Shown one piece after another: positions 1 to 32,000 of a stretch of DNA of 32,000 nucleotides. How positions within the stretch are numbered: the stretch's first letter is position 1; each line of letters starts with the position of its first letter. Source of the DNA: Candidatus Electrothrix sp. GW3-4 (GTDB lineage: Bacteria > Desulfobacterota > Desulfobulbia > Desulfobulbales > Desulfobulbaceae); assembly GCF_037902255.1 (NCBI RefSeq), contig NZ_CP147990.1, positions 1,470,001-1,502,000 of the forward strand, read 5' to 3'. Below the pieces are notes generated by a model. The model was not told where the DNA came from and did not search any database. It worked only from the letters and a program-made list of their open reading frames with translations. The position numbers and the translations under genes are program-made.

Positions 1-1611
1 GACGAAGAAAAAACGTGCGCTGATAACCTCTATCCTGCCGTGTCAGCACTCCATCTGGAGGAGGCAGAGCAGTATAACCGGGTCCACAGTCTGCTCAGTC
101 GGGCCGAGTTCCCAGACCCGGAGAGCCCGGTACAGCTGCTTTCCGGGGGCTGGCGCAAGCGCTTGGCCATCTGCCGGGCCCTGGTGGTCCATCCTGATGT
201 GCTGGTCATGGATGAGCCCACCAACCATCTGGACATCGAAGGTATTCTCTGGCTGGAAAAGCTGCTCAAGGCCTCATTACCGGAAAGCCCGGCTGCCTAT
301 CTCATGGTCAGCCATGATCGTCGTTTTTTGGAAAACACGGTCAACCGGATCATTGAGCTCTCTGCTGCCTATCCTGAAGGGACCCTCCAGGTTGATGGGG
401 ATTACCCCACCTTTTTGGCGAAACGGGAGCTCATTCTGGAACAGCAGCAGGAACAGGAGGAACGACTGGCCAATAAGGTCAGGCGAGAGAACGAGTGGCT
501 CAGTCGCGGGCCCAAGGCCCGGGCCACCAAGGCTAAGTCGCGCAAGGATGCGGCCTATCGGCTCCAGGATGAACTGAGCGTGGTCAAGCAGCGCAATCGG
601 GTAGGGACTGCGGTGGATATCGCCTTTGACGGCACTGAGCGCAAGACCAGGAAGCTGCTGGTCGCCAGCGGAGTCAGTAAGGCCTTTGAGGGACGTACCC
701 TGTTTAGCGACCTTGATCTGACCTTGTCACCGGGTACTCGGCTCGGCCTCCTCGGTCGGAACGGCTGCGGCAAGTCCACCTTGATGCAGATTTTGGCGGC
801 AGCAGGTTCTGATGATGGTCTGCGGCCGGATAGCGGTACGGTCACCGCTGCAGATAATCTGCGCATTGTTAATTTTGATCAGCGTCGGGAACAGCTGGAT
901 CAGGAGCAGACCCTGCGCCGGGCCCTGGCCCCGGACGGCGATTCCGTGGTCTACCAGGACCGTTCCATCCATGTGGCCTCTTGGGCCCAGCGCTTTCTCT
1001 TTCGCACCGATCAGTTGGAGACCCCGGTGGCTCGCCTTTCCGGTGGGGAACAGGCTCGGATCCTTATCGCCTCGCTGATGCGTCAGCCTGCGGATATCCT
1101 CCTTTTGGACGAGCCCACCAATGATCTGGATATTCCCTCCCTCAATGTCCTGGAGCAGAGTCTTAACGAGTTTGCCGGGGCCCTGGTCCTGGTCACCCAT
1201 GACCGTTTTATGCTGGATCGCATCTGTGATCAGGTCCTTGGCTTTGACGGGCAGGGCAAGGCCACTCTGTTTGCCGATTATGGGCAATGGCTGGCTGCTC
1301 TTAACGTAGGGGGCAACGCGGAAGAGGGGAAAAAGCAGCGTAAGAAGAAGGCGCAGAGCAAACCTGCTGCCAAGAAATCCGCGAAAAAGCTTTCCTACAT
1401 GGATCAGCGTGAGTACGATCAGATGGAGGAAAAGATTTTGGAGGCAGAGAGTCGTCAGGAGGAACTGGAGGCTCAGATACAGGCCCCAGAAACAACGGCA
1501 GATCCGGCCAGGCTGACTGAGTGCTGTGAGGAACTGGAGATTGTCCAGAAAAAAATTGCCGATTTGTATAGTCGTTGGGAAGAATTGGAGGAGATGCGGA
1601 ATGGTGAGTAA
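1..1611 (+). CDS. ABC-F family ATPase (Uup-like), 5' end outside window
   Basis: Frame 1 is open from nt 1, with no stop before the track ORF at 40. Two ABC cassettes are present. The first has signature LSGGWRKRLAI and Walker B VLVMDEPTNHLD. The second has Walker A GRNGCGKST, signature LSGGEQARILIA and Walker B ILLLDEPTNDLD. A Lys-rich linker and a C-terminal coiled coil follow. No TM segments. Confidence 0.9.
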   Translation, partial: DEEKTCADNLYPAVSALHLEEAEQYNRVHSLLSRAEFPDPESPVQLLSGGWRKRLAICRALVVHPDVLVMDEPTNHLDIEGILWLEKLLKASLPESPAAYLMVSHDRRFLENTVNRIIELSAAYPEGTLQVDGDYPTFLAKRELILEQQQEQEERLANKVRRENEWLSRGPKARATKAKSRKDAAYRLQDELSVVKQRNRVGTAVDIAFDGTERKTRKLLVASGVSKAFEGRTLFSDLDLTLSPGTRLGLLGRNGCGKSTLMQILAAAGSDDGLRPDSGTVTAADNLRIVNFDQRREQLDQEQTLRRALAPDGDSVVYQDRSIHVASWAQRFLFRTDQLETPVARLSGGEQARILIASLMRQPADILLLDEPTNDLDIPSLNVLEQSLNEFAGALVLVTHDRFMLDRICDQVLGFDGQGKATLFADYGQWLAALNVGGNAEEGKKQRKKKAQSKPAAKKSAKKLSYMDQREYDQMEEKILEAESRQEELEAQIQAPETTADPARLTECCEELEIVQKKIADLYSRWEELEEMRNGE

Positions 1612-1792
1612 GATGAGTGAACAGACAGAGCAGCATCCTCCGCAGCAACCTCCCTGTCCCACTTGCGGCGGCACCGGGCAGCTCAACTTTTTTAAAGGGG
1701 AAAGTCGCTTCCTCCTCTCGGCAGAGGAATGCCCGTCCTGTTGCGGGTTCGGATATGTGCAGGAGGATGAGGACCGGCTGGCAAAGGATTGA
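1601..1792 (+). CDS. small DnaJ-type zinc-finger protein
   Basis: Lies inside track ORF 1526..1792. ATG 1601 has GGAGGAG at 1587-1593 and overlaps the ABC-F stop (1609-1611). ATG 1613 is the alternative start. Two CxxCxGxG motifs (CPTCGGTG, CPSCCGFG) make one DnaJ-like zinc centre. Confidence 0.6.
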   Translation: MVSKMSEQTEQHPPQQPPCPTCGGTGQLNFFKGESRFLLSAEECPSCCGFGYVQEDEDRLAKD

Positions 1793-1794
1793 AT

Positions 1795-2445
1795 ATGGAA
1801 ACCATTATCACTTACGGCATTGTCTATCTGCTGGTCTTCCGGCTGGCCGTGCTTCTGCTGGGCGGGCTGTGCATCTTCTGGGGCTACCGCCTGTTCCTCG
1901 CGCCTCTGGGGCAGGAAGGCAGCGGAACCGGCAGCCCTGATCAGGGCGGTGAGTTGCAGATCAAGAGAGGCAGCAGCAGTGTCCTGCTTAAAAGTACTGC
2001 ACCGGGCATCTTCTTTGCCGCCTTTGGGGCGATCATTGTGATTGCGGTGCTGGCCGGACAGCAGCCCAATGTGGGCTATGACGAACAGCAGCACAATCCG
2101 CAGGCGAACAGTCAAAGCAAGGGGACTACACAGGCCGTTACAACGACGAGGAGTGCCGCTGTCCGTAGCGTTGCGCCGCGCAGTGCTGCATCTTCGGATG
2201 CAGGCACGGCAGACTATAATCGTATCTCTAAGAGCGTTGAAATCGCCATTGAGGATTTGACAAGTACAGTCAGCATGGCCCCGGATAACCCGGATTACCG
2301 TGACCTGCTGGCCCGGCTTCTTTTTGCCTGGGGCAAGGCGAAAGAGGCCGCAGCAGAGCAGCAACGGGCTGTGGAACTGGTTGAGAAAGCACGGCGGGAG
2401 GAGTTTCAGGCCCGGCTGGAACTGTATCAGCAGGTGGCGCGGTAG
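1795..2445 (+). CDS. membrane protein, two TM helices plus helical C-terminal domain, unknown function
   Basis: ATG 1795 lies 2 nt after the upstream stop; the track start is TTG 1789. Hydrophobic segments are IVYLLVFRLAVLLLGGLCIFWGY and GIFFAAFGAIIVIAVLAG. A Ser/Ala/Thr-rich linker leads to a helical, TPR-like tail. No family recognised. Confidence 0.6.
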   Translation: METIITYGIVYLLVFRLAVLLLGGLCIFWGYRLFLAPLGQEGSGTGSPDQGGELQIKRGSSSVLLKSTAPGIFFAAFGAIIVIAVLAGQQPNVGYDEQQHNPQANSQSKGTTQAVTTTRSAAVRSVAPRSAASSDAGTADYNRISKSVEIAIEDLTSTVSMAPDNPDYRDLLARLLFAWGKAKEAAAEQQRAVELVEKARREEFQARLELYQQVAR

Positions 2446-2447
2446 GG

Positions 2448-2475
2448 GTAGGGACACGGCATGCCGTGTCCCTAC
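2448..2475. repeat. 28-bp perfect palindrome GTAGGGACACGGCATGCCGTGTCCCTAC (copy 1), REP-like or terminator-like hairpin
   Basis: The sequence equals its own reverse complement (checked base by base). It starts 3 nt after the stop at 2443-2445. An identical copy lies at 2716-2743. Confidence 0.9.
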
Positions 2476-2494
2476 TGTGCCTGCCCAACGATGT

Positions 2495-2522
2495 GCAGGG
2501 GCACCGCGCGCCGTGTTCTTGC
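2495..2522. repeat. degenerate copy of the 28-bp palindrome
   Basis: GCAGGGGCACCGCGCGCCGTGTTCTTGC aligns position by position with the 28-mer. The left arm GCAGGGGCAC is intact and the right arm is decayed. Confidence 0.5.
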
Positions 2523-2525
2523 TCT

Positions 2526-2656
2526 TTCCACTCTAGTGGAACCAGTCATTGCACTACAGTGCAACCGAGATTTCCACTATAGTGGAACCGACCATTGCAC
2601 CCTAGTGGAAGCAGCCGTTCCACTCTGGTGCAACTGGTCATTGTACTCTCGTGCGT
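2526..2656. repeat. array of six 23-bp-phased mini-hairpins (6-bp stem, 4-nt loop, 7-nt linker)
   Basis: Left arms start at 2526, 2549, 2572, 2595, 2618 and 2641, exactly 23 bp apart. The units are TTCCAC-TCTA-GTGGAA, TTGCAC-TACA-GTGCAA, TTCCAC-TATA-GTGGAA, TTGCAC-CCTA-GTGGAA, TTCCAC-TCTG-GTGCAA and TTGTAC-TCTC-GTGCGT. The alternating arm types give a 46-bp higher-order repeat, three copies. Confidence 0.85.
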
Positions 2657-2715
2657 GTTCCCGTATACACAAAGGGTCGTCCCCTACATGATCACGACAG
2701 ATAAAGACAAAATGT

Positions 2716-2743
2716 GTAGGGACACGGCATGCCGTGTCCCTAC
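2716..2743. repeat. 28-bp perfect palindrome (copy 2)
   Basis: Identical to 2448-2475. It ends 6 nt before the stop (2750-2752) of the convergent minus-strand caspase ORF. Confidence 0.9.
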
Positions 2744-2749
2744 GGCAGA

Positions 2750-4435
2750 TCACGGTAGAGCCACCACCGGAAAGTCGGGCACGTTCCTGGGGATGACCAC
2801 TGCCGGGGTCTGTTTGCTATTGGTCATGGTCTTGACCCGTTCAGCGATATAGAGCTTGATCTCGGAAACTTTAACAGCCCTGTCCTTTATATAATCCGCA
2901 TTGCCGCGCAACGCCTCAAGCAGGGCCAGGGTAAAGGCCCCGTGCCCCCATTCGGGCTTTTCCAGAGCCGTCTGCTGGCCTGTTGTGGCAGACAGCACGA
3001 TCACCCCATTCTCTGCCGCGCTCAGGTCGTTGATGATCCTGGTGATGTCCACCTTGTCGTTGCCGCGCCGCCCGGCGGCCCGCCCGGAATAGCAGGTATC
3101 AACAAAGAACAGGGCCTTGCCCTGGATACGGGATACCGTGCTGTTGATGGCATCGTAGGACACGCCGCTGCTCATGTACCGCCCCGGCTCAAAGTCCCTG
3201 GGCAGGAAGTAGTAATCCCCGCGCCGGTCCAGCTTACCGTGCCCGGCAAAGAAGACCATTGCCACGTCCTTGTTCGTGGTTTCCCGCTCGATCCAGTCCA
3301 GCCCGTCCAGGACAGCACTCCGGTCCGCCTGTTCATTGATCAGCACCTTCTCCTTTACCTCCCGGTAGAGCCTGTGCCTGCCCGGCCCGACATGCTTCCG
3401 CATCTCCTGAACAAAGTCCCGCGCATCAGCACCCGCATAGTTGAGATACTTTCTGTCCGTCCTCTTGCCTTGGTCATCCACCGCAAAGTTGATTGCTGGC
3501 GCGTCATAGGTGTCCACACCCACGGCCAGCACGTACAGTACCGGTTTAAAGGGATCTATGTTGCCTTGCCAGTGCAGATTAATGTCAGCAGGTGGCGACG
3601 TGTCACCCAGCGCATTCTCGGCCAGCAGGCTGAGGGTCATGTCCTTGGCAGGCAGGGTCACGTCCAGACTGCCTTCCCATTCCGTATCCCTGCGCCGCTC
3701 CACTGTGGCCCGCTGCCGATACCTTCCATCCACCTGAACCAGCAGGTGTGTGATGGGTGGGCCGTCCTGGGTGCGCACCCGGTAACGCAGGGTCAGGGTG
3801 GGACTGCTGAAGCTGCTCCCGTTTGCCGGAGCGAGCAGGTCAACAGCAGGGGGCAGGGACAGCACCACCGGGCCGGACCGCTTCCTTCCTGCCGCCGCAT
3901 CAGCACGGGCCACGGCCTTGTCTTGGTCCAGGGTCTCCAGCACCTTGGCGACCACGTCTGGGCGGTAAAAGCGTTCGCGGAACTGAGAAGCTGGGAAGAA
4001 GTCGGCCAGTCGGTCTTTGCCGTTGTTGACCTGCCAACCGATCAGGCTGTCCCCGCCAGGGCTGCTGTCGTACCAACCCTTCGGAGTCCAGGCCACCCAA
4101 TGCTCTGCCTCCTTGGTCTTCTGGTTGACAGAGACAAACAGGGCAAGCAGCGGCTCACCGTCGCTGAGGCGGTACCAGCGCACCGTGCCGTCTGCAAAGG
4201 CGGCCACTGCCAGCTTCCCATCCTTGCTGATATTCACGCCCCAGGCAGTGCCCGGCACCGGCTGCTGCCAGACTTCCCGGCCCTGGCGGTCAAAGTAGCG
4301 CAGCCTGTAGTCCGCACCCAGAAGGAAGTGCTGCTTGTCCGGGGCAATGGCCAAGCTGCGGGAACGTTCGTACTGTTCCAAGGCCAGCGGTTTGCCGTTG
4401 AGGGTGGGATTATATTCTGTTGATCCAGTCCGCAA
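2750..4435 (-). CDS. caspase-like peptidase C14 domain protein with N-terminal WD40 blades (C-terminal fragment of split gene)
   Basis: Catalytic His sits in VAMVFFAGHGKLD (codon 3239-3241). Catalytic Cys sits in ALFFVDTCYSGRAAG (codon 3092-3094). The N-terminal part has propeller-like strands (GKLAVAAFADGTVRWYRL). The track start is TTG 4435, directly after an in-frame TGA at 4439-4441. Confidence 0.85.
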   Translation of the reverse strand: MRTGSTEYNPTLNGKPLALEQYERSRSLAIAPDKQHFLLGADYRLRYFDRQGREVWQQPVPGTAWGVNISKDGKLAVAAFADGTVRWYRLSDGEPLLALFVSVNQKTKEAEHWVAWTPKGWYDSSPGGDSLIGWQVNNGKDRLADFFPASQFRERFYRPDVVAKVLETLDQDKAVARADAAAGRKRSGPVVLSLPPAVDLLAPANGSSFSSPTLTLRYRVRTQDGPPITHLLVQVDGRYRQRATVERRRDTEWEGSLDVTLPAKDMTLSLLAENALGDTSPPADINLHWQGNIDPFKPVLYVLAVGVDTYDAPAINFAVDDQGKRTDRKYLNYAGADARDFVQEMRKHVGPGRHRLYREVKEKVLINEQADRSAVLDGLDWIERETTNKDVAMVFFAGHGKLDRRGDYYFLPRDFEPGRYMSSGVSYDAINSTVSRIQGKALFFVDTCYSGRAAGRRGNDKVDITRIINDLSAAENGVIVLSATTGQQTALEKPEWGHGAFTLALLEALRGNADYIKDRAVKVSEIKLYIAERVKTMTNSKQTPAVVIPRNVPDFPVVALP

Positions 4436-4694
4436 CCTTCAGACCCTCCGCCGCAGTGATCGGGGCAGTCAGGCTGCCTTCACAGTGTCCCTTGCGGACC
4501 TGCCGCTGATGCAGGTCAAAGCAGACCGGTTCCTCACTGCCATAGTCCAGGCCGAAGGCGACCTGCCTGCCGTCCGCACTGACCTGGAAGCTGTCACCTC
4601 GCTTACCCCGCATATCCGGGAGCTTGGGCCGCAGATCAAAGAGCTTGCTGCCCTGCCTGTCGTAGCGGAGCAGGGCCGGATCAGCAGTGCCCAC
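4410..4694 (-). CDS. WD40-like blade segment (middle fragment of split gene)
   Basis: Contains FQVSADGRQVAFGLDYG and ALLRYDRQGSKLFDL, which are propeller-like. The track start is GTG 4694, but this frame is open upstream to a TAA at 4800-4802, overlapping the end of ORF 4709..5728. Confidence 0.5.
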   Translation of the reverse strand: MGTADPALLRYDRQGSKLFDLRPKLPDMRGKRGDSFQVSADGRQVAFGLDYGSEEPVCFDLHQRQVRKGHCEGSLTAPITAAEGLKVADWINRI

Positions 4695-4708
4695 CAGCAG
4701 GCTGCCGT

Positions 4709-5728
4709 TTAGCAGGGGGCGAAATCCATCACGGATGTATCTGCCGCCTGCCAGCTTATCCGCTGGCCTCGCCCCTTGTTCGCCCAGCGCAGGACAGGAT
4801 TATTGCCGCTGCCGTCATCATACAGTCCCCCGGCAAAGAGGAAGCTGCCGTCCGCAGACCAAGTGACAATGGAAATATTGCCGTTATCGATGCCCTCTGT
4901 GTCTACGGCATAGAGCTGAGTGAGCTGCCGGGCATCCAGCACCGAGACTGCGGTGCTATCCTGAAAGCCGACTGCTAATCGGTCACCTGCGGGATGAAAG
5001 GCGACCGCAAAGGGTTCCTTGCCGCCTTGGGTGGCTGCCTGCTGCTCCTTGCGAAAGGAGGCTGTGTTCATCCGACCCTCCACGCTATAGCGGCGGATCT
5101 GGCCGTCATCGCAGGTAGTAACCAGACTGCGGCTGTCCGGGCTGAAGGCGCAACCGTAGCTATCCTTGCCGTCGTAGTTGCGGTCGCTGAGTACCTGCCT
5201 GAAGCCCTGCTTCACAGCATAGACCCGCAGCCCCTTGCCACCTCCCAGCACCGCTGCCAGCCATTGCCCATCCCGGGACACGCAGAGATGGTTGATGACA
5301 TTGCCCAGCCCCTCAATGCGTTGGCGCATCTGGCCTGTGGCCCGGTCAAGAATGTAGATAGCTGTCGTGCTTCCGCCCCAGACATCCGTCCACCCGCCGG
5401 TTGCCAGCCACTCGCCTGCCGGGTCCATAGCCACAGCATTGAGCTTGCCTTCATTACCCGGCCCGCTGGGCAGGCGAAAGGTGCGGAGCAGGTTGGGCTT
5501 CTCGGTATCCCGGATATCCTTGCCAAGATCCCACAAGCGCAGGGTCTTGTCCTCCGAAGCTGTAGCGAGCCAACGACCTTGCGCATCCGTGGCAATCCGC
5601 CTGATCGTGGCAGTGTGGAAACCGGTTTCCAGGCGTAGCATGGGCGCAGTGGGTGGTTCAGCGGCTTGGGTTGTAGCGGCAAGCAGGATAAGGAGGACGA
5701 TGAGTAGGTTGAAGAGCAGGTGTTTCAT
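4709..5728 (-). CDS. secreted WD40 repeat protein (N-terminal fragment of split gene)
   Basis: Signal peptide MKHLLFNLLIVLLILLAATTQA/AEP. Repeated blades include ATASEDKTLRLWDL, LATGGWTD, VSRDGQWLAAV, FSPDSRSLVTTCDDGQIRRY and WSADGSFLFAGG. Confidence 0.8.
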   Translation of the reverse strand: MKHLLFNLLIVLLILLAATTQAAEPPTAPMLRLETGFHTATIRRIATDAQGRWLATASEDKTLRLWDLGKDIRDTEKPNLLRTFRLPSGPGNEGKLNAVAMDPAGEWLATGGWTDVWGGSTTAIYILDRATGQMRQRIEGLGNVINHLCVSRDGQWLAAVLGGGKGLRVYAVKQGFRQVLSDRNYDGKDSYGCAFSPDSRSLVTTCDDGQIRRYSVEGRMNTASFRKEQQAATQGGKEPFAVAFHPAGDRLAVGFQDSTAVSVLDARQLTQLYAVDTEGIDNGNISIVTWSADGSFLFAGGLYDDGSGNNPVLRWANKGRGQRISWQAADTSVMDFAPC

Positions 5729-5958
5729 GGTATGGGTCTCCGTTATGCGGAATAGGGAATGCAGCAGGATACCCGTAAGCTGGTGATGTTGTCAAGGAGT
5801 GCACAGGGTGTCAGCAAGAGGGGAAGGGCGTTCATGAGAGGTCCATGTTGTTCAATGCCCCCTCTGTTTCGCAGGGATATTCCCTTGGGGATCGTCATGC
5901 GTCACAGGGGGATTATCCTGCTCCCCTTGGGAAGAACGTTTTTGAGGAGGGGGAGGGT

Positions 5959-6045
5959 GATACAGGCCCCGGAAACAGCAGCGGCCCCGGCCAGGCTGGC
6001 TGCATGTTGCGAGGAGCTGGAGGTTATCCGGTAAAGAAAACCGAT
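5959..6045 (+). pseudogene. remnant of an ABC-F gene 3' end
   Basis: Nucleotide similarity to 1476-1566. By hand alignment I count 12 mismatches in the first 64 positions. It translates as IQAPETAAAPARLAACCEELEVIR, against IQAPETTADPARLTECCEELEIVQ in the intact gene. No ABC domains lie upstream of it. Confidence 0.6.
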
Positions 6046-6061
6046 AAATCGGGCCGCAAGG

Positions 6062-6090
6062 GTTGACAGCTATTCGGAAATACAATAAGA
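6062..6090 (+). promoter_or_regulatory. sigma70-type promoter candidate for the FKBP gene
   Basis: TTGACA at 6062-6067, a 17-nt spacer, then TAAGAT at 6085-6090. It lies about 90 nt upstream of ATG 6178. Confidence 0.4.
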
Positions 6091-6177
6091 TCAAGCGTAT
6101 CTTTTATGGAAAGGACTGCCTGTGCGGTCCTGATTATTATTCATTCCGTCAATCCTGGAAAAGGATAAGGAGCATGT

Positions 6178-6606
6178 ATGACTGCAGCAAAACAAGGAGA
6201 CAGCGTCAAGGTCCATTATACTGGCACCCTTGAGGATGGAACTCAATTTGATTCCTCTGTGGGGGTTGAACCGCTGGAGTTCACCTTGGGCAGCGGTCAG
6301 GTGATTGCCGGCTTTGATGAGGCAGTCACGGGGATGGAACCCGGTGAGAAGAAGAATGTAAGTATTCCTGCGGAGAAGGCCTACGGTCAGCGTAACGAGG
6401 AAATGGTGATCAGCGCCCCCCGTGATCAGGTACCTGCGGATATCACCCCGGAGATCGGTCAGCAGTTGCAGCTTGCCGGACCCAATAATCAGCCCATTGT
6501 GGTGAAGGTCACCGAGGTGACGGATGAACATATTCAGCTGGATGCCAATCCGCCCCTGGCAGGCAAGGATCTCACCTTTGAGCTGGAGCTGGTTGAGATC
6601 GCTTAA
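6178..6606 (+). CDS. FKBP-type peptidyl-prolyl cis-trans isomerase (SlyD/FkpB-like)
   Basis: VKVHYTGTLEDGTQFDSS and FTLGSGQVIAGFDEAVTGM are FKBP hallmarks. An insert-in-flap-like segment and a C-terminal LAGKDLTFELELVEI are present. RBS AAGGAG lies upstream. Confidence 0.9.
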   Translation: MTAAKQGDSVKVHYTGTLEDGTQFDSSVGVEPLEFTLGSGQVIAGFDEAVTGMEPGEKKNVSIPAEKAYGQRNEEMVISAPRDQVPADITPEIGQQLQLAGPNNQPIVVKVTEVTDEHIQLDANPPLAGKDLTFELELVEIA

Positions 6607-6769
6607 GCAGGTCTTCCAGTCCAGTTATGCAAGGGCGACGCTGTGATGGTGTCGCCCCTCTGTCCTCCCGCCTTTCCCTCTTTAAACGCCATCCTTTCTG
6701 CAAGGCTGCAAAATCAGACAAATGCCACTCAATAGGATGATTCCCTAATTGCGCTCTGTGTCGTTATCC

Positions 6770-7327
6770 TTACTGACACCGAATAACCTTGAAACTATCG
6801 CAGTGGTGATGGGCCGGATTACAGACAGCATTGTTGGCAAGAGTCATCGTGGAGACATTGACTCCGACATCTTGTACAAAACTCTGAGCATGACTGAATC
6901 CCTTGTGTTGGCAGAAGGCATCTGCCGCAGGTTTTCCGCATTCGTGTTCAAAGGATTTGCACCAGTCAAGGCGATAGCCTCGATATTCCGGCTTATGAAA
7001 GACGGCTAGTTTTTCTTTGCAGTTGATAAAGGTAAACGAGTCGCAGCGATGGTGTTGTGGATTACAGATGGCATGATCCTGAATGGTCATGGTTTCGACC
7101 TGCATATTGCTTTTCTTGGAGAAATCCAAGGCAGAGAGGTGACCCTGTTTTTTACAGAAGGCATCTGCCGCAGGCTTTCCACATTCATGTTCAAAGGACT
7201 TGCACCAATCAAGGCTATAACCCTGATATATGGGGTTCGGGTAGTTGGCAGCTGCACTCAGATGAGGAAAACAGGTAGAGAAAAAGAAAGCAATAGCCGT
7301 ACAGGTAAATCTGGTTTTCGTTTTCAT
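6770..7327 (-). CDS. secreted protein with two tandem 6-Cys domains, unknown function
   Basis: Signal peptide MKTKTRFTCTAIAFFFSTCFPHLSAA. Two units of about 80 aa each contain GY(S/R)LDWCKSFEHECGKPAADAFC...(A)(I/V)CNP.HH.CDSF..I.C. RBS GAGGAG is present. The duplication is also visible at DNA level (about 6900-6990 vs 7140-7230). Confidence 0.75.
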   Translation of the reverse strand: MKTKTRFTCTAIAFFFSTCFPHLSAAANYPNPIYQGYSLDWCKSFEHECGKPAADAFCKKQGHLSALDFSKKSNMQVETMTIQDHAICNPQHHRCDSFTFINCKEKLAVFHKPEYRGYRLDWCKSFEHECGKPAADAFCQHKGFSHAQSFVQDVGVNVSTMTLANNAVCNPAHHHCDSFKVIRCQ

Positions 7328-7607
7328 GAAGCTCCTCTTGCTGATAGATTGGAAGTGAATGTGGTGACTCTGAAGAACTCAGCCTGACTCCTTGAGTTGG
7401 GGCCAGATGAGATAACTCGCAACCTCACTGCTTCTCCACTATAATCTGCTGATTATCACCCTGCAATTGTTTTAAATGCCACTTCTTCCTTTTTTTAAGC
7501 GTTTAAGCGTCTAATGGCTGAGCATCAAGCTCGTTTCACCAGCTGCATGGGGGTGAGTAGGAGCAACGAAATCAAATGACGTGAGAAATGCCTTGTCCGC
7601 TTGCGTG

Positions 7608-8489
7608 TTACTCAAGCAACCCTTCCACCGCCTTATGCAATTCTTTTATTGCCAGGGAAGAGGGTGCATCAGGATACATGTTCACGGCCAGAGCACCGCG
7701 CGCCAGGGCTTGGGGCAGACGCGGATCATAGGGGATCTTGCCAAGCAGGGGAATATTGTTCTGGACAAGCCAGTCCTGAGTGATGCCTGCGGATTTTGGG
7801 TCCATATCGCTTCGGTTGAGCACGGCACCGGCAGGAATGCCGAACCCGCGCACTACCTCCGCAATCCTTTGCAGATCACTCAGGGCGGACGGGGTGGGTT
7901 CGCTGACCAAGATGGCGTAATCTGCGCCTTTGAGGGCCGCGATCACCGGGCAGCCGATGCCCGGAGGACCATCCGTGAGCAGCAGATCGCTGCCGTTCAA
8001 CGAGGCCTCTTGCCGAGCCTCCCGCTTGACAATATCCACCAGTCGCCCTGAGCTGGATTCGCCGATACCCAATTCCCCGGCAACCACTCGAACAGCCCCG
8101 GAGGTGACAAAGTTTATCTTGCCGTTTTCTACAGGGTGAATCGAAACAGCCTCTTCCGGGCAGACCAGCGCGCAAACGCCGCAGCCCTCACAGGAATAGC
8201 TGATAATAATCGGTTCGTTCTCGCCGATAATCGAGGAAAAGGCGCAGGCATCCACGCAGCGCATGCAGCGGCTGCACTTTTCATAATCAATGATCGCCTT
8301 GTCCGAAGCCGCGACCGCTCTGCTGCGGTCAAAGTTTGCCCCCAGGACGATATGAAGATTTGGTGCATCCACATCCGTGTCCGCCAAGGTGAGGCGTGTG
8401 CCCTTTTCAGTCAGCAGATGGGCCAGGGCCGCAGTCAGCGAGGATTTCCCCACCCCGCCTTTGCCGCTCAGAATAACGATTTCTTTCAT
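7608..8489 (-). CDS. MinD/ParA-type P-loop ATPase with inserted 2x[4Fe-4S] ferredoxin domain
   Basis: Deviant Walker [10 protein letters not shown]. Two Cys clusters: [11 protein letters not shown] and [12 protein letters not shown]. The stop/start overlaps the upstream paralog (8486-8489). Confidence 0.9.
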
Positions 8490-9448
8490 AACTGCTCCTG
8501 CCTTGCCTGTTTTTTCCAGTCCGGATAGGCTGCTGCAAGGCGGTCAGCCAAGCCCAGGAAGATCTTTGCCGTTGATGAGTTCGGAAAAAGATTGACCACT
8601 GGCCTTCCTTGCAGATAACCGGCCAGCAGATCCTTATTCTGTTTGATTTCCGCTGCAACAGGAGTGGAACCGGCCCGGCCTGTTTTCTCCGTCTTTGCTT
8701 TTTGACCGGGCAGATCCGAACGATTGATCACAACACTCGTCTGGACGGCAAACATATCCAGCAGAGAGAGGATCAGCTCAAGATCATGGGCCCCCAGCGG
8801 GGTCGGCTCTGTCACAGCCAGCACATGGTCAGCTCCTTTTAAGGCGCCGATCACATTACAATGGGTTCCCGGCGCAGTATCAACCAGGATGATATCAAAA
8901 AGGTCCGCATCGGCAAAGGCAGTCTTTCTGACCGCATTGACCAACAGGGCGCTTTCTGCCAAACCTGGTTGGAGAGCCCCGGTGTACAGGGTCAGGTTGC
9001 CCCGCTTGGTTGTGTAGAGGGTCCCCACAGAATGACTTCCCCGGCCAATTGCCTCTGCCGGACAGACCAGGTAACAGGCTTCGCAGCCATTGCATTCGCC
9101 CAGCAGGGTGATTGTCTTTGGTTGTGAGCGGAACAGACTGTTCATCTGACAGGCTTTGACGCATTTTTGGCAATCCGTGCATTTTTCCGGGTCGAAAACC
9201 GGCTGCATGATGGTAACAGGCTCCGGGTTTTCCAGTGGTATGCCGAGGAGGAGGCTGTCGTTGGGGGCGTCCACATCCGCGTCGATCAAGGCGACCTTCT
9301 TGCCTTGGGCGACAAAGGCGGCAGCCAGGTTCACCGCTATTGTTGATTTGCCCACCCCACCCTTGCCGCCAGTGACCCCGATAATCGGGGTCGTAAAGGT
9401 CGTGCTGTGGAAATGTTTGATGATTTCCGGGTGCAGTTTTTTGTTCAC
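8486..9448 (-). CDS. MinD/ParA-type P-loop ATPase with inserted ferredoxin domain (paralog)
   Basis: Walker [11 protein letters not shown]. Cys clusters [11 protein letters not shown] and [12 protein letters not shown]. It overlaps the upstream gene by 4 nt. Confidence 0.9.
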
Positions 9449-9978
9449 TGGCCCCTCCTGCGTCCCTGACCCTTTCCTGTTCCGTTACCGCAACCGCAGC
9501 CTCCTTTTCCCCGGCCCCGGCCCTGCCCTTGACCCTGGCCATACCCGCTGCCTTGGACTCGGACGGCACCAGGGCCTTGGCATTGAGCCGAGGAAGAATC
9601 CAGAGAAGGGGAGGACGGATCTGTTGCAGCCTGAGATTGGGGCTGGCCAGAATGACCATATTTTCCTGCCCGGAATTGTTTCAGGGCCTCGCCTACAGTC
9701 GAACTGTCCAATCCTTCGTACATCTCTATTCCCGAGGCCTCCAGTGCTGCTTTGGCCTTGGGGCCGAGCCTGCCTGTGAGCACCGCATTAACTCCGTGCT
9801 CGGTCATGGTCTGGGCTGCAGCAATACCTGCTCCTTGCGCGGCCTGGGCTGTGGTGTTTTCAATGCCTTGGGTCGCGCCTGATTCTGTATCGACCAGAAC
9901 AAACCAAGGGGCCCTGCCAAAGGCGGCATCGGTTGCTGCCTGGATATCATTTCCTGCTGCTGTAATACAGAGTTTCAT
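9445..9978 (-). CDS. dinitrogenase FeMo-cofactor-biosynthesis-like (NifX/NifB-C family) protein with Gly/Gln/Arg-rich tail
   Basis: [15 protein letters not shown]...[14 protein letters not shown] matches the NifX/NifB C-terminal fold family, which commonly precedes two MinD-ferredoxin genes. The last ~70 aa are low-complexity. Confidence 0.85.
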
Positions 9979-10364
9979 TTTGTTTCCTCCGTGACCTGTG
10001 GATTCTTTGGAGCAGGCTTTTTCCTGGCAAAAAAGACCTGCTTGTTGCTAACTCCCTATGCGTAATGTTATGCTTGTTTTGTGCATATACACAATATATG
10101 GATACGGAAATATTTTGTCAACAGTTAGTTAATGGTTTGGTGCTTTTTGTATAGCTGAGGGCTATATGACTTGCCACTTGAGGGGTATAGATATTGAGAA
10201 AAGGAAAACTGCTGAATGATTTGATGCGTGGGTAAGAATAAAAAGAGGCCTGGGGAGCAAGTCTGCTCTGTCTAATTTTCTTGACAATGTAGCTTGGTCA
10301 GGGTTCAGTTTTACTTTTTAGTGAAAGGAATAGTCAGTTTTTTTTGGGAAAGGAGAAGAGCTAT

Positions 10365-10718
10365 ATGGAACTGCCTTCAGAAGGGTATCTGCTGCGGATC
10401 ATTATCGGCGAAGCGGCTCGCCACGAAAATAAGCATCTTTACGAGTGGATTATTATCAAGGCCCGGGAACATGGGATTGCTGGAGCCACTGCTGTGCGGG
10501 GGATGATGGGGTATGGTGCTCACTCCAGGATTAGGACCAGCTCTATTCTCTGTCTGTCCGAAGACCTGCCCGTGGTGATAGAGCTCATTGATAGCCAGCA
10601 GAAGCTGGAGGAGTTTCTTGATGTGATTGATCCGGTTATTCCAGAAGGGGTGGTAACCATGGAACAAGTCCATGTCCGATTGTATCGGTATAGCAAAAAG
10701 AAGAATGATACAAAATAG
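10365..10718 (+). CDS. DUF190 (PII-like) domain protein
   Basis: LLRIIIGEAARHENKHLYEWIIIKAREHGIAGATAVRGMMGYGAHSRI...LSEDLPVVIELID is the typical DUF190 pattern. ATG 10365 follows GGAAAGGAGAAGAG; the track ORF starts at TTG 10344. Confidence 0.75.
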   Translation: MELPSEGYLLRIIIGEAARHENKHLYEWIIIKAREHGIAGATAVRGMMGYGAHSRIRTSSILCLSEDLPVVIELIDSQQKLEEFLDVIDPVIPEGVVTMEQVHVRLYRYSKKKNDTK

Positions 10719-11456
10719 CTCTGTGGGGTTGCAATGAGCTTGCAGTCCTGCACTGAGGATATTGTGTAAGACAAGCCCTCGGTCTGTTTGCGGGTAAAGC
10801 CCGCGTTAATTATTGAGCCGCTCAATATGGCAAAGCAGCAGGGCGTATCGCCTGCCTATCTCTCGATATTATCATTTTAGTTCCTGTCCAGCAAGAGAGC
10901 GTTGCTCTCTCCATCCCCTATTACCCTTTCGGTACCCATCTTTATCTTCCGCGACATTCCCTGTAGATAACACCCATCCCGCCCCCTGGGGCAGAACAGC
11001 AAAGCATGAAAGGTGATCGGACGTCCCCAGGGAATCGTCGGTACTTTCATATAAAGGTATCTGGCTGCGTACTACTACATTATCCATTTCGGGCCGGGGT
11101 TATGCTCCTGATGGCATTGGGGCAATAGTGTTTGTTTTGTGTTTTCGTGCATTGAAGTTAACAGCGTCGTGCCGCAAAAGATATTTGCCAGGATTGAGGT
11201 TGGTTCTGTCGGTTATAGTGAATCAAGTATTTTATATAGTGAAACAGGTAGATATGGGGTGTTCTGTTTGGGTAATAGAAGCAGTGCGACTCCATCTCTA
11301 TGGGGTTTACAAAACCTTTACAATTTAATTTGCGTTGGACAAACTTCCTTTACAAACTTTGGTTAAGATATACGTATAAACAGAGAGAAACATTCAATGA
11401 CGCACAGTCTTCACTGGCTATAGCAGCTCTATTTTGAGACTTTTTAATATTTTTGA

Positions 11457-11702
11457 GTGGTTATTGTGGGTATTTTAAAAAATAATTTTAGCAATTCAAA
11501 AGAAGATAAACGTCAATTAATAGAGATTATTTTGCTTGTATTAATAATATTAACTGTAATATTAACTTTGTATTCTTCTTTTGATCGGCATGCTGGTGGC
11601 ATACAGATAAAAGATCCAAAGCTTACAAAAGAAAAAATTTATAAACAAGGAGTTGGAAAGAGTACGGTAGCTCGTGAGGTCGTTGAGCTCGATGTTGAGT
11701 AA
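11457..11702 (+). CDS. hypothetical small single-TM protein
   Basis: Track ORF with a GTG start in a very AT-rich stretch. One hydrophobic helix (LIEIILLVLIILTVILTLY). No recognisable family and a weak start context. Confidence 0.3.
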   Translation: MVIVGILKNNFSNSKEDKRQLIEIILLVLIILTVILTLYSSFDRHAGGIQIKDPKLTKEKIYKQGVGKSTVAREVVELDVE

Positions 11703-11791
11703 CATATGAAGAAAAAACCTTTGCCGAACAAAAGCGATTCCCTTATGGCAATCATGGAGATTGTCCTAACTAATAAAGAGGATAGAGAGTT

Positions 11792-12265
11792 ATGTTGGTT
11801 AATAAAACATCATATTCTGAGCTTCTTGATCACCCTAAATGGCATAAGAAAAAATTAGATATTTTAGAAAAATCTGGCTTTAAATGCATTAGTTGTAGCT
11901 CCAATGAAAAGACACTTGATGTGTATCATTCCTATTATGTAAGCAATTTGAAACCATGGGAATATCCTAATAATAGTCTGTATTGCCTCTGTGGTGAATG
12001 TTATAATAAATCGCAATATATTATTACGTTAATTAAAAGACAGTTAAGGCATATTGAATTGGCCTATAATGAACGGCTTTTTGGCTATCTCTATGGATTA
12101 GAGACCTTAACGTACCCAATGGTGACTATTGGCGTTATGTCATATGAGGTCGCTCAAGGCATCGGAGACTGCTGGAAAATACCTCCTGAAGTAATCATTG
12201 AAAATCTTCGTGATGGTCATATTGATGGCTACACTTTGCGTAGTCTATCGAAAAACACAGAGTAA
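11792..12265 (+). CDS. HNH-like zinc-finger domain protein with Tyr in place of the expected His residues
   Basis: The N-terminus HPKWHKKKLDILEKSGFKCISC...LDVYHSYY...KPWEYPNNSLYCLCGECYNK follows the phage-type HNH layout I remember: W..KR..IL.RD...C..C...L.VHH.YY...PWEY...L..LC..CH...H. Several of the His positions are Tyr here. RBS AAAGAGGA is present. The C-terminal ~80 aa are unassigned. Confidence 0.6.
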   Translation: MLVNKTSYSELLDHPKWHKKKLDILEKSGFKCISCSSNEKTLDVYHSYYVSNLKPWEYPNNSLYCLCGECYNKSQYIITLIKRQLRHIELAYNERLFGYLYGLETLTYPMVTIGVMSYEVAQGIGDCWKIPPEVIIENLRDGHIDGYTLRSLSKNTE

Positions 12266-12759
12266 TGTGGTCGCTCAGGATTGATCCGGCCATCCCCCTT
12301 TTTTTAAAGCGGATCGTTTGCTTTTTCCCTGCCTCAAGCTCCTTTGCTAATACCTTCCGAATATCTTTTTTTCATCCGCTTATCCCCCATTTCGCTATTG
12401 CTATAAATAGCTGAATTTTAAATTTAAATTTTCAGCTCATTCTCTTGTGTAAAAAATAACAATACCGTAAAATCAATTATTTATTGTTAAGCATGGGGCA
12501 AAATAAGCGAATGGGGGGCTTATTATCGCAGATTGTACGATTATGCGTCGTTATACACTTTCCGGGGATAATATTGCCTGTAGTGCTGCTTACTCCTGAG
12601 AAATTCATGATTAATTCGTAATTTTTTTTCTGTGCTCCTCCCTGAGTTGCGGTTCTCTCTGTTTTGCACTAGGATAAGCACTTAGAATTTTTTCATGATA
12701 AAAGGAGGATTCTTCAGGGAGAAAGAGTCGGGCAGGGATTTTTTACAAGGAGGCTGAAT

Positions 12760-13128
12760 ATGGATATCATTACAGCGGCAATTGCCGGGGCATTGGCGAA
12801 TTTAGGAGCAGCGGCTGTCCAGAAAGGGTATGGAAAGCTGAAGGCGGTTATGCAGCGTAAGTTTGGGGCGGATAGCGACGTGGTGCAGGCCACAGAGAAG
12901 TTGGAGCAAAAGCCAGAGGCGCAGGGGCGGAAGTTGATGTTGCAGGAGGAATTGGTGGCTGCTGCTGCGGATAAGGATGCTGAACTGATAAAAGCGGCTG
13001 AGGAACTGCTGGCTGAGGTAAAGAAGCAGCCCGGAGGAGAAGCCTTTGTGCAACAGGTTGTTAACCAGCAGATAACCGGAGACGGTAATATCTTTTCCGG
13101 TACAGGTAATGTGACGGTTACGAAATAA
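12760..13128 (+). CDS. small helical protein with C-terminal NLR-matching motif (Bell/HeLo-like effector candidate)
   Basis: RBS AAGGAGG lies 7 nt upstream. The N-terminus has a Gly/Ala hydrophobic helix, MDIITAAIAGALANLGAAAV. The middle is charged and helical. The C-terminal QQITGDGNIFSGTGNVTVTK matches the N-terminus of the next gene. The stop overlaps the next ATG (TAATG at 13126-13130). Confidence 0.7.
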   Translation: MDIITAAIAGALANLGAAAVQKGYGKLKAVMQRKFGADSDVVQATEKLEQKPEAQGRKLMLQEELVAAAADKDAELIKAAEELLAEVKKQPGGEAFVQQVVNQQITGDGNIFSGTGNVTVTK

Positions 13129-15062
13129 TGGCTGCTGAAAATCGCCAGGACGTTGACGGCAGCGATAATATATTTTCCGGCAGCGGGCCGGTGACCGTCA
13201 ATAAGGTCACCAAGAATTATTACTCCTCTGAGGAGCCTTCCTCAACAACGAATGCTCCTTCCGAATTAGCCACCCTCTTCGGCGTTCCTAACCTCCCGCC
13301 GCGCTATCTGGAGCGGAATGACTACCTTGATCCCTTCCGCGAGGCCCTGCTTTGCGGGAAAACGCAGGCGGTCGGGATAACCGGCAGGCCGCAGTATGTA
13401 GGTATGCAGGGTATGGGCGGACTGGGCAAGTCGGTGTTGGCAGCGGCCTTGGCTTGGGATGAAGAAGTACGCCGTGCCTTTCCAGACGGCATCTTCTGGT
13501 TGCGTTTTGGGCAGGAGGTGGATGAGGCCGGGGTGCAGGAGCTGCAAAAGGAAATCTTACTGGTTCTGGCCCCGGACAGCAAGCCGGAGTCTCCGGCTCA
13601 GGGGCGGAACCTCCTCAGCCTTGCCCTTCAGGGAAAACGCTGTCTGCTCATAGCCGACGACCTCTGGGACAGCAGATACATCAACCATTTTGACCTTACC
13701 GACTCCGGTTCTCGTTTTCTCCTCACTACCCGCAATAACGAGGTCATCCAGGAAACAGGTGCCCACCGCTGCGAGCTGGAACTGCTCTCGAACGGGCAGG
13801 CACGGGAGCTGCTGGCGAAATGCTCCGGCTTTGCTGAGGAGGATCTGCCTGAAGAGGCGGAAGCCATCCTGCGGGAATGCGGTCGTCTCCCCTTGGCTGT
13901 GGCAGCCATCGGCAGTATGGTCAATGGCAAGGGGCGTAGTCGCTGGCAGTTGGCCCTGGAGAAACTGCAAAATGCCCGGCTTGATAAAATCCCGGCCAGG
14001 TTTGATCGCTACAGCGGCTATGAAAATCTGTTCAAGGTCTTTCAGGTCAGTGTGGAGGACCTGCCGTCCGAGGTACAGGCCTATTTCAAGACGTTGATTG
14101 TCTTTTCTGAAGATGCGGAAATCCCTGAATCCGTGCTTCAGCTCTACTGGGAGCATATTGGTCAGGGGGAGTATGAGCCGCTGGAGGCGGTTGACCTGCT
14201 GGTGCAGCGGTCATTGCTTACTCCTGGAGCCAATCATAACGCGTTTGTCCTTCATGATTTGCTTCGGGATTACCTTGTTATTGAGGCTGACGGTGAGGTT
14301 GCCGAGTTGCACAGGCAGCTGCTTATGGCCTATAAAGCTGTTTATCCAGACGGGTGGCATACGATCCCTTATGCGACACCTTATTATTTCTATAGATACT
14401 GGTCAAATCATGTAGAAGCAGCTGGTGAGAGGGCTTTAGCTTCGAGTATTGCAGATGCGCTGATTCAGCATCAGCCTCTTCTCAATCTAGATAGTGTGCT
14501 GGAGGCTTTAATTTTTGTTAATTATGAATTTGAGGACATTGCTCACTCTCTCTTGAAAAGAAATCAGAATTCAAGGGTCCTCTATAGAAGTCTGCAAATT
14601 CTCGGGTCCAAAGCTAAGGAGGATGCAAGGCGACTCTTAAAGGAGAATTCCGACTCGTCTGTGATCAGTGAATGTCTCAGAATCCTTGATGGTGAAGCAA
14701 AGAAAAATGCTCGACAACTGTTGAAAGAAAGTTCTAATCCAGAAATTATTGATGAATGTTTCAAGATTCTTGGAGATGAGGCTAAAGAGGATGCAAAACG
14801 ATTATTGAAGGAGAGTTCTGATTCCTGGATGATCCTTATCTGTTTAGGCCTTCTTAAGGATGAGGCAACTGAGGAAGCCCGGCAGTTACTCAAATCAAGC
14901 GAAGATGAATATATTGTTGTTGCTTGTATTGAAACACTCGGCAAAGAAGCAAAAGCTGAGGCCAATCGGTTGATTAAAATTAGCAAAAGTAAATTTATCC
15001 AAGGATGCTGTCGGAAATTAATTTCTTCCTGGAATGATCTACCAAAGAGTAATACTTTATAG
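13128..15062 (+). CDS. NB-ARC-type STAND NTPase (bacterial NLR-like) with C-terminal 28-aa helical repeats
   Basis: P-loop GMQGMGGLGKS (13410-13433). Walker B CLLIADDLWD. FLLTTRN resembles RNBS-B and CGRLPLAV resembles the GLPL motif. A helical/winged-helix region follows. Then come five to six 84-bp-phased repeats starting at 14577, 14661, 14745, 14829, 14913 and 14997. Confidence 0.9.
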   Translation: MAAENRQDVDGSDNIFSGSGPVTVNKVTKNYYSSEEPSSTTNAPSELATLFGVPNLPPRYLERNDYLDPFREALLCGKTQAVGITGRPQYVGMQGMGGLGKSVLAAALAWDEEVRRAFPDGIFWLRFGQEVDEAGVQELQKEILLVLAPDSKPESPAQGRNLLSLALQGKRCLLIADDLWDSRYINHFDLTDSGSRFLLTTRNNEVIQETGAHRCELELLSNGQARELLAKCSGFAEEDLPEEAEAILRECGRLPLAVAAIGSMVNGKGRSRWQLALEKLQNARLDKIPARFDRYSGYENLFKVFQVSVEDLPSEVQAYFKTLIVFSEDAEIPESVLQLYWEHIGQGEYEPLEAVDLLVQRSLLTPGANHNAFVLHDLLRDYLVIEADGEVAELHRQLLMAYKAVYPDGWHTIPYATPYYFYRYWSNHVEAAGERALASSIADALIQHQPLLNLDSVLEALIFVNYEFEDIAHSLLKRNQNSRVLYRSLQILGSKAKEDARRLLKENSDSSVISECLRILDGEAKKNARQLLKESSNPEIIDECFKILGDEAKEDAKRLLKESSDSWMILICLGLLKDEATEEARQLLKSSEDEYIVVACIETLGKEAKAEANRLIKISKSKFIQGCCRKLISSWNDLPKSNTL

Positions 15063-15336
15063 ATTTTAATAAACAGGTGGGATGATAGTTTCCTACTACG
15101 GCACCACAAAAAAATATTTCTTCTGACTCGAAATAGACTTCTTCCATTTTTACCCCAGCACACCCTGGAAAACCCCAGAAACCGCCTGGCTTCAACCCAG
15201 AAGAATTGAGGAAAAAGCCAGAACAACTCTAGCTCAACCCAGGCCTTTGCTGCTTTAAAATACAAAAAATCTATACCCAACGATCATAATCTCATCAAGA
15301 ATCTCAAAAGAGTTCGAGAAAAATAAGGAGATACCC

Positions 15337-15936
15337 ATGCCATTGCCTCAGCACGAACCGCAACAGCAGATCAGCGAGCAGGAATACCTGGACGGTGAAC
15401 TCCTCAGTGAGGTGAAGCACGAATTCATTGATGGATCTGTCTACGCAATGGCAGGGGCCAGTGCTGATCATGGCAGAATAGCAGGCAATCTTTTTGCTGC
15501 CTTCCTCCGCCATCTTCAGGAGCGGAAGTCACCATGTGAGCCTTTCCAGGCTGATATGAAGGTGAAAACCGGGAAGAAGTTTTTTTATCCTGATGTACTT
15601 ATCTCCTGTGAGCAGGAAGAAAATGAGTATTACCGCAATGCCCCTTTGCTTATTATCGAGGTGGTCTCGCAGTCAACCCGGAAAAAAGACAACACCATAA
15701 AACGACAGTCCTACCAGGCTCTTCCCAGCCTGGAAGAATTCGTTTTGATTGAGCAGGATTTTGTCGATATTGAGGTCTGTCGGAGGAGCAAGCACTGGTG
15801 GCCTGAGCATTATTATCTCGGCGATGCAGTGCATTTTGCCTCAATTGATCTGACCCTGCCAGTGGAGGATATCTACGCCCGAGTCATGAATGATGATATG
15901 CAGGCGCACAGGAAAAACACAGCAAATTATGAGTAA
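15337..15936 (+). CDS. Uma2 family (DUF820) restriction-endonuclease-fold protein
   Basis: EYLDGE...VKHEFIDGSVYAMAGASADHGRIAGNL...PDVLISC...PLLIIEVVSQSTRKKDNTIKRQSY is the typical Uma2 pattern, with the PD-(D/E)xK-like D...EVxS core. RBS AAGGAG is present. Confidence 0.85.
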   Translation: MPLPQHEPQQQISEQEYLDGELLSEVKHEFIDGSVYAMAGASADHGRIAGNLFAAFLRHLQERKSPCEPFQADMKVKTGKKFFYPDVLISCEQEENEYYRNAPLLIIEVVSQSTRKKDNTIKRQSYQALPSLEEFVLIEQDFVDIEVCRRSKHWWPEHYYLGDAVHFASIDLTLPVEDIYARVMNDDMQAHRKNTANYE

Positions 15937-15955
15937 GAACCCAAAAGGAGGTACA

Positions 15956-17377
15956 ATGCATTATGCCCGGATAATCCTCACCCTAACCCTTGCCTTCCTT
16001 GCCCTGGCAGGCCCTTGGCCCGCAGCAGCCGAGGAAGAATTTGTCACCGCCCTGACCGGCAAGTTTCCCCCCTTCAGTTATTACGACAACCAAGGGAACC
16101 TTGCCGGTTTTGACGTGGACGTCAGCCGGGAAATCGCCCTGCGCATCAACCGTGAATCCCGGATCATCGCCACGGAATGGGACGGCATCCTGGCAGGTCT
16201 GCTGGCAGAGAAATACGACGCCATTATCGGCTCAATGGCCATCACCCCGGCCCGGCAGGAAAGCGTGGATTTTTCCGCGCCCTATTACCATTCAGGTGCC
16301 CAGCTCTTTGTCCACCGCGACAACCCGGACAAGGTCTACTCCATTGAGGAGTGCAAGGGATTAGCCGTTGCCGTGGTCCTGGGTGAGACCTACCAGCATT
16401 ATCTCGAAGAAAGGTTCCCGGATATTGAGGTGGTCACCCTCAAGTCAGCAGCCGAGATCTTTGCCATGCTGGAGCAGAAGCGGATCACTGGCTTTGTCAC
16501 GGATCGGCTGGTCGGGGCCTGGCAGACCAAGGAGGCGGGCCGTCCCTTTGTGCCGGTGGGCGAGATGCTCTATAAGGAGCGCATCGGCATCCCGGTGCGT
16601 AAGGACAGCCCGGAGCTGCTCAGCCAGATCAACACGGCCCTGGCCGAAATGGAGGATGACGGCACCATGCAGCGCATCCACCAGCGTTATTTCGGTCTGG
16701 GCAAGACCTCCTCTTCCACGCTCGGCACCATGGAACCCACGGTGATTGCGACCAAGCTGCTCAAGGGCTTTGCTGTCAGTCTCGGCATCGCCCTTGCTGC
16801 GCTCCTGCTCGGCTTTGCCTTGGCCATTCCCAGCGGCCTGCTGCTGACCTTTCAGCGGGGCAACCTCAAGCCGCTCCATTTTTTGGTGCGGGGCTTTGTT
16901 GATTTTATCCGGGGCACGCCTGTGCTGATCCAGCTCCTCTTTGTCTGGCTGGGTCTGGGCTTGTCGCCTTTTCCGGCCGCCATTCTGACCCTGGGCATCT
17001 GCGCAATGGCTTATATGGCCGAGGTTATCCGGGCAGGCCTGATGAGTGTTGATCCAGGCCAGGATTTAGGCGCACGGGCCTTGGGACTTTCTCCCCTGGA
17101 TCGGTTTCGCTTTGTGGTCTGGCCTCAGGCCTTCCGCATTGCCATCCCGCCCTTGATGAACTGCGTAGTGGCCCTGCTGAAAGACACGGCCCTGGTCTCT
17201 ATTATTTCCATCCCGGAGCTGATTCGCGAGGCCCAGTCCATAATCAGTGTCACCTTTGAACCGGGTCTCTACTACCTGATCGCTGGACTCATGTTCTTTG
17301 CTGTGACCTTCCCGCTGATGAAGCTCTCTGATCGCGTTGAACGCTCCATCAAAGCCAAAGGATTTGCCCATGATTGA
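15956..17377 (+). CDS. amino-acid ABC transporter, fused periplasmic binding protein and permease
   Basis: ATG 15956 follows AAAAGGAGG. Signal peptide MHYARIILTLTLAFLALAGPWPAAA. A type-3 SBP domain (GFDVDV...WDGILAGL..KYDAIIGSMAITPARQE) precedes a His/Glu/Gln/Arg-type permease with EAA-like loop AYMAEVIRAGLMSVDPGQDLGARALG. Confidence 0.9.
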   Translation: MHYARIILTLTLAFLALAGPWPAAAEEEFVTALTGKFPPFSYYDNQGNLAGFDVDVSREIALRINRESRIIATEWDGILAGLLAEKYDAIIGSMAITPARQESVDFSAPYYHSGAQLFVHRDNPDKVYSIEECKGLAVAVVLGETYQHYLEERFPDIEVVTLKSAAEIFAMLEQKRITGFVTDRLVGAWQTKEAGRPFVPVGEMLYKERIGIPVRKDSPELLSQINTALAEMEDDGTMQRIHQRYFGLGKTSSSTLGTMEPTVIATKLLKGFAVSLGIALAALLLGFALAIPSGLLLTFQRGNLKPLHFLVRGFVDFIRGTPVLIQLLFVWLGLGLSPFPAAILTLGICAMAYMAEVIRAGLMSVDPGQDLGARALGLSPLDRFRFVVWPQAFRIAIPPLMNCVVALLKDTALVSIISIPELIREAQSIISVTFEPGLYYLIAGLMFFAVTFPLMKLSDRVERSIKAKGFAHD

Positions 17378-18056
17378 AGTAAAAAATGTTGCCTATACAT
17401 ACGCAGACGGGACCAAGGCGGTTAATGATGTCAGCATGACCTTCCCGGAACAGGGCATCTTTGCCCTCATGGGCCTGTCCGGTTCCGGCAAGACCACCCT
17501 GCTCAACTGCATTGCCCGCTTTCTTTTTCCCCAGCAGGGAGCAATCCTCCTGGATGGGCAGGATGTCCAGGATATGAAAGAAGTCGATTTCCGGCAACAG
17601 GTCGGGGTGGTGTTTCAGCACCTGAACCTTTTTCCCCATCTGAACGTGCTGGAAAATATGATGCTGGCCTTGGAACGGGTCCAGGGCCGCAGCAAAAGAG
17701 AGGCCAAAGCTGAGGCTATGGAGATTCTTGAACGGTTGAATATTGGCGAGTTGGCAGCAAATTATCCTGCTCAGGTCAGTGGAGGTCAAGCCCAGCGGGT
17801 GGCTATTGCCCGGGGCTTGGCTTTGAAGCCCAAGTTCATGCTCCTGGATGAGCCCACCAGTGCCTTAGATGCAGCCACCACCTCTGATTTTGCCCAATGG
17901 CTACGGGAGTTGCAGGCGTTTACCAGCTTTATTATTGTCACCCATGACCTGCCCTTTGCCGAACAGACAGCAGAGCAAGGGGTGTATATGGAAAACGGGC
18001 AGGTACGGGAACAGGGTCGCCTTACAGAGGTACTGCAAAATCTCGACCGCTGCTGA
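17370..18056 (+). CDS. amino-acid ABC transporter ATP-binding protein
   Basis: MIEVKNV start at 17370 overlaps the permease stop. Walker A GLSGSGKTT, Q-loop, signature VSGGQAQRVAIARGL, Walker B FMLLDEPTSALD, H-loop VTHD. Confidence 0.9.
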   Translation: MIEVKNVAYTYADGTKAVNDVSMTFPEQGIFALMGLSGSGKTTLLNCIARFLFPQQGAILLDGQDVQDMKEVDFRQQVGVVFQHLNLFPHLNVLENMMLALERVQGRSKREAKAEAMEILERLNIGELAANYPAQVSGGQAQRVAIARGLALKPKFMLLDEPTSALDAATTSDFAQWLRELQAFTSFIIVTHDLPFAEQTAEQGVYMENGQVREQGRLTEVLQNLDRC

Positions 18057-18167
18057 GTAAAAATAAAACGAGAACAGGTTGACAGGGGGGAGTTCCTGAA
18101 ATATTCTGCTTCCCATCTCATGAGAATTATACACCTTTAAAAAAATAATATATAGACGGAGAATATT

Positions 18168-19898
18168 ATGAGCAAAAAAGTCGTCATTGTCGGTGGAGTC
18201 GCTGCCGGTCCCAAGGCTGCCTGTCATCTGAAAAGGGTTCAGCCGGGTTGGGATGTCACGGTGGTGGATCAGGATAGCATGATATCCTATGGAGGCTGCG
18301 GTATTCCCTATTATGTGGGCGGAGATGTCTCGGACGAGGCAGAGCTGCGCTCCACCAGCTTTCACATGGTCCGTGACGAGCCTTTTTTCGCTGATGCCAA
18401 GGGAGTTGAGGTGCTTACACGGACTAAGGCCCTGGCAATCGACCGCCAGAGCAAGAAGCTCCAGGTCAAGAATCTGGACAGCGGTGAAGAGCAGGAACTC
18501 CCTTATGATAAGCTCATGCTGGCTACCGGGGCAGCCCCCTTTGTTCTCCCCATTCCTGGGGCGGATCTGGACGGGGTGTTCACCATTGCGAACCTGCATA
18601 AGGCCATTGAAATCAAGAAGAGGATCTCTGGCGGTAAGGTGGGTAAGGTCGTGGTTATCGGTGGTGGAGCCATCGGCATTGAGATGGCAGAGTCCTTTGC
18701 CGACCTCTGGGGCCTGGAAACCTGCCTGGTCGAGTTTATGCCTCAGCTCCTGCCCAAGCTGGTAGACGCCGATTTTGCCACTATGCTGGAACGGCATCTT
18801 GAAGAGATGAACGTGGCTGTTTACACCGGCGAAGGCGCCACCGAGATTGTCGGGGATAGCGAGGGCAAGGTCGTGGCCGTGAAAACACCCCAGCGCACCT
18901 TGGAAGCAGATCTGGTGGTGATGGCGGCAGGTGTCCGTCCGCGTAGTGACCTGGCCCAAGAGGCAGGCTTGCTTGTGGAACCTTGGGGTGGTATCACGGT
19001 GAACAATAGGTTGCAGACCTCTGATCCGGATATCTACGCAGCCGGTGACTGTATTGCTGCCAGGAATCTGGTCACAGGAAAGCAGACCTTTGCCCCTATG
19101 GGCTCTCTGGCCAACCGGGAGGGCAGGGTGGCTGCTGATAATATGGCAGGTCTTGCTGCCTCCTTTGAGGGCGTGGTGGGCTCCTTTATCATGAAGGCCT
19201 TTGACCGCTGTATTGCTGCTACCGGTATCACCTATGAGGCTGCCTTGGCAGAGGGCTTTGACGCAGATTATTCGCTGACAGCCCCGGCAGACCGGGCCCA
19301 TTTTTTTCCTAACACGGCAGCGGTTATCCTGCAGCTGGTCTTTGACAAGCAGACCCGGCGAGTCCTGGGCCTGCAGGCCTTTGGCATGATGAATGACTCC
19401 ATCTCTGCCCGGATCGACGCAGCAGCAGTGATGATCAGCAAGGGCGCCACCATCGAGGACTTCATGATGGCGGAGATGGCCTATGCCCCGCCCTTCTCCG
19501 CAGCTATTGACTCCCTGAATGCTGCTGCCTTTGTGGCCGATAATATCTGCGCTGGCCGGATGCGTTCAGTCAGTATGCAACGCTTTTATGCCTGGATGGA
19601 TGATTTCTCCACAGAACCGGATTGGGTGGCCCTGGATATCCGCCATCCCAAGGAGGCAGCGGTCTTTGTCGAGCGATTCGGGGCTGAAAAATGGGTATCA
19701 GTGCCCTATGCTGAGATGCGTCAGCGTTTTGCAGAGGTCCCGGAGGATAAAACCCTGATTATCCTCTGCGATGCCGGAACCCGTTCCTTTGAGGTTCAGG
19801 TCTTCCTTGATCATATCGGCAAGACAAACAGTCTGGTCCTGGGCGGCGGTTTTAATGTTATCCGCAGACTTGGGGCAGACTGGTTGCCGCAAGCATAA
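18168..19898 (+). CDS. FAD-dependent pyridine nucleotide-disulfide oxidoreductase with C-terminal rhodanese domain (CoA-disulfide reductase/NADH oxidase-like)
   Basis: FAD motif VVIVGGVAAG. Redox Cys in SYGGCGIPYY. NAD(P) motif VVVIGGGAIGIE. The C-terminal rhodanese domain has active-site loop ILCDAGTRS. Confidence 0.9.
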   Translation: MSKKVVIVGGVAAGPKAACHLKRVQPGWDVTVVDQDSMISYGGCGIPYYVGGDVSDEAELRSTSFHMVRDEPFFADAKGVEVLTRTKALAIDRQSKKLQVKNLDSGEEQELPYDKLMLATGAAPFVLPIPGADLDGVFTIANLHKAIEIKKRISGGKVGKVVVIGGGAIGIEMAESFADLWGLETCLVEFMPQLLPKLVDADFATMLERHLEEMNVAVYTGEGATEIVGDSEGKVVAVKTPQRTLEADLVVMAAGVRPRSDLAQEAGLLVEPWGGITVNNRLQTSDPDIYAAGDCIAARNLVTGKQTFAPMGSLANREGRVAADNMAGLAASFEGVVGSFIMKAFDRCIAATGITYEAALAEGFDADYSLTAPADRAHFFPNTAAVILQLVFDKQTRRVLGLQAFGMMNDSISARIDAAAVMISKGATIEDFMMAEMAYAPPFSAAIDSLNAAAFVADNICAGRMRSVSMQRFYAWMDDFSTEPDWVALDIRHPKEAAVFVERFGAEKWVSVPYAEMRQRFAEVPEDKTLIILCDAGTRSFEVQVFLDHIGKTNSLVLGGGFNVIRRLGADWLPQA

Positions 19899-19905
19899 TA
19901 TACAT

Positions 19906-19933
19906 GCAGGGCCACAGCGTGCCGTGCCCCTGC
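19906..19933. repeat. imperfect member of the 28-bp palindrome family
   Basis: GCAGGGCCACAGCGTGCCGTGCCCCTGC. The arms GCAGGGCCACAGC and GCAGGGGCACGGC (reverse complement) differ at 2 positions. They are related to GTAGGGACACGGC at 2448 and 2716. It sits between the stop at 19896-19898 and ATG 19949. Confidence 0.5.
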
Positions 19934-19948
19934 AACTCTTTCTCAATC

Positions 19949-20806
19949 ATGTTGAAAAAAATACATATCCTGCTTGAAATGATCAAGTTCAGGCATTCGG
20001 TGTTCGCCTTGCCCTTTGCCCTGATGGGGGCCTTCCTTGCTGCCCGGGGTGTACCCTCGCTCTGGGTTTTTTTCTGGGTGATCATCGCTATGGTCGGTGC
20101 CCGCACAGCAGCCATGACCTTTAACCGCATTGCTGATTATCGTTTTGATGCAGCCAACCCCCGCACGGAAAAGCGGGCCATTCCTGCGGGAGAAGTCTCA
20201 CTCAAGGAATCGTGGCTTATGGTCATTGCGTCATCGGCCCTGTTTTTCCTGGCCTGTTGGATGCTCAACCCCTTGGCCCTGTTCCTTTCTCCTGGTGCCT
20301 TGGCCCTGACTTTTTTTTACTCCCTGACCAAGCGTTTTACCTGGCTCTGCCATCTTATCTTGGGGGTAGCCCTGGCCATTGCGCCCCTGGGTGGCTGGGT
20401 GGCAAGCACAGGCAGCCTGGTCGCCTATCCCTGGGTGTTGTCCCTCGGGGTCCTGTTCTGGGTGACCGGCTTTGATATCATCTATGCCTCCCAGGATGCA
20501 GAGTTTGATCGCAAGGTCGGGCTTTACTCCATGCCAGCTTCCTTAGGTCGGAAAAACGCCTTTTGCCTGGCCGTGTCCTTTCATGCCCTGGCCTTTTTTC
20601 TTTTTACCCTGACTGGTTATCTTCAAGGCTTGAATATCATCTATTACATCGGCATCGCCCTGACAGGAAGCGCCTTATTTTATCAGCATCTCATCGTCAA
20701 TCCCAGGGATCTCTCCCGGATTCAGGTTTCCTTCTTTTCCATGAATGGCTTTATTTCCCTGACCCTCTTTGTCGCGACCTGTATCTCGCTGCTGATGACG
20801 GGGTAA
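19949..20806 (+). CDS. UbiA family polyprenyltransferase (4-hydroxybenzoate polyprenyltransferase/MqnP-like)
   Basis: MLKKIHILLEMIKFRHSVFALPFALMG is a typical N-terminus for the family. Asp-rich motif NRIADYRFD and a second motif YASQDAEFD. About 8 TM helices. I prefer ATG 19949 over track start 19904 because 19906-19933 is an intergenic hairpin. Confidence 0.85.
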   Translation: MLKKIHILLEMIKFRHSVFALPFALMGAFLAARGVPSLWVFFWVIIAMVGARTAAMTFNRIADYRFDAANPRTEKRAIPAGEVSLKESWLMVIASSALFFLACWMLNPLALFLSPGALALTFFYSLTKRFTWLCHLILGVALAIAPLGGWVASTGSLVAYPWVLSLGVLFWVTGFDIIYASQDAEFDRKVGLYSMPASLGRKNAFCLAVSFHALAFFLFTLTGYLQGLNIIYYIGIALTGSALFYQHLIVNPRDLSRIQVSFFSMNGFISLTLFVATCISLLMTG

Positions 20807-20840
20807 AGAAAGAGGGGGTAACCTGTCTGATAAATAAAAA

Positions 20841-20866
20841 TGCCCGCTCCAGATAAGGAGCGGGCA
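20841..20866. terminator. bidirectional rho-independent terminator candidate
   Basis: Perfect 10-bp stem TGCCCGCTCC/GGAGCGGGCA with a 6-nt loop. On the minus strand it is followed by TTTTTATTTA (reverse complement of 20831-20840). On the plus strand a TTTT run lies 8 nt downstream. It sits between convergent genes ending at 20806 and 20924. Confidence 0.55.
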
Positions 20867-20923
20867 GCCTGTGGTTTTATGAGCTTGTTGTACTAAAAAA
20901 AATAATGAGTAATGAGCGCCTTC

Positions 20924-21292
20924 TTACGGACGAAGCATCTGCGCAGTCCTATACTCTGATTTTACCGGGCAGGACTTGCTTTCCGGGAAGGAGTACACCT
21001 CCACGACAAACATCCCGTTTTCTTTCTTTGGCAGGATACGGATACGAACATTGGCGTGCAGTTTATCCGCCCCCAGCTGCGCATCTGCCTTCTGAAGGAT
21101 CTTCGCCCCAGCTGCAAAGGCTTCAGCAGGGGTCTTTCCGTAATCCCGGACGCAGAGCCTGACCGTGCCTGGGCCGCCGACAGTCGTTCGGTCGATCTTC
21201 AGATTTTCCTGGGCCGCAAGTGGGGTTGCACTGAGAAAAAGAGCGGTCAGGGTAACGAGACTTCTGTGTAATAACCTCTTTGTGATTTTCAT
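20924..21292 (-). CDS. hypothetical secreted protein
   Basis: RBS AGGAG lies 7 nt upstream. Signal peptide MKITKRLLHRSLVTLTALFLSATPLAA/QE. No family recognised. Confidence 0.6.
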   Translation of the reverse strand: MKITKRLLHRSLVTLTALFLSATPLAAQENLKIDRTTVGGPGTVRLCVRDYGKTPAEAFAAGAKILQKADAQLGADKLHANVRIRILPKKENGMFVVEVYSFPESKSCPVKSEYRTAQMLRP

Positions 21293-21803
21293 GATTTTTC
21301 TCCTGGTATGTTAAGGAAATAAAAATCAGACAACCCGGCTATCTCTCCATTTTGAGACCCGTGGCTTTCCGACACCGTCTCACAATTTATGGCTTTATTT
21401 AACGCTCTATAGGCTATAATCTCTTCTCCTGTTGCCTCCAACCAGAACGTTTACAGTCTGTTTTTCAGGATTGATAACTTAATTTTTATGTTGCAGAAAG
21501 TATGCCGAAACAGGGAGATGGTTGGATTGTCCTGGTGACCTGAGGTGAGTCGAAAGGTATTTCTGTTTAATAACAGCTTGTTGTAAGGTGCATTGCTATC
21601 TCGTAAAAAATACTCCATAGGCATTGTTATATAAAATTTGAAATATGAAGTTCCTTTTAAAAAAAGTAAATGAGTTGCATATTTTATTAGTTCTATAGTA
21701 TCACTCATGTGATATGTCATAATTTTGTATGAAAATAAAGGTGAAGAAATGAAATAGTTTATCGAGGTGTCTCTGTGTTATTAGATTGGATGTGCTCTTT
21801 ATG

Positions 21804-21820
21804 ATGACAAAAAGTGTCAT
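21804..21820. promoter_or_regulatory. operator-like dyad ATGACA-N5-TGTCAT (copy 1)
   Basis: ATGACAAAAAGTGTCAT has perfect 6-bp arms. It is preceded by TGCTCTTTATGAT, which resembles the context of copy 3. Confidence 0.35.
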
Positions 21821-21835
21821 ATTTTAGTTTGTTAC

Positions 21836-21851
21836 TGACAAAAAATGACAT
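21836..21851. promoter_or_regulatory. related half-degenerate site TGACAAAAAATGACAT (copy 2)
   Basis: One base differs from the TGTCA arm. It lies 16 nt after copy 1. Confidence 0.25.
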
Positions 21852-21976
21852 GTGTAAACCAATGAAACTTAGTCGTTTGGTAATTCGTTAGAGAAAAATA
21901 AAAGGGGGAGAATTGAAAAAAACATTTATGTTTTAAAGTGATTCTTCTTTCTGTCTGTATGTATTTGCTCTGTATA

Positions 21977-21993
21977 ATGACAAAAAATGTCAC
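21977..21993. promoter_or_regulatory. operator-like dyad ATGACA-N5-TGTCAC (copy 3) overlapping a TATAAT box
   Basis: TTGCTCTGTATAATGACAAAAAATGTCAC. TATAAT lies at 21973-21978, immediately 5' of and overlapping the dyad. The site is about 175 nt upstream of the VanZ-like gene. Confidence 0.35.
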
Positions 21994-22167
21994 TGGTGTT
22001 ATATTTTATAATAATTAGAAGGAAAACTTTGGTTATCTGAAGGTGTGTGTTATGGAAATGTTATCTGAAATGATGGCTAAGGCCGGAGTTGTTGCCTTAG
22101 AAGAGCCGTTTGTTGGTAGCTGTAATGTGCAGGCAGTACTGGTCAACGATTTGTCGAATCAACGGCC

Positions 22168-22533
22168 ATGAGGGTGTTTCTCTGTTTTGTCCGAAAAAAT
22201 TGGTGCTTTTGCACAACGATCGTTTGTGCCGCTATTACTTTCCTGTCGCTCTGGCCGAATGAGTATTTACCTTCAGCCCCGGGAGGTGATAAACTCCACC
22301 ATCTTGTGGCTTACGCGGCCCTGGTTTTTCCTGTTGCCCTGCGCAGACCCAGGTGGTGGCTGCTCATCGTGGTCCTCTTCATTACCTACAGCGGTCTTGT
22401 TGAGATAGTACAGCCCTTTGTGCATCGTTATGGGGAGTGGTTGGATATGGCGGCGAATACCGGGGGCTTGATTTGTGGGATTTTGCTTGCAGAGCTGGTG
22501 CGGCGCTGGGAAGTGGTTAAGGAGAGAGAGTAG
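22168..22533 (+). CDS. VanZ-like family membrane protein
   Basis: GGDKLHHLVAYAAL...EIVQPFVHRYGEWLDMAANTGGLICG matches the VanZ pattern DK..H...Y / E..Q....R.....D...N..G. Four hydrophobic helices. Confidence 0.8.
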   Translation: MRVFLCFVRKNWCFCTTIVCAAITFLSLWPNEYLPSAPGGDKLHHLVAYAALVFPVALRRPRWWLLIVVLFITYSGLVEIVQPFVHRYGEWLDMAANTGGLICGILLAELVRRWEVVKERE

Positions 22534-22672
22534 CCTGTTGTAGCAGAGGGCTGAGCAGCTAAGAGACGTAAAGGCCATCCAGCAAGGTGGGGCCAGTGGA
22601 TTTATTAAAAACGTACTCATTTATCAACTGGGCCGTGCAGTCAGCGATGTCCTGAAAAAGGTGTAATCGCAA

Positions 22673-25600
22673 TCAAGGCGTTGAACTATGCCCTTCTCCC
22701 CACCCACCCCCACCTGGCGTACAAATCCGCAACCGATCTCCAGCCTCAGCCTGAATAGTATTCTTCCCACCCAGATTGAGCCGTCTACCGTTTTTCCGAA
22801 TGAAAAGATTCTCTCCTTGCTTTCCATCTCCACCACCGTTCAAGCCATAAGGCGCAAAGACCCTGCGTTCCGAGAGGATGGAGACCTGCAAGGGTTCCAG
22901 GAATTCCAGTTCCCGAACCAGGCCATTGCCTCCCCAGAAGGTGCCCGTTCCCCCGGAACCCCGGCGCAGAGAAAATTCCCTGACCAAAACAGGATAGCGG
23001 CGTTCCAGTATTTCCGGGTCGGTGATCCGGGTATTGGTCATGTGGGTGTGGACACCGGACTGACCGTGCCAGCTCGGTCCGGCCCCGGCTCCGCCGCCGA
23101 TGGTTTCGTAATAGCCGAAGCCTTCATTGCCGAAGCAGAGGTTATTCATGCAGCCCTGGGAGGCCGCTGCTACCCCGAAGGCCCGAAGCACCACATCCAC
23201 CACCCGCTGGGAGGTAAGCACATTGCCGCCTACCACTGCCGCTTCCGGTGAGGGATCGAGCAGGGAACCGGGCGGGATGATCAGGCGGACAGGGATGAGG
23301 CAGCCGTGATTGAGCGGGATATCCTTTTCCACCAGACAGCGCAGGCTGTAGAGCAGGGCGGAGCGGGTCACGGCCTTTGGTGCGTTCAGATTGCCCCAAA
23401 GCTCCGGCCCGGTGCCGCTAAAGTCAAAGGTAGCAGAACCATCCTTGCGGTCGATGGTCAGGCGGAGGCGGATGAGACTGCCGTCGTCCAGATAATCCAC
23501 GGCCTCGACCATGTCCTGTTCACCATCCTGCTCAGCCATGCCCCGCTGCAAGGAAAGCTCGCAGAGCGCCTTGCGCACCGCTGCCTCGGCAGTATCCTGA
23601 ACATGGCCCATATAGGCCTGGACCGCCTCCAGGCCGTAGTCCGCCACCATGCCGAGGATCAGATCAATACCCTTCTGATTGGCAGCAACCTGGGCCCGAA
23701 GGTCGGAAATATTATCTGCCAGCCTGCGGGTACCGCTGCTGCCCGGTCCTGTGCTTGTGAGCAGAAGTTCCGAGATGCCCTTTTCCTGAAATACGCCTTC
23801 TCGCACCAGCCGGAACGACTCGATAGCAGCTCCTTCTTCACTGAGAAGGCGGGAATGGGGCGGCATGGAACCGGGTGAGATGCCGCCGATATCGGCATGA
23901 TGTCCTCTGCTGGCGACCCAGAAGATAATTCTGTCACGGCCTGATCCGTTCTCTTGCTGAAAGACCGGGGTAATCACCGTGATGTCCGGCAGATGACTGC
24001 CCCCGGCTGCCGGATGATTGCTCACCAGCACGTCACCGGGTTGCAGGTCCGGGCACCGCCGGATCTGTGCCTGCACGGCCTTGCTCATGGAGCCGAGATG
24101 GACCGGGACATGAGGGGCATTGGCAACCAGCTGCCCTGCGGTATCAAACAGGGCGCAGGAAAAGTCCAGCCGTTCCCGTATATTGGTGGACACCGCCGTC
24201 TTTTGCAGCATCCGACCCATCTGCTCGGCAATGGACATGAACAGGTTGGCAAAGACCGAGAGCCGTACCGGATCAAGTACCGTACTGACGGCCTCCTGCT
24301 GCCTGCGGCCCACCTCAATCTCCACATCCCCGTAGCTGCTGATACGGGCAATGCAATCCGGCTCCACCACGATGGTGGCGGTATCCTGGATCAGGATGGC
24401 CGGGCCGGGAATTGCATGCCCGGCCAGCAGGGTATCCATTCTATACAGAGGCGTGTCCCGCTCTCCCTCTGTAAACCAGACCCGCACCCGAGCCTGCTGC
24501 ACAGGCGGGGCCTCTGCCTCCGGGACAGACTGCTTTTCCACCCTGCCTGCCTGGCCTGCAGAACGCACCCGCAGATCATCAATCAGCACAGCACGGTCCT
24601 GAAGGGTAAAGCCGAATTCCCGTTGATAGGCGGCTCGGAAGGCTGCGCCATAATCACCGTCCTCCGGCTCTGCAATCATCAGGGCGGTGTCCGTGCCTGC
24701 ATAGCGCAGATTAAGGAAGCATTGACCGGTGATCCGTTCTCGGGGAATCCCCTGCTCCAGCAGCTCCTGTTCGGTAGCGGCCCGGAGCAGGGCAAGCTCG
24801 TCCCGCATAGTCTGCAAGGACTTCGACCCTAACTCGGCAGCAGCGGGTTGCCGTTGATCCACCGTGGTATCGGCCATGCCCATGCCGCAGGCGGAGAGGA
24901 TGCCGGAAAAGCGATGCACCACCACCTTGCGAATCCCCAGGATGCGGGCCACGGAACAGGCATGTTGGGCACCGGCTCCCCCGAACACAGCCAGGACATG
25001 CTCGCGGATATCAAAGCCGCGCATCACCGAGATCTCCCGGATGGGCCGCACCATGACCTCATCCGCCACCCGGAGAAAGCCCAGAGCCACCTCCTCCACT
25101 GTCAAGGGGGCATGACCCTGTTCGCTGTACGAGGCATTGATTGTTGCGGTCAGCTCGGCAAAGGCATTGCAGGCCGCTTCCTTATCCAGGGGCTGTTCCT
25201 CGTCAGGGCCGAAGATGCAGGGGAAGTATTCCGGTTGCAGACGACCGAGCACCAGGTTGGCATCGGTCACGGTGAGATAGCCGTTCTTGCGGTAACAGAT
25301 CGGGCCGGGATGGGCACCTGCCGACTCCGGCCCCACCCGAAACATACCATTGTCAAAGAAGAGGCGTGAGCCTCCGCCTGCTGCCACGGTGCGGATATCG
25401 AGCTGCGGGGCATGGATACGCACCCCGGCAGTGCAGTTGGCAAAGGTCAGCTCAGGTTCTCCGGCAAAGCGGGACACATCCGTGGATGTGCCGCCCATGT
25501 CAAAGCCGATCACCGGCTCTTTGCTGCTCGGATTCCAGACACCCCTGCCATAGCCTATCACTCCGCCCGCAGGCCCGGAAAGCACGGCCCGTGATCCTGT

Positions 25601-26455
25601 GAAATTATCAGCCCGGGCCAGGCCGCCGTCGGACTGCATAAACAGGAGCTTGTTATCCGTTAATCCGCCTGCAAAGCCGGAGCGAAAGCTGTCCAGATAG
25701 GCGCGGATATGCGGGGTGAGGTAGGCATCCACCAGGGTTGTATCGCCGCGCGAAACCAGTCTGACTGCGGGCATGACCTGAGAGGAGAGGGAGACCTGCG
25801 CAAAGCCCAGCCGGCGGGCCAGTTCGCCGACCTGCTCCTCATGCTGCGGGCAACTGTAGGCATGGGCAAAGACCACGGCCACTGAGCTGATGCCTTGGTC
25901 CAGGATGGCCTGCAAGCGGGGTCGCAGGGCCTCAATATCCGGGGCGGCCAGCACGGCAAAACGCTCGCCCGTGCTGCCCATGATGATTTTGCGTCCTAAG
26001 CCCTCTTGCCGGGTGGCTTCCAGATCATCCTTAATGAGCAAGAGGCGTTCCTCCACCTCAAGAACCTCCTCGTACAAGAGGTCGGGCTTGACGATTTTGA
26101 GGTCAAAGAGGTCAGGCCGATCCTGATAGCCGATCTGGAGGATATCACCAAAGCCCTTGGTGGTGATCAGAGCGGTGCGGGCACCCTTGCGTTCCAGCAG
26201 GGCATTGGTGGCCACGGTGGTGCCCATGCGAATCCACTCAATACGGGAGCTGTCCAGTAGACCGTCCTTCAGGGAAATACCGAACTCGGCCAGAATGCGG
26301 CGGATACCCTCGCGGGGAGCATCCGGGTAATTGGCCGGGTCTTCAGAGAGCAGCTTGATGGTGCGGAAACCGGGTTCACCTGGAACCTCGGCGTAGACAT
26401 CGGTAAAGGTGCCGCCCCGGTCTATGGAGAAGCGGAATTGTCCTGTTGCTGGCAT
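22673..26455 (-). CDS. 5-oxoprolinase (ATP-hydrolysing), fused hydantoinase A/B (HyuA-HyuB) type
   Basis: 1260 aa. The N-terminus [17 protein letters not shown] and [12 protein letters not shown] are hydantoinase A motifs. The C-terminal half ([61 protein letters not shown]) is hydantoinase B/oxoprolinase. Confidence 0.92.
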
Positions 26456-26560
26456 GGGTGCTTGTTGGTTGAGTCTGGGGTATGCGTTGCCTGTTCCGAG
26501 CCGCTATCCTATCATGCCGGGATGGGTGAGGCAAGGAGCGGGTGAGGCAAAGTTCGTCAT

Positions 26561-26721
26561 ACGTTGGAGCATCTCTTCAACGTACGTTGCAGTATCTCTC
26601 CAACGTAGCATGGAGAAAATCTCGATGCTAGCATGTAGAGTCTCTCCAACGTAGCATGTAGAAAGTCTCAATGCCAGCATGTAGAGTCTCTCCTACGTAG
26701 CATGGAAAATCCGTTCATGCA
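26561..26721. repeat. seven tandem 23-bp dyad units
   Basis: Units start at 26561, 26584, 26607, 26630, 26653, 26676 and 26699. Examples are ACGTTGGAGCATCTCTTCAACGT, AGCATGGAGAAAATCTCGATGCT and AGCATGTAGAGTCTCTCCAACGT. The array lies 106-266 nt upstream of the 5-oxoprolinase start. Confidence 0.85.
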
Positions 26722-26872
26722 TGCATGGAGTTTTCCCCGGTGCCGGGTTGGGGCCGTCCCGGATGCACATCTGGTTCTTCTTTTATCCTTGGATAACGGA
26801 CAGCTGGAAAATGACAATCAATTTGCCGGGGAGCGGGAGGAAATTAAGAAAAATGCCTGGAAAGAAGGGGCG

Positions 26873-26910
26873 ACCGGTTTCGTTCAAGTCTGAAATTGAA
26901 CAGAACCGGT
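26873..26910 (-). terminator. possible terminator hairpin for the 26945..27349 gene
   Basis: ACCGGTTTCGTTCAA / TTGAACAGAACCGGT form imperfect 15-nt arms with an 8-nt loop. It lies 35 nt downstream of the stop at 26945. The following minus-strand tract is only moderately T-rich. Confidence 0.35.
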
Positions 26911-26944
26911 GCCTTTGTATTGATGAGCAGTTTACACATACGGC

Positions 26945-27349
26945 TTAGAGTTCCGGCAGAATCTCCTTTGCAATATCCATCTGCAATTTCGGCTTGAGTG
27001 CTTGTCTTACTAATTGGGTCATGAGAGGTGTCATGATGTTAAATTCCATTGCATCTTTTATAGCCTGAGGTCTCTTGTCAATATTATTCAACATAATCTC
27101 TTTAACGAGTTGCTGTTGTGCTAACCTCGCCTTCTCGGCGGCTACATGGGTAGTTAAACCAGTATATCCCGGAGGCGGAGAACCTAAAAGGACGGTACCA
27201 TCTTTAAGGTGCTTTATTGCTTCAGTAAGTTCTCCTGGCTTAATATCTATTGTTATCGCTCTTGCGTTATTAGTAGTAGCAGCAACGAAAACAACCACCG
27301 CTACCGTCAGAATAAGTTTAAATATTTTCATCCTTCCACACTGTGTCAT
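26945..27349 (-). CDS. hypothetical secreted protein
   Basis: RBS AGGAGGAAGG lies 4 nt upstream of ATG 27349. Signal-like KIFKLILTVAVVVFVAATTNNARA. AT-rich codon usage. No family recognised. Confidence 0.6.
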   Translation of the reverse strand: MTQCGRMKIFKLILTVAVVVFVAATTNNARAITIDIKPGELTEAIKHLKDGTVLLGSPPPGYTGLTTHVAAEKARLAQQQLVKEIMLNNIDKRPQAIKDAMEFNIMTPLMTQLVRQALKPKLQMDIAKEILPEL

Positions 27350-27536
27350 CTGTCCTTCCTCCTATCTGTTGTCATATTATTACTCACAAAACTATATCTT
27401 ACTTTGAAGGATAGCGGTTTTAGCAGAACTTGTAAAATTTTTTTTACTGCACTAAAGATATAGAACCCAGATAAACCCGAAACCACCTCACACCAAGCTG
27501 CAAGAGCAGCGGTAACATAAAGCAAGGCCACCCACA

Positions 27537-27881
27537 ATGAAATACAACCACATCTACCTTTCCCCCCATTACGACGACGCAGCCCTGTCCTGCGGCGGTT
27601 CCATCCACAAGCAGACAAAGCAGCAGGAACCGGTTGCGGTCATCACCATCTTTGCCGGTGCGCCTGACCTGCCGAACGCAGCTCTGTCCAAGCTGGCACA
27701 GGCAGTGCATAAGGAATTCACCTTCCTTAACCCGAACCCTTCTCCGCAGGATATTGTGGCCGCCCGCCGTCAGGAAAATGAACAGGCCATGCTGTTCCTC
27801 GGAGCGGACAGTATCTGCCTTGAGCAGTTCCATGATAGCATCTATCGGGGGATTCCTGGGCAGAATATCTTTTTCTACTGA
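27537..27881 (+). CDS. PIG-L/LmbE family deacetylase, N-terminal part (ends at in-frame TGA)
   Basis: IYLSPHYDDAALSCGGSI is the PIG-L signature (PHxDD...GG). The ORF ends at TGA 27879-27881. Confidence 0.75.
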   Translation: MKYNHIYLSPHYDDAALSCGGSIHKQTKQQEPVAVITIFAGAPDLPNAALSKLAQAVHKEFTFLNPNPSPQDIVAARRQENEQAMLFLGADSICLEQFHDSIYRGIPGQNIFFY

Positions 27882-27884
27882 AGA

Positions 27885-28472
27885 ATGAAGGACATCTTAG
27901 GCGAGGTGCATCCGGGAGAAGCGGCAATCACGAAAGAGATAGGCAATGCTATTATCAGGCTGTCAGATAGGTACGATGCAGAGACGGTCTTTTATGCGCC
28001 GTTGGCCATCGGCAATCATATTGATCATCAGCTCATCCATCAGGTCGGACTTAGCCTGCATGATGCCGGACTGAAGGTGCTGTTCTACGAAGATTATCCC
28101 TATGCGGATATAAAGGAATACTTCAGGATTCCGTGCCGACTGCTCCTGGGTAGGGACAACGGACGGTTGAGGATGCTTGAACCGTTACTACTGTTGTTCT
28201 TTCTCCTGCTTGCCAAACAGGGCTGGCTGCCGGGGAAGAAATATCAATCGGTTGAGGAGCGGGCGGAAGAAGAAGGATTGATGGAGGAAACTATTCCCTT
28301 GTCCGAGCACGATATTACCGCGAAAAGCCACAGCGTTGCCGCCTATACCTCTCAGATTCCCATGCTGTTCGAAAACGAGGGTGTAATCCGGGAGAGATTC
28401 GCGCTTCGTGCCCGCTGCCTGGGTGGTGAACGGGTGTGGCGCAAAGGGATCTCTTCGCCACACTTTTATTAA
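27885..28472 (+). CDS. PIG-L/LmbE family deacetylase, C-terminal part
   Basis: Same reading frame as 27537..27881, separated only by TGA-AGA. It contains the second family motif GNHIDHQ (HxDH). Confidence 0.7.
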   Translation: MKDILGEVHPGEAAITKEIGNAIIRLSDRYDAETVFYAPLAIGNHIDHQLIHQVGLSLHDAGLKVLFYEDYPYADIKEYFRIPCRLLLGRDNGRLRMLEPLLLLFFLLLAKQGWLPGKKYQSVEERAEEEGLMEETIPLSEHDITAKSHSVAAYTSQIPMLFENEGVIRERFALRARCLGGERVWRKGISSPHFY

Positions 28473-28505
28473 TCTCTTTACTAGCAACAGGATAAGGAGC
28501 TCCAT

Positions 28506-28934
28506 ATGCCCCGTACTATTTGCCAACGATGTACCGGCTATCTCTATAACCTTGCCCGGCGTTTTATCCATTCCAGACAGAGTAGACTCCTGATCCTTCT
28601 CGGTGGGGCCCAGAATCAGAACATGAAGATCATCAAAAATGCGGTCAAGGAAAGCGGAGTAGAGGACGTGGTGGTGATTGATAATAAGGGGTTTGAGAAG
28701 TTTGTGGGCACAGATGGAGTCGGAAAGAAATTCGTTGTCAATGTCCATCATCCGGCCAACACCAAACATGTCTATAATAACAAGAAGAATTATAGTTCAA
28801 TCCTCTATAACTATTATGAGCAAAGAGGCTGGGATTTCCCGGTCGAGAGTTATGGCAAGACAAGCCTGAAGGCTATGGAAAAGACCAGGGCCTTTTATAG
28901 ATATCTTCAGCAGGTGGTCGCAATAATGAGATGA
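28506..28934 (+). CDS. hypothetical protein
   Basis: RBS AAGGAG lies 6 nt upstream of the ATG. 142 aa, no recognisable motifs. Probably co-transcribed with the deacetylase. Confidence 0.6.
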   Translation: MPRTICQRCTGYLYNLARRFIHSRQSRLLILLGGAQNQNMKIIKNAVKESGVEDVVVIDNKGFEKFVGTDGVGKKFVVNVHHPANTKHVYNNKKNYSSILYNYYEQRGWDFPVESYGKTSLKAMEKTRAFYRYLQQVVAIMR

Positions 28935-29029
28935 AGGGAAAAGGGGAGGAGAGTTTGTGGCGTTGTCAACAAGACTGGCCCGCGCAAGGAGGTTAAAGAG
29001 GTCAGCCTTGCTGAATGCTATTTTCAGGC

Positions 29030-29617
29030 TTAATACGGTTGCTGTCCTCTGATATTGCCGGGCTTCTTGTACTGGCAAACCCAGATTTGACCCTTATCGG
29101 TACAAACAACCATGCCACAGCCCACCTCACTGGTGTCCTTCCAGACCACCTGGGTGTAATGGCCACATTCCCCCCCATGACAGGAGTTTGACTTCTCGTC
29201 ATACCATTTTTTCTCCTCCCCCCAGCTGTCCACCACCTTTTCCGGGCTTATCTGCTGCATTTCTGTTTCTAACCCATTAGATGTACTCATTTTTGAGAGA
29301 GGACCCGCATAGTAGATGTTTTCACCGTACTCCTGGGCCTGACTATGCCGCATGGCGCAGCGCCCTTTTAAGGAGTCTGCCCATGCCTGCGAACTCTTTG
29401 CCAGACTGTCTGACCATTGCAGGCCCGGGGAACCGACCTCTGTTCGCCATTTATTATGGGCTGCAACTAAGGCAGACGGATCAAAAGAATTACCAACAGA
29501 GTCGGATGAGGCCATGCTGGTGGCGCCTATTGCGCTGGTACAGGCGGTTATTCCGAACAAGGCAAGCAGCCCCCCCATACTTCTCCCTAAAAGTCGACCA
29601 CGACAACGAGCTTTCAT
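29030..29617 (-). CDS. CAP/SCP/PR-1 domain lipoprotein
   Basis: Preferred start is ATG 29617 with RBS AGAGGAGAG; the track ORF extends to 29797. Lipobox LFGITAC. CAP motifs are AAHNKWR, YGENIYY, GHYTQVVWKDTSEVGCG and VCQYKKPGN. Confidence 0.85.
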   Translation of the reverse strand: MKARCRGRLLGRSMGGLLALFGITACTSAIGATSMASSDSVGNSFDPSALVAAHNKWRTEVGSPGLQWSDSLAKSSQAWADSLKGRCAMRHSQAQEYGENIYYAGPLSKMSTSNGLETEMQQISPEKVVDSWGEEKKWYDEKSNSCHGGECGHYTQVVWKDTSEVGCGMVVCTDKGQIWVCQYKKPGNIRGQQPY

Positions 29618-29872
29618 AATACTCTCCTCTTTCGGGTTACCATGATTATTTATCGAGCTGGAAGGCCCAATCATTGTTCTGCACCCTCTTCCCTGGCCTG
29701 TTTCTAGGGCGTAATGATGCCGTAAGTAAGTATGGAAGATGCAGGTGCATTCTCTCTTTTTGAGCAGCATGATACCAGAGTTGTCTGGCCTGGGCAAGAG
29801 GGGATAAGTTAAATTTGGGGGAGATATTGGGAGGTTGTTTTGGGTAAAACATGCTCTGTAAAAAATAATTCC

Positions 29873-31132
29873 CTACTGCCCGAATAAGATTCCTACGGTT
29901 GTACCGGTCAAGCAGGTGGCCAAGGTACCGGCAATAATCGAACGAATTCCTAGTGAAACGATCTCTTTTTTTCGGTCTGGTGCCATGGTTCCCATGCCGC
30001 CAATCATGATACCGAGGCTGCCAAAGTTGGCAAATCCGCATAAGGCATAGGTGAGAATGACGATACTGCGCGGTGACAAGGTTTCTGAAGGGAGTTTCGC
30101 GAGCTCCATGTAGGCAAGGAATTCATTAAGAACGGTCTTGATGCCAAGTAAGGAGCCTGCTGGTACGGCTTCCTGCCAGGGAATCCCCATGAGCCAGGCC
30201 ACAGGGGCCATGATATATCCTAAGGCCCTCTGCATGGTCACCGGGGCGCCCAAGAAATCAGGACACAGGCCCAAGAACAGATTAACGAGATGAATAAGGG
30301 AAACCAAGACCACCAGCATGGCTGTGATATGAAGGAAAAGGCCGACACCATCCGCTGTCCCCTGGGTAATGGCATCCATACTGCTCTTTGCCTCTTGGGC
30401 AGGGAGCATATCGCCTCCGGTGAGGTCTTCGGTCTCCGGGATCATGATGCGGGCTACAGTGATGGCAGCTGGTACACTGATGATGGAGGCGGTAAGGACA
30501 TGACCAGCTGCATCAGGAAGGAGTTTATCCAATATCGTGACATAGAGGATCAGGACAGTACCGGCAATGGTGGCCATACCGCAGGTCATGGTGGCAAAGA
30601 GTTCACTTCGGGTCATGCGGGCAAGATAGGGTCTGATCAGAAGGGGGGATTCGACCATGCCGAGAAAGATATTGGCAGAAGCCCCAACAGCAAGGGCCCC
30701 ACCGATGCCCATGGTCTTCTGAAAAAGGCTGGAAAAGAGACGGACCAGGGCGGGCAGGATACGCCAGTAGGTCAGCAGGGCAGATAAGGCGCTCATGACC
30801 AGGATGATGGGCAGGGCCTGAAAGGCGAGGATAAAGCTGGCTCCAGGGAAGGGCTCGCTAAACGGCAAGTCTCCGCCGCCGATATAGCCAAAGGCAAAGG
30901 AGGTGCCTGCTTTTGTCGCCTCTTGGAGGAGCAGTACGCCCTTATTCAGAACCAGAAAGACCTCCTTGCTGAAAGGAAGTTTGAGTAACAAAGCTGCAAG
31001 CATAAGCTGAATCAGCAGGCCTGCGCAGACTTGCTTGATGCGTACCTGTTTTTTGTTTTCACTGAACAACCATGCCAGCAGGCAAAGGGCGGTCATGCCT
31101 GCGAGTCCACGTATTACGTAGTGAGTATTCAT
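29873..31132 (-). CDS. nupC: concentrative nucleoside transporter, NupC family
   Basis: 419 aa, polytopic. Family motifs are GTSFAFG, MTRSELFATMTCGMATIAG, NEFLAY and ALCGFANFGSLGIMIGG. Confidence 0.88.
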   Translation of the reverse strand: MNTHYVIRGLAGMTALCLLAWLFSENKKQVRIKQVCAGLLIQLMLAALLLKLPFSKEVFLVLNKGVLLLQEATKAGTSFAFGYIGGGDLPFSEPFPGASFILAFQALPIILVMSALSALLTYWRILPALVRLFSSLFQKTMGIGGALAVGASANIFLGMVESPLLIRPYLARMTRSELFATMTCGMATIAGTVLILYVTILDKLLPDAAGHVLTASIISVPAAITVARIMIPETEDLTGGDMLPAQEAKSSMDAITQGTADGVGLFLHITAMLVVLVSLIHLVNLFLGLCPDFLGAPVTMQRALGYIMAPVAWLMGIPWQEAVPAGSLLGIKTVLNEFLAYMELAKLPSETLSPRSIVILTYALCGFANFGSLGIMIGGMGTMAPDRKKEIVSLGIRSIIAGTLATCLTGTTVGILFGQ

Positions 31133-31376
31133 TTAAAAAAACCTATATCTTATTCCAATTGCAGGACCTCTCATGTCCTGATACGGTTTCTTGGTATAAT
31201 CAAGGGGGAAATATCTGGCAATGTTTTTCAGTAAAGGGCCGGACCCTCTTGATCTGTTCTTTCCCGTTGTGTTTTTCTTGATACCAGCAGGCGTCTTTCG
31301 TTTGCTTTTCTCGTTAAAACATTATACTGTTCTCAAATAATCGAGACAAAAATCAATCTTTATTGCAGGGGTAGCT

Positions 31377-31856
31377 ATGGAATTTGTTTCTCCTCTTATA
31401 GAATCTGTTTCTCCTGTTCTTATCTGGTTTCTCCTGGGAATTGTTTTCTTTGTTACAGAGTTGATTCTTCCGGGATTTATTCTTTTTTTTCTCGGTATTG
31501 GGGCGTGGTTTACCGCTTCGGTTCTGGCCTTGACCGAGGTGTCTTTGACCGTGCAGATGATTATTTTTCTGGTCAGCTCTCTTGTTACCCTGATTTTACT
31601 TCGTTCCTGGCTTCACTCTATCTTTTTTGGTGATTCCAACGAAGAAGATGATTCCGTTAATGTGGATGACGCTCCTGCAACCGGCATTGTGACAGAGGCT
31701 ATTATGCCTCCAGGGCTGGGACGGGTCAAGTACGGAGGTTCTTTTTGGCAGGCAACAGCAGATGAGTCGATTTCTGTGGATACAGTTGTTCGAATCATCG
31801 AAAGAAAAAATCTCATCGTTCATGTCTCCCCTCTGCATGCTGAAGAAACAGTATAA
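31377..31856 (+). CDS. NfeD family membrane protein
   Basis: Three N-terminal TM helices, then a C-terminal OB-fold-like segment (GRVKYGGSFWQATADESISVDTVVRIIERKNLIVHVSP) typical of NfeD. Confidence 0.85.
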   Translation: MEFVSPLIESVSPVLIWFLLGIVFFVTELILPGFILFFLGIGAWFTASVLALTEVSLTVQMIIFLVSSLVTLILLRSWLHSIFFGDSNEEDDSVNVDDAPATGIVTEAIMPPGLGRVKYGGSFWQATADESISVDTVVRIIERKNLIVHVSPLHAEETV

Positions 31857-32000
31857 ATGGGTTACCTTGTTGGATTTGCTGCCTTTATAGGCGTAGCTAT
31901 TCTTGCCGGTGTTTTTTTTGCGAATATTTTTCTTGGGATTATTGCTTGTGGGTTCCCTTTTTTGGGATCTTTAAAGAAAGAAGAAAAACCCGAGACGCCA
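31857..32000 (+). CDS. hypothetical membrane protein, 3' end outside window
   Basis: ATG 31857 lies directly after the NfeD stop. The frame is open to the window end (MGYLVGFAAFIGVAILAGVFFANIFLGIIACGFPFLGSLKKEEKPETP). It is not on the ORF track. NfeD genes are usually followed by an SPFH gene, but this N-terminus is not diagnostic. Confidence 0.3.
   Translation, partial: MGYLVGFAAFIGVAILAGVFFANIFLGIIACGFPFLGSLKKEEKPETP

What the first reader, a model, noticed from the sequence alone, without database searches (positions are those of the whole stretch)
2750..5728. Periplasm-targeted WD40/caspase fusion gene split by two opposite-sign single-nucleotide frameshifts
**The three ORFs.** Three consecutive minus-strand ORFs read as one ~990-aa protein.
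- 4709..5728: signal peptide (MKHLLFNLLIVLLILLAATTQA/AEP) plus WD40 blades.
- 4410..4694: more blade sequence (FQVSADGRQVAFGLDYG).
- 2750..4435: final blades, a beta-rich linker module and a caspase/C14 domain with an intact His (FFAGHG, 3239-3241) and Cys (DTCYSG, 3092-3094).

**Frames.** ORF1 and ORF3 are in the same frame. ORF2 is offset by one nt.

**Junction 1**
- The ORF2 frame is open upstream to a TAA at 4800-4802.
- Adding one C to the C5 run (G5 on the + strand, 4715-4719) joins ...TSVMDFAP to LLNGSLLVGTADPALLRYD seamlessly.

**Junction 2**
- It must lie within 4413-4438, between the TGA at 4439-4441 in the ORF3 frame and the TAA at 4410-4412 in the ORF2 frame.
- Repair needs the loss of one nt.

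**Possible explanations.** The disruption is one deletion and one insertion about 280 nt apart, with net length unchanged.
- A recently inactivated gene.
- Two assembly errors.
- Less likely, regulated frameshifting or phase variation at the homopolymer.

**Why it matters.** A secreted or periplasmic caspase with a propeller sensor is an unusual topology. Such peptidases are generally discussed as cytoplasmic death or defence effectors.
Basis: partly seen in the sequence, partly recalled or inferred. Interest (0 to 1): 0.7.

Follow-up and report, generated by a model that had tools for sequence, protein, structure and literature searches.

The report
Assembly errors split an intact caspase gene
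The two frameshifts that cut this cable-bacterium WD40-caspase gene into three pieces are almost certainly leftover errors in a nanopore-based genome assembly, because an independent accurate assembly of the same strain carries one intact 992-residue gene of a common, already described bacterial family.

Summary
Three minus-strand ORFs (5728..4709, 4694..4410, 4435..2750) sit in frames 1/2/1 and together encode a signal-peptide, WD40 and Peptidase_C14 protein.

The split is very probably not biological. The window comes from the closed genome of Ca. Electrothrix antwerpensis GW3-4. That genome was a Flye assembly of R9.4.1 nanopore reads, polished only by two Pilon rounds with MDA-amplified Illumina reads, and its authors report gene fragmentation.

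A Logan assembly of run SRR28154588 from the same strain matches the window over about 22.3 kb, with no mismatches and only two indels. It has C6 where the window has C5 (4715-4719), and it lacks the extra base at 4418.

Contigs from a second, noisy run (SRR28154590) under-call homopolymers and misread TCG as CTG at other sites. The window's junction 2 is a hybrid of the accurate and the noisy versions.

Orthologs in Electrothrix and Electronema (69-77% identity, syntenic in E. gigas) are uninterrupted.

The real gene is an ordinary member of a large family of mostly signal-peptide-bearing proteins: tandem beta-propeller, Ig-like module and caspase domain, with a conserved His/Cys dyad. Interest is low.

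The parts
2750..5728 (-). One gene for a 992-aa exported tandem-propeller / Ig-like / caspase protein. In the deposited sequence two 1-nt errors break it into three ORFs (PGAP: WGN25_06740, WGN25_06735 and a 'caspase family protein', WP_339137822.1).
   Evidence: ORFs. Intact allele P0123 on Logan contig SRR28154588_13380 is identical to the repaired translation. Orthologs at 69-77% identity are uninterrupted.
4715..4719 (-). Junction 1: G5 on the + strand (C5 on the coding strand) where the accurate assembly has six. This is a homopolymer under-call that removes 1 nt and ends ORF1 at the TAA at 4709-4711.
   Evidence: L001/L003 have C6. The noisy-run contigs under-call C6 as C5 at 27562 and 29218 as well.
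4418..4418 (-). Junction 2: one surplus base (T on the + strand, A on the coding strand, CAAC[A]GAATAT). + strand versions: accurate run ATTCGTTG, noisy run ATCTGTTG, window ATTCTGTTG, which is a hybrid of the two.
   Evidence: The same TCG to CTG misread occurs in the noisy run at 25965 and 26554. The 94-aa and 561-aa products exist only in the deposited genome.
4419..4714 (-). 296-nt stretch that is out of frame in the deposit (residues about 338-437 of the true protein). It encodes the first blades of the second propeller.
   Evidence: frames. (gap-free alignment to orthologs). (pLDDT 85-96 over residues 331-440 in the model of the intact protein).
5663..5728 (-). Codons for the N-terminal signal-peptide-like segment MKHLLFNLLIVLLILLAATTQA, followed by the conserved AEPPTAPMLRLETGFHTA.
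   Evidence: Hydropathy scan of 110 full-length homologs: 88 have a hydrophobic 10-mer (Kyte-Doolittle 2.0 or more) starting within the first 25 residues. Helix 2-22 in the model. No signal-peptide predictor was available.
3989..5641 (-). Tandem WD40-type beta-propellers (residues about 30-580).
   Evidence: Pfam WD40 88.5 bits. Model pLDDT 91. Foldseek best hits are double seven-bladed propellers: 2ymu (E 5.7e-28), 1nr0, 4ci8.
3569..3988 (-). Helical linker (residues about 580-613) and an Ig/Fn3-like beta-sandwich (residues about 628-720).
   Evidence: Secondary structure of the models. Fn3-like matches 3pdd and 3pe9.
2753..3541 (-). Caspase-type (Peptidase C14) domain, residues about 730-992. 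His830 is at 3239-3241 and Cys879 at 3092-3094.
   Evidence: PF00656 51-53 bits against a cut-off of 21.4. His in 111/111 and Cys in 110/111 aligned proteins. Foldseek: MALT1 caspase domain 3v4o (E 1.5e-11, TM 0.72), Geobacter GSU0716 3bij, Yca1 4f6o.
5766..5795 (-). Promoter-like TTGACA-18 nt-TATCCT, about 40 nt upstream of the ATG. This is a consensus match only.
2716..2743 (-). 28-nt perfect palindrome 7 nt after the stop codon. It looks like a terminator and is one of two identical copies (the other is at 2448-2475).

Best explanation
The gene is intact in the organism. The two opposite-sign frameshifts are residual consensus errors in the deposited GW3-4 genome.

- Junction 1 is an uncorrected nanopore homopolymer under-call (C6 read as C5).
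- Junction 2 is a nanopore 2-base misread (TCG read as CTG on the + strand) that short-read polishing only half repaired, which left one surplus base.

The true product is a 992-aa protein with these parts:
- an N-terminal Sec-type signal peptide;
- two WD40-type beta-propellers;
- a short helical linker;
- an Ig/Fn3-like sandwich;
- a C-terminal caspase-type cysteine protease domain with an intact His830/Cys879 dyad.

Inferred, not shown: the protein is exported to the periplasm. There the propellers act as a binding platform for a ligand or substrate, and they position or control the protease domain.
For: 1. Provenance. ORF3 is 100% identical to the 'caspase family protein' of Ca. Electrothrix sp. 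GW3-4 on a 4,642,691-bp contig. The genome paper (PMC11247825) describes Flye on R9.4.1/Guppy 2.2.3 reads and only two Pilon rounds with MDA-amplified Illumina reads. The authors state that gene fragmentation was only reduced: mean protein length rose from 238 to 316 aa.

2. Independent assembly. The Logan contig SRR28154588_13380 (43,968 bp) matches the window from 2718 to 25062 with 0 mismatches and exactly 2 indels, which are the two junctions. It encodes a 992-aa protein (P0123) identical to the in-silico repair.

3. Error signature. Contigs from SRR28154590 match the same strain but carry many homopolymer under-calls: C6 to C5 at 27562 and 29218, C7 to C5 at 29570, T8 to T7, A7 to A6. They also carry TCG to CTG swaps at 25965 and 26554. 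They show C5 at junction 1 and the TCG to CTG swap at junction 2.

4. Hybrid state. The window's junction 2 is a hybrid of the two read-set versions. Its 94-aa and 561-aa products occur only in the deposited record, not in either read-derived assembly.

5. No decay. There is no substitution anywhere in the gene. The out-of-frame 296 nt still encode sequence that aligns without gaps to orthologs and folds at pLDDT 85-96.

6. Orthologs. Nine full-length orthologs at 69-77% identity are uninterrupted. The E. gigas ortholog is syntenic, with FKBP upstream and a 217-aa gene plus ABC-F downstream.

7. Protein. Pfam, the conserved dyad and the fold matches support the protein description.
Against: - Raw reads could not be mapped, so allele frequencies in either run are unknown.
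- The sequencing platforms of SRR28154588 and SRR28154590 are inferred from their error profiles and from the paper's description, not read from metadata.
- It is unexplained why Pilon left just these two errors, 296 nt apart, when the other ~22 kb compared are clean. Possible reasons are a local trough in MDA coverage or an incomplete edit, but both are guesses.
- Export, signal-peptide cleavage and protease activity are inferred from sequence only.
Confidence: 0.93

Rival explanations
1. The gene is a genuine, very recent pseudogene: the strain carries two real indels that inactivate it.
For: The deposited, polished, closed genome shows both indels, and PGAP called three CDSs. The noisy-run contig also has C5 at junction 1.
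Against: - An accurate assembly from the same strain has the intact gene, with no other difference over about 22.3 kb.
- C5 in the noisy run is uninformative, because that run under-calls C6 as C5 elsewhere.
- The junction-2 state differs among all three assemblies, and the window's version is a hybrid found in no read-derived assembly.
- A second indel gives no selective benefit, because a TAA follows the first one after two codons.
- There is no secondary decay in the gene.
Confidence: 0.04
2. The gene is under phase variation or population heterogeneity: slippage at the C-run switches an exported caspase ON and OFF within the filament population, so both alleles are real.
For: Junction 1 lies in a homopolymer. 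The two data sets disagree on its length.
Against: - The tract is only 6 nt, which from general knowledge of contingency loci is short for slippage.
- It is absent from the E. gigas ortholog, whose codons there are AAG TCC CTG CCG.
- Junction 2 is not in a repeat, yet it would have to switch together with junction 1.
- The culture was started from a single filament (PMC11247825).
- The length disagreement matches the noisy run's general under-calling.
Confidence: 0.02
3. Translation is recoded: ribosomes make the full-length protein from the frameshifted mRNA by shifting at both junctions.
For: The net length change is zero, and the middle segment keeps its coding sense in the shifted frame.
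Against: - It would need two shifts of opposite sign.
- None of the uninterrupted orthologs examined, nor the same strain's other assembly, has the shifts.
- Artefactual indels explain the preserved coding sense trivially.
Confidence: 0.005

Closest known systems
Gene-fragmenting indel errors in nanopore-based, short-read-polished assemblies
   Same: One junction is a 1-nt deletion in a homopolymer, and the other is a surplus base at a site the noisy run systematically misreads. One gene is split into adjacent same-strand ORFs that annotation calls as separate CDSs. The genome's authors report fragmentation (PMC11247825). The phenomenon is described in general in PMC12007338.
   Different: Nothing essential differs. 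The only peculiarity is that the two residual errors are close together and of opposite sign, so total gene length is unchanged.
Prokaryotic caspase homologs (orthocaspases / bacterial metacaspases, MEROPS C14) with WD40 repeats
   Same: The protein has a C14 domain with a His/Cys dyad fused to WD40 repeats. WD40 is the most frequent partner domain, found in 10.9% of 671 prokaryotic sequences. N-terminal helices that are 'likely signal peptides' and extracellular or cell-wall-binding partner domains have been reported (PMC3501461; PMC5756287).
   Different: Here the propellers are N-terminal, tandem, and separated from the protease by an Ig-like module. The best-known WD40 architectures are caspase-NACHT-WD40 or have C-terminal WD40 repeats and are cytoplasmic. 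No member of this particular subfamily has been studied experimentally, as far as the searched literature shows.
MALT1 paracaspase, Geobacter GSU0716 (PDB 3bij) and yeast metacaspase Yca1
   Same: These are the closest solved folds to the protease domain: 3v4o (E 1.5e-11, TM 0.72 on the target), 3bij (E 9e-11) and 4f6o (E 2.5e-7).
   Different: Sequence identity is only 12-17%. Sequence search finds no solved relative. The domain context differs.
Periplasmic beta-propeller proteins (TolB, BamB)
   Same: They combine a signal peptide with a propeller that acts as a binding platform in the cell envelope. There are weak PQQ_2/BamB and PD40 profile hits in this protein and its family. Some relatives carry PG_binding_1 or PDZ domains.
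   Different: There is no protease domain in TolB or BamB. The resemblance is architectural only.

Membership tests
Peptidase C14 (caspase / metacaspase / orthocaspase) | Profile match above the curated threshold | tested here: met
   PF00656 scores 52.9 bits (ORF3) and 51.4 bits (intact protein) against a cut-off of 21.4.
Peptidase C14 (caspase / metacaspase / orthocaspase) | Catalytic His-Cys dyad in the conserved motifs | tested here: met
   FFAGHG has His830 and DTCYSG has Cys879. His is present in 111/111 and Cys in 110/111 aligned proteins.
Peptidase C14 (caspase / metacaspase / orthocaspase) | Caspase-type alpha/beta fold | tested here: met
   The domain model has pLDDT 88.6. Foldseek hits are MALT1 3v4o (E 1.5e-11), GSU0716 3bij and Yca1 4f6o.
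Peptidase C14 (caspase / metacaspase / orthocaspase) | Proteolytic activity and P1 specificity | not testable with these tools
   This needs enzyme assays.
WD40 beta-propeller | WD40 repeat profile above threshold and a propeller fold | tested here: met
   PF00400 scores 87-88 bits against a cut-off of 27. Tandem-propeller fold matches are 2ymu, 1nr0 and 4ci8.
Sec-exported (periplasmic) protein | N-terminal signal peptide: basic n-region, hydrophobic core, small residues at -3 and -1 | tested here: inconclusive
   By inspection, MKH / LLFNLLIVLLILLAA / TTQA then AEP; orthologs have ALA then GEPP. 88 of 110 homologs have an N-terminal hydrophobic segment. No SignalP was available, and export was not shown.
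True pseudogene | The disrupting mutations are present in the organism's DNA in independent data | tested here: not met
   The independent assembly of SRR28154588 has neither indel. The junction-2 state is unique to the deposited record.
True pseudogene | Secondary decay (substitutions, further stops) | tested here: not met
   There are no mismatches in the gene against the intact allele. The middle segment aligns to orthologs without gaps.
Phase-variable contingency locus | A long, conserved simple-sequence tract at the switch site | tested here: not met
   The tract is C6 only and is absent from the E. gigas ortholog. The second site is not repetitive.
Programmed ribosomal frameshifting | The frameshift is conserved in orthologous genes | tested here: not met
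   All 9 close full-length orthologs and the same strain's other assembly are in one frame.
Known anti-phage defence systems with caspase-like effectors | Match to defence-system models, or to NCBIfam caspase_w_EACC1, above threshold | tested here: not met
   The PADLOC 'caspase' model scores only 23 bits. NF047832 scores 80.8 bits against a cut-off of 140. The gene is monocistronic, lying between FKBP and a palindrome.

The most novel reading that the evidence does not exclude
The intact protein may be a truly exported, active caspase-type protease. Its tandem propeller would sense an envelope or periplasmic ligand, and the protein would take part in controlled cell death or filament fragmentation ('ghost cells') in cable bacteria and other filamentous sulfur bacteria. 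The authors of PMC12163305 leave a role for caspase-domain genes in cable bacteria open. A still less likely variant is that the C-run really varies in length within the population.
Probability: 0.08. Interest if true: 0.6.

Novelty: not a real feature. Interest (0 to 1): 0.1.

Why it matters
The main value is as a curation note. Three CDSs in the public GW3-4 record (WGN25_06740, WGN25_06735 and the 561-aa 'caspase family protein') should be a single 992-aa gene. The case also shows that this closed genome still holds unpolished nanopore indels that can pass for pseudogenes or recoding sites. Comparative genomics of cable bacteria that counts gene presence, pseudogenes or domain architectures would be misled by such splits. 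The underlying exported tandem-propeller caspase family is widespread and uncharacterised. It may deserve study for its own sake, but this locus adds nothing unusual to it.

Tried and rejected
- Phase variation was rejected. The tract is short (C6), it is absent from the E. gigas ortholog, and the second site is not a repeat.
- Programmed frameshifting was rejected, because orthologs and the same strain's other assembly are in one frame.
- Three independent genes were rejected. Orthologs are single 961-1032-aa proteins, and the ORF2 segment is an integral, confidently modelled part of the second propeller.
- A defence-system affiliation was rejected. PADLOC and NCBIfam give only sub-threshold hits.
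- Sequence search of the PDB with the protease domain found nothing, so a domain model and a fold search were used instead.
- Three look-ups of other window proteins, meant to extend the comparison with the accurate contig to the window ends, found no exact product. As a result, window 1-2717 and 25063-32000 were not checked against the accurate run.
Full report
**1. Observation**

The three minus-strand ORFs are at the stated coordinates: 4709..5728 (339 aa), 4410..4694 (94 aa) and 2750..4435 (561 aa). Their frames, taken as end coordinate mod 3, are 1, 2 and 1. So are the G5 run at 4715-4719 and the His (3239-3241) and Cys (3092-3094) codons. Pfam supports WD40 in ORF1 (87.3 bits, cut-off 27) and Peptidase_C14 in ORF3 (52.9 bits, cut-off 21.4). 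I repaired the sequence by adding one C to the C-run and removing one A from CAAC[A]GAATAT. This gives a 992-aa protein that matches hundreds of full-length proteins of 940-1030 aa at E = 0 to 1e-226 with 97-100% coverage.

**2. Source of the window**

ORF3 is 100% identical to the 'caspase family protein' of Candidatus Electrothrix sp. GW3-4, on a contig of 4,642,691 bp. PGAP annotated the three ORFs as separate CDSs: WGN25_06740, WGN25_06735 and WP_339137822.1. The genome paper is PMC11247825. It reports MinION R9.4.1 reads basecalled with Guppy 2.2.3 and assembled with Flye. The usual polishing failed, so the authors ran only two rounds of Pilon with Illumina reads from MDA-amplified filaments. 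They state that polishing reduced gene fragmentation, with mean protein length rising from 238 to 316 aa. Residual indels are therefore expected in this assembly. Gene-fragmenting indels are a recognised problem of long-read assemblies (PMC12007338).

**3. The decisive comparison**

The 90%-identity cluster that holds the three window ORFs also holds a 992-aa protein, P0123, from a Logan assembly of run SRR28154588. Its contig is 43,968 bp long and has the same gene order as the window.

Base by base, this contig matches window 2718..25062, about 22.3 kb, with 0 mismatches and exactly 2 indels:
- it has six C where the window has five (4715-4719);
- it lacks the base at window 4418.

These are the two junctions. 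The contig ends at window 2718, inside a 28-nt palindrome that occurs twice in the window. That is what a short-read assembly does at a dispersed repeat.

**4. The second run shows where the errors come from**

Contigs from SRR28154590 (L002, L004, L006) belong to the same strain, at 99.8-99.97% identity. They differ from the window almost only by homopolymer under-calls:
- A7 to A6 at 7490;
- T8 to T7 at 12622 and 27438;
- C6 to C5 at 27562 and 29218;
- C7 to C6 at 29170;
- C7 to C5 at 29570.

They also swap TCG for CTG at 25965 and 26554. This is the error pattern of R9.4.1 nanopore data. That attribution rests on general knowledge, because the platform was not read from metadata.

At junction 1 these contigs have C5, the same as the window. 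At junction 2, on the + strand:
- the accurate contig has ATTCGTTG;
- the noisy contig has ATCTGTTG, the same TCG to CTG swap;
- the window has ATTCTGTTG.

The window therefore carries the T of the accurate version as well as the CT of the noisy one. This is what a half-completed correction of a 2-base swap would leave behind. In line with this, the 94-aa and 561-aa products that this state creates are found only in the deposited record (NCBI/UniRef) and in no read-derived assembly. The noisy contig encodes different fragments: a 556-aa product reading ...WINRYNP... with a further frameshift after DTCYSGR, and a 100-aa product.

**5. Other evidence against a real disruption**

- The gene differs from the intact allele at no other position.
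- The 296 nt between the junctions still encode sequence that aligns to orthologs without a gap.
- In the AlphaFold model of the intact protein, this segment is part of the second propeller at pLDDT 85-96.
- Nine full-length orthologs from the Electrothrix/Electronema group, including Ca. Electrothrix gigas and Ca. Electronema, are uninterrupted at 69-77% identity.
- The E. gigas ortholog is syntenic. It has a divergent FKBP gene upstream and a 217-aa gene plus an ABC-F gene downstream.
- Its codons at junction 1 are AAG TCC CTG CCG, so the C-run is not conserved.
- In the window, a TAA follows junction 1 after two codons. A second, 'compensating' indel could therefore bring no benefit.

What remains unexplained is why Pilon missed just these two sites. 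A local trough in MDA coverage or an incomplete edit are only guesses.

**6. What the gene really is**

The intact protein models with high confidence: mean pLDDT 91 and pTM 0.89, from an 80-sequence alignment. Its parts are:
- an N-terminal helix, residues 2-22 (MKHLLFNLLIVLLILLAATTQA);
- beta structure from residue 30 to 580;
- helices at 580-613;
- a beta-sandwich at 628-720;
- an alpha/beta domain at 730-992.

Foldseek matches the N-terminal 550 residues to double seven-bladed propellers: 2ymu (E 5.7e-28), Aip1 1nr0 and EML1 4ci8. A separate model of the C-terminal 377 residues has pLDDT 88.6. It matches the MALT1 paracaspase domain (3v4o, E 1.5e-11, TM 0.72), the Geobacter caspase-like protein GSU0716 (3bij) and the yeast metacaspase Yca1 (4f6o). 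Its sandwich matches Fn3-like modules. Sequence search of the PDB finds nothing for this domain. The catalytic His is invariant (111/111) and the Cys nearly so (110/111).

**7. Topology**

Of 110 full-length homologs, 88 have a strongly hydrophobic 10-mer starting within the first 25 residues. Several more have one after a longer N-terminal extension. In each case the conserved EPPxxPxLRIETGxHTA follows. The closest orthologs end the segment with a canonical ALA then GEPP. Some relatives also carry PG_binding_1 (PF01471), PDZ or PD40 domains, which are typical of envelope proteins.

Export to the periplasm is thus a reasonable inference for most of the family. It was not tested with a dedicated predictor or by experiment. 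It is also not new as a concept. Asplund-Samuelsson et al. 2012 found WD40 to be the most common partner domain of prokaryotic caspase homologs (10.9%). They also reported N-terminal helices 'likely to be signal peptides', along with extracellular and cell-wall-binding classes (PMC3501461). Cable-bacterium authors note that caspase-domain genes are present but of unknown function (PMC12163305). The protein is not part of a recognised defence system. PADLOC gives only a 23-bit 'caspase' hit, and NCBIfam caspase_w_EACC1 scores 80.8 bits against a cut-off of 140.

**8. Likely mechanism**

Shown here:
- a single open gene in the strain;
- a conserved catalytic dyad;
- propeller and caspase folds.

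Inferred:
- Sec export, with cleavage after TQA;
- the tandem propeller serving as a binding platform for a periplasmic or envelope ligand or substrate;
- the Ig-like module acting as a spacer;
- the C14 domain cleaving bound targets.

Any link to cell death or filament fragmentation is speculation.

**9. Verdict**

The sequence feature is confirmed, but it is an assembly and polishing artefact (confidence about 0.93). The gene beneath it is an ordinary, intact member of a large known family. Interest is low. The useful outcomes are a correction to the public annotation and a warning that this genome still contains such errors.

Noticed in passing
window 2448-2475 and 2716-2743: A 28-nt perfect palindrome, GTAGGGACACGGCATGCCGTGTCCCTAC, occurs twice exactly (0 expected by chance). 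One copy sits 7 nt after the caspase gene's stop codon and scores as terminator-like. The short-read contig ends inside it, which suggests a dispersed REP-like element.
   Followed up: partly
window 12760-13128 and 13128-15062 (+): A HetE-N domain ORF (122 aa, 24.6 bits, just under the cut-off of 25) overlaps by 1 nt an NB-ARC / APAF-1-like WHD / HEAT ORF (644 aa). This is an NLR-like STAND pair split into two ORFs. Both read-set assemblies show the same split, so unlike the caspase gene this split looks real. There is no PADLOC hit.
   Followed up: partly
window 4416-4418, 25965-25966, 26554-26555 (+ strand): Contigs from SRR28154590 read TCG as CTG at three sites, in the contexts TTCGT, CTCGC and TTCGT. 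This is a systematic miscall that might reflect a DNA modification motif in this organism.
   Followed up: no
window 7608-9978 (-): A cluster of two MinD/ParA-type P-loop ATPases with 4Fe-4S ferredoxin inserts, followed by a Nitro_FeMo-Co (NifX/NifB-like) protein.
   Followed up: no
window 22673-26455 (-): A 1260-aa hydantoinase A / hydantoinase B fusion, which is oxoprolinase-like. The Pfam families come from the Logan contig's gene table. The exact product was not found on record.
   Followed up: no
window 15337-15936 (+): A Uma2-family putative restriction endonuclease lies directly downstream of the NB-ARC gene.
   Followed up: no
window 2750-5728 compared with the whole window: The gene has 61.3% G+C against 52.8% for the window. 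This was not pursued. It may reflect amino-acid composition or a foreign origin.
   Followed up: no

Follow-up and report, generated by a model that had tools for sequence, protein, structure and literature searches.

Background

Bell/BASS-NLR pairs are bacterial two-gene systems in which a small effector and the product of a downstream NB-ARC gene share a short motif (Dyrka 2020, J Mol Biol 432:6005). These systems track multicellular lifestyles, the genes overlap in 42% of the pairs, and the BASS1 and BASS3 motifs form prions and fibrils (Dyrka 2020, bioRxiv 10.1101/2020.01.06.895854). In composition, BASS motifs are enriched in Q, N, G, V and I and depleted of K, P and L (Dyrka 2020, bioRxiv 10.1101/2020.01.06.895854). 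In Escherichia coli, amyloid signalling by the Bab/Agp system leads to abortive infection, and a conserved N-terminal 'MEPIS' region has been described for Bab/Bell (Ibarlosa 2024, bioRxiv 10.1101/2024.11.07.622273). The architecture as such is already published (Dyrka 2020; Ibarlosa 2024), and the locus reported here introduces no new principle.

In this work, a gene pair of this kind was analyzed in a 32,000-nucleotide stretch of DNA (hereafter, the window). The DNA is that of Candidatus Electrothrix sp. GW3-4, a cable bacterium with a multicellular lifestyle that belongs to the family Desulfobulbaceae. The original prediction, made from the sequence alone, had proposed an NLR pair resembling the Bell/BASS systems in a deltaproteobacterial background, and was right about the lineage.

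Organization of the locus

The first gene (12760..13128, forward strand) is an ORF for a 122-aa hypothetical protein, WGN25_06790, and the second (13128..15062, forward strand) is an ORF for a 644-aa protein annotated as 'NB-ARC domain-containing protein'. Both products are 100% identical to Candidatus Electrothrix sp. GW3-4 proteins (P0001 and P0031, respectively). The stop codon TAA of the first gene (13126-13128) shares one nucleotide with the ATG of the second (13128-13130), which gives the sequence TAATG; this overlap, the two ORFs and the ends of their products are as originally described. A Shine-Dalgarno-like AAGGAGG (12747..12753, forward strand), read from the sequence, is located 6 nt 5' of the first ATG. 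The promoter scan around this gene gave background-level signals only and did not define a promoter.

The small protein contains a Bell domain

The 122-aa protein opens with MDIITAAIAGALANLG and ends with ...VNQQITGDGNIFSGTGNVTVTK. Its hydrophobic Gly/Ala-rich start, already noticed in the original prediction, was confirmed as an N-terminal helix (MDIITAAIAGALANLGAAAV; 12760..12819, forward strand) in which residue 2 is acidic, as seen in the homolog alignment and in the AlphaFold2 (AF2) model, which places a helix at residues 3-13. An MDP start is found in 87 of 149 family representatives, and the N-termini of relatives include MDPIT, MEPVI and MDPIS. The hydrophobic helix is the counterpart of the 'MEPIS' region, and together with the acidic position 2 it matches the published Bell signature.

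Homology to published Bell proteins is direct. BLASTP aligned the small protein with a fragment of PLS85526.1 at 57% identity (74 aa, E 5e-22) and with CCI22909.1 at 39% identity (95 aa, E 6e-15), both sequences being taken from supplementary file 26 of PMC8086366; the former match supports the proposed reading as a Bell/BASS-type NLR pair. The Pfam family PF20701 (HetE-N) matches residues 1-84 with 24.6 bits (E 3.1e-5), slightly below the gathering threshold of 25, and PF20701.5 is present in the precomputed annotation of the protein and all 29 homologs. By sequence homology, the small protein is thus assigned to the Bell domain. Its family comprises 2634 cluster representatives at E<=1e-3, with a median length of 132 aa.

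The Bell domain, residues 1 to ~100 (12760..13059, forward strand), is predicted to be a helical bundle. The AF2 model suggested in the original prediction (mdc586ea31bf0, built with a 30-sequence MSA; mean pLDDT 80, pTM 0.71) contains six helices over residues 3-107 followed by a low-confidence tail; the ten-residue block means of pLDDT are 85-93 for residues 1-90 and 73 for residues 91-100. A Foldseek search of the PDB with this model gave no significant structural match, so that the relation of Bell to pore-forming domains is taken from published work.

The large protein is an NB-ARC NLR with an Apaf-1-like fold

The 644-aa protein begins with MAAENRQDVDGSDNIFSGSGPVTVNK. Its nucleotide-binding module (residues 87-311; 13386..14060, forward strand) was confirmed by the Pfam search that had been proposed as a check (PF00931, E 1.8e-31, 109.7 bits at a cut-off of 23.5) and by invariant alignment columns. 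The motifs listed for it originally are all in place on the forward strand: Walker A GMGGLGKS (residues 95-102; 13410-13433), Walker B LLIADDLWD (residues 173-181; 13644-13670), LLTTRN (residues 198-203; 13719-13736) and GRLPLAV (residues 252-258; 13881-13901). The module is followed by an Apaf-1-like winged-helix domain (residues 315-383; 14070..14276, forward strand), identified by structural alignment and by a below-cut-off match to PF21296 (E 3.5e-4). This domain carries an MHD-like LHD motif (residues 375-377; 14250-14258, forward strand), whose H376 and D377 are likewise invariant in the alignment. In Foldseek searches, the AF2 model of the NLR matched Apaf-1 (3sfz) with E 6.5e-19 over ~500 aligned columns and the plant resistosome NLRs NRC2, ZAR1 and Sr35 with E 1e-11 to 1e-9. 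The large protein is an NB-ARC NLR with an Apaf-1-like fold.

The C-terminal part, a putative sensor, consists of six 28-residue helical repeats (residues 473-640; 14544..15047, forward strand) recognized by their register and in the AF2 model, in which they form six ~25-residue helices with block-mean pLDDT of 92-97. Their consensus is xRxLLKxSSDxxxIxxCLxILGxEAKxxA. As originally stated, the repeats are helical and are neither TPR nor WD40; in Pfam only a weak HEAT_2 match was found. A crude pattern count gave 0 to 11 repeats among NLR orthologs of 551-953 aa. At the DNA level, no tandem repeat was detected in this region, and its GC content is 0.39 vs 0.55-0.59 in the NB-ARC part.

Both proteins share a terminal motif of ~20 residues

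The effector-side motif QQITGDGNIFSGTGNVTVTK occupies residues 103-122 of the Bell protein (13066..13125, forward strand), is kept in most homologs and was named class A. The sensor-side motif QDVDGSDNIFSGSGPVTVNK occupies residues 7-26 of the NLR (13146..13205, forward strand). Neither is structured in the monomer models: pLDDT is below 50 for the effector-side motif and ~25 for residues 1-44 of the NLR. The originally reported 12 identical residues out of 20 were confirmed, and the Smith-Waterman score of the Bell tail against the NLR head is 61, while shuffled sequences scored 19.8±4.3, the highest value being 42 (0/5000 reached 61). The two copies are identical at 37/60 nucleotides and use the same codon in 5/12 pairs of identical residues; the motif pair is therefore not a recent DNA duplication. 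A six-frame scan of the window found these two copies only.

The class-A pattern can be written as Q-x-V-x-G-x-x-N-I-F-S-G-[TS]-G-[ND]-V-x-V. Among 40 class-A motifs, N (2.9x), T (2.5x), G (2.3x), V (2.1x) and Q (1.8x) are enriched, while L (0.01x), P (0.13x) and K (0.39x) are depleted; the motifs are also poor in E. This compositional bias agrees with that reported for BASS motifs.

Effector and sensor motifs are adjacent and co-vary in related loci

The original prediction had called for a survey of homologs of the 122-aa protein, looking for neighbouring STAND NTPases with the same terminal motif and for co-variation of the two motifs. The association is consistent: in almost every retrieved locus with readable downstream DNA, the next gene encodes a STAND NTPase with the tail motif of the effector at its start, and there is one clear exception (locus L006). 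In an independent sample of 26 metagenomic effectors, retrieved by the effector-side motif alone, the downstream gene starts with the motif in 20. The class-A pairing itself recurs in 11 loci with three different NTPase lineages.

The 20 effector/sensor pairs collected from related loci fall into seven motif classes, and whenever the class of the effector tail changes, the N-terminus of the sensor changes too. When each class is represented once, the observed sum of scores is reached by the true pairing and by no other of the 5040 permutations; with all 20 pairs, the sum is reached in 0/100000 permutations. Co-variation of the motifs across classes is therefore observed. Tail/head matches are weak in two classes (scores of 26-27 in class G and 39 in class B). 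Inside the GNIFSG class (class A), pair-specific co-variation is not significant (p about 0.13).

These data bear on the simplest alternative, in which the motif likeness is an accident or a by-product of gene overlap between functionally unrelated neighbours. The motifs are indeed short and of low complexity (G/N/T/V-rich), and the genes adjoin each other, which makes a local duplication conceivable. However, no shuffled sequence reaches the observed score, the two copies differ in codon usage, the pairing recurs in the class-A loci, their NTPase lineages and the metagenomic effectors counted above, and the NLR head switches along with the class of the tail. The comparative data already refute this alternative, and we give it practically no weight.

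Spread and modularity of the class-A motif

The class-A motif occurs widely in metagenomes from soil and sediment. It is carried by effectors with Bell, TIR (TIR_2) and CHAT domains and by sensors of the NB-ARC, NACHT+TM, AAA_16, P-loop+TPR and TPR-only types. Within the same NB-ARC lineage (45-80% identity), the N-terminus is occupied by the class-A motif, by another short motif, or by a fused TIR or CHAT domain; in close NB-ARC paralogs, these domains occupy the very position of the sensor-side motif. In some loci one sensor is accompanied by two Bell genes, or an effector stands without a matching neighbour.

The class-A tails and heads are interchangeable in sequence and lack pair-specific co-variation, and this, together with the two-Bell and unpaired loci, implies that several sensors could share executioners. 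As a tentative proposal, which we consider doubtful but worth stating, class A may represent an undescribed, widespread BASS family that serves as a common signalling currency and not as a private line, with NB-ARC, NACHT-transmembrane and TPR-only sensors all converging on one pool of Bell, TIR and CHAT executioners within a single cell or filament. If true, cable bacteria would possess an inflammasome-like amyloid hub governing cell sacrifice in an electrically coupled filament.

Relation of class A to the published BASS families

The motif was originally suspected to lie outside the published families. Apart from one NIFS in an NLR-side test file of actinobacterial sequences, the BASS1-10 and 'unassigned' sequence files of Dyrka 2020 contain none of the strings IFSG, NIFS, FSGTG and FSGSG. 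At the level of sequence, the class-A version of the motif is absent from the published BASS1-10 files and occurs in a new lineage. The suspicion holds to this extent, but class A is not unrelated to the published families. In an hhalign comparison with 10 BASS profiles (BASS1 split in two, and BASS2-9), BASS1 was the best partner of class A, with a probability of about 14-16%. Against the BASS1 sample, the probability was 15.8% (E 0.0016, 25 columns), and the score of 15.9 exceeded all 100 column-shuffled controls (6.3±1.6); the broadened profile gave 13.5% and the intermediate variants alone 3.8%. The NLR head of an ortholog at locus L022, MKQKVKGDRNIVAGRDVNITK, scores 50 against a BASS1 sequence, a value reached in 0/500 shuffles, while the NLR head of the window, taken by itself, gives no significant score against BASS1 (46/500 shuffles). 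Class A is thus no clear member of any BASS family compared; BASS1 weakly appears as the nearest of them, the two motifs being in register over 22-25 columns.

Other families were rejected for class A. The hhalign probability was <=2.8% for BASS2-9, and pairwise scores against the BASS1-10 sample were at null level. Membership in BASS11 (Bab/Agp) was rejected on the sensor alone, which has NB-ARC and helical repeats without GreA/B-C or PIN domains. Four related loci (L009, L010, L011 and L013) carry BASS3 (score 86). The locus was also called a possible undescribed variant; the absence of this version from the BASS1-10 files bears that out, but the variant is not special to GW3-4 or to cable bacteria and is common in metagenomes.

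The nature of the motif is what separates the amyloid reading from a second alternative, according to which the same NLR and effector cooperate through a non-amyloid docking peptide, by homotypic beta-strand pairing or recruitment to the oligomeric NLR, and Bell is activated by induced proximity. The pairing, co-variation and modularity demand only that the motifs recognize each other, and the monomer models give the motif no structure in either protein. Against docking speak the length of ~20 aa, which is that of published BASS motifs, the N/G/V/Q-rich, Leu- and Pro-free composition, and the BASS-like pattern of conserved Gly, Asn and alternating hydrophobic residues. Moreover, all BASS families examined to date (1, 3 and 11) form fibrils and prions, and BASS1, the closest one, has ordered fibrils. 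We consider docking of this kind quite improbable.

Proposed mechanism and biological role

Our main reading, with a rough probability of 0.7, is that the Bell/NLR pair is a co-translated two-gene cell-death switch of the Bell/BASS-NLR type, a bacterial counterpart of HET-S/NWD2. The original interpretation is supported by the computational checks it had proposed: Bell homology, linkage to STAND NTPases, co-variation and the AF2 model all favour it. By analogy with the described systems, the NB-ARC protein would act as the sensor, with its 28-residue repeats binding a trigger that is most likely a foreign protein, from a phage or another source. The Apaf-1-like module would then exchange its nucleotide, and the ensuing oligomerization would gather the disordered N-terminal motifs (residues 7-26). 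The gathered motifs would then adopt a cross-beta (beta-arch) fold and template the near-identical C-terminal motif of Bell (residues 103-122). Folding of the tail may free the Bell bundle, so that its hydrophobic N-terminal helix would enter the membrane and one cell of the filament would be sacrificed. Directly established are the gene pair and its overlap, Bell and NB-ARC membership, the non-random motif match, conserved adjacency, co-variation, and the presence in paralogous NLRs of TIR or CHAT domains where the motif would stand. Amyloid formation, templating, membrane attack, trigger type and toxicity we infer from BASS1, BASS3, BASS11 and HET-s.

An anti-phage role of the Electrothrix pair would be a guess by analogy. 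A third alternative keeps the amyloid death switch and assigns it to kin/non-self recognition or to controlled death of filament cells (for example, fragmentation or removal of damaged cells). Several observations point this way: Bell/BASS systems track multicellularity, and Electrothrix is a cable bacterium; the neighbours of the locus are housekeeping genes, with no recognizable defence island or prophage; no family of PADLOC-DB 2.0 matches either protein at E<=1; a search for relatives on viral contigs found none; the locus is polymorphic among strains at a conserved site; and allorecognition is the function of the fungal prototypes. On the other hand, Bab/Agp, the only functionally tested bacterial system of this kind, is anti-phage, the TIR and CHAT effectors of the paralogous NLRs are of kinds typically met in anti-phage systems, and the variable sensor repeats and AT-rich flank are in keeping with an arms-race locus. 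A purely non-defence role seems unlikely to us.

The cell-death switch proposed here is a candidate device for programmed cell death or phage defence in cable bacteria, which so far cannot be grown in pure culture. It extends NLR-plus-amyloid-motif death signalling to these organisms, a third independently evolved multicellular bacterial lineage, and thereby strengthens the reported link of Bell/BASS systems to multicellularity. The populous motif family, with its natural variants and several effector and sensor types, could be used to test the specificity and cross-talk of amyloid signalling.

Comparison with known systems

Apaf-1 and the plant CNL/TNL resistosome NLRs share with the Electrothrix sensor the NBD-HD1-WHD-HD2 arrangement and the Walker A/B, GLPL and MHD-like motifs. 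Their CARD, CC or TIR domains are fused, whereas here a 20-residue motif leads to a separate effector, and their WD40 or LRR regions are unrelated to the Electrothrix repeats.

In fungal HET-S/NWD2 (HRAM motif) and HELLP/PNT1 (PP/RHIM-like), the genes are likewise adjacent, the N-terminal motif of the NLR is homologous to the C-terminal prion-forming motif of the effector, and the effector is a helical membrane-targeting protein (here putatively so) with a hydrophobic N-terminal helix. These systems belong to another kingdom, use HeLo/Hell effectors instead of Bell and NACHT-WD40 sensors, and have allorecognition as their tested function; the HET-s effector carries its motif as two pseudorepeats, whereas the effector here has a single copy.

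Bab/Agp (BASS11) resembles the pair in its small Bell-related effector with a MEPIS-like conserved N-terminal region and a C-terminal amyloid motif (putative here), in the adjoining sensor gene with the motif at the N-terminus, and in the proposed order of sensor activation, amyloid templating and membrane damage. It differs in the TGP (TPR-GreA/B-C-PIN) sensor, in place of NB-ARC, and in its location in prophage defence hotspots, unlike the Electrothrix locus.

Among motifs, BASS1 of Streptomyces (..ASGxxRVYQAGRDxHITER) has the same length and the same register, [ST]-G-x-x-x-[VI]-[YF]-x-[AG]-x-x-[DN]-x-x-[IV]-T, but its signature is RVYQAGRD instead of NIFSGTG and it is reported to be specific to Actinobacteria.

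Compared with the Bell/BASS-NLR pairs (Dyrka 2020, J Mol Biol 432:6005), the sensor here is a 28-residue helical repeat and not TPR or WD40; in the main text of that study, the paired-motif hosts are mainly Actinobacteria and Cyanobacteria, and Desulfobulbaceae are not among them. In common with those pairs, the locus has a ~120-aa Bell protein, sequence-homologous to proteins of that dataset, with a hydrophobic N-terminal helix and a ~20-25-aa C-terminal motif, an overlapping collinear downstream NB-ARC gene that repeats the motif at the N-terminus of its product, a motif with the same bias in composition, and a multicellular host.

Anatomy of the gene pair and the shared terminal motif

The Bell gene (12760..13128, forward strand, 122 aa) and the gene for the NB-ARC NLR (13128..15062, forward strand, 644 aa) have a single base in common: the TAA stop of the former occupies positions 13126-13128 and the ATG of the latter begins at 13128. 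As read from the sequence, AAGGAGG lies 6 nt 5' of the Bell ATG. The final 20 residues of the Bell protein, QQITGDGNIFSGTGNVTVTK, are identical at 12 of 20 positions to NLR residues 7-26, QDVDGSDNIFSGSGPVTVNK. Local alignment of this tail with the NLR head scored 61, against 19.8±4.3 (maximum 42) for shuffled tails, none of 5000 reaching the true score; the two ORFs, their TAATG overlap and the motif identity of the original prediction were borne out. The two 60-mers encoding the motif share 37 of 60 nucleotides, and the same codon is used in 5 of the 12 codon pairs for identical residues. Because codon choice differs between the copies, the match is one at the protein level, and recent DNA duplication as its source was ruled out. 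No further copy of the motif was detected in the six frames of the window, and promoter and terminator scans gave background-level matches only.

The 644-aa protein is an NLR of the Apaf-1-like type that lacks an effector domain. Its NB-ARC domain, proposed at first reading from short motifs, was recovered by Pfam (E 1.8e-31, aa 87-311), together with Walker A (GMGGLGKS), Walker B (LLIADDLWD), LLTTRN, GRLPLAV and LHD; NCBIfam yielded only weak, far-sub-threshold matches of TPR-system models to the NB-ARC region. In the AlphaFold2 model (mean pLDDT 82; ~25 over the first 44 residues), an NBD-HD1-WHD-HD2 core is followed by six helices of ~25 residues with a period of 28 residues (aa 482-636, block-mean pLDDT 92-97). 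Foldseek matched the model to Apaf-1 (3sfz, E 6.5e-19, ~500 columns) and also to CED-4, Dark and the plant proteins NRC2, ZAR1 and Sr35. The repeats, with the consensus xRxLLKxSSDxxxIxxCLxILGxEAKxxA, match HEAT_2 weakly and are neither TPR nor WD40, as had been predicted; no tandem repeat underlies them at the DNA level. A crude pattern count gives 0 to 11 repeats among the NLR orthologs (551-953 aa), and the GC content of the repeat-coding DNA (14500..15000) is 0.39 versus 0.55-0.59 in the NB-ARC part, which together suggest exchange or separate evolution of the sensor module.

Close homologs of the NLR (45-80% identity, mostly from cable bacteria) vary at the N-terminus, which carries the motif of the window pair (GNIFSG, class A), a class-D motif, other short motifs or a coiled coil, a fused TIR domain in at least 14 of these proteins, and a fused CHAT domain in others. 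A known pattern among NLRs of fungi and bacteria is that a short amyloid motif stands in for the in-cis effector and couples the NLR to one encoded in trans; the N-terminal variation is an instance of it.

The Bell protein and its family

The small protein is a Bell domain. It scores 24.6 bits against the Pfam family PF20701 (HetE-N; cut-off 25), and the precomputed annotation of the protein collection assigns PF20701 to it and to all 29 homologs. For comparison with published Bell-side sequences, supplementary file 26 of PMC8086366 (Dyrka/Saupe groups) was used; the identities to PLS85526.1 (57% over 74 aa, E 5e-22) and CCI22909.1 (39% over 95 aa, E 6e-15) agree with the Bell-type reading made originally. 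An AlphaFold2 model, which had been proposed as a check and was based on a 30-sequence alignment, is a six-helix bundle (pTM 0.71) with block-mean pLDDT of 85-93 over residues 1-90 and pLDDT below 50 at residues 105-107 and 109-122.

The N-terminal segment MDIITAAIAGALANLG is a hydrophobic helix whose second residue is acidic, a signature of Bell, HeLo and MLKL N-termini and of the "MEPIS" region of Bab, the effector of the Escherichia coli BASS11 pair Bab/Agp (bioRxiv 10.1101/2024.11.07.622273 for Bab). Relatives start with MDPIT, MEPVI or MDPIS, and 87 of 149 family representatives with MDP. The family is large and established, since an exhaustive profile search returned 2634 cluster representatives at E<=1e-3 (median length 132 aa in the best 149 of 2634). 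No significant match was obtained in the PDB by sequence search with the Bell profile (best E 0.18) or by Foldseek with the model (best E 5.7), and the link to Bab, HeLo or MLKL is therefore without structural support.

Genomic linkage and co-variation of tails and heads

The comparison drew on 22 loci that encode a relative of either the small protein or the NLR. In the readable loci, a STAND NTPase whose N-terminus repeats the effector tail lies directly downstream, as the linkage originally predicted would have it, with one clear exception, L006. There (3274-3798), the gene that comes after the Bell gene (class-B tail, SGDHSKVIAVVGGQHVSINA) encodes no NTPase; it is a small one, DUF4160-like by eye and starting with MPVISMFYGIIIRMY, so that the Bell protein is an orphan effector.

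Class A occurs in 11 pairs (the window and L001, L002, L003, L005 and L016-L021) from Electrothrix, Electronema and other Desulfobulbaceae, on three NTPase lineages: NB-ARC, a P-loop/TPR type and NACHT. Where Bell homologs carry other tails, the head of the partner NTPase changes along with them. The BASS3/RHIM-like class E, with the tail KYNVxFxGxVKGxQVGDxN and a matching sensor head, was found in cyanobacteria and one Burkholderiales MAG (L009, L010, L011 and L013). Class F (L012) pairs the tail NFQGFYGENLGTV with the head NFRGFYGENLGIV, class D (L008, E. aarhusensis) pairs GSGAIAQNGSTAAGAGGVALGGNV with GSGAIAQDGSIAAGAGGVAVGGNV, and class C (L007, Anaerolineae) pairs NVGVMGTNLGTVNM with TVGVLGVNRGTVNI. 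Matches are weaker in classes B (L004; score 39) and G (L014 and L015; scores 26-27), which are individually unconvincing.

When each class was represented by a single pair, none of the 5040 permutations other than the true pairing attained the observed summed score, and with all 20 pairs none of 100000 permutations does. The co-variation proposed as a decisive check holds across classes; within class A, pair-specific co-variation is not significant (p ~0.13), and tails and heads of this class fit one another in any combination.

Two tandem Bell genes followed by a single NTPase occur in L014 (3529-8097) and L017 (3628-7138), which represent the same chromosomal site, with a UvrD-like helicase upstream and SNase downstream. 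Both Bell tails and the sensor head are of class A in L017; in L014 (E. aarhusensis) class A is confined to the first Bell, and the second Bell and the sensor are of class G. The L014 Bell without a cognate neighbour is a product of cassette swapping.

Class A in metagenomes

Scanning metagenomes with a degenerate DNA pattern that encodes N-I-F-S-G-[ST]-G-[ND]-V gave 75 contigs, which come from soil, peat and sediment; ~45 of the matches extend to the complete motif Q-x-V-x-G-x-x-NIFSG[ST]G[ND]V. The 28 distinct effectors are mostly Bell-like proteins of ~120 aa, the others being TIR_2(-Bell) proteins of 293-315 aa and CHAT proteins of ~300 aa. Among the sensors that start with the motif are NB-ARC proteins, NACHT proteins whose C-terminus looks multi-pass membrane, AAA_16 and P-loop plus TPR proteins, and TPR-only proteins without an NTPase. 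The next gene starts with the motif in 20 of the 26 effectors having enough downstream sequence (11 by the strict pattern and 9 with the variant NIFT[AG]xGD). Class A is widespread and modular. In a set of 40 motifs, F10 and G14 never vary, and conservation is at least 92% at Q1, V3, G5 and N8. The composition is skewed towards N, T, G, V and Q (1.8- to 2.9-fold enrichment) and strongly away from L, P, K and E, a bias also described for BASS motifs and for those of fungal amyloid signalling (bioRxiv 10.1101/2020.01.06.895854 for BASS).

Several metagenome loci have unusual architectures. The L028 Bell (ORF ending at 1566) carries two tandem motifs, class A and then GNYIAQASSGSTASVNV, a common tail in Bell-like proteins that matches the "class not assigned" PLS85526.1; the next gene is TIR-like without a motif. 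In L040 (TPR_12, E 2e-55), L054, L093 and L097, class A is located close to the N-terminus in proteins that combine a coiled coil with TPRs and have no NTPase domain; they recall Agp, the non-NLR sensor of Bab/Agp. The NACHT NTPases of L057 (829-aa open frame, 811 aa from the first Met) and L059 (752-aa open frame) have N-terminal class A and, in place of soluble repeats, a long hydrophobic C-terminal region, multi-pass transmembrane by eye; if it is transmembrane, this would be a membrane-embedded sensor type. The CHAT effectors of L062 and L077 (~290-311 aa) combine C-terminal class A with a BASS-like N-terminal stretch, GGVNISGSTVHVKGDVVG, and could be a relay or adaptor bearing a motif at either end.

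Relation to published motif families

None of the strings IFSG, FSGTG and FSGSG is present in the BASS1-10 and "class not assigned" sequence files of PMC8086366, and NIFS has a single occurrence, in an NLR-side test file of actinobacterial sequences. The motif string was not found in the literature searched, and the search found no relevant publication on cable bacteria with NLR, amyloid or STAND. In hhalign comparisons with a sample of the families BASS1 to BASS9, the best partner of class A was BASS1 (probability 15.8%, E 0.0016, 25 columns in register), with G-x-x-N-I-F-S-G-T-G-N-V-T-V aligned against G-x-x-R-V-Y-Q-A-G-R-D-x-H-I; none of 100 column-shuffled controls reached this score, and the other families compared gave at most 2.8%. 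A likeness to BASS2 (N-x-I-S-G-G...GPV) found no support (probability 0.3%). At L022, a locus orthologous to the window (Bell, NB-ARC, Uma2, ABC transporter), the NLR head MKQKVKGDRNIVAGRDVNITK scored 50 against the BASS1 sequence MKARASGKARITMAGRDVNITE, a score reached by none of 500 shuffles. Since the window NLR head itself was not significant against BASS1, and graded tail variants used as a bridge did not raise the probability (13.5%; intermediates alone 3.8%), class A is tentatively described as BASS1-like by a weak link and is not filed as BASS1. The predicted novelty of the motif thus stands as far as its core strings are concerned and is tempered by this weak likeness.

Genomic setting

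The source organism is Candidatus Electrothrix sp. GW3-4, to whose proteins both members of the pair are 100% identical, in line with the deltaproteobacterial background recognized earlier. Cable bacteria are filamentous, multicellular Desulfobulbaceae. Upstream of the pair lie genes for DUF190, a Nitro_FeMo-Co protein (dinitrogenase FeMo-cofactor-binding family) and two ParA/ferredoxin ATPases. The directly adjoining stretch 11000..12500 is AT-rich (GC 0.33-0.39 versus ~0.55 in the flanks), holds small orphan ORFs only, and may be left over from DNA acquired horizontally; one ORF (11792..12265) encodes a Cys-rich 157-aa protein without a Pfam match.

Downstream are a gene for a Uma2-family putative restriction endonuclease (15337..15936) and an amino-acid ABC transporter. 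Both recur downstream in L003 and L022, and Uma2 also in L016 and L019. Because NLR length and motif subtype differ between the Uma2-bearing loci at this otherwise syntenic site, the pair gives the impression of a polymorphic cassette in a conserved location. The locus is not a classical defence island, since PADLOC gave no match for the pair proteins and no Bell relative was found on viral contigs; two motif-pattern matches on viral contigs were dismissed as chance ORFs of 14 aa.

Some 8 kb from the pair, the reverse strand encodes a 560-aa protein with a C-terminal caspase domain (2750..4435; Peptidase_C14, E 5e-14) and, adjoining it on the same strand, a 338-aa WD40 beta-propeller protein (4709..5728; E 5e-25), a second candidate cell-death or conflict module.

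Proposed mechanism and comparison with known systems

The anatomy of the pair, its family memberships, linkage, co-variation and effector substitution are shown by the present comparisons, and the published Bell/BASS-NLR model is the best-supported mechanism for it, with a probability of roughly 0.7. Binding of a trigger by the sensor repeats would lead to oligomerisation of the NB-ARC module, the clustered N-terminal motifs of the NLR would nucleate a cross-beta fold, and this fold would template the Bell tail and free the Bell bundle for membrane attack. Amyloid formation, templating, toxicity and the trigger are proposed here by analogy with BASS1, BASS3 and Bab/Agp: BASS1 and BASS3 form fibrils and prions (bioRxiv 10.1101/2020.01.06.895854), and Bab/Agp acts in amyloid-dependent abortive infection (bioRxiv 10.1101/2024.11.07.622273). 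It is improbable that the shared motif is a non-amyloid docking peptide. Under the Bell/BASS-NLR model, the pair may have an anti-phage role or a role in filament-level or kin-recognition cell death.

The pair has the same architecture as the Bell/BASS-NLR systems published in 2020, and its host fits the published association with multicellularity, so a specialist would not be surprised by it. New here are the host lineage, cable bacteria, the sensor built of 28-residue helical repeats, and a modular motif family of many members that does not occur in the published BASS1-10 sequence files.
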